Shown in pieces: positions 1 to 53,755 of a stretch of 53,755 nucleotides of DNA. Positions within the stretch are counted from its first letter, which is position 1; every line of letters begins with the position of its first letter. The notes beneath the pieces are model-generated. The model worked only from the letters and a program-made list of their open reading frames with translations. It had not been told where the DNA came from and did not search any database. The translations under genes and the position numbers were made by a program. The stretch is taken from contig CAZGBU010000002.1 of the NCBI GenBank assembly GCA_964523945.1, positions 1 to 53,755 of the forward strand. Reading direction: 5' to 3'. This stretch comes from an uncultured Oscillospiraceae bacterium (lineage in GTDB: Bacteria; Bacillota; Clostridia; Oscillospirales; Oscillospiraceae).

Positions 1-15
1 TCCCGGGGCGCTTCT

Positions 16-1323
16 TTATGTTGACACCACCGGTTTGGATGGCCGCCTGTGCGCGAGCAGCAGACATGCGGCTGCGGTAGCAGTTTCGGTTACGACAAAA
101 GTGAACCAGACGGATCTCAGACCGGCAAAATGGAACAGCCATGCCAGCGGAACCAGGAGGACAACCTGCCGCAGCAGTGTGACGGCGAGACTTGCACGCC
201 CTCGGCCGATGCCCTGAAAATAGACGGTGAACATCATGACAACACCAGCGGGGACGAAACTGCATGCAATTACCCGCAGCGCATAGCACCCGATGGACAG
301 AATCGAGGTGCTGTCGGAAAAGATGCGCAGCAATGTGCGTGGCATAGCCAGAAAAACAGCGGTTGCGAGCAGCATAAAGCCACAGGTGAAGCAGGTTGAA
401 TAGAGCAATATGCGGCGCGACAGATTGTCTTGGCCCGCACCGTGGTGATAGCTGATCATTGGCAGAATTACCTGCTGCAGTCCCATCAGCGGGATAAAGA
501 AAAAGGTCTGCAGCTTGTAGTAAATACCCAGAACGGTCACAGCATCCTCTGTAAACTGTTTCAGAATCAGATTCAAACCGATAATGTAAACAGTGTATAA
601 CGACTGCATTACGATTGACGGCAGCCCAGTGCGCAGGATCTGTACAAAGCAGCGCGGGCGCACTGTCCCATGCATCTGGAAGCGATGAAATACTGTGCCG
701 AGCGTGATTCCCATTGCCGCAATTTGCCCGACGATGGTTGCAATGGCGGCCCCGGAGACACCCAGTGCCGGCAGGCCGAACTGACCGAAAATCAGAATGG
801 GATCCAGCACCACATTGATGAGTGCACCGGCCACCTGCGCAAGCATCGGTGTGCGCATATCGCCTTTGGCCTGCAGCAGTTTGGTGCAGCTTCCCTCAAT
901 AAACATGCCAAACGAGCCGAGGAGGACGATGCGGGTGTACTGTATGCCTTGTGCGCGGACGGCCTCCAGGTTGGAGGAAACGCCAAAATAGCCGTGCATT
1001 GCAGCCAGCCCGACGGCTGTGAACACAGCGTAGTTGACCACCCCGAGCACCAGGCTGCTCCGGATCAGATCGGATTGACCATCGTTCTGCTTTGCACCAT
1101 CCATATGAGAAACAAGAATGTTGAGTCCTGTGCCAGTGCCGGTGGAGACCGCGGTCATCAGAAGCTGGATGGGAAAGATAATTGAAAGCGCTGTCAGGCC
1201 GTCGGCGGAATACTGCGCGACAAAATAACTGTCGACAATGTTGTAAATGGACAGAATCAGCAGTGCCAGCATGACAGGCGGAGAACGTCTGAGCAGAAGT
1301 TTGACAATTGAGGGAGTCTCCAT
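16..1323 (-). CDS. MATE family efflux transporter
   Basis: 435-aa polytopic ORF. Motifs IYNIVDSYFV near the N-terminus and GALINVVLDPILIFG..GLPALGVSGAAIAT in the second half are typical of MATE (NorM/DinF-like) pumps. Confidence 0.85.
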   Translation of the reverse strand: METPSIVKLLLRRSPPVMLALLILSIYNIVDSYFVAQYSADGLTALSIIFPIQLLMTAVSTGTGTGLNILVSHMDGAKQNDGQSDLIRSSLVLGVVNYAVFTAVGLAAMHGYFGVSSNLEAVRAQGIQYTRIVLLGSFGMFIEGSCTKLLQAKGDMRTPMLAQVAGALINVVLDPILIFGQFGLPALGVSGAAIATIVGQIAAMGITLGTVFHRFQMHGTVRPRCFVQILRTGLPSIVMQSLYTVYIIGLNLILKQFTEDAVTVLGIYYKLQTFFFIPLMGLQQVILPMISYHHGAGQDNLSRRILLYSTCFTCGFMLLATAVFLAMPRTLLRIFSDSTSILSIGCYALRVIACSFVPAGVVMMFTVYFQGIGRGRASLAVTLLRQVVLLVPLAWLFHFAGLRSVWFTFVVTETATAAACLLLAHRRPSKPVVST

Positions 1324-1372
1324 GCAATCACATCCTTTCTGTAACAGGATAAAGCATGGAGCAACTACACGG

Positions 1373-2200
1373 TCAAGAACTTTTTTCGTCCGCCATTAAA
1401 AGCGCTTTGATTTCACAGTCGTAGTCTGGCAGATAGTCAAACAGCTGTAGCCCCAGTTCTTCTGCAAAAATGCATGCTGGGGTCTCACCGTTGGTTGCCA
1501 GCCAATTGAGCAGCGGCGAAAAATCGGCCGTTTCGTTTTCAATATGCAGCGTAATCACCGCGTACAGCCCGGCCGGCAGCACGAGACGATTCTCTACAGG
1601 AATGGATTAATAGTGGCTGTTTTCGATTTTCAGATACTCCCGCTGCTTGACAACGCGACCGTCCCGGATCGCGTCCGGGTCGAGAATATAGCCATATTTT
1701 TTTCGAATAGACGGCGTGTTTGACAGCTCATCCTTAACTGCTTCCTGCAGATTGGCATGATAGGATCGGTTATCCCGTTTTAGACTACCAACTGCAACCG
1801 TTTCCTCCGGCAGCCATTTTTTCTCAACCGTGTGACAGCCGCGCCGGCGTGCAATGGTCTCATGCTCATCGCGGTACCACGCGATATCATCGGCAATCTG
1901 TTGATAGTATTTGCTCAGCCGCAGCGCTTCCTCGCGATAGTCCATCAGAACGTGGACGATCTTTTCATTATCCCGGAGTGCAAGGATCTGCTTCACCGTT
2001 TCCAGCGGAATGCGCAGTTTGCGGCAGGTGGTAATGATGTCGAGCTGCCAAAGGTTTCCGCGCGAATAGTAACGGTAGTGATTTTCCGGATCCCTTGCAT
2101 CCGGGACCAGGACGCCGGCGCGCTCATAGAAATGCAGTGTGTCTTTGGATATGCCAGTGATCTGGCTGACTTCTCCGATTCGATAGTATCCTTGCTTCAT
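1373..2200 (-). pseudogene. MerR-family regulator with GyrI-like effector-binding domain, interrupted by a single in-frame TAA at 1607-1609
   Basis: MKQGYYRIGEVSQITGISKDTLHFYERAGVL is a MerR HTH. ATG at 2198-2200 is preceded by GGGAG. ORFs 1607-2200 and 1373-1582 share one frame, and read-through gives ...KIENSHY*SIPVENRLVLPAGLYAVITLH..., containing the PAGxYAV strand typical of GyrI-like domains. Confidence 0.6.
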
Positions 2201-2225
2201 GAATGCTCCCTTTCTGCCGATTCGG

Positions 2226-3074
2226 TCAGACACGGTTCGCCCGGGCTGCCTGGCGCGGCGCTTCGCCAAATTGTTTCTTATAGGCGCGGGCAAAGGCGGA
2301 ATAGTCGCGGAAGCCGCTGCGGAATGCGGCTTCCGTCACCGGCATACCACTGACGATGCGGTCGCGTGCTGCGAGCAGCCGCTTCTCGATCAGATAGCCG
2401 TGGATGGTATAGCCGGTCTCGGCCTTGAACCGACGCATCAGGTGCGATTTGCTGATGTAGAACGTCCGGGCGATGCGGTCGATGGAAACGTCCTCTTCCA
2501 GGTGCGTATTCAGGAAGTGCAGGATGGAGACGGTTTTCTCATCATATGTTGCGTCTGAGACAAATTCGATCTGCCGCTCGTCCATACTGCGCGTGAGCGC
2601 GATGAGGAACTGGAGCATCAGTGCACGACACAGCAGCGCCTGCCCGAAGCCGGGGTGGTCCATTGCGCTTTCGAGCTGGCGCAGCGGCAGCAGCGGCTGC
2701 GCCGCCTGCGCCGCCGGCCGCAGAACGAACTGATAGTGCTCCTTTGCGCGGGTAAAGCAGGTCTCCAGATCGCATGCTGCCGTGCTGTGCGCACGCAAAT
2801 ATTCCGGGGAGAGGTAGAGAATGGTACGGCGGTATTCGCCTGCCTGGAACTCCGGCCGGTGGATACAGCCGGCCGGAACAAGCACAAAATCGCCCGGACA
2901 GAGTGCATAACGCTTGCCTTCGATGGCATAACCGACACTTCCACCGAGAAAGACGAGGATCTTGTGAAAATCGTGATAGTGCCAGTCGATGCGGTCCGTC
3001 TCTCGCTCGTTGAGGCGGAACAGCCGAAAATCCTCTACCAGATAGCCGCGTTTTTCATAGGATGCGGATTCCAT
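2226..3074 (-). CDS. AraC-family transcriptional regulator with N-terminal cupin domain
   Basis: Cupin-like WHYHDFHKILVFLGG...GDFVLVPAGCIH, and a C-terminal AraC HTH (ISKSHLMRRFKAETGYTIHGYL...GFRDYSAFARAYKKQFG). Start moved to ATG 3072-3074 behind AGGAGG. Confidence 0.8.
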   Translation of the reverse strand: MESASYEKRGYLVEDFRLFRLNERETDRIDWHYHDFHKILVFLGGSVGYAIEGKRYALCPGDFVLVPAGCIHRPEFQAGEYRRTILYLSPEYLRAHSTAACDLETCFTRAKEHYQFVLRPAAQAAQPLLPLRQLESAMDHPGFGQALLCRALMLQFLIALTRSMDERQIEFVSDATYDEKTVSILHFLNTHLEEDVSIDRIARTFYISKSHLMRRFKAETGYTIHGYLIEKRLLAARDRIVSGMPVTEAAFRSGFRDYSAFARAYKKQFGEAPRQAARANRV

Positions 3075-3186
3075 ACGGCAGACCTCCTGAAGCATTATTT
3101 ACAATCAATATAGCACAATTTGCGTTTAAAATGCAATTTCTTCCGCGTACAATAGAATCGATTCTTGGATGGGAGGCGGATCGGCG

Positions 3187-4050
3187 ATGGATCTGACACT
3201 GAAAAAATATACGGGACTGGGCAACGATTATCTGATTTTTGACCCGAACAAAGCGGAGGGCGGCCTGACCAACGCGCACATCCAGCTGGTGTGCAACCGC
3301 AACTTCGGCCTCGGCTCGGACGGCATTCTGGTCGGCCCGCTCTATCAGGACGGGAAGATTCAGGTCCGCATCTTCAATCCGGATGGCTCCGAGGCAGAAA
3401 AAAGCGGAAACGGCCTGATGATCTTTTCAAAATATCTCAAGGATGAGGGTTACGTCTCAGGCCAGAGCGTCACGATCGGCACGCCGGGCGGCGAGGTGAC
3501 GGTCGAATATCTCGACGCACGCGCCGAAACCATGCGCGTCAATATGGGCAAGGTCAGCTTTTGGAGCGATGAGATCCCCGTCGTCGGCGACCGGCGTGAG
3601 GTGATCGACGAACCGATGCAGTTCAAGAACAAGACAATGCGCGTCACCTGCCTGACGACCGGTATCCCGCACTGCGTGGTGCCAATGGAAAACATCTCGC
3701 GCGATCTGGCCTATGATCTCGGCCAGCGCATCGAGTGCGCCGCGCAGTTCCCCAAGCGGATCAACGTCGATCTGATGCAGGTGATTGACCGGAGCAATCT
3801 GGCGATCGAATCGTTCGAGCGCGGCGTGGGCTACACACTCTCATCCGGCAGTTCGGCGTGCGCGGCCGCGGCGGCGGCGTACCGGCTTGGACTGTCAGAT
3901 CCGTCTGTCACCGTCCATATGCCGGGCGGTACGATGAGCGCGCATATGAATCCGGATGGCTCTGTCAGTATCATCGGTTATGTCAGAGCGATCTGCGAGA
4001 TGACAATGACCGAGCAGGACATCAATACTCTCCTGAGTGTGCCGGGTTAA
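3187..4050 (+). CDS. dapF: diaminopimelate epimerase
   Basis: KYTGLGNDYLIFD, NRNFGLGSDGIL, IFNPDGSEAEKSGNG and the second-half GVGYTLSSGSSACAAA (catalytic Cys context) match DapF. GGGAGG precedes ATG 3187. Confidence 0.85.
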   Translation: MDLTLKKYTGLGNDYLIFDPNKAEGGLTNAHIQLVCNRNFGLGSDGILVGPLYQDGKIQVRIFNPDGSEAEKSGNGLMIFSKYLKDEGYVSGQSVTIGTPGGEVTVEYLDARAETMRVNMGKVSFWSDEIPVVGDRREVIDEPMQFKNKTMRVTCLTTGIPHCVVPMENISRDLAYDLGQRIECAAQFPKRINVDLMQVIDRSNLAIESFERGVGYTLSSGSSACAAAAAAYRLGLSDPSVTVHMPGGTMSAHMNPDGSVSIIGYVRAICEMTMTEQDINTLLSVPG

Positions 4051-4116
4051 CCGAGAACAGCACGCCGGACAGTAAAGATCGTCCGGCGAAGGGCTCGGAT
4101 GGAAGAAAAAGCGCGA

Positions 4117-4141
4117 AAGGGAACCGTTGGAGGTTCCCTTT
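4117..4141 (+). terminator. hairpin downstream of dapF
   Basis: aagggaacc / ggttccctt 9-bp stem followed by a short T-containing tail. Confidence 0.45.
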
Positions 4142-4177
4142 CACGGCCTATCAGGGGGAAAGCAGTGCCCCTTGAAG

Positions 4178-4217
4178 ATAAAGGATGCGGAGCGCACAGG
4201 CGCTCCGCATCCTTTAT
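4178..4217. terminator. long hairpin between convergent dapF and MFS genes (contains the MFS stop codon)
   Basis: ataaaggatgcggagcgc-acag-gcgctccgcatcctttat, a perfect stem of about 18 bp. Confidence 0.6.
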
Positions 4218-5404
4218 TCGTCGCCATGCAGATAGAACAGCAGCGTCAGCACCGCGCCGAGCAGCAGCGCACCGGCGGCGGAGAGGAACGTCGCGGTAAA
4301 GCCGGCCAGTTCAATGACGACGCCCCATACATATGAGCCGACACCGATGCCGAGATCAAGCATGCAGTAGACCGTGCCGCCGGCCACGCCGCGCCGGTGT
4401 ACCGGCATTTTATGGACGGCGAGATAGTACAGTACCGGCATGCAGATCCCCTGGATGAACCCGTAGGCTGTGCCGCCAATCAGGTAGGTCGTCATATTGT
4501 GCCAGAGCGCCGTGGATGTGAGCCCAACACCGCAGACGGTGAACGCAAACACGAGTGTCCAGCGTGCGCCGAGTTTGTGCTGGAACCAGTCAGATGCTAG
4601 ATTGCCGGCGGCCATGCCGAGCGTGGCAAACACCATGGCAAGCCCTGCGTTGGAGTATCCGGCCTCGCGTGCGAACATCAGCAGATAAAGGCTGACGCAC
4701 GATGTGGCAATGGCCATCAGGAAGATCAGCGCGGCCGGGCGGAACGCGGCCGGTTCAACAAACCGGCGCGCGCCGCGGACTGCCGGTGCAGCCGACTCGT
4801 CCGCATTGGCCCGCGGCTGTGCAGCAGGGGATTTTTTCTCGTAGTTGCACAGCAGCGCCAGGATGCCGGCACCCACGCCGCAGGCGGCGCTGACCCAGAA
4901 AACAGGGCTGTAGCTGCCGCCGCTCGAGAGCGCGGTGACCAGATAGCCCGCGCAGCCGAGCGAGACGGCAGAGGATACCCAAAAAATCCCGATTCCAAGC
5001 CGCGAGCGCTCTGGCGGCGTAACGTCGACGTTGATTGTTGAGCAGGCAAGCTGGCCGGCCGAGAAGCACATTCCGTGGATAGCACGGAACACGACCAGTG
5101 CACCGGCTGCCGGAATCAGGCCAAACAGCAGCGCTGTGACGCCGAACCCGAGACAGCCGAACGCCAGCAGCGACCGGCGCGAGCGGCGGTCGGCCCAGCT
5201 TCCGCCGAAAAAGCGCATCAGAATGGCCATCACGGCATAGGGAATGCCAAGAAATCCGGCAAAGCCGGTAGAGCGGCCGAGCGAGGTCACAAACAATGTG
5301 ATGGAGTTGTTGAGCAGGTTCTGACACAAATTCAGCCCCAGTGAGGCGAACCAGACCAGAATGAAATACCGGGTGAACAGCTTCGCTTTTGTGTGCGCGG
5401 ACAA
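4214..5404 (-). CDS. MFS transporter
   Basis: 396-aa ORF with about 12 hydrophobic segments and the MFS loop motif GGSWADRRSRR after TM2. TTG start as given in the ORF track. Confidence 0.8.
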   Translation of the reverse strand: MSAHTKAKLFTRYFILVWFASLGLNLCQNLLNNSITLFVTSLGRSTGFAGFLGIPYAVMAILMRFFGGSWADRRSRRSLLAFGCLGFGVTALLFGLIPAAGALVVFRAIHGMCFSAGQLACSTINVDVTPPERSRLGIGIFWVSSAVSLGCAGYLVTALSSGGSYSPVFWVSAACGVGAGILALLCNYEKKSPAAQPRANADESAAPAVRGARRFVEPAAFRPAALIFLMAIATSCVSLYLLMFAREAGYSNAGLAMVFATLGMAAGNLASDWFQHKLGARWTLVFAFTVCGVGLTSTALWHNMTTYLIGGTAYGFIQGICMPVLYYLAVHKMPVHRRGVAGGTVYCMLDLGIGVGSYVWGVVIELAGFTATFLSAAGALLLGAVLTLLFYLHGDE

Positions 5405-5538
5405 GGATGAACCACACCTTTCTCTTTCCTTATTGTTACGATATCATATGCGGCGAAAAAAGGAAAGGGGCGTTTTTGCCCTGCCGCATGGACGCGAAAC
5501 CGCCGGGCAGAGCGCATGGACGCTCGGCCCGGCGGCAG

Positions 5539-6162
5539 TTATGATTCCGGCTCTTCCATCAGCAAGGTGACGCCCTCCTCTACACGCACGCAAGCGCGCT
5601 GGCCGAGAAATGCATTGCTGACGCCGAGCGGGAAGCGGTTGGTCAGCTCCAGATGTGCGCGGGCGTACCACAGTCCCTCGAGCGAGACGACGGCGCGATC
5701 CGTGAGCGCGAATACAGAAAGATGACCCCGCGCCGTCGCGGGAAATTCTGCCGCGCTGCCGGTGCAGAGCGCGCGCATGCTGCAGCAGCGATCGCGCAGT
5801 ACGGCATCGGCGCCCTGCGCGCACAGCCAGTGCAGCAGCTGCACTGCCGCGAGCGAGTGGGAAAACCGCCGCCCGCCAAGCGCACCGAGCAGAATCAGCT
5901 CCCGGTATCCGCGCGCGAGCGCAAGCCGCGCACCCGCGACGAGATCCGTGTCGTCTTTCGCGACCGGCAGCGTCACAATTTCGCCCCCGGAAGGCGGTGC
6001 GGGGAGCGAGTCCCAGTCGCCGATGCACACATCCGGCTGCCGCCCGGCACGTTGCAGATGCAAAAGTCCGCTGTCGGCCGCAATCAGCAGATCACCGGGC
6101 GTGTACGCCGGCAAAAGCGCAGCGTCGAACGCGCCGCCCCCGACAATAATCGCCCGCGCCAT
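5539..6162 (-). CDS. thiN: thiamine diphosphokinase (thiamine pyrophosphokinase)
   Basis: AIIVGGG...LIAADSG...IGDWDS...AKDDTDL...LLGALGGRRFSH motifs of TPK. Lies 4 nt downstream of thiT, behind a TPP riboswitch. Confidence 0.8.
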   Translation of the reverse strand: MARAIIVGGGAFDAALLPAYTPGDLLIAADSGLLHLQRAGRQPDVCIGDWDSLPAPPSGGEIVTLPVAKDDTDLVAGARLALARGYRELILLGALGGRRFSHSLAAVQLLHWLCAQGADAVLRDRCCSMRALCTGSAAEFPATARGHLSVFALTDRAVVSLEGLWYARAHLELTNRFPLGVSNAFLGQRACVRVEEGVTLLMEEPES

Positions 6163-6166
6163 CGTC

Positions 6167-6742
6167 TCAGGCTGCGCGCAGATCCGCGCCGGTCAGCTGG
6201 CGGCGCAGCGGCTTGTAGAGCAGCGCTTCTACCACCAGGCACAGCGCCATGCTGATGAAGATATAAAAGCCGTTATAGATCGCCGAGTAGAACCACGGCG
6301 TCGTCATGGTCATGTTAAAAAATGTCTCCGGCATATACTCCGCCCAGATGGTTGCGCCGACAATGTAGTTGACGACGAAACGTGCGGCCGAACCGACGAC
6401 GGTTCCGATGAACAGCCCACCCTTGCAGCGGGAAAACAGGCCGGCCAGGCCGAGCACCGAGTAGGCCAAGATGTAGTCGCCGACGATGGAGCCCCAGCCG
6501 ATGGCGAATCCGCCGTCAAACATGAACTGCAGGCATGAGAATACAAAGCTGGCCGCCATGCCGCGCGCAAAGCCCCAGCGGGCACAGTACAGAAAAATGG
6601 GCAGCATGGAGAAATTGATTGAGCCGCCGTTCGGCATCTCATAGAGCTTGAGGTAGCCGAGCACCTGTGCAATGGCGACGAAGATCGCGCCCTCGCACAG
6701 CGCGCGCAGGCGAAGATGGGACTTGGTTTGCGATGTAGACAT
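6167..6742 (-). CDS. thiT: thiamine ECF-transporter S component
   Basis: 191-aa, 6-TM protein (LCEGAIFVAIAQVLGYLKLYEMPNGGSINFSMLPIFLY...). AAGGAGG SD. Preceded directly by a TPP riboswitch. Confidence 0.8.
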   Translation of the reverse strand: MSTSQTKSHLRLRALCEGAIFVAIAQVLGYLKLYEMPNGGSINFSMLPIFLYCARWGFARGMAASFVFSCLQFMFDGGFAIGWGSIVGDYILAYSVLGLAGLFSRCKGGLFIGTVVGSAARFVVNYIVGATIWAEYMPETFFNMTMTTPWFYSAIYNGFYIFISMALCLVVEALLYKPLRRQLTGADLRAA

Positions 6743-6757
6743 AAAAAGACCTCCTTA

Positions 6758-6792
6758 CGAAAATCCGCATTGCAAATCCAGATGCAATGCGG
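6758..6792 (-). terminator. riboswitch-controlled intrinsic terminator (expression platform)
   Basis: Minus strand reads ccgcattgca-tctggatt-tgcaatgcgg followed by atttt. Located between the TPP aptamer and the thiT SD. Confidence 0.7.
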
Positions 6793-6807
6793 CCCAAAGG
6801 AGGCTTT

Positions 6808-6912
6808 TGCATCTTTTCCTACGCCGGTGTTGCCCGGATCAGGTTCGCGGGTCTGGGCGGCGGTTCGCCCACTCTCAGCCGGCTGCCGCCGGCTCCCCGA
6901 AGAATGCGATTT
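6808..6912 (-). promoter_or_regulatory. TPP (THI-box) riboswitch
   Basis: Minus strand reads GGGGAGCCGGCGGCAGCCGGCUGAGAGUGGGCGAACCGCCGCCCAGACCCGCGAACCUGAUCCGGGCAACACCGGCGUAGGAAAA. It carries the hallmark CUGAGA, ACCC, GAACCUGAUCCGG and CCGGCGUAGGxA blocks. Confidence 0.9.
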
Positions 6913-6928
6913 GTATGCGGTTGTGTTC

Positions 6929-6957
6929 AGTATAACGCCGGACGGCGCAGTGGTCAA
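6929..6957 (-). promoter_or_regulatory. sigma-A promoter of the riboswitch-thiT-thiN unit
   Basis: Minus strand TTGACC-17 nt-TATACT. The -35 overlaps the rluD stop codon. Confidence 0.6.
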
Positions 6958-7871
6958 GCGTCGTCCTGCCCTAATTTTCGCAGCACTTCGCGGAAATATT
7001 CCGGCAGATCGCAGCGTACGGTGCACAGTTCACCGGTGCGCGGGTGGCGGAACGTCAGCTCCCGTGCGTGCAGGCATTGGCTGGACAGCCCCAGCTCTGG
7101 CTTTTTGTGGCCGTAAACCGTGTCGCCGAGGATTGGGTGCCCGCGCCAGGCCAGGTGGACGCGGATCTGGTGCGTCCGGCCGGTTTCAAGCTGGAGCCGG
7201 AGGTGCGTATAGCCGCGGTAGCGCGCGAGCACTGTGAAGTGCGTGACGGCTGCCCGGCTGTTCTTTTGTGTGACGGCCATTTTTTTGCGGTCGGTGGGAT
7301 GGCGGCCGATCGGCGCATCGATGGTGCCGGCATCCTCCTTGACGTTGCCGCAGACGATAGCCTCATAGGTGCGGCGGAGCGTGTGCGTCTTCAGCTGTGC
7401 GGCGAGCGACTGGTGCGCGAGGTCGTTTTTCGCAGCGATCAGCAGCCCCGAGGTGTCCTTATCGATGCGGTGGACGATACCGGGGCGGCGTTCGCCGCCA
7501 ATGCCGGAGAGCGTCTGGCCGCAGTGCGCAAGCAGCGCGTTGACCAGTGTGCCGTCCGCATGACCGGGCGCCGGGTGGACAACCATGCCCTTGGGTTTGT
7601 TGACGACGATGACGTCGTCGTCTTCATAGACCACATCGAGCGGAATCGGCTGCGATTTTAGTTCCGTCGGCTCCGGTTCGGGGAGAGTGACAAGGAATAC
7701 ATCACCTGCGGCCGTTTTGTAGTTCTTTTTTACCGGCTGACCGCGCAGCAGTACATGCCCATCCTCGATCAGCCGCTGGGCGGCGCTGCGGGTCATGTCC
7801 TCGAGCGAGCGCGCAAGGAGCAGGTCAATCCGTTCGCCCGGCTGCTCAGACGGAATCATCATGGAAATCAT
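6954..7871 (-). CDS. rluD: RluA-family 23S rRNA pseudouridine synthase (RluD-like)
   Basis: S4 domain (RIDLLLARSL..SRSAAQRLIEDGHVLLRGQ) plus HRIDKDTSGLLIAAK catalytic motif and GRTHQIRVHLA. Start uncertain (ATG 7871, 7862 or 7859). Overlaps the lspA 3' end. Confidence 0.85.
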   Translation of the reverse strand: MISMMIPSEQPGERIDLLLARSLEDMTRSAAQRLIEDGHVLLRGQPVKKNYKTAAGDVFLVTLPEPEPTELKSQPIPLDVVYEDDDVIVVNKPKGMVVHPAPGHADGTLVNALLAHCGQTLSGIGGERRPGIVHRIDKDTSGLLIAAKNDLAHQSLAAQLKTHTLRRTYEAIVCGNVKEDAGTIDAPIGRHPTDRKKMAVTQKNSRAAVTHFTVLARYRGYTHLRLQLETGRTHQIRVHLAWRGHPILGDTVYGHKKPELGLSSQCLHARELTFRHPRTGELCTVRCDLPEYFREVLRKLGQDDA

Positions 7872-8346
7872 CTCCGGCGCGGCGCTTTTTTTCGTCACGG
7901 CTGTAGAAAAACGCGATGTAGACGCACAACGCGATCCCGCCGCAGGTGACAAAGATGTCTGCAACGTTAAATACGGCGAAGTTCATAAACTCCACCTCGA
8001 TCATGTCGACCACATAGCCCAGACGCACGCGGTCGATCAAGTTGCCGATCGCGCCGCCCGAGACAGCGGAGAGAGCCAGCACACCGAACGGGTGCGTCAC
8101 ATACCGGCGCACGAGCGCAAACACGATCAGCGCAAGCACCACGATGGTCAGCACGATCAATGGCCAGCGCTGTCCCTGAAAGATTGAAAACGCTGCGCCG
8201 GTGTTCTGCACATACGTCAGATGCAATACACCCGGCAGCAGCGATACCTGCCCGCCAAGCGCGATGTGTGTGACGGTCAGGTATTTTGTGATCTGGTCGA
8301 GCGCAACGGCTGCGGCAGCCAGCGCGGCGGCGAACACATAGAGCAT
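7846..8346 (-). CDS. lspA: signal peptidase II (lipoprotein signal peptidase)
   Basis: 166 aa. Motifs DQITKY, YVQNTGAAFS, GGAIGNLIDR, FNVADIF. ATG 8344-8346 follows GGAGG. The longer ORF-track start (8907) was rejected. Confidence 0.9.
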   Translation of the reverse strand: MLYVFAAALAAAAVALDQITKYLTVTHIALGGQVSLLPGVLHLTYVQNTGAAFSIFQGQRWPLIVLTIVVLALIVFALVRRYVTHPFGVLALSAVSGGAIGNLIDRVRLGYVVDMIEVEFMNFAVFNVADIFVTCGGIALCVYIAFFYSRDEKKRRAGDDFHDDSV

Positions 8347-8394
8347 AGAAAAGCCTCCGGTTCCAATTCCTGCGCCAATCATAGCACACCGCGC

Positions 8395-8432
8395 GGTAAA
8401 AAGCAACGCGGCGCTTCCAGCGGAAGCGCCGC
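8395..8432 (-). terminator. intrinsic terminator after the nitroreductase gene
   Basis: gcggcgcttcc-nnn-ggaagcgccgc stem followed on the minus strand by GTTGCTTTTTACC. Confidence 0.7.
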
Positions 8433-8449
8433 GCAGGGAAGACTGGAGC

Positions 8450-8995
8450 TTACAGGTAGCTGACCGCGCCCTCTTTGCGCGGAGCGGCCTCGGGCGACTC
8501 GTCAGCGTAGCCGACGGCCAGTGCGTAATATGGCTGATAGCCCTCGGGTGCGCCGAGCCTGGCGACCAGATCCGATCGGCCGCCGTTTTCCATGCAGATT
8601 TTGAACGAGCCGAGAATGCACGAGCCAAGGCCGAGCGAATACGCGGCGACCGCCATGTTCTGCACGGCATTGGCGCAGTCGCCCATACCGGCCTCGTCGC
8701 CGGAGACGACAATCGCGACCGGCGCGCCGCGCCAGCCGTCGAAGTCCGGCGCCTGCGCCATCTCGCGCAGATGGTCGTTGCCGGACGCGAGCATGACGGC
8801 ACGGTTGGCCTCGGTGACGCTATCCATGTAGGCACGGTCGGTGACGATCGTGAAATGCCACGGCTGACGGCCCATACCGGTTGCGGCGTACTGGCCGCAC
8901 TTGACAATCAGCTCAAGGTCGTCCATCTTGACCGGCGTGTCCTTGTACTTGCGGATGCTGCGACGGCCGAGAATGCTGGAAATGGTTTCGTTCAT
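8450..8995 (-). CDS. nitroreductase-family FMN oxidoreductase
   Basis: RRSIRKYKDTPV...QPWHFTIV N-terminal signature of the nitroreductase fold. Start at ATG 8993-8995 behind AGGAGGGA. Confidence 0.8.
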   Translation of the reverse strand: MNETISSILGRRSIRKYKDTPVKMDDLELIVKCGQYAATGMGRQPWHFTIVTDRAYMDSVTEANRAVMLASGNDHLREMAQAPDFDGWRGAPVAIVVSGDEAGMGDCANAVQNMAVAAYSLGLGSCILGSFKICMENGGRSDLVARLGAPEGYQPYYALAVGYADESPEAAPRKEGAVSYL

Positions 8996-9111
8996 GGTGG
9001 AAGTCCCTCCTGTCATAATTGGCTGCTAAACAATTACAGTATATCACAACTCTTTGCCGTTGACAACCAGCGGCATTTGTGGCAAATTGAACGAAGAAAG
9101 GATGTGCCAGT

Positions 9112-9507
9112 ATGCCGAATCGACGAAATGACGGAATGGCCTGGCTGACCGCCGTGACCAACGAAGAGGACGCCGCAGTGCTCAGCGAGCTGCTTGCGCG
9201 TGCCGACATCCCGTTTTATGCTGTCCGCCGCGGCGCAGGCGGGTACCTGCGCATTGTAATGGGTACGTCGATGTTCGGGCAGGATATCTATGTCCGTGAA
9301 GAGGACTATGACGAAGCGCTTGCATTGCTCGAAGACTGTTACGCCATGCGCGACGTCAGCGATGCGGAGCTGGACTGGCAGGCTGCGCATGCCGAGCCGA
9401 TGGACGAAGCGCCGGAGGAATCCGGTTCCTACCGGACATTCTTCTGGATCCTGGGCGCGCTTGTCCTGTTGCTGGCTGTGCTGGGTGTGTTACGCGTTCT
9501 GCTTTGA
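9112..9507 (+). CDS. small membrane-anchored protein, DUF2007-like (putative signal-transducing domain)
   Basis: About 70-aa alpha/beta N-domain (LTAVTNEEDAAVLSELLARADIPFY...YVREEDYDEALALLE), an acidic linker and a C-terminal TM helix. Its 3' end overlaps convergent bioY by 18 nt. Confidence 0.5.
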   Translation: MPNRRNDGMAWLTAVTNEEDAAVLSELLARADIPFYAVRRGAGGYLRIVMGTSMFGQDIYVREEDYDEALALLEDCYAMRDVSDAELDWQAAHAEPMDEAPEESGSYRTFFWILGALVLLLAVLGVLRVLL

Positions 9508-10038
9508 CAGCCGTGCGGTAAGCGGATGGCCGAGCAAGGCAGTAACGGCGATTTTCAGTGCATCCCACGGTAGAAAAATCAGCATCCCATCCCGCACGGT
9601 TTGGAGCACGGACCAGTCCTGATCGAGGTAGAGCGTCAGGATTACGTGCATATATGGGAGGCCGACAGCGTACAGCACGGCAAGTCCGGCCAGGCAGGCA
9701 GCGGCGATGGCGCGGTACGAACCGCCGGCGCGCCGGCTGAGCAGTCCAATCACGGCGGCCGCGGGAATCAGGCCGAGCAGAAAGCCGAACGTCGGCTGAA
9801 AGACGTATGAAAATCCGCCGCCAAGCGTGAAGACCGGCAGGCCGACCAGCCCGAGCAGCACATAGACCGTCTGACTGAGTGCGCCGAGCCGTGCGCCGAG
9901 CAGAACACCGGCCATACAGGTGAAGAAAAATTGTAGTGTGAATGACGAGATCGGCGTTGGAATCCGAATAAATGCGCCGATGGCGGTGAGTGCTGCGAGC
10001 AGGGCGGTCAGAATCAGTTCACGGGTTTGCAGCTTCAT
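9490..10038 (-). CDS. bioY: biotin ECF-transporter S component
   Basis: 182-aa, 6-TM protein with IPTPISSFTLQFFFTCMAGVLLG...GLPVFTLGGGFSYVFQPTFGFLLG, typical of BioY. BirA operator lies upstream. Confidence 0.85.
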   Translation of the reverse strand: MKLQTRELILTALLAALTAIGAFIRIPTPISSFTLQFFFTCMAGVLLGARLGALSQTVYVLLGLVGLPVFTLGGGFSYVFQPTFGFLLGLIPAAAVIGLLSRRAGGSYRAIAAACLAGLAVLYAVGLPYMHVILTLYLDQDWSVLQTVRDGMLIFLPWDALKIAVTALLGHPLTARLSKQNA

Positions 10039-10051
10039 GGAGGTGCCTCCA

Positions 10052-10084
10052 ATTGTAAACTTGTAGTTTGTTTTGGTTTACAAT
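10052..10084. promoter_or_regulatory. BirA operator (bioO-like palindrome) between divergent bioY and birA
   Basis: Perfect 9-bp inverted repeat ATTGTAAAC-15 nt-GTTTACAAT. This matches the TGTAAAC/GTTTACA-type BirA sites of Firmicutes. Confidence 0.7.
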
Positions 10085-10105
10085 GAGAGCATAACAGATA
10101 GAGAT

Positions 10106-11107
10106 ATGAAACGCAAGGGGGAATTGACCCTGAAAGAAGAAATTTTGCGCATTCTGCATGAAGCGGACGGCTATGTGTCTGGCCAAGCGATCAGCGAACG
10201 GCTCGGCGTATCGCGTATGGCGGTCAGCAAGGCAGTCAGCGCACTGCGTGCAGCAGGATATGAGATCGAGGCCGCGCCGCGCCGGGGCTACCGCCTGACG
10301 GCTGCGCCGGATGTACTGGGCGCAGCTGAGGTGCGTGCCGCGCTCGGTGCGCATCCCTGGGCCGAACAGCTTGTGGTGCTGCCGGAGGTTGATTCGACCA
10401 ACAGCTATGCCAAGCAGCTTGCGCAAAGCGGCGCACCGCACGGCACCATCGTAATTGCCGACCGGCAGACGGGCGGCCGCGGCCGGATGGGGCGGACATT
10501 TCTCTCGCCGGCGGGGCAGGGCGTGTATTTTACGGTGCTGCTGCGGCCGTATGAGCCGGCGGCCGGGCTGGGCGGCCTGACTGCGCTGGCTGCCGTGGCG
10601 GTCTGCGATGCGATTGAAGCGGCCTGCGGTGTCCGCCCCGGCATCAAGTGGACGAATGACTTGTTGTTGGGCGGGAAAAAGATCTGCGGTATCCTGACGG
10701 AGCTGTCCGTAGAGGCCGAGAGCGGCATGACGGACTTCGTTGTCATCGGCGTGGGCGTCAACGTCGCGCAGCAGCCGGCGGACTTTCCGCCGGAGCTGCG
10801 GCTGACCGCCGCATCAATTTACAGCGAAACGGGCACGGCGCCGCGCCGCGCCCGTCTGGCCGCTGAGATGGTTCGCGCATTTGCCCGGATGGCGGACTGT
10901 GACCGTCCTGCCTGGATGGATCGCTACCGGGCAGATTGCCTGACCATCGGTCGCGAGATCCGTGTGATCCGCGCCGGTACCGCGCGCACGGCAGTGGCCG
11001 ACGGAGTGGACGAGAACGGCGCGCTGCTTGTCACCTGGGACGACGGCACTGCCGGCGTTGTCACGGCCGGCGATGTCAGTGTGCGCGGCCTGTGCGGTTA
11101 CGTCTGA
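10106..11107 (+). CDS. birA: bifunctional biotin-[acetyl-CoA-carboxylase] ligase / biotin operon repressor
   Basis: N-terminal wHTH (ILRILHEADGYVSGQAISERLGVSRMAVSKAV), ligase motif QTGGRGRMGRTF, KWTNDLLLGGKKICGILTE, and a C-terminal SH3-like domain. Confidence 0.9.
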   Translation: MKRKGELTLKEEILRILHEADGYVSGQAISERLGVSRMAVSKAVSALRAAGYEIEAAPRRGYRLTAAPDVLGAAEVRAALGAHPWAEQLVVLPEVDSTNSYAKQLAQSGAPHGTIVIADRQTGGRGRMGRTFLSPAGQGVYFTVLLRPYEPAAGLGGLTALAAVAVCDAIEAACGVRPGIKWTNDLLLGGKKICGILTELSVEAESGMTDFVVIGVGVNVAQQPADFPPELRLTAASIYSETGTAPRRARLAAEMVRAFARMADCDRPAWMDRYRADCLTIGREIRVIRAGTARTAVADGVDENGALLVTWDDGTAGVVTAGDVSVRGLCGYV

Positions 11108-11108
11108 T

Positions 11109-12062
11109 TCACTCGATTCCGAAGATCTCCCGTGCGTTGATATAATAGAGCATTTCCTGTTCTTTCTTTGTCATGCCGACAGAGTCGAGGAAGGAGATGC
11201 TCTCTTCATACGATTCAATCGGGTAGTCGGTGCCAAACAGGATGTGATCGATCCCGAGACGCTCTTTTGCACACAGGAACGCGGCCTTGGAGAAGTTGCC
11301 GCTTGTTGTGACAAAGACATTGTGCTTGAAGTAGTAGTCAAAGCTGCGCTCGTTGACGGCACCGCCACGGCTAACGCCCGGCATCGCATTGAAATGGTCG
11401 ATCCTGTCGAGCATAAACGGCATGGCTTCTCCATAGTGGCCGAGCATCATCTTGAGATTCGGCAGCCGGTCGAACACGCCCTTGCAGATCAGGCGGGTGA
11501 GCGTGATCGCGCCGTCGACATGGTAGCCCACGCCGGTGTCGAGCGCGACGCCCAGGCCGTTCAGCCGGTCGATGGCGGGTGGGCCGGGGTGCAGATAGAC
11601 AAACATATTCAGCTCGGCCGCTTTGTCGAGAATCGGGAAGTAAGCATCCTCATCGATGTAGTGGTCGGTGAAGTTCGAGTGTGTGTTCCAGCCGATAAAG
11701 CCGAGCTCGTCATGGCAGCGCTGCAGCTCCCGTACAGATCCGTCGATATCCTGCGGGATCAGATTGGCATAGCCGCAGATCCGACCGGGATACTGTTGGC
11801 TCATCTGATAAAACTCATCGTTGGCGGCGCGGGCAACCTCGGTTGCGGTTTCGAGCGGGAAGCGCTCCAGCCCGCCGGCACAGCTGACAAATTGCGTCTG
11901 TACCTCGAACCGGTCCATGATCTCAATGCGCTTTTCCAGCGTCAGCGCGAATGGGGACGGCCCATCCGGCGGGGGTACGGCCGGGCCGCCGGCCATCAGG
12001 GCCTGGCTGGCTTTGACGTAGGGCGCGGTGGTCTGATGCGCCTCGAAGTCGATCTTTTTCAT
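11109..12062 (-). CDS. amidohydrolase-2 family protein, non-oxidative (de)carboxylase-like
   Basis: KIDFEAH (Glu-x-His metal motif rather than His-x-His), YLHPGPP and LFGTDYP. These resemble the ACMSD / gamma-resorcylate / LigW decarboxylase branch. Confidence 0.7.
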   Translation of the reverse strand: MKKIDFEAHQTTAPYVKASQALMAGGPAVPPPDGPSPFALTLEKRIEIMDRFEVQTQFVSCAGGLERFPLETATEVARAANDEFYQMSQQYPGRICGYANLIPQDIDGSVRELQRCHDELGFIGWNTHSNFTDHYIDEDAYFPILDKAAELNMFVYLHPGPPAIDRLNGLGVALDTGVGYHVDGAITLTRLICKGVFDRLPNLKMMLGHYGEAMPFMLDRIDHFNAMPGVSRGGAVNERSFDYYFKHNVFVTTSGNFSKAAFLCAKERLGIDHILFGTDYPIESYEESISFLDSVGMTKKEQEMLYYINAREIFGIE

Positions 12063-12171
12063 TGCGGCAAGCCTCCTGTTTGAAGTGGGATCAGGAACAG
12101 CTTATCATAAAATGGCCTGCCGACAGCATGCAATTTGCGCATAAAATCCAGACGCGGCGCGTATAAGCCAT

Positions 12172-12966
12172 TTAAGCTGGGCCGGCTGCGCGGTGCGAGC
12201 GGCGGACGTTGCATACGCAGCAGGCCGCGGCGGCTGCAACGGCCAGCCCCGTGATGATCCAGAACGGCAGGGCGCGCTGCACGGTTGTAGCATAGTAGGC
12301 GGAGGCTGCGGCGCACAGCACAAAATCCAGCCCGAATACGGTCAGGAAGCTCCGGCCGGCGCGCAGTTTCTGCCGGTCGCCCTCGTCGTGCGCAGGCAGG
12401 ATACCAAAGCGCGAAAACGGCGGCAGCAGCACGGCGAACAGCGCGGCCATCACGATCACTTCAAACGGCAGCAGGATGGTGTTTTTGACCAGGCTTTTGA
12501 GCAGATAGTACCAATAGCCCTTGCTGTAGAGCATGCTGCTCCACAGGCTTCCAAGCAGGACATTGACGCCGTAGTTGACCAGAAATTTGGAGAGAAAAAG
12601 CCGCAGCACCGTAATTCGCCGGCGATAGAGCAGCAGCGCATAGATCAGGCAGCCAAGGCACGACGAGAGAATATACCCCGGGAAGAAACCCGACTGCGTA
12701 AAGAGGAAAAAGCTGAGCAGATCGACTGCCGCGCCGTAGAGCAGCGCGAGCACCGGACCGCCAACGGCGCAGGCGATCACGTTGACGAAGGCGGTGAAAT
12801 AGATGTTGAGATTCTCGCCCACTGTGATAAATACGCTGCTGATGGCGACAGAGAGTGCGCAGAACATGGCGCACAGCGCCAGGCTGCGCAGCCGTTTCAC
12901 TTCGGCTGCAGCGCTGCGCCAGTAGCCGGGCTGCGGCGACGGAACGGTGTTTTGTTTTCGTGACAT
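12172..12966 (-). CDS. folT: folate-family ECF-transporter S component with C-terminal extension
   Basis: GFFPGYILSSCLGCLIYALLLY and LGSLWSSMLY motifs of FolT. GGGGAGG SD before ATG 12964-12966. THF riboswitch upstream. 264 aa, with two extra C-terminal hydrophobic helices. Confidence 0.75.
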   Translation of the reverse strand: MSRKQNTVPSPQPGYWRSAAAEVKRLRSLALCAMFCALSVAISSVFITVGENLNIYFTAFVNVIACAVGGPVLALLYGAAVDLLSFFLFTQSGFFPGYILSSCLGCLIYALLLYRRRITVLRLFLSKFLVNYGVNVLLGSLWSSMLYSKGYWYYLLKSLVKNTILLPFEVIVMAALFAVLLPPFSRFGILPAHDEGDRQKLRAGRSFLTVFGLDFVLCAAASAYYATTVQRALPFWIITGLAVAAAAACCVCNVRRSHRAAGPA

Positions 12967-13020
12967 AAAAATACCTCCCCTATCCGGCAATGGTTGCCAC
13001 ACAGAGGAGTGATCCTTTAT

Positions 13021-13125
13021 GCGGAAGCGGGATGCGGATGCTGTACGGCGAACCGGTGTTCTTCGTCCCGAGGACAACTCCCCGTCCCTCGGGCACGTGA
13101 CCCACAGCATCCTACTCTGCCTGGA
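13021..13125 (-). promoter_or_regulatory. THF (tetrahydrofolate) riboswitch
   Basis: Minus strand reads GCAGAGUAGGAUGCUGUGGGUCACGUGCCCGAGGGACGGGGAGUUGUCCUCGGGACGAAGAACACCGGUUCGCCGUACAGCAUCCGCAUCC. It carries the AGAGUAG...GGGA...ACGAAG...CGCCGUA..GCAUCCGC blocks of THF-I. A downstream CUCCUC could sequester the SD. Confidence 0.75.
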
Positions 13126-13144
13126 TATTTGTTTTGTCGCCTCT

Positions 13145-13172
13145 ATTATACGCCCGATTCTGACAGATGCAA
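13145..13172 (-). promoter_or_regulatory. sigma-A promoter of the THF riboswitch-folT unit
   Basis: Minus strand TTGCAT-16 nt-TATAAT. Confidence 0.65.
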
Positions 13173-13214
13173 GCCCGATTTCTGATTTTAGGCAAAATAC
13201 GCGCGATTTCTGCG

Positions 13215-13243
13215 TTGCCAAACCCGGGGCAATGCGGTATAAT
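13215..13243 (+). promoter_or_regulatory. sigma-A promoter of the small membrane protein gene
   Basis: TTGCCA-17 nt-TATAAT. Confidence 0.6.
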
Positions 13244-13302
13244 AAGACCAGCAAAACGCGCCGGGGGACCGGTGCAATCGAATGCACAAAGGAGGCTCCC
13301 AG

Positions 13303-13473
13303 ATGAAAAGCAACCTGAAGTGGATCATTTCGATCGTGGCCGGCATTGCTGCGATCGGCGCGGTGGTCGCCGCCGTGATTGTGTTCTGGGATCAGATTCT
13401 CGATCTGATCAATCGCTGCCCCAAGCCGAAGTTCCGCCCGAAAGAATACGACGACTACGCGGATGTGGAGTAA
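13303..13473 (+). CDS. 56-aa single-pass membrane protein (hypothetical)
   Basis: MKSNLKWIISIVAGIAAIGAVVAAVIVFW... then a charged tail. AAAGGAGG SD 6 nt upstream. Has its own promoter and terminator. Confidence 0.5.
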   Translation: MKSNLKWIISIVAGIAAIGAVVAAVIVFWDQILDLINRCPKPKFRPKEYDDYADVE

Positions 13474-13486
13474 CTGACCGACAGTC

Positions 13487-13528
13487 AAAAACGGCATGGC
13501 CGGATGGCCGTGCCGTTTTTGTGTTTTT
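13487..13528 (+). terminator. intrinsic terminator
   Basis: aaaaacggcatggcc-gga-tggccgtgccgttttt followed by gtgttttt. Confidence 0.8.
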
Positions 13529-13607
13529 CAGCGGGCGAGTGTTGTAAGAATACACAAATCGGGAAAAGCGATTTTGTCTGATATAGCAATAGCGGCGCAC
13601 AGCAAAA

Positions 13608-13635
13608 TTGCGTAAAATATAACCATTGCTATGCT
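13608..13635 (+). promoter_or_regulatory. candidate promoter of the flavoenzyme operon
   Basis: TTGCGT-16 nt-TATGCT with an extended -10 TG (TGcTATGCT). Confidence 0.5.
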
Positions 13636-13716
13636 AATAAAAGGATTGCTGCGCAGCAGGTGCAGCGCGGCGGATCGTTTTGATGCAGGGAACATGGATC
13701 AGAGGAGGAATCACGG

Positions 13717-15369
13717 ATGAACACCAAGCAGGAAGCGCAGCAGTTCCCGGCCTGGGCCGGGCAGCCGCCGGTGATCGCAGACAACGAGATCACCGAGACG
13801 ATCGAAGCCGACATTGTGGTCGTCGGCAGCGGCAACGCAGGCGTACTGGCGGCGACTGCCGCGGCATTTGCCGGCGCATCGGTCAGCGTGATCGAGCAGC
13901 AGTCGCGTGAGCGTCTGCATATGTACGGCCTGGCCGACGTCGGAACACTCAACTCAAACTGGGCGAAGGAGCGCGGTGTGCCGCATATCGATGAGTCGGA
14001 ATTCATCGCCGAATGGCAGCACCGGACGCAGAACCGCTCCGACCCGCTCCTCATCCGGCAGTTTGCCTACCACTCCGGTGAGATGCTCGACTGGCTGATG
14101 TCGCTGATGTCGCCGATGCTGACCGGGCGCCTTCAGATCTCCAACTATCCCTGCCCTTTCCAGCGTTATGACGGCGAGGTGAGCGGCTACCGCACCTGGG
14201 CCGGCACCTGCGAATTGCACAACTGGGACACCGGTGTGCGGCAGGTCATTGCGCAGGCCGAGGCGAAGGGCGCAAAGTGGTACTGGGAGAATACAGCCGT
14301 CGTGCTGCGGCAGGAAAACGGCCGTGTCGTCGGCTGCATCGCCAAAACGAAGGACGGCAAGTACATCCACTACGCCGCAAAGAAAGGCGTCATTCTCTGC
14401 ACGGGCGACTTCGGCGCGAACCACGACATGTACGTCCACTTCCATCAGGAGATCGTGATGCAGTTTGAGTCGATGGGACTTCCGACTGACAAGCTGCGCA
14501 CGATGATGGGCCGCGACGGCATAGGGCAGCGGATGGCGGTCTGGGCCGGCGGCAGCATGGAGCCGGGTCCGTATGCCTGCATCTACCCGACGGCGGGCGC
14601 GCCGGCGAAAGGTGTCGACGCCAACCTCGCCAGCTGGAATGGCGGCGGCGGCCGCGCGGCGGATTTTCAGGGCACCTCGTTCCTGCGGCTCGATGCAGAC
14701 GGACGCCGCTATTGCGACGAGGGCATCATGGGCATCTACGGCATTCTGCATCGCACCTACCGCCGCGGCGGTGGGCTGAGCGTTGCGGTATTTGATTCGC
14801 AGTGGTTCGAGTATGTGCAATCGCAGTGCCATGAGCACTTCATGCCGTACAAGAACGACTTGCTCTGGGCGGAAAAGACGAAGGTCCTGCTGGCCGAGGC
14901 AGTCGAGGCTGGCAAGAAGGGCATTGGCAACGGACGCGGCAAGGAATCCAACCTGTTCGCGGCCAATACGATCGGCGAGCTGGCTGACGCACTGGGTTAT
15001 CAGGGTGCGGCAAAAAAGACGTTCGTGGAGTCTGTCGAGCGCTATAACCAGATGTGTAAACAGGGCAAGGATGCGGACTTTGGCAAGGATCCGAAGCTGT
15101 TGCTTGCGGTCGACAAGCCGCCGTACTATGCGCTCAAGACCGTCCTGACGCAGCCGGACACCGGCCTGGTTGGCCTCAATGGTGTGATTACAGATGAAAA
15201 TCAGGCGGTACTCGGCAAGGATTTCAAACCGATTCCTGGCCTGTTCGCCTCCGGCACCTGCGGCGGCGGCAAGTTCTTCCTGCAGTATTCGTCCGTAATG
15301 AGCGGCATGGCGGTCGGCATGGCCATGACCTTTGGCATGCTGGCCGGGCGGCATGTTGCGTCGCTCTGA
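13717..15369 (+). CDS. FAD-dependent oxidoreductase, FAD_binding_2 superfamily (3-ketosteroid dehydrogenase / soluble fumarate reductase-like), paralog 1
   Basis: DIVVVGSGNAGVLAA dinucleotide fold. C-terminal IPGLFASGTCGGGKFFLQYSSVMSGMAVGMAMTFG resembles the KstD-type C-terminus. GAGGAGGA SD. No signal peptide. Confidence 0.8.
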   Translation: MNTKQEAQQFPAWAGQPPVIADNEITETIEADIVVVGSGNAGVLAATAAAFAGASVSVIEQQSRERLHMYGLADVGTLNSNWAKERGVPHIDESEFIAEWQHRTQNRSDPLLIRQFAYHSGEMLDWLMSLMSPMLTGRLQISNYPCPFQRYDGEVSGYRTWAGTCELHNWDTGVRQVIAQAEAKGAKWYWENTAVVLRQENGRVVGCIAKTKDGKYIHYAAKKGVILCTGDFGANHDMYVHFHQEIVMQFESMGLPTDKLRTMMGRDGIGQRMAVWAGGSMEPGPYACIYPTAGAPAKGVDANLASWNGGGGRAADFQGTSFLRLDADGRRYCDEGIMGIYGILHRTYRRGGGLSVAVFDSQWFEYVQSQCHEHFMPYKNDLLWAEKTKVLLAEAVEAGKKGIGNGRGKESNLFAANTIGELADALGYQGAAKKTFVESVERYNQMCKQGKDADFGKDPKLLLAVDKPPYYALKTVLTQPDTGLVGLNGVITDENQAVLGKDFKPIPGLFASGTCGGGKFFLQYSSVMSGMAVGMAMTFGMLAGRHVASL

Positions 15370-15400
15370 TGCGGTGCGGATGGCAGGGAGGAAAGCGCAG

Positions 15401-17023
15401 ATGGAACAGCCCAAATTCAAATGGATGGTGCCGCCGGCGCCGGTGGACGAGTCGCTGGTCAACGAGACAATTGAGAGTGATGTCGTAGTGGTCGGCGCCG
15501 GGCACGCGGGCACCAGCATTGCCCGCGCGGCGGCAGAGCAGGGCATAGAAATCCTGGTGCTGGACAAACAGCGCTTGTTCGAGCGGCAGTTTGTCCCAGG
15601 CCATGAGGTCGGCGTGCTCAACTCGCAGCTTGCGCGCGAACGAGGCGTGCCGTACTATGACCCGATGGACATGGTGGTCGACTGGCAGATGCGCTCGCTC
15701 AACCGGACGAACGTCGAGCTGGTGCGGCAGTTTGCCTATCGCGGCGGCGAGACGCTCGACTGGTATCTCGAGCCGCTGCCGCAGGCTTTCCGCGACTCGA
15801 TCCGCATCTATATGTTCCCGCCGACGGCACGCTATACCGATACATACAACGGCTATAAGAACTTCCTGGGTACCGCGCTGTTTTACGGCGGCGAGGGTTA
15901 TCATCTGCTCGACGCGGTCAAGGCAAACCAGCGCGCTGCCATCGCGCACGGTGCGCGTTTTGTCTTCGACTGTGCCGGTGAGCAGCTGATTCTGGACGGC
16001 GGGCGAGTGACCGGCGTGTACGCCAAAAAGTCGGACGGGAGCTATGTCCGGGTCAACGCCAGACGGGCAGTCGTCCTCGCGGCCGGCGGCTGCACGACGA
16101 ACAACGAGATGGTGCATGATCTGTACGAAGAGCTCGACGAGGTGTTCGGCCATGACGCAAAGCTGGCCGGCATGGGTGTCGACGACGGCAGCGGGATCAA
16201 AATGGGCGTCTGGGCCGGCGGCCGCGTCCAGCCCGGCCCGCGTGCGGCGGTTGCGCCGTGCCTGTCGTTTATGGCTGGACAGTTCTCCGGCACGGCGTTT
16301 CTGCGGCTGAACCGGCACGGCAAGCGGTATACAAACGAAGGATTCCTCGGCGCGTTCGGTGCCGGCCTGGCCACATTCCGGCAGCCAAAGGGATTTGTGA
16401 GCGCCGTATTTGACAGCGGCTGGCGCGAGGAGCTCGAGGATCAGGCGCCAGACCACACCAATGTCAATGTCCGCTGGCCAGAGCTGATGGAGCGGCTCGA
16501 GCGTGATATGGAACGCGTTGTCGCAGCCGGTGCAGCCGGTGCACAGATCCATGGTACGACCAACATGGAAGGCGGCGACCGCCTGGCCGGCGACCCGATC
16601 TACTGCTGTGAAACACTGGAGGAGCTGGGCCGTGTGCTTGGCTATGCGGGTGAGACGCTTACGAATTTCCTGCACAGCATCGAGCGCTACAACGAGCTGT
16701 GTGCCAAGGGCGTCGACGAGGACTTTGGCAAGGATCCGCGGCAGATGCACGCCATCGTCAAGCCGCCGTTTTTCGGAACGCGCAACGAGCATCCCGTTGC
16801 ACGCGGCCCAATGGCGACGCTCAGCGGTCTGGTGATCGACGAGGCACAGCGCGTACTGGACGAAAACGGCGACCCAATCCCGGGACTGTACGCCTCGGGC
16901 AACAACGCCGGCGGCCGGTTTGCTGTGCAGTATTCCACGCCGATGTCCGGTGTTTCCATCGGCATGGCGATCACGCTCGGCAGACTGCTTGGCCTGTCGC
17001 TGGCGGACACGGCGTCTAAATGA
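15401..17023 (+). CDS. FAD-dependent oxidoreductase, FAD_binding_2 superfamily, paralog 2
   Basis: DVVVVGAGHAGTSIA, LVRQFAYRGGETLDW and IPGLYASGNNAGGRFAVQYSTPMSGVSIGMAITLG. Start at ATG 15401 behind AGGGAGGAAA. Shares many blocks with the upstream gene. Confidence 0.8.
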   Translation: MEQPKFKWMVPPAPVDESLVNETIESDVVVVGAGHAGTSIARAAAEQGIEILVLDKQRLFERQFVPGHEVGVLNSQLARERGVPYYDPMDMVVDWQMRSLNRTNVELVRQFAYRGGETLDWYLEPLPQAFRDSIRIYMFPPTARYTDTYNGYKNFLGTALFYGGEGYHLLDAVKANQRAAIAHGARFVFDCAGEQLILDGGRVTGVYAKKSDGSYVRVNARRAVVLAAGGCTTNNEMVHDLYEELDEVFGHDAKLAGMGVDDGSGIKMGVWAGGRVQPGPRAAVAPCLSFMAGQFSGTAFLRLNRHGKRYTNEGFLGAFGAGLATFRQPKGFVSAVFDSGWREELEDQAPDHTNVNVRWPELMERLERDMERVVAAGAAGAQIHGTTNMEGGDRLAGDPIYCCETLEELGRVLGYAGETLTNFLHSIERYNELCAKGVDEDFGKDPRQMHAIVKPPFFGTRNEHPVARGPMATLSGLVIDEAQRVLDENGDPIPGLYASGNNAGGRFAVQYSTPMSGVSIGMAITLGRLLGLSLADTASK

Positions 17024-17036
17024 GAGGGAGGAACCA

Positions 17037-19025
17037 ATGAGAAAATATCCGCATCTGGCTGCGCCGATCACAGTGCGCGGCATCACGCTGAAAAATCGCA
17101 TTTTGGCCACGCCGATTCAATCGGCCGGCACGACGAAAGACGGCGTCCCGACCGAGAAAGCCTGCGCATTTTTCGGCGAGCGCGCAAAGGGCGGCGCCGC
17201 TGTCGTCACAATGGGCGAAGCAGCAGTCAATCACGGTTATGCCGTCCGGCTGGGCGTCACGACCGATCTGATCGATTTCAAGTTCGAGAATATGGACGAT
17301 TTCAAGCACTTCACCTACGCCATCCGGCGCTACGGCGCGGTCCCGTCCATCCAGCTCTGCCACGCCGGCACCGAAGCCAACCCGCGCGATGCGCAGGGGC
17401 GCCCGATGCTGCCGATCGGCCCATCGCCGCGTACGCGGCCGGCACAGGATCGGCCGGGGCGCAAGCCGAACCCCGACCAGGAGATGATTACGACCCTGGA
17501 GATGACGCGCGATCAGATCCGCAAGACGATTGCGGACTTTGCCAACTGTGCAGCCAACGCCAAGCGGTACGGCTTCCAGATGGTGCAGCTGCACGGCGGC
17601 CACGGATGGCTGCTTGACCAGTTTTCGTCGAAGCTGCTCAACCGGCGCACCGACGAGTACGGCGGCAGTGCGGAAAACCGCGCGCGCTTCGCCTGCGAGC
17701 TGCTTGATGCAATCCGTGCCGCGGTGGGCGAGGACTTCCTGATCGAGTACCGCCTGAGCTGGAACCAGATGCTCGACGGCGGCAATACGCTTGCCGACAC
17801 GATCGACTTTGCCCGGCGGATCCAGGACAAGGTCGATATCATCAATGTCTCCATCGGTACACACTGGATCCTCGATCATTGCAACCAGATTTTCCCGCTC
17901 TGGTTTGTCGAGCACGGGCTGAACATCGAAGCGGCGGCCGAGATCAAAAAGAACGTCTCGTGCCTGGTGTCTGTCGTCGGCGGCATTGACGACCCGGCCA
18001 TGGCCGAGGCGGCGCTGGCTGCGGGCAAGTGCGATTTTATCTCGATGTGCCGCGGCCTGATCGCAGACCCGCACTGGCCGAACAAGGCGATTGAGGGGCG
18101 CGATGACGAGATCATTCCCTGTGTGCGCTGTATCACCTGCCACGACAGTATGGCCTCTGACGGCACGCTGTGCGCTGTCAATCCGCGCACGCTGCAGGAG
18201 CACTGGCTTGCCGATACACCCGCACCTGCTGCGCGGCGGCGTGTGGTGGTGGTCGGCGGCGGCGTCGGCGGCATGCAGGCGGCCATCACGGCAGCGGAAC
18301 GCGGACACGAGGTAACCCTGTTTGAAAAAGAGGCGGTGCTCGGCGGCATTCTGCACTTCACCGCATATCAGACTGTCAAAAAGGATATGAACGCGTTTGT
18401 CCGTTACCAGATCCACATGCTCGAAAAGCTGGGCGTTGATGTGCGCCTCGGCACCGAGGCGACGCCGGAGCTGGTGGAGTCTCTCGAACCGCACACGGTG
18501 ATCACGGCGGTTGGCAGCGAGCCGATCCGTCCAAACATCCCGGGTGTGGAAAACGCTGTTTCGGCCCTGTGGGCATATGCGCACCAGGACCGGCTCGGCG
18601 CGCGCGTTGCCATCATCGGCGGGAACCTGTCCGGGCTGGAGCTGGGGATTGATCTGGCGTCGACGGGGCACTCGGTCACCGTTGTCGAGATGCTCGATGA
18701 GGTGGGTGCCGGCGCGCCGACGTTCTACTGGTACGGGATCAAGGAAGAACTCGAACACAACGCCGACCGGATGATGCTTTGCACAGGTTGCACCTGCACG
18801 GCCATTGCGCCGGACGGCATTACCATTCAGGGCAGGGACGGCGTGGCCAGGCAGATTGAAGCAGACAGCGTGATCTATGCCGTCGGCATGCGCGCCCGTG
18901 CCGACGAGGCCGCCCGCTTCGCCGGCTGTGGGCTGCACGAGGTCAAGGTCGGCGACTGTGACCGGGTTGCGCGCATGAAGCAGGCCGTCACCGCCGGTTA
19001 TCTGGCTGCGCTGAGCATACAGTGA
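17037..19025 (+). CDS. FMN/[4Fe-4S]/FAD ene-reductase of the 2,4-dienoyl-CoA reductase / enoate reductase family (ER1)
   Basis: OYE-type barrel (LKNRILATP, QLHGGHGWLLDQF, RTDEYGGSAENRARF). Cys cluster PCVRCITCHDSMASDGTLCAVNP. Then VVVVGGGVGGMQAA and VAIIGGNLSG Rossmann folds. GAGGGAGGA SD. Confidence 0.85.
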   Translation: MRKYPHLAAPITVRGITLKNRILATPIQSAGTTKDGVPTEKACAFFGERAKGGAAVVTMGEAAVNHGYAVRLGVTTDLIDFKFENMDDFKHFTYAIRRYGAVPSIQLCHAGTEANPRDAQGRPMLPIGPSPRTRPAQDRPGRKPNPDQEMITTLEMTRDQIRKTIADFANCAANAKRYGFQMVQLHGGHGWLLDQFSSKLLNRRTDEYGGSAENRARFACELLDAIRAAVGEDFLIEYRLSWNQMLDGGNTLADTIDFARRIQDKVDIINVSIGTHWILDHCNQIFPLWFVEHGLNIEAAAEIKKNVSCLVSVVGGIDDPAMAEAALAAGKCDFISMCRGLIADPHWPNKAIEGRDDEIIPCVRCITCHDSMASDGTLCAVNPRTLQEHWLADTPAPAARRRVVVVGGGVGGMQAAITAAERGHEVTLFEKEAVLGGILHFTAYQTVKKDMNAFVRYQIHMLEKLGVDVRLGTEATPELVESLEPHTVITAVGSEPIRPNIPGVENAVSALWAYAHQDRLGARVAIIGGNLSGLELGIDLASTGHSVTVVEMLDEVGAGAPTFYWYGIKEELEHNADRMMLCTGCTCTAIAPDGITIQGRDGVARQIEADSVIYAVGMRARADEAARFAGCGLHEVKVGDCDRVARMKQAVTAGYLAALSIQ

Positions 19026-19051
19026 GCAGCGGAAGATAAGGAGGTTGTTCC

Positions 19052-19636
19052 ATGAAGAATATTCTTGCCATTTCCACCAGTCCGAGAAAGGGCGCGAACG
19101 CTGACACCATTGTCCATGCCGCGTCAGAGGCGGCCCGTGCGGCGGGTGCTGTCGTCACGGAGGTTGCGTTCCGTGACCTGAAGATCAACTACTGCATCGG
19201 CTGCGGCTGCTGCAAGCAGCCCGGCAATGCCGGCAGGTGTGCGCAGAAAGACGACATGCAGGCGCTGCTTGACCAGCTCCAGACCTGCGACGGCATGATC
19301 TTTTCGACCGGCGTCTATTTCGGTTCGTTCACAGCGCAGGCCAAGACGTTCATCGACCGGATGTACGCGCTGTTCCGTCCCGGTCCGCCGCCGAAGCAGG
19401 ATCCCGCTGCGCCGAAGCCGGCGCCGAAGAAGCTGCTTGTCGTCATGACGGAGGGGATGCCGCGGCCAGACGCGGACAAGGCGCGCGCTGAGGAGATCTT
19501 TGGCTGCTTCGGCGTCGCAGGGTTCAACACGATGGAGTATCTCGTGATTGACGGTTGCCGCGAGCGCGACAGCGCCGCCAACAACCCGGCACATCTGGCT
19601 GCAGCTGCAGAAAAGGGCACTTGGCTCGCGCAGTGA
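19052..19636 (+). CDS. flavodoxin-fold NADPH-dependent FMN reductase / iron-sulfur flavoprotein-like protein
   Basis: ILAISTSPRKGANADT flavodoxin-like P-loop. Compact Cys motif C-IG-C-G-C-C-x9-C resembles Isf proteins. AAGGAGG SD. Confidence 0.7.
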   Translation: MKNILAISTSPRKGANADTIVHAASEAARAAGAVVTEVAFRDLKINYCIGCGCCKQPGNAGRCAQKDDMQALLDQLQTCDGMIFSTGVYFGSFTAQAKTFIDRMYALFRPGPPPKQDPAAPKPAPKKLLVVMTEGMPRPDADKARAEEIFGCFGVAGFNTMEYLVIDGCRERDSAANNPAHLAAAAEKGTWLAQ

Positions 19637-19664
19637 TCCGCTCTGCCGCATCGAAAAAACACAG

Positions 19665-19700
19665 CAGCCGCGCACCCGAAACGGGGTGCGTGGCTGTTTT
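19665..19700 (+). terminator. intrinsic terminator ending the four-gene flavoenzyme unit
   Basis: cagccgcgcaccc-gaaacg-gggtgcgtggctg followed by tttt. Confidence 0.75.
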
Positions 19701-19732
19701 GCTTATTTAGAAAGTAAAAAAACCGCTTGCTG

Positions 19733-19760
19733 TTGACTTTTTGTCATGTTATACTAATAT
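19733..19760 (+). promoter_or_regulatory. sigma-A promoter of ER2
   Basis: TTGACT-16 nt-TAATAT. Confidence 0.6.
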
Positions 19761-19785
19761 GCGCCGAATTCTGAAAGGAGACTTC

Positions 19786-19791
19786 ATGTAA
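19786..19791 (+). other. start-stop minicistron (ATG-TAA) between the SD and the ER2 start codon
   Basis: AAAGGAG(19774-19780)-acttc-ATGTAA-a-ATG(19793). The SD is optimally spaced for the ATG-TAA, not for the ER2 ATG. Confidence 0.4.
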
Positions 19792-19792
19792 A

Positions 19793-21763
19793 ATGAATCA
19801 GTTCTATCCGCACATTTTTCAGCCGCTGACTGTGAAAAACACGACGTTCAAAAACCGCATTTTCACCGCGCCGACGACTGCGCATATGGTGCAGAACAAC
19901 GAGCCGTACTATCCCGAACCGAGTTACATCAAAAACTATCTGGAAAAGGCAAAGGGTGGCGTCGCCTGTGTCAACTGCGGCGGACAGAAAATCGAGCTGA
20001 CCGGCCGTAACCCGATCCACACAGAGTTCAATATCACGGATCCGCGCGGCTGGCGGAATTTCATCCATATGACGGATGCGATTCATTTTTACGACGCCCG
20101 CTGCTCATATGAGCTGATCCATTTCGGCACCGAGGGCGAATACACAGAAGAGGCCAAACAGGGCGTGATCTATGGGTGCTCGGACTTTGTGCGCAACGAC
20201 GGGCTGGAGTTCCATCAGATGCCGCTGTCTGAGATGGAACGCATTGCCGATCGCTATGCAGAGCTGGCAGCCTGCATTGAAAAGTGTGGTTTTGACTCGT
20301 TGTTGCTGCACGGCGGCCACGGTACGCTGCTGCAGGAGTTTGTCTCGCCGCGCGGCAATCATCGTGAGGATGAATTCGGCGGTTCCATGGAAAACCGTGC
20401 CCGCTTCCCGCGGATGGTGCTCGACGCCATCCGCGCCAGAACCGGCCGTGACTTCCTGATCGAGTACCGCATCTCCGGATCGGAGTGTGTGCCGGGGGGC
20501 TTTTCGCTGGAAGAGTGCATCGAATATGTCAAGCTGATCCAGGACAAGATCGATATTATCCATGTCTCGGCCGGCGTTGTGCGCGAGCCGCGCCTGCGCG
20601 CGATCACGCATCCGACGGGTTTCCTTGCCCCGGGCTGCAATGCGTATCTGGCCAAGGCGGTCAAAGCCTGCCCGGATATCCATATCCCCGTACTGACAGT
20701 CGGCGCGTTCCAGCGGCCGGAGCTGATTGAGCAGACACTCGCCGAGGGCGGTGCGGACGTTGTTGCAATGGCACGCGGCACCATTGCCGATCCGCACACG
20801 GTTGAAAAGGCACGGCAGGGACGGCCGGATGACATCGTGCCGTGCATCAAATGCTTCCACTGCCTCGACGAATTCAAGGACACCCATTATTATTCCTGTG
20901 CGGTCAACCCCGAGGCCGGCCGCGAGGACTATCTCGATATGCTCGTACCGGACGAGTATGACCGCCAGCGCGTCAGTATCATCGGCGGCGGGCCGGCCGG
21001 CATGCGCGCGGCGCTGATGGCGGCTGAGCGCGGCCATGATGTCACGTTGTATGAAAAGGAGAATTATCTCGGCGGCCAGCTCAAGGACGCTGCATTTATG
21101 GACTTCAAATATGACCTGCTCGCGTATGAGAACTACCTGATCGAGCATGTCAAGGCCGCGCCGATCCATCTGAAGCTCGGCGTGACGGCCACGCCGGAGA
21201 TGGTTGCAGCGGAGCACTTCGATGCTGTGATCTGTGCGATCGGCGCCGATCCGCTGATCCCACCCATCCCGGGCATCGACGGCGCAAATGTCATCTGGGC
21301 CGGCGACAGCCTGTTCGCGCAGGAAAAAGTCGGCCAGCGAGTCTGCGTCATCGGCGGCGGCCAGGTCGGCTGTGAGACGGCGGTCTACTACGGCCGGCAG
21401 GGCAAAGCGGTCACAGTGCTTGAAATGCAGGGGGCGCTCGCCCCGGATGCGATGCGAACCTACCGCGAGGAGCTCGAGGGGCAGGTACGCGACCATGCCG
21501 AGACGGTTCTGCTCGGTGTGCGCTGCACCGGCATTACACAGCAGGGTGTGCGCTATGAAACAGCGGACGGACAGACGCACGAGGTCCTTTGCGACACGGT
21601 CATCCTCGCGCTCGGCATGCGCGCCCGTGCGGCCGAGGCCGAGACGTTCCGCGACAGTGCGGCGAACTTCCGCCGCATTGGCGACTGTGTGAAGCCGCGC
21701 AATGTCAAATGGGCGACGCGCACTGCATTCGAGGCGGTTATGAGTCTGAAAGATCGCGCTTGA
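19793..21763 (+). CDS. FMN/[4Fe-4S]/FAD ene-reductase of the 2,4-dienoyl-CoA reductase / enoate reductase family (ER2)
   Basis: FKNRIFTAP, LLHGGHGTLLQEF, REDEFGGSMENRARF. Cys cluster PCIKCFHCLDEFKDTHYYSCAVNP. VSIIGGGPAGMRAA and VCVIGGGQVG folds. Confidence 0.85.
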   Translation: MNQFYPHIFQPLTVKNTTFKNRIFTAPTTAHMVQNNEPYYPEPSYIKNYLEKAKGGVACVNCGGQKIELTGRNPIHTEFNITDPRGWRNFIHMTDAIHFYDARCSYELIHFGTEGEYTEEAKQGVIYGCSDFVRNDGLEFHQMPLSEMERIADRYAELAACIEKCGFDSLLLHGGHGTLLQEFVSPRGNHREDEFGGSMENRARFPRMVLDAIRARTGRDFLIEYRISGSECVPGGFSLEECIEYVKLIQDKIDIIHVSAGVVREPRLRAITHPTGFLAPGCNAYLAKAVKACPDIHIPVLTVGAFQRPELIEQTLAEGGADVVAMARGTIADPHTVEKARQGRPDDIVPCIKCFHCLDEFKDTHYYSCAVNPEAGREDYLDMLVPDEYDRQRVSIIGGGPAGMRAALMAAERGHDVTLYEKENYLGGQLKDAAFMDFKYDLLAYENYLIEHVKAAPIHLKLGVTATPEMVAAEHFDAVICAIGADPLIPPIPGIDGANVIWAGDSLFAQEKVGQRVCVIGGGQVGCETAVYYGRQGKAVTVLEMQGALAPDAMRTYREELEGQVRDHAETVLLGVRCTGITQQGVRYETADGQTHEVLCDTVILALGMRARAAEAETFRDSAANFRRIGDCVKPRNVKWATRTAFEAVMSLKDRA

Positions 21764-21822
21764 AGCGAAAAAGCAGCGCGCCGCAGCGGGCGAGCGTATA
21801 AGAGCTTTGTTATTTGGGAAAA

Positions 21823-21860
21823 ACAGGCAGGAACTGAACCGCAGTTCCTGCCTGTTTTCT
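21823..21860 (+). terminator. intrinsic terminator after ER2
   Basis: acaggcaggaactg-aaccg-cagttcctgcctgt followed by tttct. Confidence 0.8.
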
Positions 21861-22009
21861 GTCTGCCGTTCCCGGAAAAAAATGAAAGCGCGCCGTAATT
21901 TGGAACGCAGAAGGAACTCTGCTGGAATTTATAAGGAACAGCCCGGTGGTATCATGATTCAAACTGCGCGGCACAAGCCCGCTGAAATACGAATTGGAGG
22001 AATCTATTT

Positions 22010-22231
22010 ATGTATTTTGACGCCATTGCAAAGATCGTTTCGGAGCGCACCGGCTGCGACATTGCCGACGTGAAGCCGGAAAGCAAGTTCTCCGAGCTCG
22101 GCATTGACTCGCTCGACACGGTGGAGCTGCTGATGAACCTGGAAGATGAACTCGGCATCGAGATCGAGCTGGATCAGAAAGTGGAAACGGTCGACGATCT
22201 GGACAAATTCATTCAGAGCAAGCAGGGCTGA
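22010..22231 (+). CDS. acpP: acyl carrier protein
   Basis: 73 aa. LGIDSLDTVELLMNLEDEFG-type phosphopantetheine site (DSLD). GGAGG SD. Confidence 0.9.
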   Translation: MYFDAIAKIVSERTGCDIADVKPESKFSELGIDSLDTVELLMNLEDELGIEIELDQKVETVDDLDKFIQSKQG

Positions 22232-22238
22232 AACAGCG

Positions 22239-23183
22239 ATGATCAAGTCAGTGATTTGCGAAATGCTGGGGATTCAATACCCGGTGTTTCAGGGCGGCAT
22301 GGCCTGGATCGCAGACGGAAAGCTGGCCGCCGCCGTGTCTGAGGGCGGCGGCCTTGGTGTGATTGCGGCAGGCAATTCCAACAGTGACGCCGTCCGGGAG
22401 CAGGTGCGCATTGCGCGTGCGCGCACCACAAAGCCCATCGGCGTGAATATCATGCTGATGAGCCGCTATGCCGACGATATCGCGCAGCTCGTGATTGACG
22501 AGCATGTCGAAGTCGTGACCACCGGCGCGGGCAACCCCTCGAAATACATGAAGCGCTGGCAGGAAGCCGGCATCCGGGTGATCCCCGTTGTCGCCTCCGT
22601 GGCGATGGCGAAGCTGATGACCCGGCTGGGCGCGTCGGCGCTCATCGCCGAGGGCGGAGAGAGCGGCGGCCATGTCGGCGAGCTGACCACCATGGTGCTT
22701 GTGCCACAGATCTGCGACGCGACGACGCTCCCGGTGCTGGCCGCTGGCGGCATTGCCGACGGGCGCGGCTTTGCGGCGGCGCTGATGCTGGGCGCGTGCG
22801 GTGTACAGATGGGTACGCGCTTCCTGAGCGCGGAGGAATGTACGATCTCCCCGGTATACCAGGAGAAGATCCTCAAGGCCACGGATCTGTGCACAATGGT
22901 AACGGGCAAGCGCCTGGGGCATCCTGTCCGCAGTCTGCGCACACCGTTTGCGCGCAGCTTTTCCAAGGATGAGTACAGCGGTATGTCCGACGAGGAACTC
23001 TCGGCGCGCACGACGGGCGCGTTCCGCCTCGCCGTGCGGGAAGGCGACCTGGAAAACGGCTGCTTTCTCTCGGGCCAGGTTGCCGCAATGGTGAAGCGGG
23101 TGCAGCCTGCCGCCGAGATCGTCCGGGAAGTTGTGGAGGAGGCGGAACCGATCCTCCGGGGGGCAGCAAAATGGGTCGAATAG
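22239..23183 (+). CDS. fabK: enoyl-[ACP] reductase II (FMN, nitronate monooxygenase fold)
   Basis: LGIQYPVFQGGMAWIADGKLAAAVSEGGGLGVI, AEGGESGGHVG, AAGGIADGRG. Position between acpP and fabD. Confidence 0.85.
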   Translation: MIKSVICEMLGIQYPVFQGGMAWIADGKLAAAVSEGGGLGVIAAGNSNSDAVREQVRIARARTTKPIGVNIMLMSRYADDIAQLVIDEHVEVVTTGAGNPSKYMKRWQEAGIRVIPVVASVAMAKLMTRLGASALIAEGGESGGHVGELTTMVLVPQICDATTLPVLAAGGIADGRGFAAALMLGACGVQMGTRFLSAEECTISPVYQEKILKATDLCTMVTGKRLGHPVRSLRTPFARSFSKDEYSGMSDEELSARTTGAFRLAVREGDLENGCFLSGQVAAMVKRVQPAAEIVREVVEEAEPILRGAAKWVE

Positions 23184-24076
23184 CGTTTGTTTTCTCAGGA
23201 CAGGGCGATCAGTACCCCGGCATGGGGCATGCGCTCGCTGAGCAGTACACGGCTGCGGCAGATGTTTTTGCCCGCTGTGACCGGATCCGACCCGGCACGT
23301 CGGCACAGTGCTTTACAGGAACGGAAGAGGAACTCAAGCAGACTGCGAATACGCAGCCATGCCTGTTTGCCATGGAGCTTGCGGCGGCGGCGGTGCTCCG
23401 CGAAAAGGGCGTCAGGCCGGACGCGGTAGCAGGCTTTTCACTCGGCGAAGTTGTGGCTGCGACTGTGAGCGGCCTGTTTGACGAGGAGACCGGTTTTGAG
23501 CTGGTGTGCCGGCGCGGCGAGCTGATGCAGCGCGAAGCGGAGAAGTTTGATACGGCCATGGCTGCGGTTTTGAAGCTTACGGCGGAGCAGGTGCGCGCAC
23601 TCTGCGACAGCCGCGAGGGGGTCTACCCCGTGAACTTCAACTGTCCCGGGCAGATCAGCGTCGCCGGGCTCTCTTCGCAGATGCCGGACTTTTTTGCGGC
23701 AGTCAAAGCTGCGGGCGGTCGGGCGATTCCGCTGAAAGTCAGGGGAGCGTTCCATTCGCCGTTTATGAATGAGGCTGCACGCGAGTTCGCGTCTGAACTG
23801 AAAAAGGCGGAAATCCGTAGTCCTGCGATTACGCTCTACTCTGACCTGACTGCCGAGCCGTATACCGATGATGTCGTTGGGCTCCTGTCACGGCAGATCT
23901 GCAGCCCGGTGCAGTGGGAAAGACTGATTCACAATATGCTTGCCGCGGGCATCGACACGTTTGTTGAGATCGGCCCGGGCAGGACGCTGACCAATATGAT
24001 TCGGCGTATTGCGCCCGAAACGCGGGCTTTGCCGTATGCCGATTGTTTGGAGGAGGCGGAGCATGCTACACGGTAA
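23171..24076 (+). CDS. fabD: malonyl-CoA:ACP transacylase
   Basis: FVFSGQGDQYPGMG, GFSLGEV active-site Ser, GAFHSPFM. Confidence 0.9.
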   Translation: MGRIAFVFSGQGDQYPGMGHALAEQYTAAADVFARCDRIRPGTSAQCFTGTEEELKQTANTQPCLFAMELAAAAVLREKGVRPDAVAGFSLGEVVAATVSGLFDEETGFELVCRRGELMQREAEKFDTAMAAVLKLTAEQVRALCDSREGVYPVNFNCPGQISVAGLSSQMPDFFAAVKAAGGRAIPLKVRGAFHSPFMNEAAREFASELKKAEIRSPAITLYSDLTAEPYTDDVVGLLSRQICSPVQWERLIHNMLAAGIDTFVEIGPGRTLTNMIRRIAPETRALPYADCLEEAEHATR

Positions 24077-24791
24077 AACAGCGCTGATCACCGGCGGATC
24101 ACGCGGGATCGGCGAGGCAATTGCATATAGATTCGCGTCAATGGGCGCAAACATCGCCATTGTATATGCGGGCAACAGCGAGGCCGCAGTGGCGGTCTGC
24201 GTAGCGTGTACGCAGCGCTACAATGTGGATGCGCGCGCCTACCAGTGCAACGTTGCGGACTTTGCTGCGGTAAAAGAGACCGTATCGCGCATCAAGGCCG
24301 ATTTTGGGACGGTGCATATTCTTGTAAACAATGCGGGCATCACCCGCGATGGGCTGATCGCAACAATGCGGGAAGCGGACTTTGACGCGGTGGTGGACAC
24401 CAATCTCAAGGGTGCATTCAACATGATCCGCCACTGCGCGGGCCTGTTTCTCCGCAACCGCGGAGGCTGTATCATCAATATCTCTTCGGTTGCGGGCCTG
24501 ATGGGCAACGCCGGGCAGAGCAACTATGCTGCATCAAAGGCGGGGCTCGTCGGACTGACCAAGTCCGTCGCCCGTGAGCTGGCCTCGAGAGGCGTCCGCT
24601 GCAATGCCATTGCGCCGGGCTTTATTGCCACCGACATGACGGACGATCAGGGAGAAAATCCGCTGCTCCAGCAGATCCCGCTGGGCAGAATGGGCACAGC
24701 CGACGACGTGGCCGGCGCTGCGGCGTATCTGGCGACAGCCGATTATGTAACCGGCGCCGTGCTGTATGTCGACGGCGGCGTCGCGATGTGA
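24063..24791 (+). CDS. fabG: 3-oxoacyl-[ACP] reductase
   Basis: ALITGGSRGIG, NNAGITRD, SSVAGLMGNAGQSNYAASKAG (SDR S-Y-K triad). ATG 24063 follows GGAGGAGG. Confidence 0.9.
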   Translation: MLHGKTALITGGSRGIGEAIAYRFASMGANIAIVYAGNSEAAVAVCVACTQRYNVDARAYQCNVADFAAVKETVSRIKADFGTVHILVNNAGITRDGLIATMREADFDAVVDTNLKGAFNMIRHCAGLFLRNRGGCIINISSVAGLMGNAGQSNYAASKAGLVGLTKSVARELASRGVRCNAIAPGFIATDMTDDQGENPLLQQIPLGRMGTADDVAGAAAYLATADYVTGAVLYVDGGVAM

Positions 24792-24803
24792 GGAGCATAG
24801 ACT

Positions 24804-26045
24804 ATGAGTGAAATGAGAAGAGCCGTCGTCACCGGCATCGGCGCTGTTACCCCGCTGGGCAACAGCGTCGCGGAGACGTGGGAGGGGCTGAAGTCTGGTA
24901 GAAACGGTATTGGCCTCATCACCCGCTTTGACACGGAGAAATTCAAGGCCAAGCTTGCCGCCGAGGTCAAAGACTTTGATCCGGCGGCGTACATGGATGT
25001 GAATGAGACGCTGCGCACCGACCGGTGCACACAGTTGGCCGTCGCCGCGGCACAGCAGGCAATGGATGAGAGCGGCATCGCCGGTACGGTTGAGCCGGAG
25101 CGGTTTTCGGTTCTGTTCGGCACCGGCATCGGCGGCATTGAGACCTTTGAAAAGGAGCACACCAAGCTGCTTGAGCGGGGGCCGCGGCGTGTCTCGCCGC
25201 TGTTTGTCCCCATGATGATCGCCAATATGCCGGCTGGAATGATTGCAATCCGTCACGACTGCCGCGGTGCAGCCATGCCGGCCGTCACGGCCTGTGCCTC
25301 TGGTTCAAACGCCATTGGCGAGGCGCTGCGCCTGATCCGCCACGGCTATACCGATGCGGTGATCACCGGCGGCGCGGAGGCGGCTGTGACCGCATCCGCC
25401 GTGGCGGGCTTTGTGAACATGCAGGCGCTGTCGGTTTCGACCGATCCAAACGCCGCTTCGCTGCCGTTTGACCGGCGCAGAGCCGGCTTTGTGATCGGCG
25501 AGGGCGCGGCAGCGCTGGTACTGGAGGAATATGAGCACGCCAAAGCACGCGGCGCGAAGATCTACGGCGAGATCTGCGGCTACGGCGTTACCTGCGACGC
25601 CTATCACATTACCGCACCGCATCCAGAGGCGCGCGGCGCTGCGCGCGCCATGGCTGACGCGCTGCATGAGGCTGGATATACTGCCGGTGAAACCCTGTAT
25701 ATCAACGCCCATGGAACCGGCACGCCGATGAATGATGCGTTGGAGATCCTGGCGATCAAAAAGACGCTCGGCGAGGCGGATGCGCACCGTGCCTATGTCA
25801 GCTCAACCAAGTCGATGACGGGACATATGCTCGGTGCGGCGGGGGCAATCGAGGCCATTGCCTGTCTGCTCGCGCTTGGCGAGGGCATTGTCCCGCCCAC
25901 CATCAACCTGCACGACCAGGACGAATCGTGCGACCTCAACTGTGTGCCGCTCACTGCGGTCAAAGCTGACCTCACAGTGGCGCTCTCCAATTCCCTGGGC
26001 TTCGGCGGCCACAACGCCTGCCTCGCCTTCAGAAAGGTGGAGTGA
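24804..26045 (+). CDS. fabF: 3-oxoacyl-[ACP] synthase II
   Basis: RVVVTGIGAVTPLG, ACASGSNAIG (active Cys), INAHGTGTP, STKSMTGHMLGAAG, SNSLGFGGHNA. Confidence 0.9.
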   Translation: MSEMRRAVVTGIGAVTPLGNSVAETWEGLKSGRNGIGLITRFDTEKFKAKLAAEVKDFDPAAYMDVNETLRTDRCTQLAVAAAQQAMDESGIAGTVEPERFSVLFGTGIGGIETFEKEHTKLLERGPRRVSPLFVPMMIANMPAGMIAIRHDCRGAAMPAVTACASGSNAIGEALRLIRHGYTDAVITGGAEAAVTASAVAGFVNMQALSVSTDPNAASLPFDRRRAGFVIGEGAAALVLEEYEHAKARGAKIYGEICGYGVTCDAYHITAPHPEARGAARAMADALHEAGYTAGETLYINAHGTGTPMNDALEILAIKKTLGEADAHRAYVSSTKSMTGHMLGAAGAIEAIACLLALGEGIVPPTINLHDQDESCDLNCVPLTAVKADLTVALSNSLGFGGHNACLAFRKVE

Positions 26046-26049
26046 GAAC

Positions 26050-26478
26050 ATGACCGAAGAGGATATCCGCAAGTATGCCTCTCTGATGAGCGAGCTTGGT
26101 CTCACCGGCCTTGAGATCTCCGAGGGAGGACAGGTCGTCCGGCTCGAGCGCACGCTCTCTGCCGCGACAGCCACACCAACAGCGTCGGCTGCCGTACCGG
26201 CTGCGGTTGCTGTGGCCCCGGCAGCCGTCGCGGGCAAGCCGTATGTCAGCGTCAAATCGCCTATCGTCGGCGTATTTTATGCTGCGCCCGCCGAGAACGC
26301 CGACCCCTATGTGGCTGTCGGCGACCGCGTGAAAAAGGGACAGACGCTCTGCATAATAGAGGCCATGAAGCTCATGAACGAGATCACCGCCGAAGAAGAC
26401 GGCGTCATCACGGAAATCTGCGTGACGAACGGCCAGGTGGTCGAGTTCGGCACGGAGCTGTTCCGCATTGGGAGGTAA
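26050..26478 (+). CDS. accB: biotin carboxyl carrier protein of acetyl-CoA carboxylase
   Basis: Ala/Pro-rich linker then CIIEAMKLMNEI biotinyl-Lys motif. Confidence 0.9.
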   Translation: MTEEDIRKYASLMSELGLTGLEISEGGQVVRLERTLSAATATPTASAAVPAAVAVAPAAVAGKPYVSVKSPIVGVFYAAPAENADPYVAVGDRVKKGQTLCIIEAMKLMNEITAEEDGVITEICVTNGQVVEFGTELFRIGR

Positions 26479-26481
26479 CGC

Positions 26482-26898
26482 ATGGACCGCAGTGAAATCA
26501 TGAAGATCCTGCCGCACCGTGATGATATGCTCCTGCTCGACGAGGCCGAGTGTGTGGACGGTACGGCGCACGGACGCTATACCGTCCGCGGCGATGAATT
26601 TTTCCTGCGCGGGCATTTCCCCGCCAATCCGATTGTCCCCGGCGTCATCCTGTGTGAGATTCTGGCCCAGTCGGCCTGTGTGCTGATGGGAGAGACGCTG
26701 CGCGAAGAACAGCTCCCGGTGTACACAGGACTGGATCATGTCAGGTTCCGCTCGCCCGTGCGGCCCGGCGACACCATCGAAACGAGCTGCCGCATCAAAC
26801 GGGTAAAGCATCCGTTCTATTTCGCAGAGGGGACGGTGTCCGTCGGGGACCGGCTGTGCGTGAGCGCGGAGTTCTCCTTTGCGATTACGGGGGCGTAG
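26482..26898 (+). CDS. fabZ: 3-hydroxyacyl-[ACP] dehydratase
   Basis: ILPHRDDMLLLD, FFLRGHFPANPIVPGVILCEILAQ. Confidence 0.9.
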   Translation: MDRSEIMKILPHRDDMLLLDEAECVDGTAHGRYTVRGDEFFLRGHFPANPIVPGVILCEILAQSACVLMGETLREEQLPVYTGLDHVRFRSPVRPGDTIETSCRIKRVKHPFYFAEGTVSVGDRLCVSAEFSFAITGA

Positions 26899-26900
26899 CC

Positions 26901-28208
26901 ATGTTTTCCAAAATTCTCATTGCAAACCGCGGCGAAATCGCGGTGCGCATCATCCGCGCCTGCAAGGAGATGGGCGTCGCCACCGTGGCGGTATACTCCG
27001 AGGCCGACCGGCAGGCACTGCATGTGGCGCTGGCGGACCAGAGCTTCTGTATCGGCGAGAGCGAGGCGTCAAAGAGCTATCTGAATGAGAACCAGATCAT
27101 CAGCGCGGCCAAGCTTGCCGGCGCGCAGGCCATTCACCCCGGTTATGGCTTCCTGTCTGAAAACGCGCATTTTGCCCGGCTGTGCGAGAGAAACGGCATC
27201 GCATTCATCGGTCCGGATCCCAAGAATATGGAACGGCTCAGCGACAAGGCGATTTTAAAAGAGCTTGCCCGCGATGCGGGGCTGGCGGTGATCCCGGGGA
27301 CGGGCGCGGTGGACTCTGTGGAGGAGGCAAAGCGCGCGGCTGTCCGGATCGGCTATCCTGTGATGCTGAAAGCCAGTGCCGGCGGCGGCGGGCGGGGGAT
27401 TCGTCTCGTGCGTGCCGAAGGTGAAATGGAAGACGCCTATCTGCAGGCGACGTCGGAGGCGATTGCCGCGTTTGGCGACGGCAGCGTCTATCTGGAAAAG
27501 TATATTTTCCCGGCCCGGCACGTTGAGCTGCAGATGCTCGCCGACGAGCATGGAAATGTCGTCTGCCTGGGCGAGCGTGATTGCTCGCTGCAGCGGCACA
27601 ATCAGAAGCTGATCGAGGAAACACCGTCTCCCGCGGTCAGCCCGGCGCAGCGTCAGCGCATCATATCCGCGGCTGTGGCGGCGGTAAAGCAGCTCAGTTA
27701 TGTGGGCGCCGGTACGCTGGAGTTCCTGCTCGACGCTGACGGGAACTTTTGGTTCATGGAGATGAACGTGCGGCTGCAGGTGGAGCACTGTGTGACCGAG
27801 ATGCTCACCGGCATCGACCTGGTCAAGTGGCAGATCCGCATTGCGGCGGGCATCCCGCTGGACTTCCGGCAGGAGGACATCCCCATGCGCGGCTGTGCGA
27901 TCGAGTGCCGCATCAATGCACTCAACTGCGGCACGCTGAGCATGCTGCATGTCCCTGGCGGACCGTCCGTACGCTTTGACACGGCACTGATCGAGGGAAC
28001 GAGCGTGCCGCCGTATTACGACCCGCTGCTCGGCAAGCTGGTCGTATATGCCAAGACCAGGGAGGAGACACTGCGCAAGCTGCGCGCCGCGCTCTGCGAG
28101 CTGGTGATCGAGGGCATACCGTCCAACATAGAAGAACAGCTCCGGATTGTCGAGGATGAGAGATTTGCGTCCGGCCAATATGATTTGTCGTTTATGGGAA
28201 ACGGGTGA
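26901..28208 (+). CDS. accC: acetyl-CoA carboxylase biotin carboxylase subunit
   Basis: KILIANRGEIAVRIIRAC, ATP-grasp GYPVMLKASAGGGGRGIR, EMNVRLQVEHCVTE. Confidence 0.9.
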   Translation: MFSKILIANRGEIAVRIIRACKEMGVATVAVYSEADRQALHVALADQSFCIGESEASKSYLNENQIISAAKLAGAQAIHPGYGFLSENAHFARLCERNGIAFIGPDPKNMERLSDKAILKELARDAGLAVIPGTGAVDSVEEAKRAAVRIGYPVMLKASAGGGGRGIRLVRAEGEMEDAYLQATSEAIAAFGDGSVYLEKYIFPARHVELQMLADEHGNVVCLGERDCSLQRHNQKLIEETPSPAVSPAQRQRIISAAVAAVKQLSYVGAGTLEFLLDADGNFWFMEMNVRLQVEHCVTEMLTGIDLVKWQIRIAAGIPLDFRQEDIPMRGCAIECRINALNCGTLSMLHVPGGPSVRFDTALIEGTSVPPYYDPLLGKLVVYAKTREETLRKLRAALCELVIEGIPSNIEEQLRIVEDERFASGQYDLSFMGNG

Positions 28209-28212
28209 AGCA

Positions 28213-29064
28213 ATGGAATTGATCAAGTTTTTAAAGCCGAAAAATCAGCTCGAGGAAGGCGGCCGCAGCGCAGCGGCAGTTCAGCAGGATGCCGGCGAGC
28301 CGGAGAAGAGCTGCCCGAACTGCCGCAAGGATATCCCGCTCAGCCGGCTGATTGCAAACAATCTCGTCTGTCCCTGCGGCTACCACTTCCGCATGAAAGC
28401 GCGCCAGCGCATTGAGCTGATCGCTGACAAGGGCAGCTTCAGCGAGCTGTATGCCGAAATCTGCGCGGGTAATCCGCTTGATTTTGCCGGCTATCAGGAA
28501 AAGGTTGCGTCGATCCGCACGGCAAGCGGCGAACCCGAGGCGGTTGTCTGCGGAACGGCTCGGATCGGCGGCCAGAGCTGCTGCCTGTTCGTCATGGAGC
28601 CATATTTCATGATGGGCAGCATGGGCTGCGCTGTGGGCGAAAAGATCGCTTCCCTGTTTGAATACGCTGCTGAACGCCGGCTTCCGGTGGTTGGGTTCAC
28701 CGTCTCCGGCGGGGCGCGCATGCAGGAAGGGCTGCTCTCCCTGATGCAGATGGCGAAGACGAGCGCTGCGGTCAAACGGCACAGCGACGTGGGACTTCTG
28801 TATGTCGCCGTGCTGACCGACCCGACCACCGGCGGTGTGACCGCAAGTTTTGCGATGGAGGCAGATATCCTGCTGGCCGAGCCGGGGGCAACCGTGGGCT
28901 TCGCCGGGGCGCGGGTCATCGAGCAGACGACCCGCAAATCCCTGCCCAAGGGCTTTCAGAAAGCGGAATTCGTACTGGAGCACGGCTTCCTGGACGGTAT
29001 CGTCCCCCGCTCCCAACAAAAGGAGCTGTTGGCCGAGCTTCTCAGGCTGCATAACGGAGGGTGA
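28213..29064 (+). CDS. accD: acetyl-CoA carboxylase carboxyltransferase beta subunit
   Basis: Zn ribbon CPNC...CPCGYHFRM. Carboxyltransferase core GSMGCAVGEK, SGGARMQEG. Confidence 0.9.
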   Translation: MELIKFLKPKNQLEEGGRSAAAVQQDAGEPEKSCPNCRKDIPLSRLIANNLVCPCGYHFRMKARQRIELIADKGSFSELYAEICAGNPLDFAGYQEKVASIRTASGEPEAVVCGTARIGGQSCCLFVMEPYFMMGSMGCAVGEKIASLFEYAAERRLPVVGFTVSGGARMQEGLLSLMQMAKTSAAVKRHSDVGLLYVAVLTDPTTGGVTASFAMEADILLAEPGATVGFAGARVIEQTTRKSLPKGFQKAEFVLEHGFLDGIVPRSQQKELLAELLRLHNGG

Positions 29065-29067
29065 ACC

Positions 29068-29859
29068 ATGAGCACGGAAGCTTATGCACGGGTGAAGCTG
29101 GCCCGCGACAACAGCCGGCCCACAGGGCTCGACTATATCAACAACATCTTCAAGGGATTCATCGAGTTGCACGGCGACCGCCGCTATGCCGATGATCCTG
29201 CTGTCGTCGGCGGCATTGCGCGGCTGGACGGCGTCCCGGTTACCGTGATTGCCATCGAGAAGGGGCACACGGCGAAAGAGCGCGCACGCCGCAATTTCGG
29301 CGCGCCCAATCCGGAGGGCTATCGCAAGGCACTGCGCCTGATGAAGCAGGCTGAGAAATTCGGCCGCCCGGTGATCTGCTTTGTTGACACCTCGGGCGCC
29401 TACTGCGGCATCGATGCGGAAGCGCGCGGCCAGGGCCAGGCGATTGCGGAAAACCTGATGGAGATGTCGACGCTCTGCGTACCCATCATTTCGATCCTGA
29501 TCGGCGAGGGCGGCAGCGGCGGTGCGCTTGCGCTGGCCGTGGCAGATCGGGTGTGGATGCTGCAGAACGCGGTCTACTCCGTGATCTCGCCCGAGGGCTG
29601 TGCAAGCATTCTCTGGCGCGATTCCGCCATGGCTGCTGCCGCAGCGGAGAGCCTTAAGCTGACCGCAGAGGATGCCCTGCGGCTCGGCGTCATCGAACGG
29701 ATTCTCTCGGAGAACGGCCTGGGCAAAAAAGAATTCTACGACCGCATCCGCACGCTGCTGACCGAGGAGCTCGGCGCGCTGACCGGCGATCTGGATCTGG
29801 TCGGCAAGCGATATCAACGGTTCCGCCGCATCGGTGCCGATGCGGTGGTGAAGGAGTAA
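29068..29859 (+). CDS. accA: acetyl-CoA carboxylase carboxyltransferase alpha subunit
   Basis: ELHGDRRYADDPAVVGGIARLDG, FVDTSGAYCGIDAEARGQGQAIA, GEGGSGGALA. Confidence 0.9.
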   Translation: MSTEAYARVKLARDNSRPTGLDYINNIFKGFIELHGDRRYADDPAVVGGIARLDGVPVTVIAIEKGHTAKERARRNFGAPNPEGYRKALRLMKQAEKFGRPVICFVDTSGAYCGIDAEARGQGQAIAENLMEMSTLCVPIISILIGEGGSGGALALAVADRVWMLQNAVYSVISPEGCASILWRDSAMAAAAAESLKLTAEDALRLGVIERILSENGLGKKEFYDRIRTLLTEELGALTGDLDLVGKRYQRFRRIGADAVVKE

Positions 29860-29861
29860 CT

Positions 29862-31490
29862 ATGAGCATTTACCAAAAATTCTGCACCGAGCTGACGGAT
29901 GAAAACGGCAGCCTTCGTAAGCTCACGCTGCATTATCCCGACAACTTCAATTTCGGCTATGACGTCGTCGACGCGATTGCCGATGAGACGCTGGAGCACA
30001 GGGCCATTGTCTGGTGCAACGTCGAAAATGAGGAGCATATCTTTACATTCTCCGATATCAAACGCTACAGCAACCAGATGGCAAACGTGTTCCGGAACGC
30101 AGGCATCGGGCGCGGTGACCGGGTGCTGCTTGTGCTCAAGCGGCACTACGAGTACTGGTTTGCCGCCATGGCGCTGCACAAGTTGGGCGCGGTCATGATC
30201 CCTGCAACGCACATGCTGACGGTGCGCGATTTTGTCTACCGCATTCAGGCGGCCGATGTAAAAGCCATCGTCTGCACAACGCTTGACGAAGTGCCGGAGA
30301 AAATTCTGGCAGCGCTTGCGCAGACGAACGCCAAGCCGAAGCTCTGGTGCGTGCAGGCGGATGTGGACGGCTTTGAAAACCTGACGACAGCGATGGCGGG
30401 CGAAAGCGAGGTTTTCCCGCGCGTCGAAACACTGGTCACCGATCCGATGGTGTTGTATTTCACCTCCGGTACGACGGGCCATCCCAAGGGCGTCATCCAC
30501 GACCACAGCTACCCGCTCGCACACATTGTCACGGCAAAGTACTGGCAGCAGGCCGAGGACGGCGGGCTGCACTTTACCGTTGCCGAAACAGGCTGGGCGA
30601 AAGCCTCGTGGGGGTTCTATGGGGCATGGCTTGTGGGCAGTGCGGTCATGGTCTATGATTTTGACAATTTTGAGCCGCGGCAGCTCACGGCTGTTGTCAA
30701 CCGCTACGGTGTGACGAGCTTCTGTGCGCCGCCGACGGTTTACCGCTACCTGGTGCGCAAGGGCATTCCCGATATGCCAACCCTGTGGCATGCAACCACC
30801 GCAGGCGAGACGCTTGCACCGGAAGTGTTCCGCAAATTCACCGAACGCACGGGCCTGCCGCTATATGAGGGCTACGGTCAGACCGAGACCACGCTTCTGA
30901 TGGCGAATTTCAGGGGCATTGAGCCGGCGGCCGGCTCGATGGGAACCGTGTCGCCGTTTTACAACATCGAGTTGCGCGGCAAGGACGGCGGCCCCGTGCC
31001 GGTCGGCGAGATCGGCGAGGTCGTGGTCGTCCCGCCTGCGGATGGCCGGCAGCCGGGCGTTTTCACGGCATATCTGGACAACGCCGAGCAGTATGCATAT
31101 GTCTGGCGCGGCGGCGTGTACCACACCGGCGACGCCGCCTATATGGACGAAAATGGACGCTTCTGGTTCAGCGGCCGCTTCGACGACATCATTAAAACCA
31201 GCGGGTTCCGTGTCGGCCCCTACGAGGTGGAGAATATTCTGATGGAGCATCCGGCTGTCGTGGAGTGCAGCGTCATCGGCGTGCCGGATCCACTGCGCGG
31301 CCAGGCGATTAAGGCCATCGTTGTGCCAGGTCAGGGCTATGCCCCGACAAAAGAGCTGGCGCAGGAGATCCGCGAATTCTGTAATCGGCGGCTTGCTGAA
31401 TACAAGTGGGTCCGCATGGTGGAATTCACAGAGGAAATGCCGAAGACCATCAGCGGGAAAATCCAAAAATACGTGCAGCGCAGCATGTGA
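29862..31490 (+). CDS. AMP-forming acyl-CoA synthetase (medium-chain ACSM-like)
   Basis: YFTSGTTGHPKG AMP-binding motif, YGQTET, GDAAYMDENGRFWFSGRFDDIIKTSGFRVGPYEVE, GKIQK. Starts 3 nt after accA. Confidence 0.8.
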   Translation: MSIYQKFCTELTDENGSLRKLTLHYPDNFNFGYDVVDAIADETLEHRAIVWCNVENEEHIFTFSDIKRYSNQMANVFRNAGIGRGDRVLLVLKRHYEYWFAAMALHKLGAVMIPATHMLTVRDFVYRIQAADVKAIVCTTLDEVPEKILAALAQTNAKPKLWCVQADVDGFENLTTAMAGESEVFPRVETLVTDPMVLYFTSGTTGHPKGVIHDHSYPLAHIVTAKYWQQAEDGGLHFTVAETGWAKASWGFYGAWLVGSAVMVYDFDNFEPRQLTAVVNRYGVTSFCAPPTVYRYLVRKGIPDMPTLWHATTAGETLAPEVFRKFTERTGLPLYEGYGQTETTLLMANFRGIEPAAGSMGTVSPFYNIELRGKDGGPVPVGEIGEVVVVPPADGRQPGVFTAYLDNAEQYAYVWRGGVYHTGDAAYMDENGRFWFSGRFDDIIKTSGFRVGPYEVENILMEHPAVVECSVIGVPDPLRGQAIKAIVVPGQGYAPTKELAQEIREFCNRRLAEYKWVRMVEFTEEMPKTISGKIQKYVQRSM

Positions 31491-31524
31491 TGCCGCTGCC
31501 GCCGCCGTATGGGACAGGTGTCGA

Positions 31525-31553
31525 TTGCATTTTTGTGTGGAATGTGGCATAAT
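31525..31553 (+). promoter_or_regulatory. sigma-A promoter of the PAS regulator gene
   Basis: TTGCAT-17 nt-CATAAT with a TG two nt upstream. A 9-bp hairpin (31574-31595) lies in the 5' UTR. Confidence 0.55.
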
Positions 31554-31616
31554 GAAATACATGTTATTGCCATAATCCGTTCACCGGAACGGATTGTTCC
31601 ACGCGAAGGAGATGCT

Positions 31617-33617
31617 ATGGAAAACATTCTGAACCATGCGGAGGACCTACTGAACCGGTATGTCGGCGGCTTTCACCGTTATGTCCTCGCAGACCCGGTG
31701 CATCTTGACTATGTCAGCGAAAACCTCTGCAGCATGCTCGGCCTGACGAAGCGCGAGCTGCTTTGCGAAGATGCAGACGCGTATGCGCGTTTGGTTCACC
31801 CGGCTGACCGCGAACGCTATGCCGCATTTCTCAACTCGATGAAAGGGCGGGAGCAGACGCGCGCAGCCGAGTATCGTCTGGTGAATCAGGACGGCGCCGT
31901 CATCCATGTCAGGGATACAATGACCTCTGCCATGGAAGACGGCGGCGTCCTGGCCGGATACTCGGTGCTCTCGGATATCACGGAGCAAAAAGACGAATTG
32001 CAGAACCTGCGCTATCTCAGCGAGACGGTGTCGTGCGGATTTCTAACCTGTACCTGCGAGAAGCAGCCGAGGATTACATATATCAACCGGCAGATGCGGG
32101 AATTCCTGCGTATTCCGGAGACGCGCGACGGCGAAGTGGACTACCTGGAGATGTACAAGTCCGATCTTTTCCTGCTGATTCCTATGGAAGAACGCCGCAA
32201 GTTTGCGCTGTATCTGAACCGGGTCTACTCGGCCGGTACGCCGATGGCCGGCGAGATGACAGTACTGCGCTGCGATGGAACGCGGGCGTACCTGTTCGGC
32301 TGGGTGGCAAAGTGTGTGGACGAGCTGGGGCGCGAGGTGTTTCAAACCGTCTGCATCGACGTTACGGAGCGGCATCAGGTCCAAAAGGCCAATGAAACAC
32401 AGCGATATCTGGACGCGTTGACCGACGTCTACGACAAGATTTTTGAATACGATTTTTCCAGGAATACAGTGGTTTGCCTGAACAGTCACAACTCACCCAT
32501 GTTCAAGTGGCTCGAGAACATTCCGATGCAGATGGAGGACGCGACGGAAAAGTGGATTTCAGAGACTGTAATTCCGGAGGATCGCGAACGGGTCCGGGCA
32601 TTTTTTGACGCGCTGCGCCAGAAAAAGCTCTACCGCACGCACGGGATGCCGCCGCAGATCACCTATCAGGCGAAGTCCTCGAGCGGTGAGGTACGGACCT
32701 ATAATGGGATTTTCCTCCAGATAAGCGAAACGGTCAGCTTCTATTGCTGCCGGCGCGTCTCGGCGCTCGAAGAGGCAGAGCGCCTGCGCAGCGAGAATCT
32801 TTCCCTGCGGGAGAATATGCAGGAGCTGGTTCTGCGCTTCCAGGAGGGCATCGCCGCTTTCGAAGTGAAAAATGGCCTGGTCACGCCGCTCTACGCCAGT
32901 GACAACGTCTGCGCGTATTTTGGTTACAGCCGGAACGAGTGGCTTCAACTGATGGAGCAGAGCACGCCGCTGCCTGAATTTATCCAGCGCAGCGGGACAA
33001 GCTATGACGACTTTGCCGCGCTGCTCAAGGCCGGGGAGGCGGAGTTTACCTACCGCGATGTCGCCGCCGGGAAGGACCGCCGCATCAAGGCGATCTGCTC
33101 GCCCAAATCGCCCAAGGCCTCGCCGCGCTATGTGCTACTGTACAACGTGGATGAAAATGAGAGTGCTGCCGGCAGTCCGGTTTCCATCCGCACGTTTGGC
33201 TATTTTGACGTTTTTGTCGGCGGGCGGCCCATTGCATTCCGCAGCCAGAAGTCCAAGGAGCTTTTCGCCCTGCTCGTGGATCGACGCGGCGGCTTTGTCT
33301 CCTCAGAGGAGGCCATCGGTTTCCTGTGGGAGGACGAGCCGGTGAGTCCGGTCACGCTCGCGCGTTACCGTAAGGTTGCGCTCCGCCTCAAGAATATTCT
33401 GGAGGAGTACGGCATCTCGGATATCGTCGAATCAGTCGACGGCAAGCGCCGCATTGTCATGGAAAAGGTGCGGTGCGACCTGTACGACTACCTCTCGGGC
33501 AAGGAGGAATATGCCAACTTGTTCAAGGGAAGTTATCTCACCAATTACAGCTGGGGCGAAACAACGCTTGGCGAGCTGATCGGCGACCGCATGGCATATG
33601 CGGCGGGCGCGGATTGA
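31617..33617 (+). CDS. one-component regulator: multiple PAS/PAC-like modules fused to a C-terminal OmpR/SARP-type winged-helix (BTAD-like) DNA-binding domain
   Basis: Repeated PAS-like blocks (e.g. YVSENLCSMLGLTKRELL...RLVNQDGAVIHVRD, and ITYINRQMREFL...VLRCDGTRAYLFGW). C-terminus IRTFGYFDVFVGGRPIAFRSQKSKELFALLVDRRG...LWEDE...LARYRKVALRLKNIL is the SARP/OmpR wHTH pattern. No receiver or kinase domain. Confidence 0.7.
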   Translation: MENILNHAEDLLNRYVGGFHRYVLADPVHLDYVSENLCSMLGLTKRELLCEDADAYARLVHPADRERYAAFLNSMKGREQTRAAEYRLVNQDGAVIHVRDTMTSAMEDGGVLAGYSVLSDITEQKDELQNLRYLSETVSCGFLTCTCEKQPRITYINRQMREFLRIPETRDGEVDYLEMYKSDLFLLIPMEERRKFALYLNRVYSAGTPMAGEMTVLRCDGTRAYLFGWVAKCVDELGREVFQTVCIDVTERHQVQKANETQRYLDALTDVYDKIFEYDFSRNTVVCLNSHNSPMFKWLENIPMQMEDATEKWISETVIPEDRERVRAFFDALRQKKLYRTHGMPPQITYQAKSSSGEVRTYNGIFLQISETVSFYCCRRVSALEEAERLRSENLSLRENMQELVLRFQEGIAAFEVKNGLVTPLYASDNVCAYFGYSRNEWLQLMEQSTPLPEFIQRSGTSYDDFAALLKAGEAEFTYRDVAAGKDRRIKAICSPKSPKASPRYVLLYNVDENESAAGSPVSIRTFGYFDVFVGGRPIAFRSQKSKELFALLVDRRGGFVSSEEAIGFLWEDEPVSPVTLARYRKVALRLKNILEEYGISDIVESVDGKRRIVMEKVRCDLYDYLSGKEEYANLFKGSYLTNYSWGETTLGELIGDRMAYAAGAD

Positions 33618-33633
33618 CAGCACAGAACAAAAA

Positions 33634-33675
33634 CAGCGGCGGAACCGAAAAGGTTCCGCCGCTGCCTGTTTGTGC
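33634..33675. terminator. bidirectional intrinsic terminator between convergent genes
   Basis: cagcggcggaacc-gaaaa-ggttccgccgctg with an A-run upstream and T-rich sequence downstream. Confidence 0.8.
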
Positions 33676-33685
33676 TGTTCAGGGA

Positions 33686-35790
33686 TCATTCCGGGGTATC
33701 TGGACCGGCAGCATCCCCGGCCGGAAGCGCGCTCATGCTGTGCAGGCTGACGCCCAGCGTGGACAGGTTGTGCAGCATGGCGGATGTGGCCGGCGGCAGT
33801 ATACCGGCCACACCCAGCGCAATCAATCCCCCGTTGAAGCCGATGACAAACCGGTAATTACGCTGGATGCGCTTCATCAGTGCCATGGCGATCCGGCGCA
33901 GCCGCACCAGCTCCCACAGACTGTCGGCTGCAATGGTGATATCGGCGATCTCGCGGGCGATGGCCGCACCGTCACTGATGGCGATGCCGGCATCGGCTTC
34001 CGACAGGGCGGGGGAGTCGTTGATGCCGTCGCCCACCATCAGAACGGTGTGCCCAGCGGCGCGCAGCCCGGACACATACGACGCCTTGTCCTCAGGCAGC
34101 ACGCCGGCGCGGTAGTCGTCCACGCCGAGCTGCGCGGCGATGGCGGCCGCGGTACGCTGGCTGTCTCCGGTGAGCATGACGGCCTTTTGTATGCCCAGTG
34201 CGCGCAGCGCAGCGAGCACGCCGCGCGCCTCTGTGCGCAGCGGGTCGGCGATGCAGATCACCGCTGCCAGCCGGTTTTCGATTGCCAGATAGAGCTGGGA
34301 GTATTCGGCGGGCAGTGCGTCAAAGCGGGATTGCTCTGATGCCGGGATCTGACAGTGCTCATCTTCAAAGATAAAGTGGGCGCTGCCGATACAGACCCGT
34401 TCGCCGTTGACCGAGCTGACGATACCGTGTGCGACCAGGTATTCCACTTTAGAGTGGTACTCCTCGTGGCGCAGGCCGCGCGCAGCGGCCTCTGCCACGA
34501 CGGCGTTTGCCATCGAGTGCGGGAAATGTTCCTCCAGACAGGCGGCAAGGCGCAGCATTTCCGCTTCTGTCCGGCCGCCGAACGGGACGACCTGCACGAC
34601 TTTCGGGCAGGCGTGCGTCAGCGTGCCGGTCTTATCGAAGACGATGACGTCTGCGCGTGCGGCAGCTTCCAGAAATTTGCCGCCCTTGACGGTGATGTGC
34701 TGCCGGCTGGCTTCGCGCATGGCCGAGAGAACTGCTAGCGGCATGGCCAGCTTCAGCGCGCAGGAAAAGTCGACCATCAGAACCGACAGCGCCGCGTGAT
34801 GCTGCGCGTCAACGCCAGACTGAGCAGGCTGCCGGCAAATGTGTATGGGACCAGCCCGTCGGCCAGATGCGAGGCTTTGGCCTCCGCCGCGGATTTCATC
34901 TGCTCGGACCGCTCGATCATCGTGACGATCTGGTCGTAGCGGCTCTGGCCGGAGGCCTGCCGTACCTCGATCACGCACTGCCCCTCTTCCACCACGGTGC
35001 CGGCGTATACTGCACCACCGGGGCGTTTGGCAACGGGAATGGACTCGCCGGTGAACGAGGCCTGGTTGACGGTGACCTCTCCCTCTGCCACAAGTCCGTC
35101 AACCGGGATGATGCCGCCGGCCCGGATGACCACCCGGTCACCGGGACGCACCTGCGCAATGGGGGCGAGGACTTCACCGTCCGGCGTGCGAAGCCAGACC
35201 CGATCGACATGGAGCGACATGCTCTCAGCCAGATCAGCTGCCGATTTTTTCCGCGTCCAGTCCTCAAGCAGTTCGCCGATCTCCAGCAGGAACATGACGG
35301 TGCCGGCGGTGCCGAAGTCGTGCCGGCCGGCGGAGATACCGATGGAGAGTGCGTCGAGCAGCTCAACCCGAATCGTCCGCTGCCGCAGGCAGCGCAGCCC
35401 CCTGCGCAGGAACGGGATCATATGCCAGAGCACGCGTGCAATCCGCACCGGCGCGGGCAGAAACAGTGCGCTGGCTGCCTTGCAGAGCACTTTGCCGACC
35501 AGCTTTTCCTCGAACTGACGGTTCAGCGCGCGTGTGCTGTGCGCGGGACACACAATGGCGTCCTCCGCTGTCTGCCAGGTGAATGTGCGGATGGCGTCGA
35601 GCACCTGCTCGCGCGGCCCCTGATAGCGGATAATGACACAGCGGGTACGCTTATGGACAGTGGCTTCCTGCACCCATGGCGCCTGCCGCAGCCAGCCCTC
35701 GAGCAGGTCGGCCTGCCGCAGGGAAACGGCATTCTGACCGAGCCGCAGGCGGATGCGTCCACGGCTCTCATGTACAATGGTTGCGTTCAT
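33686..35790 (-). pseudogene. P1B-type (heavy-metal) P-type ATPase with SCA transmembrane motif, split by a frameshift near 34787-34800
   Basis: ORF 34777-35790 carries a ferredoxin-like N-domain without CxxC and TGES (SFTGESIP). ORF 33686-34978 carries VLMVDFSCALKLAMP, FDKTGTLT, EHFPHS and GDGINDSPAL. The reading frame switches inside ...LTRSITR / AALSVLMVD.... Confidence 0.8.
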
Positions 35791-35805
35791 ATGAAAGCTC
35801 CTTCA

Positions 35806-35832
35806 GAAAAAAGGAGCCGCTCTCGCGGCTCC
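35806..35832 (-). terminator. intrinsic terminator between the small-protein gene and the ATPase gene
   Basis: Minus strand GGAGCCGC-GAGA-GCGGCTCC followed by TTTTTT, then directly the ATPase SD GAAGGAG. Confidence 0.7.
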
Positions 35833-35840
35833 CTGACGGT

Positions 35841-36113
35841 TCAGGCATTCTCGCCCGCTACTTGCGCATCGGCAGCTTCCGCCGCCTCTTTTGCCGCACG
35901 GGACTCGTTGAGGTCTTTGGCAGATGCGAGAATATCGGCGGCATTCTCCTGCACGGCGGTGACGGTTTCCATCACGCTGTCTTTCACGCGGAGACCGGCG
36001 GCTGCGACATGGGTATACGCCTTCTTTGCATCCTTGCTGGTGAGCAGCTTGATCCCTGCTGAACCAAACAGTGCCCCGCCGACAAAGCAGGCCAGTTTTG
36101 TGTAGCGATTCAT
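35841..36113 (-). CDS. 90-aa protein with N-terminal hydrophobic helix and Ala/Glu/Lys-rich helical tail (hypothetical, ATPase-associated)
   Basis: MNRYTKLACFVGGALFGSAGIKLL... . AAGGAAG SD. Same strand as the P-type ATPase and immediately upstream of it. Confidence 0.55.
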   Translation of the reverse strand: MNRYTKLACFVGGALFGSAGIKLLTSKDAKKAYTHVAAAGLRVKDSVMETVTAVQENAADILASAKDLNESRAAKEAAEAADAQVAGENA

Positions 36114-36131
36114 TCCAACTCTTCCTTTCCG

Positions 36132-36212
36132 TTATTTGTGCCGGTAGCCTGTAATCATCACCATGACCATACAGATCACGGCGCCCCAGGCCCAGAAACG
36201 GTGCTGCTTCAA
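36132..36212 (-). CDS. candidate 26-aa hydrophobic micro-protein (TTG start)
   Basis: Minus strand AGGGGGGA-8 nt-TTG AAG CAG CAC CGT TTC TGG ... TAA encodes MKQHRFWAWGAVICMVMVMITGYRHK. The stop lies 18 nt before the next gene's ATG. Below the ORF-track size cutoff. Confidence 0.3.
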   Translation of the reverse strand: MKQHRFWAWGAVICMVMVMITGYRHK

Positions 36213-36299
36213 AGAGCTATCCCCCCTTTGACCGGGCAGTCGCCCTTTGCGTATTTCATAACTATAAACGCTTTTCAGCGCCATGTCCCGCCCAAATGG

Positions 36300-37196
36300 T
36301 CAGATTTCAGCCGATTCAGACATTTTTCTGTATTGCCCGGGCGGCATACCATATTGCCGGCAGAACGCGGCGCTGAATTGGCTGGCGCTGCTGTATCCCA
36401 CAGACTGGGCAATCTCGAGCAGGCCAAGGCCGGAATCGCGCAGCAGTGCTGCAGCTCGTTCCAGCCGCCGCCAGGCGTGAATGGGAAGCCCGTACAGGCT
36501 GCGGAAACCGGCCTTCAGTGCGGTGGGAGCCAGACAGAACTGCCGGCTGAGCGACGCGATGGTCATCGTCTCGCCGAGATGCGCATCCATGTAGGCCCGG
36601 ACGCCGGCAATCGTGCGTGAGCGCGTGGGATCAGAGCTGTCTGCGGGCGGCGTATCCTGCATGCACAGCAGATACAGAAGCTCCACGGATTTTAAGACGC
36701 AGTATCGTCCCTGCTCGGCCGGAACGAGGCGGGTCAGCTGCTCGAAGGCTGCCTGGCACCAGACAGAGTGCCCGAGTGAGACACAGCCGCCGTGTGCAGT
36801 CATTCGCTCACGCACCTGTGCGGTCTCAAGCTGCAGGCCGCCTAACAGCGCGGTGAGTGTGTGCAGACTGCTGCGCGCGCCGCGGGCATCCGCCGTGACC
36901 AGGATCCCGGCGGCCGGCTCGTCGAAGCAAGCCCAGGCAAGCGCGTTGACGTCGGACAGCAGCAAAATTTCGCGCGCGCCGGTTTGCAGAACGGTTCCGT
37001 TGCGGCGCGTCAGCGTAAGCGCCTCGCGCAGCAGAAACAGCGCTTCAAAGTGCAGCTGCGCGAGCTGTGGTGTGATCGTTGGAGGAAAGCGGCTCTCATC
37101 CGGCCCAATGGAAAACCGGCATGCCCGCGCCCCGGGCATGACCTGCGACCATATGGCATCCTGCGCCGGGTTATAGTCCAGATATTCCGTCAGCAT
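36300..37196 (-). CDS. AraC-family transcriptional regulator
   Basis: C-terminal dual HTH: IASLSRQFCLAPTALKAGFRSLYGLPIHAW...IAQSVGYSSASQFSAAFCRQYGMPPGQYR. Confidence 0.8.
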   Translation of the reverse strand: MLTEYLDYNPAQDAIWSQVMPGARACRFSIGPDESRFPPTITPQLAQLHFEALFLLREALTLTRRNGTVLQTGAREILLLSDVNALAWACFDEPAAGILVTADARGARSSLHTLTALLGGLQLETAQVRERMTAHGGCVSLGHSVWCQAAFEQLTRLVPAEQGRYCVLKSVELLYLLCMQDTPPADSSDPTRSRTIAGVRAYMDAHLGETMTIASLSRQFCLAPTALKAGFRSLYGLPIHAWRRLERAAALLRDSGLGLLEIAQSVGYSSASQFSAAFCRQYGMPPGQYRKMSESAEI

Positions 37197-37270
37197 GTGC
37201 CTGTCTCCTGTCTGCGTCGCCTGTGATATTTGTGATCAAAATTGGTTAGCAAAAACTAACTGATGCAGCT

Positions 37271-37300
37271 ATTATAAAGCCGGTTCGGCGGGCCTGTCAA
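37271..37300 (-). promoter_or_regulatory. sigma-A promoter of the AraC gene
   Basis: Minus strand TTGACA-18 nt-TATAAT. Confidence 0.6.
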
Positions 37301-37330
37301 GCCCCTCGGCGGAAAATGTCCCTTTTGCAG

Positions 37331-37370
37331 ACGGCAGGGGCACACCAACCGGTGTGCCCCTGCCGTTTTT
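37331..37370. terminator. strong hairpin just downstream of the ER3 stop codon
   Basis: acggcaggggcacacc-aacc-ggtgtgcccctgccgt, a 16-bp stem. The T-run is on the plus-strand side only. Confidence 0.5.
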
Positions 37371-37377
37371 CGGGTGG

Positions 37378-39381
37378 TCAAATTTGCGACGCGGCTGCAA
37401 ATGCACTTCGCGTGCAGGACTGGATGCTGCCGGGCTGATGGCAGTCGCCGATCAGGTAGAAGCGTGCGGCGCTGCCGTAGAACGCCATGGCTTCTTCCAT
37501 CCGCGGCTTGACACCGGCGGAGAGTACAACGTCGTCACAGGAAATCTTGTGTTCGTTGCCTGCTTCGTCTGTGTAGATGACGCCGTCCGGCTCAATGAGC
37601 GTCGTGGTCGCATGTGGGATGTAGGAGAAATTCGGTTCGCGCTTACAGGCGTTGTGGAGCATTTCGACATAGTGTACCTGCGCGGCTTCCGGTGCGAGCA
37701 CAGCCTGGCGCGTCAGCACCGTGACTGTGTGGCCGTTCATGGCCAGATACAGCCCGGTTTCCGTACCGGTTTCCGAACCGCCGATGACCACAATCCGCCT
37801 GCCGAGCCGTTCGTGATCGCCGTATACGGACAGCGGTGCATGGACGTTGTCGCCGCGTGCGCCGGGGAGATCCGGGATGTTCGGCTCGGCGCCGACGGCA
37901 GCCAGCACGACGTCGAATCCATCGCTGTGGATCAGGGATGGCGTCGCGTTGGTGTTGAGCCGGACTGTGACGCCGAGCTTTTCGATCTGGCGCATCTGCC
38001 AGGCCTTGAACTTTCGGATCGGCCACTTGAACGAGGCATGGTCGGCGTAGAGCATCTGGCCGCCCAGATGGTCGTCACGCTCAAAGAGTGTGACGCTGTG
38101 CCCGCGCTGCGCAGCGAAGATCGCGGCTTCCATGCCGGCAGCGCCGCCGCCGATGATTGCGACCCGGGCGGGAGCGCCTGGCGCGCCGACCAGGCTGTGC
38201 AGGCGCACTGCCTGCCCCATTGCGGGGTTGACCGAGCAGATGTTATGCCATGGCCCGTTGATATAGGGAACGTGGCATTTGTTGCAGCGGATGCAGGGCG
38301 TAATATCTTCGCCGCGTCCCTGATAGAGCTTTTCAAAATACGCCGGCTCGCAGATGAACGCGCGCGCCATGCCGATCAGGTCGCATTTCCCCTCGGCCAG
38401 GAACCGCTCGTTCAGATCCGGATCCTGATAGCCGCCGACCGGCTCGACAAGCACTGGGACGCCGGCTTTTTTCATCGCTTCGCAGTAGCGGATCGTGACC
38501 GGTTCGCCCTCGACAGAATTGAATCCGGTGGGGTGAGAGTCAGTGTCATTCCAGGCGCGGATCTGAAAGATGTCGATCAGTCCGTCTGCCATCCGGGCAA
38601 ACTCGATGACCTCTTCCAGGCTCATGCCGCCGGGTTTTTCCTCGCCGGAGATCTCGATCTCAATCAGAAAATCCTTCCCGCACAGCTCTTTGATGCGTCG
38701 GCATGTCTCGAGCGGGAAGCGTGCGCGGTTTTCCAGGCTGCCGCCGTATTCGTCCGTGCGGTTGTTGCACAGCGGGGAGAGAAACTGCGCGAAGATCGGC
38801 AGGCGATACGCCATGTGGAGCGTGCACATGTCAAACCCCATCGTCTTGTACAGCAGCGCTTTCTGCGCGATGTCCTCTTCAACGATGCGGATTTGCTCGG
38901 CATTCATGGCCTTGATTTCGCCGAAGTCCTCGGCGAACAGCTGCGGCAACAGATCCTGAATGGCGTCCATGTCCGTCAGATCGACGTCCTTGCTGGTATC
39001 AATTGCGGGCTTGTCCTTGACGCCCCAGCCCTTGCGGCCGAATTCCATCAGGCAGATCGAGATGATGGAGCCGTAGAAGTGGACGGCATCGGCCATCTGG
39101 GACATGTAGTTGTGCACGCTGGGGTCGGTCAGATCGAACGACGGCATCCGGCGGCTGGAGGGGTCGATCGCCGTGCGCTGATTGGGATCGGCCCAGTCGC
39201 CGAAGCAGACGATGGCTGCACCGTTGCGTGCGCACGAAGCGACATGCTCGATCACCGACTCGGCCGGGAACTTCTCCGGCCCCATCAGATAGTGCGGCAG
39301 CGCATTGGTGGACACCATGCGGTTTTTCAGGTATACGTTGCCTACTTTCAGCGGCGCAAGCAGATGCGGATACTGGCTCAT
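37378..39381 (-). CDS. FMN/[4Fe-4S]/FAD ene-reductase of the 2,4-dienoyl-CoA reductase / enoate reductase family (ER3), divergent active-site loop
   Basis: LKNRMVSTN, RTDEYGGSLENRARF, Cys cluster PCIRCNKCHVPYINGPWHNICSVNP, VAIIGGGAAGMEAA, IVVIGGSETG. The usual HGxHG(Y/W) loop reads LHMAYRLPIFAQF. GAAGGAG SD. Confidence 0.85.
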   Translation of the reverse strand: MSQYPHLLAPLKVGNVYLKNRMVSTNALPHYLMGPEKFPAESVIEHVASCARNGAAIVCFGDWADPNQRTAIDPSSRRMPSFDLTDPSVHNYMSQMADAVHFYGSIISICLMEFGRKGWGVKDKPAIDTSKDVDLTDMDAIQDLLPQLFAEDFGEIKAMNAEQIRIVEEDIAQKALLYKTMGFDMCTLHMAYRLPIFAQFLSPLCNNRTDEYGGSLENRARFPLETCRRIKELCGKDFLIEIEISGEEKPGGMSLEEVIEFARMADGLIDIFQIRAWNDTDSHPTGFNSVEGEPVTIRYCEAMKKAGVPVLVEPVGGYQDPDLNERFLAEGKCDLIGMARAFICEPAYFEKLYQGRGEDITPCIRCNKCHVPYINGPWHNICSVNPAMGQAVRLHSLVGAPGAPARVAIIGGGAAGMEAAIFAAQRGHSVTLFERDDHLGGQMLYADHASFKWPIRKFKAWQMRQIEKLGVTVRLNTNATPSLIHSDGFDVVLAAVGAEPNIPDLPGARGDNVHAPLSVYGDHERLGRRIVVIGGSETGTETGLYLAMNGHTVTVLTRQAVLAPEAAQVHYVEMLHNACKREPNFSYIPHATTTLIEPDGVIYTDEAGNEHKISCDDVVLSAGVKPRMEEAMAFYGSAARFYLIGDCHQPGSIQSCTRSAFAAASQI

Positions 39382-39403
39382 ACGCTCACTCCTTCATTTT
39401 TAT

Positions 39404-39417
39404 CATCAAATCTGATG
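39404..39417. promoter_or_regulatory. candidate LysR-type box in the ER3/lysR divergent region
   Basis: CATCA-AATC-TGATG imperfect palindrome. Next to a minus-strand TATAAT (39420-39425) that lacks a good -35. Confidence 0.3.
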
Positions 39418-39540
39418 CAATTATACCGAATTTGCTGCGGAACCTGTACAACCAAAAGGTAATCTGTCCATGCAGTTTTCGCCTGGTTGCTTTTCCCGCG
39501 TGACCGGTTTAAGATAAAGCCAGAAGAATGGAGGGGTAGG

Positions 39541-40446
39541 ATGACCACGGCACAAATGCGTTACTTTCTTGTGGCGGCAGAGAATCTCAGCTTTACGCTG
39601 GCGGCCGAACAGCTCTATATCACCCAGCCGGCGCTGAGCCGGCAGATCGCGGCGATCGAGGACGAGATCGGCGTCCAGCTCTTTACGCGCGCCAACAACG
39701 CGCTCTCGCTCACCAAAGCTGGGAAAGCGCTGTACCGGCAACTGTCCAGCCTGTACAGCGATTATCAGGCGATGATGAAAAATGTGCGCGACGTGGCGGC
39801 TGGCGTTGACGGACAGATCAACATTGGCGTTCTGGAGGATCAATATATGGGAGACACGCTCTCTGCCGCCATTCGCTCACTGCTCCAGGCCAATCCCCTG
39901 TGTGAGATCAACGTCACGCGGCATGACGCTTCCACTCTGTTCGCGCGGCTGATGGAGGGGAGTGCTGATGCCGGTCTGATGCTGGTCTATGAGGAATTCG
40001 ACCAGTTCGGATTCGCTTCGCTGCCGCTTGATGTTGCGCCGGCCCGCCTGGCAATCCACCGCGGACATCCGCTGGCTGCGCGTGCGGGCGTATCATTTGA
40101 GGATCTGGAGGCGCTGCTCAGCGAGATTCCTCTGGTTATGGCGGATCTGGACCAATTCCCCGAGCCGCTGCAGATCTCCCTGCTTCGGTTCCCGCCGTTT
40201 GATGGCCTGGGGCCGAAAGCCGGCCAGCTCAAGCTGCTATCTGCGATCAGCTCGGTATCGCTGTATGTCTCGCTCGGGTTGGGCGTCACGCTGACCAACC
40301 AGAGTAATCTGCTTGCGCATGATCCCAATGTGGCGATGCTGCCGGTGCTCGGAGCGCCTGCCATCACACAGGGGCTGATCTGGCGTCGGAACTGCGCCAA
40401 TCCGCTGCTCCGGCAGCTCATAGCGCTTCTGGCGCAGCCAGACTGA
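39541..40446 (+). CDS. LysR-family transcriptional regulator
   Basis: MRYFLVAAENLSFTLAAEQLYITQPALSRQIAAIEDEIGVQLFTR HTH. Divergent from ER3. GGAGGGG SD before ATG 39541. Confidence 0.85.
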   Translation: MTTAQMRYFLVAAENLSFTLAAEQLYITQPALSRQIAAIEDEIGVQLFTRANNALSLTKAGKALYRQLSSLYSDYQAMMKNVRDVAAGVDGQINIGVLEDQYMGDTLSAAIRSLLQANPLCEINVTRHDASTLFARLMEGSADAGLMLVYEEFDQFGFASLPLDVAPARLAIHRGHPLAARAGVSFEDLEALLSEIPLVMADLDQFPEPLQISLLRFPPFDGLGPKAGQLKLLSAISSVSLYVSLGLGVTLTNQSNLLAHDPNVAMLPVLGAPAITQGLIWRRNCANPLLRQLIALLAQPD

Positions 40447-40457
40447 TCGCGGTTTCC

Positions 40458-41627
40458 TCAGCAGAGGATCAATGTCTTAGGCGTTTGGGTCAGACATTCG
40501 GCGCCGTCTTTTGTAATCAGGAAATTATCGCAGGTGATGCCCCAGCCGTCCGCATTGGCGGCGACAGGGTGGACAGCGAAGAACATATTCTCCTCCAGCA
40601 CGAAATCCTCATCTGCTACAAGCGCAGGGCGTTCGACCATGTCCAGCCCCTGCGAGTGGGCGAACAGCCGGCCCTCCGGACCAAAGCCGTGCGCGGTGAG
40701 AAATTCGTTATTGGCCCGGAACAGCTCCGAGCAGCGGACACCAGGCTTCATCATCGAGACAACATGACGCTGGCAGGCGGCGGCGCACTCGGCAGCTTCG
40801 ATCATACCGTGGCTCGGCTCGCCGAGCGACCAGACCCGGAACAGTTCGGCGAAGTATCCTCCGGGACCGCTCAGCTCGATCAGGCACATCATGTTGTCGC
40901 CCGGCTCGACACGGCGATAGCGCTCGCACAGCTGGCTCATGCCCGGAATGCCCTGTGCGGTACCCAGGCCGACGTTCAGTCCTTCGCAGCCGAAGTCCTC
41001 GGCCAGCTTTTTCAGATCGGCGACCATCTCAAACTCGTAGCGCCCCGGCCGGAAGATGCTCGGCACTGCCGCGCCAATGCGGTCGTGGATGCGGACAATT
41101 TCGCGCAGTTTCTCGATTTCTTCCGGGCTTTTGATCGCCTTGATGCGGTCGACAAGCGTTGTGGCGTCGACCATTTCCACGTCCGGCAGATTCTCTTTCA
41201 GGTACGCGTACAGCGAAGCGGGGATCTGTGCCATGGCGACAAAGCCGATCCGCTTGTAGCCGCGCGCACGGATCTGCTCAGCTACAAGGCGTGGCATATA
41301 GGGGTCAGTATAACACAGTGTGGGCATCAGCGGCGTAGCCAACGCCTGACCGATGCCGCGCTGCAAGCCGGGCGGGATGCTCTGCGTGCCGACGGCGCCG
41401 TGTGCGATCAGCGTCGTCTCGTCGTCGCGGTGGAACAGAATCGTCGTGGGATAGTTGCCGATCGGAAGATCGGTGAAATAGCGCGTATAGCCGCCGAGCA
41501 GGTTGTCATAGTTGTGCACGACAAGACAGTCGAGCGCCTCGCGCGCCATTGCTTGACGGACAAGCGTCCAGCGGCGCTGCATCTCGCCCTCGCTCATTGC
41601 GTGACGGAAGCGTTCAGACAGGGGCAT
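40458..41627 (-). CDS. M24-fold protein (creatinase/prolidase-like, Xaa-Pro peptidase family) with substituted metal-ligand positions
   Basis: Creatinase_N-like N-domain plus pita-bread C-domain (GPGGYFAELFRVW, AHSQGLDMVERP). By-eye alignment puts Glu/Glu/His/Glu/Asp where M24B has Asp/Asp/His/Glu/Glu. Confidence 0.65.
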   Translation of the reverse strand: MPLSERFRHAMSEGEMQRRWTLVRQAMAREALDCLVVHNYDNLLGGYTRYFTDLPIGNYPTTILFHRDDETTLIAHGAVGTQSIPPGLQRGIGQALATPLMPTLCYTDPYMPRLVAEQIRARGYKRIGFVAMAQIPASLYAYLKENLPDVEMVDATTLVDRIKAIKSPEEIEKLREIVRIHDRIGAAVPSIFRPGRYEFEMVADLKKLAEDFGCEGLNVGLGTAQGIPGMSQLCERYRRVEPGDNMMCLIELSGPGGYFAELFRVWSLGEPSHGMIEAAECAAACQRHVVSMMKPGVRCSELFRANNEFLTAHGFGPEGRLFAHSQGLDMVERPALVADEDFVLEENMFFAVHPVAANADGWGITCDNFLITKDGAECLTQTPKTLILC

Positions 41628-41802
41628 TGCAGTTCCTCCTTTTACTCAGTGAAACAAAGCGGATGATTACGCTCGTTACCTATCTTATTATCTTAAAGAA
41701 TCGCACCGGGGCTCCGCAAGAGGCAGAGCAGACAAAACTGCTGCAGGGTTTCTCAGCAAGATGACCAGCCCCAATTCCAGCCGGAATTCTTTGCTGCGAT
41801 CA

Positions 41803-41831
41803 TTGACAGACGTCTCCGGGCGGGGTATAAT
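41803..41831 (+). promoter_or_regulatory. perfect-consensus sigma-A promoter of the citF-led operon
   Basis: TTGACA-17 nt-TATAAT. An AGACGTCT palindrome sits in the spacer, and TATGT-TTT-ACATA (41845-41857) in the early transcribed region. Confidence 0.7.
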
Positions 41832-41877
41832 AAAATAACGAAATTATGTTTTACATAGTGAAAGGAAGGGAGCCGAT

Positions 41878-43428
41878 ATGGAACTGATCCGCAATGCGCT
41901 CGGCCGGGAGATTCCCGATTTTGTAGAGACCTACGGCGAAGTCCGCCCGTACCGGGGCGCGTTTGCCTCGCTTGGCGAGCATGAAACAGTCCCGGCGCGC
42001 CGTCGCGCCGCTGTGCCGGGGGAGAACAAGGTGCTTTCGTCTCTGGCAGAGGCAATTCAGAAGAGCGGCCTGAAAGACGGCATGACCGTCTCGTTCCACC
42101 ACCATCTGCGCAATGGCGACAAGGTGGTCAATCAGGTGATGCAGGCGATCGCCGAGGCCGGGCTGAAAGACATTCATCTCGCGGCGACGGGCCTGTTCAA
42201 GTGCCACGAGCCGCTGGTGGAGCTGATGGAGCGCGGCGTTGTGACCAAGATCACGACCAGCACGTTCAATCCCGGACCGGTGCCAAAGGCGGTAACGGCC
42301 GGCAAGCTGCGCAAGCCCGCGGTCCTGATGACGCACGGCGGCCGCCCGCGCGCGGTGGCGGAGGGCGAGCTGCACATTGACGTGGCGTTTATTGCAGCGC
42401 CGAGCTGCGACTGCATGGGCAACCTCAACGGCACGACTGGGCCGTCGGCCTGCGGCTTCCTGTCGTATGCATACGCTGACGCGCAGTATGCCGACTGTGT
42501 CGTCGCCGTAACGGATCATCTGGTCGACTATCCCTGCATGCCGATTGAGATCAGCCAGGAGCAGGTCGATTATGTGGTGCCCGTCGAGTCCATCGGCGAC
42601 CCGTCCGGCATTGTCTCCGGCACAACGGAGATTACAAAAGACCCGGTGCGGCTGGGCATCGCGGCGGACACGGCGAAGCTGATCGATGCGGCTGGCTATC
42701 TCAAGCCCGGCATGTCGTTCCAGACCGGCGCGGGTACGACCTCGCTCGCAGTGGCGGCCGAGGTTGGCCGGATGATGCACGAGCGCAATATCGTCGGCTC
42801 GTTTGCAAGCGGCGGCATTCATGCTTATCTCGTACAGATGCTCGAAGAGGGGATGTTTCGCGCGCTGGTCGACGTGCAGTGCTTCGACCTCGAGGCGGTG
42901 CGCTCCGCACGCGACGACAGCCGCCACCTCGGCATGAGCGCCGCAATGTATGGCGATATGCACAGCCGCGGCTGCCTGGTGAATAACTTGGATGTGGTCA
43001 TCCTCGGCGCAACGGAGATCGACGTTGACTTTAATGTCAATGTTGTCACTGGCTCCGACGGGACGATTATGGGCGCCTCGGGCGGCCACAGCGACACGGC
43101 GGCCGGCGCTAAGCTGACGATTGTCGTGTCGAATCTGATGAAAAAGGCGCGCTGCCTGGTCAAAAAGGCGGTGACGACCGTCACCACGCCGGGCGAAACC
43201 ATCGACGCGCTGGTGACCGAATATGGCATCGCGATCAACCCGCGCAGAACCGATCTGCTCGAGCGGCTTGCCGGCTCCGGCCTGCCGCTTGTCACAATGG
43301 AGGAGCTCCTGCAGAAGGGCTATGAGCTTGGCGCGCAGGAGGATCACCCGAACCTGACCGGCCGCATTGTCGCGCTGGTCGAATACCGCGACGGCACCAT
43401 CATCGACGTGGTGCGTCAGCCTGTCTGA
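41878..43428 (+). CDS. citF: citrate lyase alpha subunit homolog (citrate CoA-transferase family)
   Basis: Collinear with remembered E. coli CitF: GMTVSFHHHLRNGD, HIDVAFIAAPSCD, MSFQTGAGTTSLAV, NVNVVTGSDGTIMGASGGHSDTA, VEYRDGTIIDVV. Confidence 0.85.
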   Translation: MELIRNALGREIPDFVETYGEVRPYRGAFASLGEHETVPARRRAAVPGENKVLSSLAEAIQKSGLKDGMTVSFHHHLRNGDKVVNQVMQAIAEAGLKDIHLAATGLFKCHEPLVELMERGVVTKITTSTFNPGPVPKAVTAGKLRKPAVLMTHGGRPRAVAEGELHIDVAFIAAPSCDCMGNLNGTTGPSACGFLSYAYADAQYADCVVAVTDHLVDYPCMPIEISQEQVDYVVPVESIGDPSGIVSGTTEITKDPVRLGIAADTAKLIDAAGYLKPGMSFQTGAGTTSLAVAAEVGRMMHERNIVGSFASGGIHAYLVQMLEEGMFRALVDVQCFDLEAVRSARDDSRHLGMSAAMYGDMHSRGCLVNNLDVVILGATEIDVDFNVNVVTGSDGTIMGASGGHSDTAAGAKLTIVVSNLMKKARCLVKKAVTTVTTPGETIDALVTEYGIAINPRRTDLLERLAGSGLPLVTMEELLQKGYELGAQEDHPNLTGRIVALVEYRDGTIIDVVRQPV

Positions 43429-43468
43429 GCGTTTCCCAAATCTTTTACATATCAGGAGGAACACAAAA

Positions 43469-44362
43469 ATGGAAGTCATGAGAACCAGTCTGTACATCCC
43501 TGCAAACAATCCGGTGTTTGTCGGCAAGTGCTCGAAGTATCCCGCAGACATCATCACCTTTGACATTGAGGACGCCGTCCCGCCGCAGGAGAAGGCCAAC
43601 GCCCGCAAAATGGCGGCCGACAACCTGATCAAGGCAGGCGAAAACGGCGCGGAGGTCTATGTCCGCGTCAATGGCTGGCACACCGAGTACACCAACGACG
43701 ACCTTGAGGCCGTTGTCCAGCCGGGGCTGAATGGCATCACCCTGCCGAAAACCCGCAACGCCGACGATGTCAAACGCCTCGACTGGAAGATCTCCGAGCT
43801 CGAAGAGCGCCGCGGCATCCCGGCCGGCACCGTCAAGATTTCCGTCCTGCTCGAGACTGCTGAGGGCATCATGAACGCCTATCAGATCTGCACGGCCAGC
43901 CCGCGCATCGTCTCCGCGTTCTTCGGCGCCGTCGACTACTGCGCCGACCTGCGTATCACCCGCACAAATCTTGCCGAGGAGCAGAAAGTCGCCCGCACAA
44001 TCGTCGCCATCGCTGCGCGCGCTGCCGGCATCGTCGCGCTCGACGCGCCGTTCGCCGACTACTCCAACATGGACGACTTCCGCCAGAACACGCTTGACGG
44101 CCGCCAGATGGGCTACGAGGGCCGCATGATTATCCATCCGAGCCAGATTGCCGTTGCGCACGAGCTCTATTCCCCGACGGCTGAGGAAGTTGAGCATGCC
44201 GCCAAGGTCAAGAAATTCTTCGAGGAAGAGGGCCTGGCCAAGGGCCTTGCCTCCGTCTCGATGGATGGCGCGATGGTCGATACGCCGGTCTATGTCAGCG
44301 CCTGCCAGGTGCTTGAGCGCTATGAAGCGATTCAGGCCAAGGAGGCCGCCGGCAAGAAATAA
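43469..44362 (+). CDS. citE: citrate lyase beta subunit / citryl(malyl/citramalyl)-CoA lyase family (HpcH/HpaI aldolase fold)
   Basis: SLYIPANNP...FDIEDAV...VRVNG...LPKT...LLETAEG...FGAVDY...IHPSQI motifs of CitE. AGGAGGA SD. Confidence 0.8.
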   Translation: MEVMRTSLYIPANNPVFVGKCSKYPADIITFDIEDAVPPQEKANARKMAADNLIKAGENGAEVYVRVNGWHTEYTNDDLEAVVQPGLNGITLPKTRNADDVKRLDWKISELEERRGIPAGTVKISVLLETAEGIMNAYQICTASPRIVSAFFGAVDYCADLRITRTNLAEEQKVARTIVAIAARAAGIVALDAPFADYSNMDDFRQNTLDGRQMGYEGRMIIHPSQIAVAHELYSPTAEEVEHAAKVKKFFEEEGLAKGLASVSMDGAMVDTPVYVSACQVLERYEAIQAKEAAGKK

Positions 44363-44377
44363 GGGAGGGACTTCTCT

Positions 44378-45331
44378 GTGAAAATCGTTCTTCTCGAACC
44401 GCTGGGCATCTCTGCCCAGCGGCTCGAAGCGCTCTCTGCCGGCCTGATCCGGCAGGGGAATGAATTTGTCGCCTATGACACGGTCGAGACCGATGTCGAG
44501 GCGCTTAAAAAACGTGCGGCGGGTGCCGACATTCTGATGATCGCGAACCATGCCCTGCCGGGCGAGGTGATCGAGAGCGTCGACAATCTCCAGTATATCT
44601 CAGTGGCGTTCGTCGGCATCGACCACATCGGCAAGGATGCCTGCGTGAAGAAGGGAATTCGCGTTTCCAATGCAGCGGGCTATTGCCGGGACGCGGTGGC
44701 GGAGCTGGCGCTTGGTCTGGCGCTCGATTGCCTGCGCAACATTTCTGCATGCAACGACGTCGTCCGCCATGGCGGCACAAAGGACGGCCTGATTGGGCAC
44801 GAGCTGCATGGCCGCACGGTCGGCATCATCGGCACCGGCGACACCGGCATCCGCACCGCGGAGCTCTACCGCGCATTTGGCTGCCGCGTCCTCGGCTATA
44901 GCCGCACCGAGCGCGAAGCGGCCAAGCAGGCGGGCATTGTGTATGTCCCGCTTGACGAGCTGCTTGCGCAGAGCGATATTGTCTCGGTCCACACGCCGCT
45001 GACCGATCAGACACGCGGCCTGATCGGTGCAGACGCGGTCGCGAAGATGAAGCCGGGTGCGATCCTGATCAACACCTCGCGCGGCCCCGTGGTCGATTCA
45101 CAGGCGGTTGCGGACGCGCTCCGCAGCGGCCGGCTTGGCGCGATGGGTACGGACGTGTTTGAGGATGAGCCGCCGGTTGCGGCAGATCATCCGCTGCTGA
45201 CGGCGCCGCACGTCGTCGCGACGCCGCATGTGGCGTTTGCTACGCTGGAATCCATCGACCGCCGGGCACAGATCACGTTTGACAACGTGGAAAAATGGCT
45301 GCAGGGCACGCTGCAGAATCCAATGCTGTAA
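44378..45331 (+). CDS. D-isomer-specific 2-hydroxyacid dehydrogenase (PGDH/GhrB-like)
   Basis: GRTVGIIGTGDTGIRTA NAD fold, INTSRGPVVD, TDVFEDEP, ATPHVAF (Arg-Glu-His triad context). GTG start behind AGGGAGGGA. Confidence 0.8.
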   Translation: MKIVLLEPLGISAQRLEALSAGLIRQGNEFVAYDTVETDVEALKKRAAGADILMIANHALPGEVIESVDNLQYISVAFVGIDHIGKDACVKKGIRVSNAAGYCRDAVAELALGLALDCLRNISACNDVVRHGGTKDGLIGHELHGRTVGIIGTGDTGIRTAELYRAFGCRVLGYSRTEREAAKQAGIVYVPLDELLAQSDIVSVHTPLTDQTRGLIGADAVAKMKPGAILINTSRGPVVDSQAVADALRSGRLGAMGTDVFEDEPPVAADHPLLTAPHVVATPHVAFATLESIDRRAQITFDNVEKWLQGTLQNPML

Positions 45332-45346
45332 ACGGCAGGTGGCGAT

Positions 45347-46126
45347 ATGGAAGAAAAACTCTCCAAGCTGAATCAGTCGGTGGAAAAGACCATGCGGCTG
45401 GTGGAGATCATGGCGCGCTCCGGCGCACCACGCAAACTCCAGAGCATCGCGCAGGAGGCGCAGATGCCGGCCAGTACGGCGCTGCGGATGCTCAACACCA
45501 TGCTGACGCTTGGTTATGTCAACCAAGATCCGGAGACGTTGAAGTATTCTCTGTCGCTGAAGTTTACCCATCTGGGAGAACAGGCTGCGGCGCAGGTCAG
45601 TCCGACGTCGCTGGCGCACCCACTGCTGGCTGCGCTGAGCCGTAAGACAGGCGAGTGCACCTGCTTCGCGGAGGAACAGGATGATCAGGCGGTCTATCTC
45701 GACGTGGTTTCTGACAGCGCCGACAATATCCTGACCATTACACGCCGGATCGGCAAGCGCGCCCCGCTGTACTGCACAGGTGTCGGAAAGCTGTTTCTGC
45801 TCAACGACACGCACGAGGAGTTGGAGCAATATTTCCAGCGGACGCCGATTGTCCGCTACACGGATCACACCATCACGACGCTCGCGGAGCTTGAGACGGA
45901 GCTTCAGACGATCCGCGCCAACGGCTTCGCCTACGACAATGAAGAGTGCGACCGCGGTGCGCGCTGCATCGCCGCGCCGGTGCGCAACTATACCGGGCGC
46001 GTTGTTGCGGCCATCAGCGTGACGGCACCGTCGCAGCGCATGACGGCTGAACGGATGGAGGGCCTGATTCCATTGGTGCAGGAAACCGCGGTGCAGATCT
46101 CCCGCAAACTGGCCTATGGCGGCTGA
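45347..46126 (+). CDS. IclR-family transcriptional regulator
   Basis: N-terminal wHTH (KTMRLVEIMARSGAPRKLQSIAQEAQMPASTALRMLNTM) and a C-terminal IclR effector domain (GFAYDNEECDRGARCIAAPV). Confidence 0.85.
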   Translation: MEEKLSKLNQSVEKTMRLVEIMARSGAPRKLQSIAQEAQMPASTALRMLNTMLTLGYVNQDPETLKYSLSLKFTHLGEQAAAQVSPTSLAHPLLAALSRKTGECTCFAEEQDDQAVYLDVVSDSADNILTITRRIGKRAPLYCTGVGKLFLLNDTHEELEQYFQRTPIVRYTDHTITTLAELETELQTIRANGFAYDNEECDRGARCIAAPVRNYTGRVVAAISVTAPSQRMTAERMEGLIPLVQETAVQISRKLAYGG

Positions 46127-46138
46127 ACGGAGGATTGT

Positions 46139-47137
46139 ATGAAGTTATCGAAAATTGCTGTATTTGCCGACGCCCCGATGCACCATGTGACGCAGGAGGA
46201 TCTCACAACCCTGCGCGCTGCGGCACCCGACGTGGCAATCTACCTGGTAGACACGCCGCAGGAGCTCGCGCAGCTTGCACCGGATGTGGATGCCATCTTT
46301 ACCATGCCGGTGCGCGACTTTACGCCGCTGATCGAATACTGCGCCGGCGACCCGAATCTCAAATGGCTCCAGCTGATGACGGCAGGGTTTGATTTCCTGT
46401 TCGGCACACCGTTTGAGCGGCAGCCGGGCCTGACGGTCACCTCGACGATCGGCATTCATGGCGAGCCGATTTCCGACCATGCGCTGGCGATGATGTTCGG
46501 CCATGTGCGACTGATGGCGGAGGCGTACCGGCTGCAGAGCCGGCATGAGTGGATGGGTGAAGTCACCCCCGGCTTTGATGAGATTGGCCGTAAGACCGTC
46601 GGTATCATCGGCCCCGGCGCGATCGGCATGTGCCTGGCGCGCAAGTGCAAGGCGCTCGGCATGACCGTCTATGGCGCAAAGCGCACGCCTGTGCAGAGCG
46701 AATATCTTGATCACTGCTGGCCGATTGCCGAACTCGACAAGATGCTGGCTGTGTCGGATTTTGTCGTTGTCACCTCGCCGCTGACCGAGCAGACACGCGG
46801 TATGCTGAACGCAGAGCGGTTCGCCGCAATGAAGCCGGGCGCGTATGTCATCAACCTTGCGCGCGGCCCGATCATTGTGAACGAGGCGCTGATCGACGCG
46901 CTGCGCTCGGGCCATATCTCTGGCGCCGGACTGGATGTGACGGACCCGGAGCCGCTGCCGGCAGACAGCCCGCTCTGGGATCTGCCCGGCGTGACGATTA
47001 CGAGTCATGTCTCGGCACAGTCGCCGTATTATTTCGAGCGCGCGCTGGAGAACTACTGCGAAAATGTGCGTCGTTTTCTTGCGGACGAGCCGCTGCGCAA
47101 CGTCTGCAAACAGCCGGACGGCGTGCTGACAAAGTGA
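46139..47137 (+). CDS. D-isomer-specific 2-hydroxyacid dehydrogenase, second paralog
   Basis: KTVGIIGPGAIGMCLA, INLARGPIIV, LDVTDPEP, TSHVSA. Confidence 0.8.
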   Translation: MKLSKIAVFADAPMHHVTQEDLTTLRAAAPDVAIYLVDTPQELAQLAPDVDAIFTMPVRDFTPLIEYCAGDPNLKWLQLMTAGFDFLFGTPFERQPGLTVTSTIGIHGEPISDHALAMMFGHVRLMAEAYRLQSRHEWMGEVTPGFDEIGRKTVGIIGPGAIGMCLARKCKALGMTVYGAKRTPVQSEYLDHCWPIAELDKMLAVSDFVVVTSPLTEQTRGMLNAERFAAMKPGAYVINLARGPIIVNEALIDALRSGHISGAGLDVTDPEPLPADSPLWDLPGVTITSHVSAQSPYYFERALENYCENVRRFLADEPLRNVCKQPDGVLTK

Positions 47138-47147
47138 GGGACAAGGC

Positions 47148-48056
47148 ATGAAAGCATTTATTATCGGCAGCGGAACGCTTGGATCGACAACGGCGTTCCT
47201 GCTGGCGGAGCACGGATTGTATGACGAGATCGTCCTGTTTGATACCTATGAGCCGCTGGCGCTCAACCATTCGATGGATCTTTTGCAGTCGGTCTGCCTG
47301 ACGACGAATGTCTCGGTTCGCCAGGGCGGGCTCGATCAGATGGAGGGCAGCGACCTGGTGGTGATGTCAGCTGGCCTGCGCTCGAAATCCAGCTCGCCGG
47401 ACTTTGTCGGGACAGCGGTGGAAATGGCCCCGTTGCTGACACAGATTGCCGACGCGCTGCGCACTGCGCCGAACGCCATTGTCATCACGATGACAAATCC
47501 GGTGGATGCACTCTCATATCTGCTCTGCCGGCTGTCCGGCCTGCCGGAGAAACAGTTCCTTGGTTTTACCTGGAACGATTCCTTGCGCTTTCGCTGGTCG
47601 ATTGCGCGTGGCCTCGGTGTCACGCCGGCGCAGGTCGACGCGTATATGGTCGGCGAGCATGGTATGTCCAAGGTGGCTGTCTGGTCGGATGTTCGTGTCG
47701 ATGGCGTGCCGCGTGTATTTACAGCGGACGAGCGCGCGCAGATTGGTGCGGCGCAGGACGCATTCTGGTCGGAATTTATGAAAGTCGGCAGCCTGCGCAC
47801 CGCCGGCTGGACGACGGCCTATGGCGCGCTGCAGCAGATCCACTATGTGCTCGGCGAGCTGGAAGGCTGGTGCCCGTGCTCGGCGATCACCGGCGATTAC
47901 AGTTCCGGCCGTCCGGCAAGACTGAGCCGCGAGGGCCTGGTGGAGCTCCGCCCGCTGCATCTGGCGGACGATGAGCAGGCGCTCTACGACCAGTCGATTG
48001 CCAGGATCCGCGGGATGATCCACGACATCGCACAGCAGGCTGGCTGGAAAATCTGA
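47148..48056 (+). CDS. L-lactate/malate dehydrogenase-family enzyme with atypical substrate loop
   Basis: IIGSGTLGSTTAF...LFD Rossmann, TNPVD, NDSLRFR, GEHG (catalytic His). The loop reads SAGLRSKSSSPDFVG instead of AG.(R/Q)K.G..R.DL. Confidence 0.7.
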   Translation: MKAFIIGSGTLGSTTAFLLAEHGLYDEIVLFDTYEPLALNHSMDLLQSVCLTTNVSVRQGGLDQMEGSDLVVMSAGLRSKSSSPDFVGTAVEMAPLLTQIADALRTAPNAIVITMTNPVDALSYLLCRLSGLPEKQFLGFTWNDSLRFRWSIARGLGVTPAQVDAYMVGEHGMSKVAVWSDVRVDGVPRVFTADERAQIGAAQDAFWSEFMKVGSLRTAGWTTAYGALQQIHYVLGELEGWCPCSAITGDYSSGRPARLSREGLVELRPLHLADDEQALYDQSIARIRGMIHDIAQQAGWKI

Positions 48057-48151
48057 TTTAAAACGGGAGAACGGCCCCTGCGGCGCAACGGCTGCAGGGG
48101 CTGTCTGCATTCCAGCCCGGCAAGGAGGCGTTTTCTCTGAACCAGTCAACG

Positions 48152-49498
48152 ATGATCCGGGATCTGACAACCGGCAATGTATTTCGCCAGCTTGTACGTT
48201 TTGCGATCCCGTTTGTGATCTCCAACACACTGCAGACGCTTTATAACATCGTCGACATGATCGTCATCGGCCATTTTGTTGGGGCGGTTGGGCTGTCAGC
48301 CGTTTCGACGAGCGCAGAGCTGATGACGCTTGGCACGATGATTGGCATCGGTTTTGCCACTGCCGGCCAGACGATGATCGCACAGTATGTTGGCCGCAAA
48401 GATGAGGCGGCCATCCAACGCACGGTGGGCAACCTGTTCACACTGATGCTGATTCTGGGCGTGTCGGTGATGCTGATTGGCTGCGCGTTTACCGGGCCGC
48501 TGCTCACTTGGATGAACACGCCCGCGGAGGCGCTCAGCCAGGCACGCGCATACGCGCTGATCTGCTTCCTCGGTATGGTGTTTATCTTTGGATACAACAC
48601 CGTCAGTGCAGTGCTGCGCGGCATGGGAGACAGTGTCCGCCCGTGCATCTTCATCGCGGTTGCCGCGGTGACAAATCTGGTGCTTGATCTTGTGTTTGTC
48701 GCCGGACTGCATATGGATGCGGCCGGCGCGGCGTTGGCGACGGTGATTGGGCAGGCTGTCTCGTTCATCGGCTCCATGATCTACCTGTACCGGCGGCGGG
48801 CGGCATTCTGCTTTGACTTTCGGCTGAGAAGCTTTGCGCTCGACAGCAAAACTGCGCGGATGATGTGCCGGCTTGGCCTGCCGATGATCGTTCAGTCGGC
48901 GGCGCTGAATCTCTCGCAGATGGTTGTCACGTCGATGGTCAATACGTTTGGCATTGTTGCCTCGACCGTCACCGGCGTCGGCAGCAAGATCTGTTCGGTG
49001 ATGAATATCTGTTCGCAGTCGCTCGGTGCGGGCGGCGCGTCGATGGTGGGGCAGAACCTCGGTGCGGGCAAACATGACAGGGTTGTCCGCATCTACTGGG
49101 AGACATTCGGAATTACGGCGGCCGCAGCTGTGATGTCTGTGATTATGCTTGTATGGCCTGAGCAGGTGTTCCGGCTGTTCAACACCGATCCGGAGGTCCT
49201 GGCCATGGCGCGGTCGTATTCAATTATCGCGGTCATCAACTTCTTCGGCTTTGCGCTGCGCACACCGGCACAGGCGCTCATCAGCGGACTCGGCTTCGCG
49301 TCGTACTGCCTGGCGATGGGGATTATGGACGGCGTTGTCGCGCGCATCGGGCTGTCGGCGCTGCTGTGCTATGGGCTGGACATGGGGATTTTTGGCCTCT
49401 GGCTCGGCGGCACGCTTGCGGGCTATGTGACCGGCGTGATGGGACATATCTATTACATGACTGGCCGCTGGCGCACCCGCCGCCTGGCCATCGAATAA
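48152..49498 (+). CDS. MATE family efflux transporter
   Basis: RDLTTGNVFRQLVRFAIPFVISNTLQTLYNIVDMIVIGHFVG N-terminus and 12 hydrophobic segments. No well-spaced SD for ATG 48152. Confidence 0.8.
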   Translation: MIRDLTTGNVFRQLVRFAIPFVISNTLQTLYNIVDMIVIGHFVGAVGLSAVSTSAELMTLGTMIGIGFATAGQTMIAQYVGRKDEAAIQRTVGNLFTLMLILGVSVMLIGCAFTGPLLTWMNTPAEALSQARAYALICFLGMVFIFGYNTVSAVLRGMGDSVRPCIFIAVAAVTNLVLDLVFVAGLHMDAAGAALATVIGQAVSFIGSMIYLYRRRAAFCFDFRLRSFALDSKTARMMCRLGLPMIVQSAALNLSQMVVTSMVNTFGIVASTVTGVGSKICSVMNICSQSLGAGGASMVGQNLGAGKHDRVVRIYWETFGITAAAAVMSVIMLVWPEQVFRLFNTDPEVLAMARSYSIIAVINFFGFALRTPAQALISGLGFASYCLAMGIMDGVVARIGLSALLCYGLDMGIFGLWLGGTLAGYVTGVMGHIYYMTGRWRTRRLAIE

Positions 49499-49500
49499 GT

Positions 49501-49541
49501 ACAAGCCCGGCATGGCCATGCGGCCATGCCGGGCTTGTTTG
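49501..49541. terminator. bidirectional terminator between the MATE and opine-dehydrogenase genes
   Basis: acaagcccggcatggcc-atgc-ggccatgccgggcttgt, a 17-bp stem followed by ttgt. Confidence 0.8.
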
Positions 49542-49551
49542 TATTGTGCGA

Positions 49552-50601
49552 TTATGAGATCATGCTGAGCATGCGCTCAAAATCGATGGCGTCCTCATTG
49601 CGGCCGGTACGGTAGAAGTCGCGGCGGTAGACAACATTGGCCCAGTGGATTGCAGCATCGATCACGTCCGTCCGAACGCCCAGCCTCCAGCCCAGCGAGC
49701 TGACCGGGACGCAGCCGGTCTGGATGTCCTCGAAGATATAGCGGGTGTCAATGTCGGTCGGTGCGAGCACGTCCTGATATGCGTGTGTGTTCTGGATGCG
49801 CTCATAGAGCGTGTCGCCCTGGGAACCATAGCGGTCCGCGAGCCACTCAGCGGCGGTCGGCACCGCCACACCGGCGGCTTTTGCCACGGCGACGCGCTCC
49901 GCATCGATCTGCTCGAGCACGCTGGCGACGAGCGGGGAAATGCCATCGATATAATAGCGGAAGTCCTCCTTGGCCTCGATGCGGGTGATGTTCATCAGGA
50001 TCGGCAGGGGATGGAATACCATGCCGATGTTGGACAACCCTGTTTCAAGCACACTGGCGGCCGGCTCCACGCTCGGAAACAGTTCCCGGAGCAGCGCTGT
50101 GAGGCGCGGTGTGTCGGCGTTATCGTGTCCGGCAACGCGCAGGCCGTGTTTGATTTCATAGATCACGGGATGACCGACCGCCTTGCAGCGGCAGGTGAAG
50201 ACGAACGTGTCCGTTTCGCCCAGGATGACGTTGGCAGTGCAGCCGCAGTCAGCGAGCGCTTTGGCAACAGTAAATGTGCCGAACGTGCGGCCGGGATTGA
50301 GTATGACAACCTGCCCGTCTGTGAGATACGGGGCCATCTCACGGGCGATGACGCCATGGTACTGCGCCGGTGTGGTGACCATGATCAGCTCTGCGCCTGA
50401 GATCACCTCGTCCATATGGCAGCTGATCAGGTCAACGTCTGTCTCACAGACAACCTGCCCGCTCAGCGAAAAGTGGCGCTCGGGAAACATATCCACGCGT
50501 GCCTGTTCGCGCGCGTAGAGCGTGACGCTGTGCCCCTGATTAGCCAGGTATGCGGCCAGTGACTGACCGCCGTTGCCCGAACTGATGACTGCAATCCGCA
50601 T
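49552..50601 (-). CDS. NAD(P)-dependent opine (octopine/nopaline) dehydrogenase-family oxidoreductase
   Basis: MRIAVISSGNGGQSLAAYLA Rossmann N-terminus. The C-half LSNIGMVFHPLPILMN...YIDGISP...DTRYIFEDIQTGCVP matches the Octopine_DH domain pattern. GGGAGGAAAG SD. Confidence 0.75.
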   Translation of the reverse strand: MRIAVISSGNGGQSLAAYLANQGHSVTLYAREQARVDMFPERHFSLSGQVVCETDVDLISCHMDEVISGAELIMVTTPAQYHGVIAREMAPYLTDGQVVILNPGRTFGTFTVAKALADCGCTANVILGETDTFVFTCRCKAVGHPVIYEIKHGLRVAGHDNADTPRLTALLRELFPSVEPAASVLETGLSNIGMVFHPLPILMNITRIEAKEDFRYYIDGISPLVASVLEQIDAERVAVAKAAGVAVPTAAEWLADRYGSQGDTLYERIQNTHAYQDVLAPTDIDTRYIFEDIQTGCVPVSSLGWRLGVRTDVIDAAIHWANVVYRRDFYRTGRNEDAIDFERMLSMIS

Positions 50602-52249
50602 CGTTGCTTTCCTCCCTTCCCAGAATCAGATCCAGCCGCTCATGCTCGGTCAGGAAGCGCTGCGTACCGGCGTCATATGCCAGGCATTTCCCATCGCGCA
50701 TGCGGGTGCTGAGTGAGCCGCGTGTACCGTCCGGCCGGACAATGTGCGGCGCGTCGAGAATGCCGCGGCGGATACAGTCGGACAGCACGGCGGCGTCTGA
50801 AAACGGGTCGGGGCTCTCCGGGTACTGTGTCTGAATGAACGAGAGCAGAACGCCCGCCTCGCGCAGCAGCTCTGCCTGCCGCTCCTGGACGCGCGGGTCA
50901 GCTGTCGCATCGGCGTTGCCCTGGAGGGTGGAGCGGACAACACCGCGGACGATCTTGCAGCTTTCGATGACAACCTCGGGCGTCGCGGCGTGCTCGGCCT
51001 CGCTGTAGCCTACGACATGGATGATGTCAGGGTGAACATTCATCGCCAGCGCAGTCGAGGCGGCAAGCTGTCCCTTGGCCACATCCATATCTGCGCTCAG
51101 GAATGGCAGCCCCGCGCGCACTTCACGATAGATGCGGAAATCAGGCCCTGCCAGCGACTGCACCAGCTCGTCCTGTGCGAGCACCTTAGCCAGATCCATC
51201 GAGAAGCTCATTGAATTGGGAATATTGAACATGTACTGGGAAACATAGTCGTGCGCGCCGTACGCTCTGGCGTTATAGGCGCTCAGATAGCTCATAACGA
51301 CGGAGATCACGTCGTGTGCGTCGCGCAGGCCCCAGTGGTGCGGTTCGTTGACTTCTACCGGAATGCCGCGCTCGCCGTGCCATGCGATCAGCGCTTGCGC
51401 TTCGCGCATGGACTGCTCCAAAGAACGGGTGCCGCGTCCGTCAAGCTCGTTGTACCAGCTCAGGGGGACGGCGCACCAGGCGTTGTCGATTGTCCGGTGC
51501 AGCACGTCTGCCAGGCGGAGCACATCTGCTGTGCCGCTGTAGCAGCGCATCAGCGGATAGTTGCCGCACTGGGAGGCCTGCTTCAGGCGCCGGAATTCCT
51601 CTTCGCTTCGGACGGGGACACCGCCTGCGCCGTCGGCGCGTGGATCGCGCTGATCCGGCCGGAAGAAAAACTGCTGCGTATTCTGGTCGATGCCGAGCGA
51701 GATCACATCAAGCACACGCGAGCGTGCAATCTGCTCCACACCCGCAATGGTCTGCTCCAGCGACGGCAGCCCAAAATGGTGCCGCAATAGCGGGTAGGGC
51801 CGCTTCTGTGCGCGGCGGCCGGGCAGGTCGGCGGCAAACGCCTCAGCCTGCTCGCTGCCGGCACGCACACCGGTGCGCAGGAACGTGATGCAGTCGTCCC
51901 AGTCCTCGGTCCCGTCAAAGATCACGTCGAAGAACCCGAGCTTTTCCACTTCGCGGGCGACCGGGTATGTACCGCCGAAGATCCAGACCGGCCGACGCGG
52001 AAGCGCGCAGCTTTTTTCCTTCAGCTCCTCCACAAGGGGAATGACGTTCGCCGGCGTCAGACGATAGCCCAGATCCACATAGTCGGGATCATACTCCAAA
52101 ACCGCTTCCATTACCCGGTCGACGCTGTTGGCCGGACCGAGAAAAATCGTTTCATAGCCTTCGTCTTCCGCCATGGCGAGAAAATGAACGACGCCGGCAA
52201 CATGGACGCAGCTGCCAATAGAGCCGCCGATCATTCGGCCTTTTTCCAT
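50540..52249 (-). CDS. single-chain fusion of a B12-binding-like Rossmann domain (GlmS/MutS-like) and a glutamate mutase E-subunit-like TIM barrel (uncharacterised mutase-like protein)
   Basis: N-terminus MIGGSIGSCVHVAGV...IFGG aligns to GlmS VIGSDCHAVGN...YVGG. The remainder is collinear by eye with GlmE (MRCYSGT / ARHGT, GIPVEVNEPHHWGL / GVHINREPFGPL, GILDAPH / GVMDIPF, MRDGKCLAYDAG / VRDNLGCVRYLEFG). AAGGAG SD before ATG 52249. Confidence 0.6.
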   Translation of the reverse strand: MEKGRMIGGSIGSCVHVAGVVHFLAMAEDEGYETIFLGPANSVDRVMEAVLEYDPDYVDLGYRLTPANVIPLVEELKEKSCALPRRPVWIFGGTYPVAREVEKLGFFDVIFDGTEDWDDCITFLRTGVRAGSEQAEAFAADLPGRRAQKRPYPLLRHHFGLPSLEQTIAGVEQIARSRVLDVISLGIDQNTQQFFFRPDQRDPRADGAGGVPVRSEEEFRRLKQASQCGNYPLMRCYSGTADVLRLADVLHRTIDNAWCAVPLSWYNELDGRGTRSLEQSMREAQALIAWHGERGIPVEVNEPHHWGLRDAHDVISVVMSYLSAYNARAYGAHDYVSQYMFNIPNSMSFSMDLAKVLAQDELVQSLAGPDFRIYREVRAGLPFLSADMDVAKGQLAASTALAMNVHPDIIHVVGYSEAEHAATPEVVIESCKIVRGVVRSTLQGNADATADPRVQERQAELLREAGVLLSFIQTQYPESPDPFSDAAVLSDCIRRGILDAPHIVRPDGTRGSLSTRMRDGKCLAYDAGTQRFLTEHERLDLILGREESNDADCSHQFGQRRSVTGRIPG

Positions 52250-52300
52250 CGCAATTCTCCTTTCTGGGCCAGGGCCCATGGTATGTGTTGGGGTACCCGG

Positions 52301-52930
52301 TCAGCCGTGCTGATTGACAAACTTTGAGACGGCGCCGACCGCTTCCGGCGCACAGACAAAAATGATCGTGTCGCCATCGTACAGTTCAGCCGTCGGCCCG
52401 GGCGAGAGAATGGTGTTCTGCCGCCGCCGGATTGCGACGATGGTTGCACCGGTCGCCTGCCAGAACTGCAGCGAGCTGAGGCTCCTGCCGATCAGTGGAG
52501 AGTCGGCCCTTACGCGCACCTCGTAATTCGGCAGCCCATGGTCCGATGGCAGCGGCAGCTCCTGTGCGCGGATGATCTCGTGGTACACGTCAAGCATTTG
52601 CCGGCTGATCTCGATGTGCTGTGCGAACAGTCCTTTCAGGCGGGAGCGAAGCTCCTGTGTCTGGTCACGTTCCTGACGGCTGGCCAGATAGCGGTGGGCA
52701 TTGTCAGCGGAGAGCACATAGACGCCTCTGCGGGGTTTGACCTCGACTACTTTCATGTCTGCAAGCAGACGTAGCGCGCGCCGGATGGTCTCGGGTGAGA
52801 CGCTGTATTCTGAGGCCAGCAGCGACCGGCCGGACATGCGCTCACCCTCAGCGATTTCCTTTTGAGCAATGCGCGATGCCAGATCCAGTGCGATCCGCTC
52901 GTACTGGGCGATGGAATCCGCTTCGTGCAT
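52301..52930 (-). CDS. GntR-family wHTH regulator fused to a TrkA-C (RCK_C) ligand-binding domain
   Basis: RMSGRSLLASEYSVSPETIRRALRLLADMKVVEVKPRRGVYV (GntR HTH), a coiled linker, then ADSPLIGRSLSSLQFWQATGATIVAIRR...GDTIIFV (TrkA-C). Confidence 0.75.
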   Translation of the reverse strand: MHEADSIAQYERIALDLASRIAQKEIAEGERMSGRSLLASEYSVSPETIRRALRLLADMKVVEVKPRRGVYVLSADNAHRYLASRQERDQTQELRSRLKGLFAQHIEISRQMLDVYHEIIRAQELPLPSDHGLPNYEVRVRADSPLIGRSLSSLQFWQATGATIVAIRRRQNTILSPGPTAELYDGDTIIFVCAPEAVGAVSKFVNQHG

Positions 52931-52980
52931 ATGACGCCGCCTCCTTTGTTATGCGATACGCCCCGGCTTCCTTCATGGAT

Positions 52981-53009
52981 ATTATAAACTAACAACTTTA
53001 AAAAATCAA
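52981..53009 (-). promoter_or_regulatory. sigma-A promoter of the gntR-mutase-like-opine DH operon
   Basis: Minus strand TTGATT-17 nt-TATAAT. Confidence 0.6.
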
Positions 53010-53073
53010 GAGTGTGTCAGAAGAAGGCGAAAAACAATGTCCGGCCGCATAGATCGGAGCAGCAGATAATAGA

Positions 53074-53755
53074 ATGAAGGCAAAGGAGGGAGAGCGGTTG
53101 GCGCAGCACGTTGTAGATTTGAGCCAGTTCAACGGCACGGTCGACTGGACGGCGGTGCAGAAAGGAGTGAGCGGTGCGATTCTGCGTGCCGGATACCGCG
53201 GTTACGGTGCGGCGGGCACGCTGGTCAAGGACAGCCGCCTGACAGTCAATCTCCGCGGCGCGCAGCAGGCGGGTGTCCCGAAAGGCGCGTATTTCACCAC
53301 ACAGGCGATCACACGGCAGGAAGCGCAGGCAGAGGCGGATTTTGTCTGGCGGTGCCTGAGCGGGTACACGATTGAACTGCCGGTATTCTGGGACTCTGAG
53401 CGCTCCGGCAGCGCACAGGGCAGCCGCGCCGACCATCTGAGCGCACAGGAACGGACGGATTATGCCATTGCGTTCTGCGAGCGTGTGCGCGACCATGGCT
53501 ATACGCCGGGAATCTACGCTTCATTGTCGTGGCTTGAGCAGGAATTGGAGCCTGCCCGGTTGGGGTCGTATTGCATTTGGGTGGCGGATTATGCAGTCTC
53601 ACCGCCGACAGGGCTGCGTTATGACGCCTGGCAGTATACCGACCGCGGCACACTGGCCGGCGTCGTGGGAGATGTGGACCTGTCCTGGTTTGATCTGAAT
53701 GCAGAGGAGGGGAGCGATTTGAAAGAGGATCAGGTGCGGCAGATTGTCTATGAGA
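53074..53755 (+). CDS. GH25-family lysozyme (muramidase), 3'-truncated by the window edge
   Basis: Translation ...VVDLSQFNGTVDWTAVQKGVSGAILRAGYRG...GVPKGAYFTTQA...LPVFWDSE...GYTPGIYAS...WVADY...WQYTDRG..DVDLSWF shows the Glyco_hydro_25 pattern. Start is either ATG 53074 or TTG 53098 (the latter behind AAGGAGGGAG). Not in the ORF track because no stop lies within the window. Confidence 0.75.
   Translation, partial: MKAKEGERLAQHVVDLSQFNGTVDWTAVQKGVSGAILRAGYRGYGAAGTLVKDSRLTVNLRGAQQAGVPKGAYFTTQAITRQEAQAEADFVWRCLSGYTIELPVFWDSERSGSAQGSRADHLSAQERTDYAIAFCERVRDHGYTPGIYASLSWLEQELEPARLGSYCIWVADYAVSPPTGLRYDAWQYTDRGTLAGVVGDVDLSWFDLNAEEGSDLKEDQVRQIVYE

Follow-up and report, generated by a model that had tools for sequence, protein, structure and literature searches.

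Related flavoenzyme systems

[quoted passage not shown] Catalytic units of the PF00890 family also occur in the two-component NADH:2-enoate reductases (HcrAB for hydroxycinnamate, VprA for vinylphenol, and the cinnamate/acrylate reductases of Vibrio), where they are fed by a separate flavin-containing unit that oxidizes NADH. There are two precedents for Fe-S flavoenzyme paralogs that each attack a different bond of the same substrate, OsrA and OsrB (bioRxiv 10.1101/2024.10.08.617280) and BilR and BilV (PMC13252198). Pascal Andreu et al. (2020) reported that Fe-S flavoenzyme genes of gut anaerobes clustered with flavodoxin or ETF-type genes and with transporters, the substrates being unknown (PMC7371122). 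The locus described here belongs to the same general class; however, that survey makes no mention of fumarate-reductase-type (PF00890) genes or of SBP_bac_5. The locus matches no characterized pathway among those tested, and it adds a new member to enzyme families whose abundance in gut anaerobes is well established.

Gene organization and expression signals

The window, which is the whole stretch of 53,755 nucleotides that was analyzed, comes from an uncultured gut-type Oscillospiraceae bacterium and carries five flavin-enzyme genes at 13608-21860, all read as open reading frames on the + strand. G1 (13717-15369; 550 aa) and G2 (15401-17023; 540 aa) encode PF00890 (FAD_binding_2) flavin reductases, G3 (17037-19025; 662 aa) and G5 (19793-21763; 656 aa) encode Fe-S flavoenzymes, and G4 (19052-19636; 194 aa) encodes an FMN_red protein of flavodoxin-like fold. 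G1, G3, and G4 are core genes of the module, and G2 and G5 are accessory. A reading made from the sequence only had described the first four genes (13717-19636) as closely spaced, each with a strong Shine-Dalgarno site. This was reproduced, with gaps of 31 nt (G1-G2), 13 nt (G2-G3), and 26 nt (G3-G4) and with GGAGG-type ribosome-binding sites (AGGAGG for G1, GGGAGG for G2 and G3, and AAGGAGG for G4); G5 is preceded by AAGGAGA. All 5 products matched flavoprotein families in Pfam well above cut-offs, in agreement with the earlier claim that each is a flavoprotein and with the family assignments made then.

The proposal that G1 to G4 run from one promoter to one terminator held at its 3' end. 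A strong intrinsic terminator-like hairpin (19663-19698, + strand; 15 base pairs and a T-tail; -32.9 kcal/mol, z = -6.0) closes the unit. However, a consensus scan upstream of G1 found no sigma-70-like promoter and no full site at 13613-13618. The upstream region (13522-13716) is partly conserved and contains a TAnAAT box, aligning as TAAAAT in the window, TACAAT in L016 and L017, and TAGAAT in L001; by this alignment, TAAAAT (13613-13618, + strand) is a candidate -10 box that may serve a G1 operon promoter. The separate promoter and terminator claimed for the fifth gene were both found on the + strand, as a promoter-like site (TTGACT-16-TAATAT, 19733-19760; a consensus match only) and a terminator-like hairpin 3' of G5 (21820-21858; -29.8 kcal/mol, z = -6.1). 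The block had also been called an island, but its GC content (0.58-0.63) equals that of its flanks, and composition gives the term no support. The surrounding region is prone to rearrangement and the locus varies in content, G2 and G5 being optional.

The PF00890 reductases

G1 (PF00890, 110 bits) and G2 share 34% identity. Neither a Tat nor a Sec signal was found in G1, and G2 has no signal peptide; both proteins are therefore predicted to be cytoplasmic. Foldseek comparison of the AF2 model of G1 (pLDDT 86) gave UrdA, Fcc3, KstD, and cyclohexanone dehydrogenase, all at a TM of about 0.6. R331 of G1 is invariant, and the fumarate-binding residues of Fcc3 are not conserved. Both G1 and G2 are FAD-only enzymes with no built-in electron-input domain. 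Their KstD equivalog scores were about one-tenth of the curated cut-offs, and their VprA model scores were 101-133 against a cut-off of 600. In contrast to the two-component 2-enoate reductases, G1 and G2 lack an FMN_bind domain, and the proposed donor, G4, carries a four-Cys motif.

The nearest relatives of G1 outside its own clade, at 38-42% identity, are of the type of the exported "respiratory-like" PF00890 reductases of Eggerthellaceae, a group that includes urocanate, itaconate, and cinnamate reductases, Cgr2, and Ber. These relatives have MSRRSF-type Tat signals and adjacent LuxR/GerE regulators. Unlike them, the cytoplasmic G1 and G2 have no comparable access to a membrane electron-transport chain, and their partners are soluble FMN/Fe-S proteins.

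The Fe-S flavoenzymes and G4

G3 is composed of an OYE-type FMN domain, a four-Cys cluster motif, and an FAD domain (Oxidored_FMN, 201 bits; Pyr_redox_2, 97 bits), with the motifs HGGHGW, CX2CX2CX10C, and GGGVGG. It is 35% identical to G5, and in both proteins the OYE-type active-site pair His-x-x-His is retained. The second nucleotide-binding motif of G3 is degenerate (GGNLSG), and in proteins of the G3 clade it occupies the position of the canonical second Rossmann motif (GGGQVG) of the G5 clade. Naphthoyl-CoA reductase has GGNEIS at this place, and its proposed donor is a ferredoxin-type protein (bioRxiv 10.64898/2025.12.29.696961). The degenerate GxGxxG of G3 need not mean, and is not proof, that NAD(P)H binding is lost.

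G4 (FMN_red, 68 bits; AF2 model pLDDT 87) has the fold of NAD(P)H:FMN reductases, with azoreductases, SsuE, NQO, and FLR as Foldseek neighbors. Its best solved relative is the N-terminal domain of flavone reductase (FLR), whose substrate-binding C-terminal tail is absent from G4 (PMC7862272). Residues C48, C51, C54, and C63, which form a four-cysteine motif of Isf type, did not vary across 10 homologs, the most distant of which was 35% identical. The spacing before the last cysteine, X8, lies just beyond the published Isf range of CX2CX2CX5-7C (PMC3164229), no Isf structure was among the top 50 Foldseek matches, and no BilS-type model matched G4. Wherever a contig reaches far enough, G4 adjoins G3. 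As a side observation, in further pairs of G3 and G4 homologs the two members shared the length of their longest contig.

Comparison with characterized pathways

None of the 5 proteins passed the curated cut-off or carried the signature motif of BaiCD/IsmB, BilR, BilV, KstD, VprA, fumarate reductase, or flavone reductase; motifs for BilR, BilV, and BaiCD/IsmB were taken from PMC13252198 and bioRxiv 10.64898/2026.06.10.731317 and 10.64898/2025.12.29.696961. BilR and BilV (bilirubin methine-bridge and vinyl reductases) resemble G3 and G5 in being two paralogous FMN/[4Fe-4S]/FAD enzymes in one neighborhood, and bil loci have a small flavodoxin-like protein (BilS) nearby, as is the case with G4. 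Among NCBIfam models, BilR-long ranked first for G3 as well as G5, at half its cut-off (386/750). However, the HGDR of BilR and AHAH of BilV are replaced by HGWL in G3 and HGTL in G5, and bil loci lack PF00890 genes.

OsrA and OsrB of Clostridium steroidoreducens (steroid delta-1 and delta-4 reductases, paralogs of complementary regioselectivity) and IsmB (5-cholestenone reductase) belong to the same family as G3 and G5. OsrB and IsmB are poor with NAD(P)H and depend on some low-potential donor; G4 is proposed to fill that role in the present locus. The IsmB/BaiCD signature (HxxHxY and CX2CX2CX15C) is absent from the enzymes of the locus, and no adjacent FMN/Fe-S partner or PF00890 gene has been reported for osrA, osrB, or ismB; Osr was compared by description only. 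As for Bai, some distant G1 loci carry SnoaL_4 and MFS genes, like baiE, baiI, and baiG, but genes for a CoA ligase, CoA transferase, SDR, or dehydratase are absent from the locus and the BaiCD model scored 383 against a cut-off of 825; BaiJ and BaiH were compared by description only.

Gene order in related genomes

The gene order recurs in seven other contigs (L001, L002, L003, L015, L016, L017, and L020), so the arrangement is not due to chance and the suggestion that synteny be checked in related genomes was answered positively. The G1-G3-G4 core is intact in the window, L001, L002, L003, L015, and L020, and the shorter L016 and L017 have the same order as far as the contig ends. G2 is present in the window, L001, L015, L016, and L017 and absent in L002, L003, and L020; in L002, the G1-G3 gap is 15 nt. 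G5 is present in the window, L001, and L015 and absent in L002 and L003. Flanks differ between sister genomes. The clades of G1, G3, and G4 have few members, all from a handful of uncultured Oscillospiraceae; since a single narrow lineage supplied the close loci, the shared order partly reflects common ancestry.

The absence of a regulator or transporter, noted in the sequence-only reading, is true inside 13608-21860 but is not a property of the module. A LysR gene lies directly upstream of G1 in L015, L002, L003, and L020, and an SBP_bac_5 lipoprotein gene is upstream in L015, L002, L003, and L001, usually followed by LysR. The absence is thus a lineage-specific state, limited to this genome and the relative nearest to it.

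More distant relatives of G1 (45-58% identity) adjoin a flavodoxin-Fer4 fusion in L004, L005, L008, L011, and L012. G5-like Fe-S flavoenzymes are near distant G1 relatives in L005, L008, and L011, and orphan SBP_bac_5 lipoprotein genes in these three and L012, L011 alone having six; SnoaL_4 (NTF2-fold) and MFS genes occur in some distant loci. Relatives of G3 at 49-54% identity have a PF00890 gene and LysR alongside (L018) or a flavodoxin-like gene (L019). In L010, a distant G1 relative lacks such partners and adjoins a xanthine-dehydrogenase-type enzyme, which counts against a module.

Proposed function and alternatives

The best explanation of these data, held with moderate confidence, is that the flavoenzymes form a module in the cytoplasm for reducing C=C bonds of imported organic compound(s). 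The bonds would lie next to a carbonyl or carboxyl group, and the substrate would be one compound or a small set of related ones; steroid, bile pigment, or polyphenol, as suggested earlier, is a guess. The module would comprise two transcription units, G1-G2-G3-G4 and G5, which may be co-regulated. G4 could act as a relay, drawing electrons from NAD(P)H or ferredoxin to supply G1 and G2, perhaps also G3 given its degenerate NAD(P)H-type Rossmann motif, and G5, with its canonical motif, would use NAD(P)H directly. In sister genomes, the upstream lipoprotein and LysR would probably provide uptake and induction; this genome appears to have lost both at the locus. The data establish gene anatomy, family membership, cofactor motifs, synteny, and a position outside the characterized clades tested; the direction of catalysis, the electron path, co-regulation, and the type of substrate are inferred.

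Multi-enzyme C=C reduction is the best-supported reading, and to that extent the multi-step module of the sequence-only reading stands, but not as a demonstrated single pathway; parallel enzymes fit the variable gene content about as well. Five independent enzymes with different substrates could have been gathered by duplication and shuffling at a rearrangement-prone site, their co-transcription being incidental. We regard this as possible but doubtful. G2 and G5 come and go independently of the core, and their dispensability and the promoter-like site and hairpin of G5 fit independent enzymes as well as a pathway. The paralogs are old (34-35% identity), flanks vary, distant loci, where paralogous reductases are numerous and SBP_bac_5 genes number up to six, suggest parallel specificities, and large one-substrate-per-enzyme sets of flavin reductases are documented in other gut bacteria (bioRxiv 10.1101/2022.12.26.521950). 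However, G1, G3, and G4 stay together in every contig spanning them, tightly spaced (13-31 nt here), and in sister genomes just one regulator gene and one binding-protein gene lie upstream.

It is unlikely that G1 and G2 are oxidative KstD-type desaturases passing electrons via G4 to G3 or G5 in a redox-neutral rearrangement (double-bond shift, epimerization, or dismutation) of a cyclic ketone. The 3-ketosteroid dehydrogenases and cyclohexanone dehydrogenase are almost level with reductases in Foldseek, KstD models match the C-terminal region of G1 and G2, and the SnoaL_4 genes of distant loci recall isomerase- or dehydratase-containing pathways, but the locus and its close relatives have no SnoaL, dehydrogenase, or dehydratase gene, the KstD scores are far below cut-offs, and the named enzymes of strict anaerobes that come nearest to this family are reductases (bioRxiv 10.1101/2022.12.26.521950). 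If the genes instead formed a set of broad-specificity quinone, azo, nitro, or electrophile reductases that protects the cell in general stress or detoxification, with no dedicated catabolic or electron-sink role, this would suit the azoreductase and NAD(P)H:quinone oxidoreductase neighbors of G4 and the frequent promiscuity of OYE-type enzymes. Characterized gut PF00890 enzymes and long Fe-S flavoenzymes are, however, narrow in substrate range (bioRxiv 10.1101/2022.12.26.521950; 10.1101/2024.10.08.617280), and the lipoprotein and LysR link of sister genomes argues for import of a specific ligand, making such a set very unlikely. Orthology to a characterized pathway (bile-acid Bai, bilirubin BilR/BilV, steroid Osr, cholesterol Ism, equol, or flavone reductase) is highly improbable and largely refuted: BilR-long and BaiCD are the top NCBIfam matches of G3 and G5 and FLR is the best solved relative of G4, but the scores are about half of cut-offs, the signatures, FLR tail, and accessory Bai-type genes are missing. 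The score and motif comparisons behind this covered BaiCD/IsmB, BilR, BilV, and flavone reductase, and Osr and BaiH were compared by description only. The earlier reading had named such orthology as a result that would count against it; none was found among the pathways tested, and the reading therefore stands on this point.

A third paralog outside the locus

A third ene-reductase of the same family had been placed at 37378-39381, and this was confirmed, on the - strand. This Fe-S flavoenzyme, ER3, has the motifs HMAYRL, CX2CX2CX12C, and GGSETG and is 34% identical to G3. It is divergently paired with a LysR gene (39487-40446) and is probably a separate unit, a relative of the locus only.

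Gene organization of the module

The five genes of the block at 13608-21860 all lie on the forward strand. G1 (13717-15369) and G2 (15401-17023) encode PF00890 flavin reductases, G3 (17037-19025) and G5 (19793-21763) encode Fe-S flavoenzymes with Oxidored_FMN and Pyr_redox_2 domains, and G4 (19052-19636) encodes a 194-aa protein of the FMN_red / Flavodoxin_2 type. The gaps between G1, G2, G3 and G4 are 31, 13 and 26 nt, and each of the five start codons is preceded, 5-8 nt away, by a GGAGG-type ribosome-binding site. A G+C-rich hairpin of 15 bp with a T-tail lies 3' of G4 (19663-19698, -32.9 kcal/mol, z = -6.0), and another lies 3' of G5 (21820-21858, -29.8 kcal/mol, z = -6.1). A consensus scan found a promoter-like TTGACT-16-TAATAT site 5' of G5 and no promoter 5' of G1. 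Three related upstream regions of G1 share a TAnAAT box (13613-13618 in the window).

The sequence-only reading had reported these gaps with a strong Shine-Dalgarno site for each gene, five flavoproteins, and a G5 with its own promoter and terminator. These observations were therefore confirmed from the open reading frames, ribosome-binding sites, hairpins and promoter site, and the family assignments were correct by Pfam. The same reading had G1-G4 running from one promoter to one terminator; the terminator was found, but the promoter end has the TAnAAT box only. It had also called the block an island, a term that base composition does not support, as the module region is unremarkable and GC is about 60% throughout the window. 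No Rfam family or riboswitch was detected inside the cluster, even with a permissive scan threshold, and an exact-sequence look-up of G1 found no record.

Close relatives of the locus

G1 was found at 81-86% identity on seven contigs of uncultured Oscillospiraceae. Locus L015 has the gene order folT, small gene, SBP_bac_5, LysR, G1, G2, G3, G4, G5, and L001 has SBP_bac_5 followed by G1-G5. L002 and L003 have SBP_bac_5, LysR, G1, G3 and G4, and L020, on a contig that begins inside the LysR gene, has LysR, G1, G3 and G4. L016 and L017 are like the window, without the SBP and LysR genes. Across these gene orders, therefore, the core of the module is G1-G3-G4, and G2 and G5 are accessory. A signal peptide and lipobox mark the SBP_bac_5 protein as a lipoprotein, and the L001 and L002 copies are 87% identical. 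The lack of a regulator or transporter, which the sequence-only reading had taken as a feature of the block, holds inside 13608-21860 but is not a trait of the module, as sister loci carry SBP_bac_5 and LysR genes upstream; the missing binding protein and regulator are peculiar to this genome and the one closest to it. A LysR gene elsewhere in the window (39487-40446) was considered as a displaced module regulator and rejected, since its product is only 30% identical to the LysR encoded 5' of G1 in L002.

What lies 3' of the module changes from lineage to lineage: fab genes in the window, an M24 peptidase gene in L001, CitF-like genes in L002 and a gene for a 2-hydroxyacid dehydrogenase in L015. 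This makes the surrounding region a rearrangement hot spot. Among the window, L001 and L015, adjacency to the fab/acc operon is confined to the window, the next genes after G5 in the other two being those for the M24 peptidase and the 2-hydroxyacid dehydrogenase, and a functional tie of the module to that operon was rejected.

Between G5 and its own M24 peptidase gene, the window has an 18.7-kb segment (21764-40457) with fab/acc, acyl-CoA ligase, PAS protein, ATPase, AraC, ER3 and LysR genes, which is absent at the matching position in L001. L003 (CAVFYN010000171.1) is labelled Bacteroidaceae, although its proteins match their Oscillospiraceae counterparts at approximately 64-87% identity and its gene order is the same; mis-binning when the source assembly was made probably explains the label.

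Fe-S flavoenzymes G3, G5 and ER3

A third ene-reductase had been read from the sequence at 37378-39381 and was recovered there on the reverse strand as ER3, the paralog outside the five-gene block. Matches to Oxidored_FMN (PF00724) and Pyr_redox_2 (PF07992) were 201 and 97 bits for G3, 180 and 100 bits for G5, and 116 and 87 bits for ER3, a domain content that places all three in the FadH / enoate reductase type of Fe-S flavoenzyme. The two closest solved structures were naphthoyl-CoA reductase (NCR, 261 bits) and FadH (218 bits). G3 is 35% identical to G5 and 34% identical to ER3. A predicted [4Fe-4S] four-Cys motif between the two domains was present in all three proteins and in every aligned relative, as CX2CX2CX10C in G3, CX2CX2CX11C in G5 and CX2CX2CX12C in ER3. 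Active-site alignment gave HGGHGW, HGGHGT and HMAYRL, respectively, at the OYE site.

None of the five module proteins reached any curated NCBIfam equivalog cut-off. With the BaiCD model NF041087 (cut-off 825 bits), G3, G5 and ER3 scored 383, 355 and 291 bits. With the BilR models NF045599 (BilR-long, 750 bits) and NF045592 (425 bits), G3 scored 386 and 203 bits and G5 scored 384 and 166 bits. Published signatures gave the same picture. That of BaiCD/IsmB is His-x-x-His-x-Tyr with CX2CX2CX15C (bioRxiv 10.64898/2025.12.29.696961); G3 and G5 keep both His, have Trp and Thr, respectively, in place of Tyr, and have Cys spacings of X10 and X11. The HGDR active-site motif of BilR (PMC13252198) was not found, G3 having HGWL and G5 HGTL, and neither was the AHAH motif that BilV carries in a lengthened active-site loop (bioRxiv 10.64898/2026.06.10.731317), since G3 and G5 have HGGH in a loop that is not longer. 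The homolog P0110, labelled "flavanone/flavanol-cleaving reductase" by JGI, is only 42% identical to both G3 and G5, and thousands of other homologs are at least as close. The absent Tyr was considered as a peculiarity of G3 and dropped, as HxxHGW is shared with P0110 and with enzymes of distant loci.

Retention of the His pair in G3 and G5 argues for a carbonyl- or carboxyl-activated alkene as the likely substrate rather than a CoA thioester; FadH and NCR are without this pair. The second Rossmann motif is GGNLSG in the G3 clade and GGG(Q/F)(V/I)G in G5 and the distant-locus enzymes. At the same position, NADPH-dependent FadH has GCGGIG, and NCR, for which a ferredoxin-type protein is the proposed donor, has GGNEIS.

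PF00890 flavin reductases G1 and G2

G1 and G2 matched FAD_binding_2 (PF00890) with 110 and 100 bits, which places them in the PF00890 flavin reductase / KstD superfamily; they are 34% identical to each other. All solved relatives of G1 are remote (best E = 1e-21). A predicted model of G1 (pLDDT 86) gave Foldseek E values of 1e-30 to 1e-22 against UrdA, Fcc3, KstD and cyclohexanone dehydrogenase, and was about equally near to urocanate reductase, flavocytochrome c3, two kinds of ketosteroid dehydrogenase and cyclohexanone dehydrogenase (TM approximately 0.6, 15-21% identity). R331 of G1, the counterpart of the fumarate reductase catalytic Arg402, is invariant. Of the ligands of the fumarate carboxylates, His365 has become Tyr and Arg545 has become Val, and the region of the His at 504/505 (numbered after PDB titles) is not conserved. 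G1 is therefore not a soluble fumarate reductase of the flavocytochrome c3 type. Scores with the KstD equivalogs NF009478 (cut-off 789 bits) and NF005882 (788 bits) were 96 and 75 bits for G1 and 98 and 91 bits for G2, with only the C-terminal third aligned, and those with the VprA (vinylphenol reductase) equivalog NF053717 (600 bits) were 101 and 133 bits. Comparison at the KstD catalytic tyrosines concerns residues 287-315 of G1, a loop of low confidence in the model, and the PDB alignments were all to flavocytochrome c3 variants.

No Tat or Sec signal was found in G1 or G2; the FAD Rossmann motif begins about 30 residues in, with no preceding RR or hydrophobic stretch. The nearest relatives of G1 outside its own clade (38-42% identity) have twin-arginine signals, of the form RRxF in P0021, P0025 and P0026, and adjoining LuxR/GerE regulators. 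Exported "respiratory-like" flavin reductases have been described for Eggerthellaceae (bioRxiv 10.1101/2022.12.26.521950). This Tat-signalled type makes up the nearest outside relatives of G1, whereas G1 and G2 are signal-free, and G1 belongs to a small, predicted cytoplasmic offshoot of that family.

FMN_red-fold protein G4

The predicted model of G4 (pLDDT 87) resembled NAD(P)H:FMN, quinone and azo reductases in Foldseek, which together with the Pfam match confirms the FMN_red fold. Cysteines C48, C51, C54 and C63 were invariant across ten homologs, down to 35% identity. The iron-sulfur flavoprotein (Isf) motif combines a flavodoxin-like FMN fold with a compact CX2CX2CX5-7C (PMC3164229); G4 has X8 as its last gap, distant homologs have X5-X6, and no Isf structure was among the top structural matches of G4. 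The label "Isf-like" is therefore reasonable but unproven. The best solved relative was the WrbA-like N-domain of flavone reductase FLR (7D38, E = 3e-12), with residues 3-104 of G4 aligned to 2-105 of FLR. FLR binds flavone through His271, Ile275 and Thr279 of a C-terminal tail (PMC7862272), and G4, at 194 aa compared to 310 aa, is without this tail and was rejected as an FLR.

Distant relatives and the recurring unit

Homologs of G1 at 45-58% identity (L004, L005, L008, L011 and L012) adjoin a gene for a 350-aa flavodoxin-ferredoxin fusion. Three of these loci (L005, L008 and L011) also encode G5-like Fe-S flavoenzymes, and four (L005, L008, L011 and L012) have between one and six orphan SBP_bac_5 lipoprotein genes near the G1 homolog. 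L005 and L008 contain SnoaL_4 genes, and some distant G1 loci have MFS, PucR-type or molybdopterin-enzyme genes. For homologs of G3 at 49-54% identity, the neighbors are a PF00890 gene and LysR (L018) or a flavodoxin-like gene (L019), and G3 adjoins G4 in every locus long enough to contain both. In protein searches, further homologs of G3 (66% and 64%) and G4 (68% and 65%) had the same longest-contig sizes, 2959 and 4985 nt, which suggests that these pairs share contigs. The contents of the close and distant loci thus point to a recurring unit of a putative cytoplasmic PF00890 enzyme, a small FMN/Fe-S protein and an Fe-S flavoenzyme. The clades are small, with about 17 clusters for G1 at identities of at least 54%, 8 for G3 at 64% or above and 8 for G4 at 65% or above. 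The metagenome scan yielded only four loci, too few for co-occurrence statistics.

In L011, six orphan SBP_bac_5 genes surround G1-like reductases (2155-7107 and 12131-17895), an unusual association, with no permease or ATPase gene in the 19-kb stretch seen. A conserved protein of 620-655 aa with no confident Pfam match (weak Beta_helix in one member) is encoded in L005 (11690-13549), L011 (8870-10837), L004 (6752-8623) and L008 (1315-3225), and is absent from the window lineage; its gene comes immediately 3' of the G1-like gene and ahead of the flavodoxin-Fer4 gene in L004, L005 and L011, and is elsewhere in L008. L010 (3828-9330) is an exception, with a G1 homolog (59% identity) directly 3' of a three-subunit xanthine-dehydrogenase-family molybdoenzyme rather than an FMN/Fe-S partner.

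Possible function and electron transfer

Fe-S flavoenzymes and PF00890 flavin reductases perform many gut conversions of bile acids, steroids, bilirubin, cholesterol and polyphenols; to our knowledge, most members of both families are without a known substrate. Within the set of characterised enzymes compared, which was Bai, Bil, Ism, VprA, KstD, fumarate reductase and FLR, orthology was rejected for each. Clusters of Fe-S flavoenzymes with flavodoxin-type partners are a known class in gut anaerobes (PMC7371122), and this locus is a new member of that class, built of small uncharacterised clades. The sequence-only interpretation, a C=C reduction or desaturation module, is plausible but supported only in part: the enzyme families stand, and the absence of regulator and transporter, a feature named in its headline, is a local loss.

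G1 and G2 bind FAD alone; lacking a domain for electron input, they need a partner. Purified OsrB and IsmB reportedly use NAD(P)H poorly and require a donor that those studies did not identify (bioRxiv 10.1101/2024.10.08.617280; 10.64898/2025.12.29.696961). From the degenerate motif of G3 and this need for a donor, we propose a three-step path in which electrons would pass from NAD(P)H or ferredoxin to G4 and from G4 to G1/G2, perhaps also to G3, while G5 would draw on NAD(P)H itself. Reduction is taken as the direction because the host is anaerobic, the enzymes are predicted to be cytoplasmic and characterised relatives behave in this way. An oxidative, KstD-like role of G1/G2 coupled to the reductases is an unlikely alternative. 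A bolder reading is that G1, G3 and G4 would be one electron-sharing unit, that Isf-like G4 would be the physiological low-potential donor that OsrB/IsmB-type enzymes are reported to need, and that the unit would carry out a reduction still without an enzyme (e.g., urobilinogen to stercobilinogen, or of a sterol/steroid ring) on a substrate caught by the SBP_bac_5 lipoprotein of the sister genomes. This bolder reading is speculative and unlikely to hold.

Several features sit about equally well with a single pathway and with parallel enzymes that each have their own substrate: the presence of G2 and G5 varies, G5 has a separate promoter, the paralogs have long diverged, and the distant loci have SBP arrays. 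That the enzymes serve general detoxification is less likely, as the sister genomes carry a dedicated binding protein and a regulator. The locus is chiefly valuable as a candidate for the electron-donor question, being a compact and testable case in which a degenerate-motif Fe-S flavoenzyme always has, as encoded neighbors, an FAD-only reductase and a small FMN/four-Cys protein. Should G4 be the donor, it would offer a handle for reconstituting OsrB/IsmB-type enzymes; if not, the locus would be one further uncharacterised reductase set, from an uncultured Oscillospiraceae lineage.

Surroundings of the module

Upstream of the module are birA, bioY and an Amidohydro_2 gene. The last (11109-12062, reverse strand), between birA and folT, had no NCBIfam match and is kept in L002, L003 and L015; its family comprises non-oxidative aromatic-acid decarboxylases and hydratases. 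A membrane-protein open reading frame of 441 aa (12172-13497, reverse strand) was considered as a module transporter and rejected as an extension artefact containing a THF riboswitch (RF01831, 13023-13121, reverse strand, 88 bits). The true gene inside it (12172 to approximately 12990) is of the folT family and encodes an ECF S component about 270 aa long, and the transporter adjoining the module is one for folate. A TPP riboswitch (6799-6909, reverse strand) lies 5' of thiT (6167-6742) and a thiamine pyrophosphokinase gene (5539-6162), and thiT, bioY and folT place three vitamin ECF S components within 7 kb. Between folT and G1, a 56-aa gene (13303-13473, forward strand) encodes a single transmembrane helix with a C-terminal RPKEYDDYADVE motif and has its own terminator (13486-13521, -29.7 kcal/mol); it was found at the matching position in L002, L003, L015, L016 and L017 at 59-72% identity.

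Downstream of G5, acpP begins at 22011 (MYFDAIAKIV...DSLDTVEL), ahead of the mechanically listed fabK start at 22146, and opens the fab/acc operon acpP-fabK-fabD-fabG-fabF-accB-fabZ-accC-accD-accA (22011 to approximately 29859, forward strand). A P-type ATPase appeared as two overlapping open reading frames (33686-34978 and 34777-35790, reverse strand), one with the E1-E2_ATPase part and one with the Hydrolase part, possibly through a frameshift, pseudogene formation or sequencing error. The operon at 41878-48056 (forward strand) was considered as an ABC transporter and rejected, as it encodes CitF-like and CitE-like (HpcH/HpaI) proteins, two 2-hydroxyacid dehydrogenases, an IclR regulator and an LDH/MDH-like protein. 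This block lies directly 3' of the module in L002 and L003 and, by one of two comparisons, in L001 as well.

Follow-up and report, generated by a model that had tools for sequence, protein, structure and literature searches.

An operon of an uncultured gut Oscillospiraceae bacterium is predicted to encode a citrate lyase descendant without a carrier protein

Organisation of the citF operon and its neighbours

The window analysed here is a 53,755-nt stretch of DNA from the genome of a gut Oscillospiraceae bacterium (2.16 Mb, 198 contigs, 99.5% complete). The ORF listing showed seven intact co-directional genes, assigned to families with Pfam and NCBIfam profiles, in the order citF, a citE-like gene (citE'), a D-2-hydroxyacid dehydrogenase (2-HADH) gene, an IclR regulator gene, a second 2-HADH gene, an LDH/MDH-like gene and a MATE gene. 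The spacers are 40, 15, 15, 12, 10 and 95 nt, in agreement with the gaps of 10–95 nt given in the preliminary description, and citF (41878–43428, + strand) precedes citE' (43469–44362, + strand) as stated there. The promoter that had been called a perfect consensus is a sigma-70 site, TTGACA-17-TATAAT (41803–41831, + strand), matching at 12/12 positions and unique within 41000–50800, and two congeneric species preserve both of its hexamers without change. Between the -10 hexamer and the RBS lies a leader block, AATAACGAAAT ... TTTTACATAGTGAAA (41834–41863, + strand), which is identical in three aligned species and is flanked by diverging bases; we infer that it is a candidate operator for IclR. 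At the other end, a strong 17-bp GC-rich hairpin with convergent stop codons on either side (49501–49538) confirms the proposed terminator, although, with its modest T-tracts, bidirectional action is plausible rather than shown. A glutamate-mutase-like B12 operon lies just downstream (49552–53009).

The first 2-HADH (type 1, 44378–45331, + strand, 317 aa; PF02826, PF00389) has orthologues with 46–58% identity in loci of other genera that share the citF-citE' (F-E') order. The IclR-family regulator (45347–46126, + strand, 259 aa; PF09339, PF01614) matched BhcR best among NCBIfam models, at 167 bits and under the BhcR cut-off, and its orthologues (50–53% identity) occur in loci L019, L030 and L032. 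The second 2-HADH (type 2, 46139–47137, + strand, 332 aa; PF02826) is 37–42% identical to a 2-HADH that recurs beside TRAP or DASS transporters in related loci. The atypical LDH/MDH-family dehydrogenase (47148–48056, + strand, 302 aa; PF00056, PF02866) carries the loop AGLRSKSSSPDF, without an equivalent of Arg109; it is 37% identical to its homologue in locus L108 and weakly similar to an LDH-family gene product encoded after citE' in L109.

The MATE transporter (48152–49498, + strand, 448 aa; TIGR00797, 216 bits) is the last co-directional gene and has four paralogues elsewhere in the genome with 48–57% identity. Divergent from citF is an M24 hydrolase gene (40458–41627, - strand; Creatinase_N, PF01321, and Peptidase_M24, PF00557), whose product is 65% and 54% identical to the M24 proteins of L107 and L021, respectively, both of which adjoin malic enzyme-citF-citE' genes; M24 genes recur alongside the module in other genera. 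Neither gene is conserved in congeners: M24 is absent upstream of citF in the congener loci compared, and MATE is absent after the LDH-like gene in congener locus L028.

Loss of the carrier and replacement of the lyase subunit

The classical citrate (pro-3S)-lyase of E. coli, Klebsiella, lactic acid bacteria and Clostridia consists of CitDEF and depends on CitC, CitX and CitG. The preliminary description noted that citD, citC, citX and citG are absent from the window, and we found that the absence extends to the whole 99.5%-complete genome. Profile searches of the entire genome returned zero matches for CitD (PF06857), CitX (PF03802) and CitG (PF01874), and tblastn of the genome with a CitD query of the type found in the clade of this CitF returned nothing. 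The sole PF08218 match, a candidate for CitC, proved to be CoaD. The same search worked on a positive control, a genome of the same family that has three classical citDEF sets besides one citG. The citD/C/X/G set is likewise missing from three same-genus genomes, which carry citF at 86–87% identity and in which neither CitD nor CitG was found. As judged from gene content, the operon encodes a citrate lyase descendant without a carrier protein or the means of cofactor synthesis. It differs from classical loci in lacking the gamma subunit and the genes for prosthetic-group synthesis and activation, in its F-E' order instead of D-E-F, and in its partners, which are 2-hydroxyacid dehydrogenases, IclR and M24.

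The beta subunit also differs, being a lyase of another CitE-like clade. CitE' (297 aa, with its true ATG behind AGGAGG) scored 227 bits against TIGR01588, compared with 313–338 bits for CitE of classical D-E-F loci. In the tree it formed a separate clade (support 100). The enclosing group (support 97) contained no CitE of a classical D-E-F locus; its other members were all database representatives chosen for their likeness to CitE', and the ten nearest of these score far under the CitE model cut-off. Identity of CitE' is 48–95% across genera (93–95% in congeners and 71–85% in most other genera compared) and 36–44% to classical CitE. All catalytic motifs are present: like the stand-alone lyases (malyl-CoA lyase Mcl, RipC/Ccl, CLYBL and M. 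tuberculosis CitE), it has the catalytic D-x-E-D, Arg, Glu and Asp and the lid Asp, although it matches the solved members at only 74–136 bits. Its length is close to that of classical CitE (289–294 aa), which suggests, judged by length, that it lacks the 30–40-residue insertion described for canonical Mcl. Characterised stand-alone CitE-like enzymes work on free acyl-CoA (PMC3832036), untied to CitD; unlike them, CitE' is paired with CitF and not with a family III CoA-transferase or a thiokinase. The tree places CitE' as a replacement of the ancestral lyase subunit, drawn from the stand-alone CitE-like radiation, and we propose that it is a malyl-CoA lyase.

Related loci retain stages of decay of the old subunits. 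The CitE encoded between citD and citF is shortened to 229–240 aa, has no lid domain and has its Mg-ligand Asp replaced (GAEDL to NAEGL, NAENF or NASGL), and both the lid domain and this Asp are absolutely conserved and essential in the CitE superfamily (PMC3832036). Later stages are a 153-aa stub and then an N-terminal tail of ~90 aa on CitF, and in this window the ancestral CitE is gone altogether. The dead copies nest within classical CitE in the tree. CitD of the F-E' subclade has K or P in place of the cofactor serine of the classical ES motif, while basal CitD copies retain the serine despite having no CitX or CitG. Within the clade, the ancestral CitE has died or disappeared stepwise, and CitD has lost its serine and then vanished.

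Phylogeny and conservation of CitF

CitF (516 aa), a CitF-type family II CoA-transferase, scored 609 bits against TIGR01584, exceeding the citF equivalog cut-off of 501 bits, and is ~60% identical to CitF of classical clostridial loci. A phylogeny against CitD-dependent CitF proteins, called for in the preliminary description along with the genome search, placed it in a well-supported 22-row clade (SH-aLRT 99) nested in classical CitF, with the C. ljungdahlii-type classical CitF as sister. CitC, CitX and CitG are all absent in 18/20 tested genomes of this clade, and one of the exceptions has separate classical loci elsewhere in its genome. Among Desulfitobacteriaceae, CitG occurs in 0/16 genomes holding only this CitF type, and in those with both types (n = 3) it adjoins a classical-type copy.

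Arg424 of the K-G-R-L motif is invariant in 61/61 classical CitF proteins and in the 10/10 clade members with an adjacent citD, and is replaced in 12/12 members without one (Ala in this CitF), so that loss of CitD and loss of this otherwise invariant residue coincide exactly. We propose that this CitF uses free acyl-CoA. An enzyme that still relied on a tethered thiol, borne by a carrier that has escaped recognition (a pantetheinylated ACP, for instance, or some other small protein), would not depend on free CoA, and the basal CitD that keeps its serine without CitX and CitG makes another modification route conceivable. We consider this very unlikely, since the gaps of the operon hold no small ORF, four congeneric genomes have no CitD anywhere, the F-E' CitDs have given up the serine, and Arg424 is no longer kept in any member that lacks CitD.

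Decay of the whole enzyme into a non-functional remnant would fit Pseudoflavonifractor phocaeensis L053, a clade member with a long-branch CitF and no CitE'. For the locus studied here it is extremely improbable, because all seven ORFs are intact, CitE' is conserved within and between genera, the promoter and leader are conserved, and the module recurs across many genera and phyla. Isolates that carry it include Lawsonibacter hominis NSJ-51, Brotonthovivens ammoniilytica and Desulfosporosinus acididurans M1.

Proposed substrate and pathway

The preliminary description proposed that the pair may work as a CoA-transferase and an acyl-CoA lyase whose substrates are free CoA thioesters of a hydroxy-di/tricarboxylate, unlike classical citrate fermentation. 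The comparative tests all agree with it, as the carrier genes are lost and CitE is replaced. The two-step chemistry of citrate lyase, acyl exchange and then aldol cleavage, would be kept, as read from the genes. CitF would be a soluble CoA-transferase that shuttles CoA between acetyl-CoA/acetate and the hydroxy-dicarboxylate, and CitE' would form or break the C–C bond of the free acyl-CoA.

As to the acid, a malic enzyme adjoins CitE' (before or after) in nearly all lineages; that of this genome is unlinked (contig C71). CitE' often has glycolate-oxidase-like genes close by: GlcD/GlcF-like genes under an IclR regulator accompany it in Desulfosporosinus, and one gut member of the Desulfovibrionaceae has a single cluster, CitE'-malic-GlcD-GlcF-CitD-deadCitE-CitF. 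A SucC-like gene and CitE' co-occur in 41/41 Desulfitobacteriaceae genomes, with the order SucC'-SucD'-CitE'-malic in the loci read, and there the CitD-deadCitE-CitF trio is unlinked to CitE'. No SucC homologue was found in 16/16 tested genomes with linked CitF/CitE', nor in this genome. An aminotransferase in sister loci matches the BhcA-type Asp:glyoxylate aminotransferase below cut-off.

In anaerobes, a malyl-CoA pathway of glycolate dehydrogenase, malyl-CoA lyase, malyl-CoA synthetase and malic enzyme is established (PMC6313629, PMC8092247), as in Syntrophobotulus glycolicus and Moorella sp. HUC22-1. The Desulfitobacteriaceae operons match this published enzyme set, although the link between gene and activity is itself inferred, and the module shares with the known pathway a CitE-like lyase that adjoins malic enzyme and a 2-hydroxyacid-oxidising enzyme. 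Our preferred reading, with a probability of roughly 0.45, is a CoA-transferase version of this glyoxylate/glycolate pathway, the substrate being suggested by gene context alone. Glyoxylate and acetyl-CoA would give (S)-malyl-CoA through CitE', CitF would convert malyl-CoA and acetate to malate and acetyl-CoA, and the unlinked malic enzyme would yield pyruvate and CO2. The differences from the known pathway are that the ATP-forming synthetase is absent (no SucC or SucD in the genome) and that NAD-type dehydrogenases take the place of GlcDEF. The two 2-HADHs and the LDH/MDH-like enzyme may serve as source or electron sink by interconverting glyoxylate and glycolate, or malate and oxaloacetate.

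Several observations count against this reading. CitF would not be needed for the malyl-CoA step in Desulfitobacteriaceae, which also have SucC'D', and succinate-CoA ligase models outscore the malate-CoA ligase model on SucC'. Neither GlcDEF nor a class V aminotransferase was found in this genome as a source of glyoxylate, and the serine of basal CitD without CitX and CitG is not accounted for. CitM-type malic enzymes, 56–59% identical to those of the module, also adjoin classical citDEF loci, and sister loci L107 and L108 carry transporters of the DASS family, to which E. coli CitT belongs; both fit citrate.

The main rival keeps the carrier-free mechanism and retains citrate as substrate: citrate and acetyl-CoA would give free (3S)-citryl-CoA through CitF, CitE' would cleave it to oxaloacetate and acetyl-CoA, and a CitM-like malic enzyme or the LDH/MDH-like enzyme would dispose of the oxaloacetate. 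In vitro, isolated subunits of classical citrate lyase carry out each of the two partial reactions on free CoA esters. CitF passes the equivalog cut-off, has classical citrate lyase as sister group and keeps 88/98 of the columns with at least 95% conservation among classical CitF proteins (all but one in basal clade CitF), so there is no clear sign of an altered acid pocket. We nevertheless regard citrate as less likely. With citrate as substrate, neither the GlcD/GlcF-like genes that cluster with CitE', malic enzyme and CitF nor the 2-hydroxyacid dehydrogenases, two or three in number, would have a role, the swap of the resident CitE for a lyase of another clade goes unexplained, and SucC'D'-CitE'-malic would have to represent an ATP-citrate-lyase analogue of a new kind.

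It is unlikely that the carrier-free pair acts on a different analogue, for example (S)-citramalate/citramalyl-CoA, tartrate or hydroxycitrate, with the dehydrogenases processing the oxo-acid product. CitE-family lyases treat malyl-, citramalyl- and citryl-CoA alike, the several dehydrogenases are assigned at family level, with GhrA/B-type a provisional label for the 2-HADHs, and the mutase-like B12 operon lies next door; however, malic enzyme, the one constant partner, requires malate or oxaloacetate, the module has no hydratase or mesaconase, and the annotated neighbours listed for the related loci that we read include no mutase-like gene.

In the searchable literature we found no description of a carrier-free set derived from citrate lyase. 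The tree indicates that the carrier-free CitF is a lineage, not an accident. Beyond the earlier proposal, malate/malyl-CoA and glyoxylate are the likely substrates rather than citrate. On the preferred malyl-CoA reading, IclR would hold the consensus promoter repressed until a small acid, for example glyoxylate, appears, and CitF would replace the ATP-forming malyl-CoA synthetase on which the known pathway of anaerobic glycolate/glyoxylate oxidation relies.

Operon layout and the missing carrier genes

The operon occupies positions 41878-49498 and consists of seven co-directional genes on the + strand, separated by 40, 15, 15, 12, 10 and 95 nt. The citF gene (41878-43428) is followed by a gene for a CitE-like lyase, here called CitE' (43469-44362, its ATG start preceded by AGGAGG), and by genes that Pfam and NCBIfam identified as D-2-hydroxyacid dehydrogenase 1 (44378-45331), an IclR regulator (45347-46126), D-2-hydroxyacid dehydrogenase 2 (46139-47137), an LDH/MDH-family protein (47148-48056) and a MATE transporter (48152-49498). 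On the same strand, the promoter TTGACA-17-TATAAT (41803-41831) agrees with the consensus at 12/12 positions. A 17-bp GC-rich hairpin (49501-49538) lies between the operon and the convergent gene. The ORF coordinates, gaps and promoter confirmed the operon of the preliminary description, namely seven co-directional genes with citF before citE behind a consensus promoter. The promoter hexamers and the block 41834-41863, a candidate IclR operator, were invariant in two congeneric species, whereas their flanks were divergent.

The window CitF scored 609 bits on TIGR01584 (cut-off 501), matched PDB entries 2hj0 and 1xr4 at 475 and 458 bits, and has the alpha-subunit citrate CoA-transferase fold of citrate (pro-3S)-lyase (EC 4.1.3.6). 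Unlike that enzyme, the system lacks the gamma subunit CitD, whose ES-motif Ser bears the phosphoribosyl-dephospho-CoA arm, and the genome lacks the proteins that make and attach this cofactor (CitG and CitX) as well as the acetylating ligase CitC. We searched the whole assembly (2.16 Mb, 99.5% complete) for all four proteins. CitD (PF06857) gave no match above cut-off in this genome or in three congeners, CitX (PF03802) and CitG (PF01874) gave none in the 2.16-Mb genome, and CitC was absent from it, the sole PF08218 match being the pantetheine-phosphate adenylyltransferase CoaD. A tblastn search of the same genome with a clade-type CitD query also found nothing. The three other species of the genus carry a citF 86-87% identical to that of the window, and have neither CitD nor CitG. 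In a control genome from another genus of the family, three citDEF sets and one citG were recovered, indicating that the search detects these genes where they are present. The absence of citD, citC, citX and citG, previously noticed in the window, thus extends to the whole genome, and for CitD and CitG to the three congeners.

On the - strand, an M24 gene (40458-41627) has orthologues (51-65% identical) beside the module in other genera, and is not adjacent to it in congeners. Four close paralogues of the MATE gene occur elsewhere in the genome. The congener locus lacks this gene, which is probably a local addition. The LDH/MDH-family protein retains His195 (GEHG) and Arg171 (NDSLRFR), carries Ser at specificity position 102 (Gln in LDH, Arg in MDH), and has the loop AGLRSKSSSPDF, without an equivalent of Arg109. 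Compared with PDB sequences, the three dehydrogenases had generic neighbours only (LDH/MDH, PGDH, D-LDH and glyoxylate reductase). For high-GC related loci, genes were taken from homology maps and precomputed gene calls, the longest-ORF calls there being antisense ORFs. Two related metagenome contigs (L019 and L108) also carry pairs of glycyl-radical enzyme and activase within 10 kb of the module, two of them in L108.

The CitF lineage and decay of its ancestral partners

We collected 80 genome loci with CitF relatives and searched the genomes behind the first 50 whole for CitD, CitG, CitC and CitX. In the CitF tree, the window protein fell inside a 22-row clade (SH-aLRT 99). The sister group comprises classical citDEF loci from C. 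ljungdahlii and C. ragsdalei, both with CitC, CitX and CitG in their genomes. These three proteins were all missing in 18/20 tested clade genomes; the exceptions were C. thailandense, whose classical clusters lie separately, on different contigs, and a MAG having CitG and CitX without CitC or CitD. The preliminary description had proposed such a phylogeny, with CitD-dependent CitF for comparison. The lineage ranges over gut Oscillospiraceae, Lachnospiraceae, Family XIII, Desulfovibrionaceae, Desulfosporosinus and one spirochaete. Among 69 genomes of Desulfitobacteriaceae, CitG was missing in 16/16 carrying this CitF type alone; in the three with both types it adjoins the classical-type copy, and it is broken in one. 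The broken CitG (G115:C1:3401605-3402415), beside the classical citF copy, is interrupted by three stop codons, and this lineage may be in the course of losing the cofactor pathway. A citF operon 87% identical to that of the window and nearly identical to that of locus L028 occurs under the title 'Bacteroidaceae bacterium' (L027, CAVFYN010000171.1), probably a mislabelled or chimeric bin. A 5.2-Mb genome titled Thermoplasmata archaeon (L063) has a CitF with Lys at the position of Arg424, and lacks CitD, CitC, CitX, CitG and CitE'.

The classical gene order citD-citE-citF is kept in the basal clade members, which are Desulfosporosinus, a Peptococcaceae MAG and two gut Desulfovibrionaceae. Their ancestral CitE is only 229-240 aa long, covers model positions 3-234 of 288 without the C-terminal lid, and has its Mg-ligand Asp replaced (GAEDL to NAEGL, NAENF or NASGL). 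Throughout the superfamily the Mg ligands and the Asp of the lid never vary, and activity depends on the lid (PMC3832036), so these copies are dead. In one Family XIII MAG, CitE is reduced to a 153-aa stub. Many Oscillospiraceae have a CitF of about 600 aa with an in-frame N-terminal tail of about 90 aa resembling the CitE N-terminus (L021:9001-10818; proteins P0012-P0017 and P0045; motif G-N-D-P ... I-D-L-Y-E), a relic of the lyase gene that was displaced. A fused CitD was considered for these proteins and rejected, the extension weakly matching the CitE N-terminus (PF03328 positions 6-64) and not an ACP. The window CitF has no such tail.

CitD has also decayed. Whereas the classical motif is G-(T/S)-x-E-S-x-D, the subclade in which citF precedes CitE' has GSENKSD, GRDAKSD, GSERKGD or GSENPSD, in which K or P has replaced the cofactor serine. 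Ten tested genomes, among them the isolates Allofournierella massiliensis, Brotonthovivens ammoniilytica and Pseudoflavonifractor phocaeensis, have no CitD at all. No clade-defining CitF substitution was found at 85% or more in each group; a relaxed comparison with classical CitF gave G196S/A, T315H and loss of R424. Arg424 (window numbering, motif K-G-R-L) was invariant in 61/61 classical proteins and in 10/10 clade members with an adjacent citD, whereas it was G, A, T, N, S or P in 12/12 members without one, an association to be read as a pattern and not a statistic because the tree holds about two independent losses. Relaxed constraint on a residue in contact with CitD would account for this pattern, which argues for a genuine loss of CitD. 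Geosporobacter, C. hydrogeniformans and a Fusobacteriaceae MAG (L068, L076 and L079) have a third type of citD-citE-citF locus, with a CitE apart from classical CitE in the tree and a CitD that lacks the E-S motif (GFEKEQD, GNEKSDD or GNEKASD); both tested genomes of this set also contain a second CitD with CitC, CitX and CitG.

The replacement lyase

An orthologue of CitE' was found in all clade genomes but that of P. phocaeensis. The CitF of that species (L053) has a long branch, odd composition and a malic enzyme nearby, and is possibly a decaying copy. The D-x-E-D motif, an Arg, the Mg-ligand Glu and Asp, and the lid-domain Asp are defined as the conserved residues of the CitE-like acyl-CoA lyase superfamily (PMC3832036), and CitE' has them within the HpcH/HpaI fold, its catalytic motifs FDIEDAV, VRVN, LLETA, GAVDY and MVDTPV all being kept. 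CitE' proteins are 48-95% identical between genera and 36-44% identical to classical CitE, and CitE' scored 227 bits on TIGR01588 against 313-338 for the CitE of D-E-F loci. CitE' formed a compact family in a set of 1.84 billion cluster representatives, and its next neighbours (44% identity or less) were all non-classical CitE-like proteins; the gene contexts of the nearest ones, P0125 and P0126, were uninformative. In the CitE tree, CitE' formed a clade (support 100) inside a support-97 group holding no CitE of a classical D-E-F locus, whereas the dead copies nested in classical CitE beside the C. ljungdahlii group, as in the CitF tree. These results indicate that a non-orthologous relative took the place of the original lyase, so that the beta subunit here is not orthologous to that of citrate (pro-3S)-lyase. 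Stand-alone CitE-like enzymes, where characterised, act on free acyl-CoA (PMC3832036). From the absence of the carrier and the clade placement, we infer that CitE' would use free acyl-CoA and not acyl-ACP.

The operon is a citrate-lyase-derived, carrier-free CoA-transferase/lyase module. The earlier proposal, in which a CoA-transferase and an acyl-CoA lyase would act on free CoA esters outside classical citrate fermentation, gains support at the sequence level from the carrier-gene loss, CitE decay and CitE' swap.

Gene context and the probable substrate

Malic enzyme is the constant neighbour of CitE' across related loci. The order is IclR - GlcF-like - GlcD-like - GlcD/E-like - CitE' - malic enzyme in Desulfosporosinus (one GlcD-like protein scoring 495 bits on the GlcD model, below the cut-off of 568), CitE' - malic - GlcD - GlcF - CitD - dead CitE - CitF in a single cluster of widespread gut Desulfovibrionaceae, and SucC'-SucD'-CitE'-malic in the Desulfitobacteriaceae loci read, where SucC' and SucD' are SucCD-like ligase genes. 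The anaerobic malyl-CoA pathway consists of glycolate dehydrogenase, malyl-CoA lyase, ATP-forming malyl-CoA synthetase and malic enzyme, and has been reported from Syntrophobotulus glycolicus, from Moorella and from other anaerobes (PMC6313629, PMC8092247). The genes around CitE' match this enzyme set. With orthologues in both SucC'D'-CitE'-malic and GlcDEF-CitE'-malic operons, CitE' is the sole malyl-CoA lyase candidate. No paper on the genes of this pathway was found in the literature.

The window genome differs from that pathway in lacking the ATP-forming malyl-CoA synthetase, with no SucC or SucD homologue, and in lacking any GlcD or GlcF homologue, NAD-type 2-hydroxyacid dehydrogenases being present instead. 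Its malic enzyme lies on contig C71, unlinked to the operon, and is 82% identical to the operon-linked one of locus L021. At the edge of that contig (C71:6555-11100) a FAD_binding_2 flavoprotein, the malic enzyme and a second M24 paralogue follow one another, and part of the module seems to lie there, with downstream genes hidden by the assembly break. No SucC homologue was found in 16/16 tested non-Desulfitobacteriaceae genomes with linked CitF and CitE', and in these SucC-free genomes CitF adjoins CitE' and malic enzyme. This arrangement suggests CitF as the enzyme interconverting acyl-CoA and free acid in the ligase's place, where it would substitute for the SucCD-like, ATP-forming malyl-CoA synthetase. 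The complementarity of SucC' and CitF holds only outside Desulfitobacteriaceae. Within this family, a SucC-like gene was present in exactly the 41/69 genomes having CitE', and mutual replacement of SucC'D' and CitF was rejected there, SucC' occurring in 41/41 CitE' genomes, including 18 with this CitF type.

The best model match of the IclR protein was the glyoxylate-cycle regulator BhcR (below cut-off), and sister loci encode a class V aminotransferase resembling Asp:glyoxylate aminotransferase (also below cut-off). Together with the recurring 2-hydroxyacid dehydrogenases, these fit glyoxylate metabolism, and malyl-CoA/glyoxylate chemistry is the most likely role suggested by the genes. Cleavage of free citryl-CoA by CitF and CitE' is a serious rival, as CitF is conservative (88/98 near-invariant classical columns retained, all except Gly196 in basal members) with no clear remodelling of the acid pocket apparent in its conserved columns, and classical citDEF loci also have a CitM-type malic enzyme neighbour. 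DASS transporters occur in sister loci, the CitD-dead CitE-CitF trio of Desulfitobacteriaceae is not linked to CitE' and occurs alongside SucC'D', the basal CitD copies keep their serine though their genomes lack any CitX or CitG, and the window genome has neither GlcDEF nor a class V aminotransferase. However, the isolated classical beta subunit already accepts free citryl-CoA, so the change of lyase is more easily explained by a changed substrate. On the malyl-CoA reading, to which we give a probability of roughly 0.4, a carrier-free offshoot of citrate lyase would have found a new use in gut Clostridia, Desulfovibrionaceae and others as a malyl-CoA:acetate CoA-transferase and malyl-CoA lyase, forming an unrecognised ligase-free glyoxylate/glycolate-acetate-malate route, in a series from holo-ACP enzyme through dead-subunit scaffold to two-protein free-CoA system. 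Full-text literature searches brought up no account of a CitF/CitE system that is carrier-free in nature.

Citrate lyase is a textbook enzyme that depends on a dedicated carrier protein and on a cofactor pathway of its own, and a widespread lineage without either is an example of how such a complex gets simplified. The genes of this lineage are automatically annotated as 'citrate lyase subunit alpha/beta', so that metabolic reconstructions of gut anaerobes may assign a citrate fermentation that is possibly not performed. If the malyl-CoA reading is true, they would be candidate genes for anaerobic glyoxylate/glycolate turnover in the gut, and a compact, ATP-neutral two-enzyme module (acetate + glyoxylate to malate) useful for pathway engineering.

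Follow-up and report, generated by a model that had tools for sequence, protein, structure and literature searches.

A novel B12-dependent family was predicted from genomes by Zhang, Rodionov, Gelfand and Gladyshev (2009, BMC Genomics 10:78, PMC2667541), who described it as "always adjacent to octopine/nopaline dehydrogenase." Their family, with 11 sequences, was found in Clostridia, Lactobacillales, Chloroflexi and Thermotogae, with an N-terminal distant B12-binding domain, a TIM-barrel-like prediction and, in some genomes, a D-Ala:D-Ala ligase nearby. That paper assigns no function to the family and makes no mention of a fold like that of GlmE (the E subunit of glutamate mutase), of a CxHxxG motif, of fusions with MutL or a ligase, or of glycan-cluster contexts. 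The window analyzed in this study is a stretch of 53,755 nucleotides from an uncultured Oscillospiraceae bacterium, and its B12 protein, equated by the published description, almost certainly belongs to the same family. An earlier note on this DNA saw no described counterpart for the locus. The pair of enzymes was in fact predicted in PMC2667541, and the statement holds for biochemistry, since the searchable literature yielded no biochemical assignment or later characterisation of the pair.

Operon anatomy and regulator

The locus is an autonomous operon of three genes, all on the minus strand and with the coordinates that the earlier note had given. The features are as follows.

49501..49538, no strand: G+C-rich hairpin (stem of 17 bp) where the dehydrogenase and MATE genes converge, probable terminator
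49537..53034, minus strand: 3.5-kb block common to the window and a related Oscillospiraceae genome, L001 (92.6% identity)
49552..50601, minus strand: opine dehydrogenase family enzyme, 349 aa (Pfam Octopine_DH, E 8e-47)
50540..52249, minus strand: predicted single-chain B12 enzyme, 569 aa (Pfam, invariant motifs, AF2 model, Foldseek)
52301..52930, minus strand: GntR-family regulator with C-terminal TrkA_C (RCK_C) domain, 209 aa (Pfam)
TTGATT 53009..53004, 17 nt, TATAAT 52986..52981, minus strand: sigma-70-type promoter (10/12 consensus matches)
52989..53020, minus strand: candidate operator, inverted repeat CTGACA (53020..53015) / TGTTAG (52994..52989) bracketing the -35 box

The promoter that had been proposed to drive the three genes is present and was the top match within the scanned stretch, which had two promoter-like sites where chance predicts 1.5. 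Both hexamer regions are kept in six related loci, in which the regulators are approximately 60% identical. The blocks CTAACATACT and AAGTTGTTAG flanking the promoter are conserved in the alignment of GntR-containing loci (A4), and the candidate operator reads CTAACA ... TGTTAG in relatives. The GntR protein may bind at this site. The regulator has a ribosome-binding site, AAAGGAGG, and the two domains attributed to it earlier were both significant in Pfam: GntR (E 4.6e-13), with its wHTH coded at approximately 52715..52906, and TrkA_C (E 1.6e-18) at approximately 52319..52525. The operon is probably ligand-responsive and repressed by its own regulator, a presumed repressor. Among 80 related loci, only the 11 closest carry this regulator. 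Thus the three-gene operon stands as the anatomy of the window, whereas the conserved unit is two genes.

The B12 gene starts at 52249 behind an AAAGGAG ribosome-binding site, a start that agrees with the N-termini of homologues; a longer ORF of 579 aa would begin at 52279. The dehydrogenase start codon lies inside the B12 gene, with an overlap of 62 nt, and its ribosome-binding site, AGGGAGGA, lies within the 3' end of that gene. The hairpin follows 13 nt beyond the dehydrogenase stop codon. It had been read as a bidirectional terminator, and it does have a good T-run on the plus strand, serving the converging MATE gene, but only there; the minus-strand tail is ACTTATTCG. The hairpin is outside the block common to the window and L001.

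This block was the only blastn match between the two (window 53034..49537, L001 5216..8713). In L001 the context is unrelated, with class II aminoacyl-tRNA synthetase, PPDK, Rex and OGG as flanks; in the window an unannotated ORF and the MATE transporter border the block. Next to the operon, the window also has genes for a CitF/CitE-like lyase and for three dehydrogenases of the 2-hydroxyacid/lactate-malate type. This neighbourhood is probably coincidental, because the cassette of the 93%-identical relative sits among housekeeping genes. Methylaspartase, previously reported as absent from the window, was not seen among the genes annotated from approximately 31.5 kb to the window end. A MutL-type reactivase (GlmL/MutL) was likewise found neither in the window, as had been noted, nor, at 84 loci of this subfamily, within 6-8 kb. 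No cobalamin riboswitch was detected in the window.

The B12 protein

The middle protein was originally described as collinear first with GlmS, the small B12-binding subunit of glutamate mutase, and then with GlmE; this holds by fold and motif, not by sequence. The B12-binding Rossmann domain is coded at approximately 51911..52237 and the GlmE-fold TIM barrel at approximately 50654..51814. The Rossmann domain scored 38.3 bits in Pfam, 6 bits over the cutoff of 32.1, and several relatives fall below that cutoff. Its lower-ligand (His-on) motif is C14-V-H16-V-A-G19 (His16 codon, 52202..52204), and the family has an invariant C-x-H-x-x-G, not D-x-H-x-x-G, with Cys for the canonical Asp. To our knowledge, no characterised mutase has Cys in place of the Asp of the Asp-His pair. 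His16, Gly19 and Gly93 (in an FGG stretch) do not vary among 27 diverse members and are at least 93% conserved in 42 sequences from this subfamily and a sister subfamily. The SxL motif reads G-Y-R-L. His residues H158, H304 and H411 are invariant in the alignment of both subfamilies and Lys K392 is invariant in the family, while the alignment of diverse members contained no invariant Lys in the Rossmann domain (residues 1-125). From the Pfam domain and the conservation of His16, Gly19 and Gly93 we infer that the protein binds B12. By sequence, the B12 domain is most similar to corrinoid proteins (4jgi, MttC) and to MetH, and the protein has a weak MtgC match in NCBIfam. Pfam detected no B12-binding_2 cap domain in the protein, which is what a mutase, unlike a methyl-transfer corrinoid protein, would be expected to show.

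Of the Pfam domains named in the earlier note, B12-binding, Octopine_DH, GntR and TrkA_C were significant, whereas Met_asp_mut_E remained below threshold (E 0.066, 12.1 bits, cutoff 26.6), with a collinear match of residues 156-542 to profile positions 13-397 of 441. One relative, P0249, exceeds this cutoff at 27.5 bits. The hhalign comparison of the B12 protein with GlmE was not significant. Searched with the predicted structure (AF2, pLDDT 79.7, pTM 0.79), Foldseek returned glutamate mutase E chains as the best PDB matches (6h9e_B, E 6e-16; 1cb7_B, E 1e-15; target-normalised TM 0.67 for both), then ornithine and lysine aminomutases (approximately 1e-11 to 5e-10), and then acyl-CoA mutases. 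The top 30 matches were adenosylcobalamin isomerases throughout, and the top 50 contained no methyltransferase barrel. Residues at least 93% identical in both subfamilies map in the AF2 model at or just past the barrel strands; in GlmES, B12 docks on the barrel face at the strand ends. The strand-end motifs correspond in pairs between the B12 protein and GlmE: PLMRCYSGTAD and PLQARHGTPD, NEPHHWG and NREPFG, YSEAEHA and TPHEAIG, GILDAPH and GVMDIPF. In the sole available alignment, which is of low confidence, Phe stands opposite GlmE Arg100 and His opposite Arg66, and at least one substrate arginine of GlmE, Arg100, appears not to be conserved. The sister subfamily does not conserve E268, the equivalent of Glu171. 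As modelled, the barrel resembles GlmE in fold and motifs, without statistical significance by sequence. Because of this, the case for an isomerase mechanism depends on a fold predicted with moderate confidence, and classification of the protein as a glutamate mutase is not warranted.

The dehydrogenase and the enzyme pair across genomes

The dehydrogenase is homologous over its full length to N-(1-D-carboxyethyl)-L-norvaline dehydrogenase (CENDH) of Arthrobacter sp. 1C (1bg6; E 2e-67, approximately 36% identity in the multiple alignment), with which it shares HPLP and RYxFED motifs. His197, Arg287 and Asp292 correspond to CENDH H202, R292 and D297, which we take to be the catalytic residues; at least 95% of 61 sequences (the window enzyme, CENDH and 59 partners) retain them. 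Where Rossmann strand beta-2 ends, Arg31 replaces CENDH Ile35 and Ala30 replaces Asp34. These substitutions predict the use of NADPH rather than NADH, and thus the enzyme is probably NADPH-preferring. Arg105 is invariant in the dehydrogenases; its counterpart in CENDH is Ala111.

Of 80 genomic loci, 74 have the two genes side by side, in either order and mostly with an overlap of a few bases; where the dehydrogenase comes first, all 16 loci overlap by 1 or 4 nt. Divergence of the two genes is correlated (Pearson r = 0.91, n = 71). Fusions also occur. For example, P0259 joins the dehydrogenase C-terminus to the mutase, P0249 fuses the mutase to ATP-grasp, and P0392, according to precomputed Pfam annotation and a mid-region alignment, is a triple fusion of Octopine_DH, B12 plus barrel, and MutL. 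Sister-subfamily proteins of approximately 1,216 aa carry a fused MutL (PF13941, glutamate mutase reactivase family) and are located in peptide-import/hydrolase operons. Of the four examined, three are unfused to the dehydrogenase and have its gene directly upstream, and the fourth is fused to it. The earlier proposal that a mutase-like step is coupled to an opine-type dehydrogenase is much better supported than before because of the adjacency, the fusions and the co-divergence, and these comparisons point to a two-enzyme module as the core unit. The 2009 prediction is independent support for the same association.

The pair is found widely in anaerobes, many of which ferment amino acids. In relatives, triads of ATP-grasp, mutase and dehydrogenase lie inside polysaccharide clusters with a DesI-like aminotransferase, RmlA, RmlB, glycosyltransferases, Wzx and a FemAB-like protein. 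A Ddl-like ligase adjoins the pair in four loci, a SAM-methyltransferase gene lies upstream in one relative, and the group-C ATP-grasp has weak matches to PylC-like_N and TIGR03909. The neighbours are highly variable, and therefore no substrate can be derived from context. The choice left earlier between a catabolic and a biosynthetic route is narrowed a little by the glycan clusters with ATP-grasp on one side and the importer/hydrolase operons of the sister subfamily on the other.

Proposed function and comparison with known systems

The B12 protein is probably an adenosylcobalamin-dependent isomerase of a new subclass, with a GlmS-like B12 domain carrying the unusual Cys-x-His-x-x-Gly motif fused to a GlmE-fold barrel. 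Its chemistry would most likely be Co-C homolysis, hydrogen abstraction and a 1,2-shift on an amino- or imino-(poly)carboxylic acid other than plain glutamate. The dehydrogenase would form or cleave a secondary-amine C-N bond (amino acid plus 2-oxo acid to and from N-carboxyalkyl amino acid), directly before or after the rearrangement, so that the pair may turn common metabolites into an unusual branched amino or imino acid and back. In the window the presumed GntR/TrkA_C repressor would control the pair, probably by sensing substrate or product. In other lineages the product is apparently passed to the ATP-grasp ligase and then attached to surface glycans, and the MutL-fused sister form is located in the peptide-import/hydrolase operons. 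We favour this self-regulated module of isomerase and opine-type dehydrogenase as a whole with moderate confidence. Weighing against it are the lack of conservation of E268 in the sister subfamily, the change of Asp to Cys, the absence of a riboswitch or MutL from the window, and the fact that the B12 domain comes closest in sequence to methyl-transfer corrinoid proteins and MetH. The original observations were confirmed in ORFs, domains, promoter and fold; of their interpretation, the anatomy, domains, fold and coupling were supported, and the GlmE sequence match and the three-gene unit were not.

Several other readings were weighed. A single-chain true glutamate mutase would interconvert glutamate and 3-methylaspartate, and the dehydrogenase, in place of methylaspartase, would oxidise or condense the latter, for example to 3-methyloxaloacetate plus 2-oxobutyrate or to N-carboxyethyl-methylaspartate. 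The GlmE structural match, the motif correspondences along the barrel, the MutL fusions of the sister subfamily and the CitF/CitE-like and dehydrogenase neighbours fit such an enzyme. It is nevertheless improbable given the Pfam score far under the cutoff, the hhalign result, the Phe and His aligned (at low confidence) with Arg100 and Arg66, the missing E268 of the sister subfamily, the lack of methylaspartase among annotated neighbours and the probable coincidence of the CitEF genes. We give about the same low credence to a class III aminomutase, dependent on PLP and adenosylcobalamin, with an amine dehydrogenase, as in clostridial ornithine/lysine fermentation. There a B12-dependent aminomutase rearrangement is followed by an NAD(P)-dependent deaminating dehydrogenase, an order that the locus would fit. 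The aminomutases are the next-best structures, many hosts ferment amino acids and K392 is invariant. However, GlmE is better by approximately five orders of magnitude in Foldseek. The PLP-lysine of both known aminomutases is located in the Rossmann domain, where this family has no invariant Lys, and the dehydrogenases of those fermentations belong to families other than the bona fide opine-type enzyme found here.

A methylcobalamin/corrinoid methyltransferase-type protein, with a corrinoid domain and a substrate-activating barrel as in MtaBC, is very unlikely. The 4jgi, MttC, MetH and MtgC matches and the single upstream SAM-methyltransferase gene would suit it, and the TIM barrels of methyltransferases dock corrinoid domains too. 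However, the cap is missing, the structural matches are to isomerases and not to methyltransferase barrels, MutL reactivase fusions exist, and the constant opine dehydrogenase would have no role in methyl transfer. Slightly less credible still is a degenerate domain that binds no cobamide, in a metal-dependent or cofactor-independent barrel enzyme whose pairing is ordinary two-step metabolism. The missing Asp, the G-Y-R-L motif, the narrow Pfam score with relatives under the cutoff and the invariant His residues as possible metal ligands point this way. If no cofactor were bound, it would be difficult to account for His16, Gly19 and Gly93 being kept in two subfamilies that diverged so deeply, and the MutL fusions and a fold match specific to mutase barrels also argue against it.

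The preferred reading, an isomerase paired with an opine-type dehydrogenase, can be compared with four known systems. The dehydrogenase has the His/Arg/Asp triad of CENDH and differs from it at Arg31/Ala30, with predicted NADPH use, and at Arg105; we know of no report of CENDH working with a B12 enzyme. Pyrrolysine biosynthesis by PylB, PylC and PylD offers an analogy only: there an unusual amino acid is assembled by a set made up of a mutase acting on the carbon skeleton, an ATP-grasp ligase and a dehydrogenase. PylB belongs to the radical-SAM enzymes, PylD has no relation to opine dehydrogenases, and homology is limited to the ligase class. Ornithine 4,5- and lysine 5,6-aminomutase (3kow, 1xrs) share the combination of B12 Rossmann domain and TIM barrel; the B12 protein lacks the conserved PLP-lysine in that domain, matches their fold less well than that of GlmE, and has a partner from another dehydrogenase family. 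The best structural match of the B12 protein is to GlmES/MutSE of Clostridium cochlearium and C. tetanomorphum (1cb7, 1ccw, 6h9e), with the same Rossmann domain and barrel, H-x-x-G and G-G motifs, collinear strand-end motifs and a MutL-type reactivase, here associated with the sister subfamily. In contrast to the two subunits of GlmES, the B12 protein is one chain with the B12 domain N-terminal, at approximately 14% identity and without significance by sequence. It has Cys for the Asp of DxHxxG and has apparently not kept the substrate arginines. Neither GlmL nor methylaspartase was seen nearby, and its constant partner is an opine dehydrogenase.

The operon, its promoter and its regulator

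The earlier note had described three minus-strand genes downstream of a TTGATT-17-TATAAT promoter, with a middle protein of 569 aa, and this arrangement was confirmed. The features of the operon are as follows.

Features of the operon in the window
49552..53009, minus strand: three tightly packed genes
53009..52981, minus strand: promoter-like site, TTGATT-17-TATAAT
52989..53020: candidate operator inverted repeat, CTAACA ... TGTTAG in relatives, with CTGACA in the window
52930..52301, minus strand: GntR/TrkA_C regulator, 209 aa, ribosome-binding site AAAGGAGG
Start at 52249, minus strand: B12 protein, 569 aa, start backed by a ribosome-binding site and by the shared N-terminus of homologues
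50601..49552, minus strand: opine dehydrogenase, 349 aa, ribosome-binding site AGGGAGGA
49501..49538: hairpin with a 17-bp stem, between the operon and the converging MATE gene

The start codon of the dehydrogenase and its ribosome-binding site fall 62 nt within the preceding B12-protein gene. The hairpin had been taken for a bidirectional terminator; it is present, but its T-run is convincing for the plus strand only.

Pfam detected both domains expected of the regulator, a GntR winged helix-turn-helix (E 4.6e-13, 49.1 bits against a cutoff of 27, residues 9-72) and a TrkA_C effector domain (E 1.6e-18, 66.8 bits, residues 136-204). Pfam matched none of the FCD, UTRA or aminotransferase domains in this protein, which thus lacks the classical effector of the FadR/FCD, HutC/UTRA, MocR and YtrA types. 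The promoter and the inverted repeat are kept among the regulator-containing loci, which suggests that the operon is autoregulated by its GntR/TrkA_C protein. The conserved blocks at 52989..53020 represent a candidate operator for this little-studied type of regulator. When the upstream regions of regulator-containing loci were aligned, the blocks CTAACATACT ... AAGTTGTTAGT around the -35 and -10 hexamers were conserved in seven loci, the regulators of which are only about 60% identical to one another.

No cobalamin riboswitch was found within the whole window. Riboswitches for THF (13023..13121, minus strand, 88 bits) and TPP (6799..6909, minus strand, 63 bits) are present.

Domains of the B12 protein and the dehydrogenase

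The B12-binding Rossmann domain (PF02310) predicted for the middle protein scored above the Pfam cutoff (38.3 against 32.1 bits, residues 15-123 of the 579-aa ORF). Its His-on motif reads C14-V-H16-V-A-G19 and departs from the canonical D-x-H-x-x-G. Cys14, which stands opposite the Asp of corrinoid proteins in a profile alignment, is invariant in 27 members, and C-x-H-x-x-G also occurs in a sister subfamily of deeply diverged relatives that includes fusions to MutL (PF13941). By BLASTP the N-terminal domain was 24% identical over 58 residues (E 5e-4) to an unverified sequence of GlmS, the B12-binding subunit of glutamate mutase, and this match is given no weight. Neither the B12 protein nor the dehydrogenase has a specific model in NCBIfam, the assembly index has no entry for the exact B12 protein of the window, and the public names of homologues go no further than "cobalamin B12-binding domain-containing protein" and similar.

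The remainder of the protein had been read as collinear with the catalytic subunit GlmE, a claim that stood for the fold but not for the sequence. The Met_asp_mut_E profile (PF06368) matched below its Pfam cutoff (E 0.066, 12.1 against 26.6 bits), although the sub-threshold match is collinear, with residues 156-542 corresponding to profile positions 13-397 of 441. The hhalign comparison with a verified GlmE sequence or a GlmE alignment gave a probability below 1%, there was no NCBIfam equivalog match for the glutamate mutase catalytic subunit, and phmmer and family profile searches of PDB sequences matched the B12 domain and not the barrel. One distant relative, P0249, scores 27.5 bits on PF06368, which is over the cutoff. 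When the AlphaFold2 model of the B12 protein (pLDDT 79.7, pTM 0.79) was compared with the PDB, E chains of glutamate mutase came first by fold (E 6e-16 and 1e-15, target-normalised TM 0.67), at 14% sequence identity. For example, 6h9e_B was matched by Foldseek with E 6.2e-16, probability 1.0 and TM 0.57 (query) or 0.67 (target) over 467 aligned columns. The next matches were ornithine 4,5-aminomutase, lysine 5,6-aminomutase and acyl-CoA mutases. As judged from this predicted structure, the barrel is GlmE-like by fold and not demonstrably so by sequence.

The low-confidence hhalign alignment pairs several motifs along the barrel: PLMRCYSGTAD with PLQARHGTPD, NEPHHWG with NREPFG, YSEAEHA with TPHEAIG and GILDAPH with GVMDIPF. 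R66, R100 and R149 are the substrate-binding arginines of GlmE, and Glu171 was considered with them. The same low-confidence alignment places R100 opposite Phe195, R66 opposite His158, R149 opposite Tyr237 (or the nearby Arg235) and E171 opposite Glu268, which is not kept in the sister subfamily. With Phe and His at two of these positions, the glutamate-binding arginines appear not to be retained in the B12 protein. Many conserved Arg, His and Asp residues (R156, H158, R235, R272, R309, R378, D188, D270 and D313) coincide with barrel strands in the model or follow them directly.

Four other identities were weighed for the B12 protein. A true single-chain glutamate mutase would agree with the fold matches; the apparent loss of the arginines in a low-confidence alignment, the sequence comparisons and the gene content speak against it. 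A MutL homologue was found neither in the window, as the earlier note had stated for GlmL/MutL, nor in 84 loci of the unfused subfamily, and of the genes annotated in the window, all beyond about 31.5 kb, none was recognised as a methylaspartase. A PLP-dependent aminomutase is brought to mind by the fold matches to ornithine and lysine aminomutases. The PLP-binding lysine of the B12 aminomutases is placed in the Rossmann domain, and it has no conserved counterpart here, as no invariant Lys occurs at residues 1-125 in 27 sequences.

A methyl-transfer corrinoid enzyme would share the B12-binding domain. Pfam found no helical B12-binding_2 cap (PF02607), however, and the Rossmann domain begins at about residue 5, so that the cap preceding this domain in the corrinoid proteins of methyltransferase systems is missing. 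The departure from D-x-H-x-x-G could also mark a degenerate B12 domain. Against this, His16, Gly19 and Gly93 (in an FGG stretch) are kept in both subfamilies, which argues for a bound cobamide.

The third gene was correctly assigned to the opine dehydrogenase family, with an Octopine_DH match (PF02317, E 8e-47, 159.4 bits against a cutoff of 30) in addition to NAD_Gly3P_dh_N in Pfam. Enzymes of this family use NAD(P)H to condense an amino acid reductively with a 2-oxo acid. Its homology to CENDH, the N-(1-D-carboxyethyl)-L-norvaline dehydrogenase of Arthrobacter (PDB 1bg6), is full-length (E 2e-67, residues 3-339). The window dehydrogenase was aligned with CENDH and 59 partner enzymes (61 sequences in all). 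H197, R287 and D292 are kept in at least 95% of the sequences; they correspond to the catalytic residues H202, R292 and D297 of CENDH. Arg31 is uniform in the partner dehydrogenases where CENDH has Ile35, and in the window Ala30, which closes Rossmann strand beta-2, replaces Asp34 of CENDH. Arg31 together with Ala30 at this position forms a classical NADPH-preference signature, from which we infer that the enzyme prefers NADPH.

Distribution, fusions and genomic settings of the pair

Relatives occur in 333 of 185,579 species genomes scanned (one genome per species), almost all in Clostridia and allies, and when 1.84 billion representatives were searched exhaustively, 556 clusters (50% identity) scored E <= 1e-10. 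Bittarella massiliensis, Anaerofilum hominis and Sedimentibacter acidaminivorans are among the cultured carriers. The gene-neighbourhood survey proposed in the earlier note found the dehydrogenase next to the mutase in 74 of the 80 loci fetched; the exceptions include several truncated contigs. Only the 11 closest loci have the regulator. Thus, the three-gene operon is real in the window, but the conserved unit consists of two genes. Both gene orders are seen; where the dehydrogenase comes first, all 16 loci have an overlap of 1 or 4 nt between the two genes. The divergence of mutase and dehydrogenase from the window copies is strongly correlated (Pearson r = 0.91, n = 71). Fusions were found in the following related proteins.

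Fused relatives of the B12 protein
P0249, 863 aa: mutase and glutathione-synthetase/RimK-type ATP-grasp
P0267 and P0269, 1,266 and 1,226 aa: B12 domain, barrel and MutL (PF13941)
P0275, 826 aa: barrel and MutL, with no B12-binding match at E <= 0.01
P0392, 1,657 aa: Octopine_DH, B12 domain, barrel and MutL in a single chain
P0259, 528 aa: dehydrogenase C-terminus and mutase

P0267, P0269 and P0275 belong to the sister subfamily, which has proteins of about 1,216 aa in Bacillota, Caldatribacteriota, Anaerolineae and others. The reactivase of glutamate mutase is a member of PF13941. It is these fusions that argue most strongly for radical adenosylcobalamin chemistry in the superfamily and for a role of the dehydrogenase in the same process.

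An ATP-grasp-mutase-dehydrogenase triad is present in seven loci, and the four that were annotated all lie within surface-polysaccharide clusters. These contain glycosyltransferases, Wzx flippase, DesI-like 4-aminotransferase, RmlA, RmlB, Glf, pyruvyl transferase, a FemAB-like protein and UDP-sugar dehydrogenase. This setting points to a biosynthetic role in which the product would be ligated to an amino sugar or amino acid. Clostridium sp. FAM 1755 (locus L046) is a cultured carrier of such a cluster, with ATP-grasp, mutase, dehydrogenase, DesI and RmlAB genes. The dehydrogenase-first order, in about sixteen loci, has a D-Ala-D-Ala-ligase-like gene upstream in four, and several of these loci have a convergent M20 peptidase/amidohydrolase/YfcC transporter/IclR set downstream. 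P0249, a further relative (P0254) and the Ddl-like neighbours give hints of D-amino-acid or cell-wall peptide chemistry. P0254, from the representative library, weakly matches Peptidase_M15 (D-Ala-D-Ala carboxypeptidase-like) in its C-terminal part.

In the sister subfamily the dehydrogenase is directly upstream or fused. Its neighbours include Opp/Dpp-type ABC importers, Peptidase_C26, class-IV aminotransferase or C45 hydrolases, with GntR-UTRA, RpiR or AraC regulators, a setting that looks catabolic. The gene for P0392 (4337..9310 in locus L085; loci L085-L087) is preceded by an Opp-type ABC importer and followed by genes for Peptidase_C26 and a class-IV aminotransferase.

The window block 53034..49537 is 92.6% identical to 5216..8713 of L001, a locus from another Oscillospiraceae genome. 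The shared block takes in the whole operon, beginning 25 nt before the -35 box and ending 15 nt after the stop codon of the dehydrogenase gene. Its flanks are unrelated, with genes for a class II aminoacyl-tRNA synthetase, PPDK, Rex and OGG in L001 and the MATE gene in the window. This indicates a discrete unit that occurs at different sites, and the operon appears to behave as a relocatable 3.5-kb cassette. The neighbouring genes in the window are as follows.

Genes neighbouring the operon in the window
37378..39381, minus strand: Oxidored_FMN and Pyr_redox_2 flavoenzyme, 2,4-dienoyl-CoA-reductase-like architecture
39487..40446, plus strand: LysR regulator
40458..41627, minus strand: M24 creatinase/prolidase-like peptidase
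41878..43428, plus strand: CitF-like citrate-lyase alpha/CoA-transferase
43367..44362, plus strand: HpcH/CitE-like lyase
44378..45331, plus strand: D-2-hydroxyacid dehydrogenase
45347..46126, plus strand: IclR regulator
46139..47137, plus strand: second D-2-hydroxyacid dehydrogenase
47148..48056, plus strand: LDH/MDH-like protein
48152..49498, plus strand: MATE exporter

The plus-strand run at 41878..49498 converges on the operon and looks like a (methyl)malate/citramalate-type acid pathway; the flavoenzyme, LysR and M24 genes (37378..41627) lie upstream of its CitF-like gene. The CitF/CitE-like lyase, 2-hydroxyacid dehydrogenases, IclR and MATE were rejected as pathway partners, as the 93%-identical cassette of L001 lies among housekeeping genes. 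In L081 (10723..17674, a complete genome of Clostridia type) the pair is arranged tail to tail with a cluster of LysW type, made up of M20 (LysK-like), Aminotran_3, AA_kinase, semialdehyde dehydrogenase, LysX-like ATP-grasp, isopropylmalate/homoisocitrate dehydrogenase and aconitase subunits, which resembles an aminoadipate-pathway set. This LysW-type aminoadipate/arginine cluster was also rejected, being convergent and found once.

Interpretation and comparison with known systems

The most economical reading makes the B12 protein a new subclass of adenosylcobalamin-dependent isomerase, partnered by a dehydrogenase of opine type that is linked to NADPH. The isomerase would act on an amino- or imino-polycarboxylate. 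More tentatively, and as a possibility that we rate below an even chance, a new mutase class marked by CxHxxG may reshape the carbon skeleton of an opine-type imino acid or its amino-acid precursor, with the dehydrogenase as obligate partner, to give an undescribed branched amino or imino acid, which some anaerobes would ligate onto surface glycans of the cell and others would import and degrade. N-carboxyalkyl-glutamate, 3-methylaspartate and D-amino-acid derivatives are guesses at the chemistry. The earlier interpretation, a mutase-like step coupled to an opine-type dehydrogenase under a GntR regulator, is partly supported, and is sharpened to a two-gene unit with a fold-only likeness to GlmE and a pairing known since 2009.

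The window operon is an ordinary member of a widespread family, and the interest is in the family and not in this locus. Few reaction types of adenosylcobalamin isomerases are known, most of which were found decades ago. If true, a further subclass that combines a cofactor motif and reactivase fusions of its own with a constant dehydrogenase partner would represent a new B12 reaction and probably a new metabolite in gut, rumen, termite-gut and sediment anaerobes. The family is a prediction that has stood since 2009; the fold assignment and the fusions, which name a reactivase and a ligase, make it directly testable. The glycan clusters around dTDP-4-amino-4,6-dideoxyhexose genes indicate where the product might be found chemically.

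Several known systems can be compared. The regulator shares the N-terminal winged helix-turn-helix of GntR-family transcription factors and differs in its TrkA_C effector domain. The dehydrogenase has the fold, full length and His/Arg/Asp equivalents of CENDH, and differs at Arg31, Ala30 and the conserved Arg105 (Ile35, Asp34 and Ala111 in CENDH). With glutamate mutase the B12 protein shares a B12-binding domain and a TIM-barrel fold, but not the DxHxxG motif or membership in PF06368. The three-gene operon had been thought to have no obvious described counterpart. However, its mutase-dehydrogenase pair was noted by Zhang et al. 2009 (PMC2667541), who observed that some genomes have D-Ala:D-Ala ligase and asparagine synthase close by and asked for experiments on the predicted B12 family; no later characterisation of the pairing was found in open-access papers or bioRxiv. 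The family described here has the same N-terminal distant B12-binding domain and the same adjacency to pfam02317 (74 of 80 loci), and the Ddl-like neighbour is also present, in four loci.
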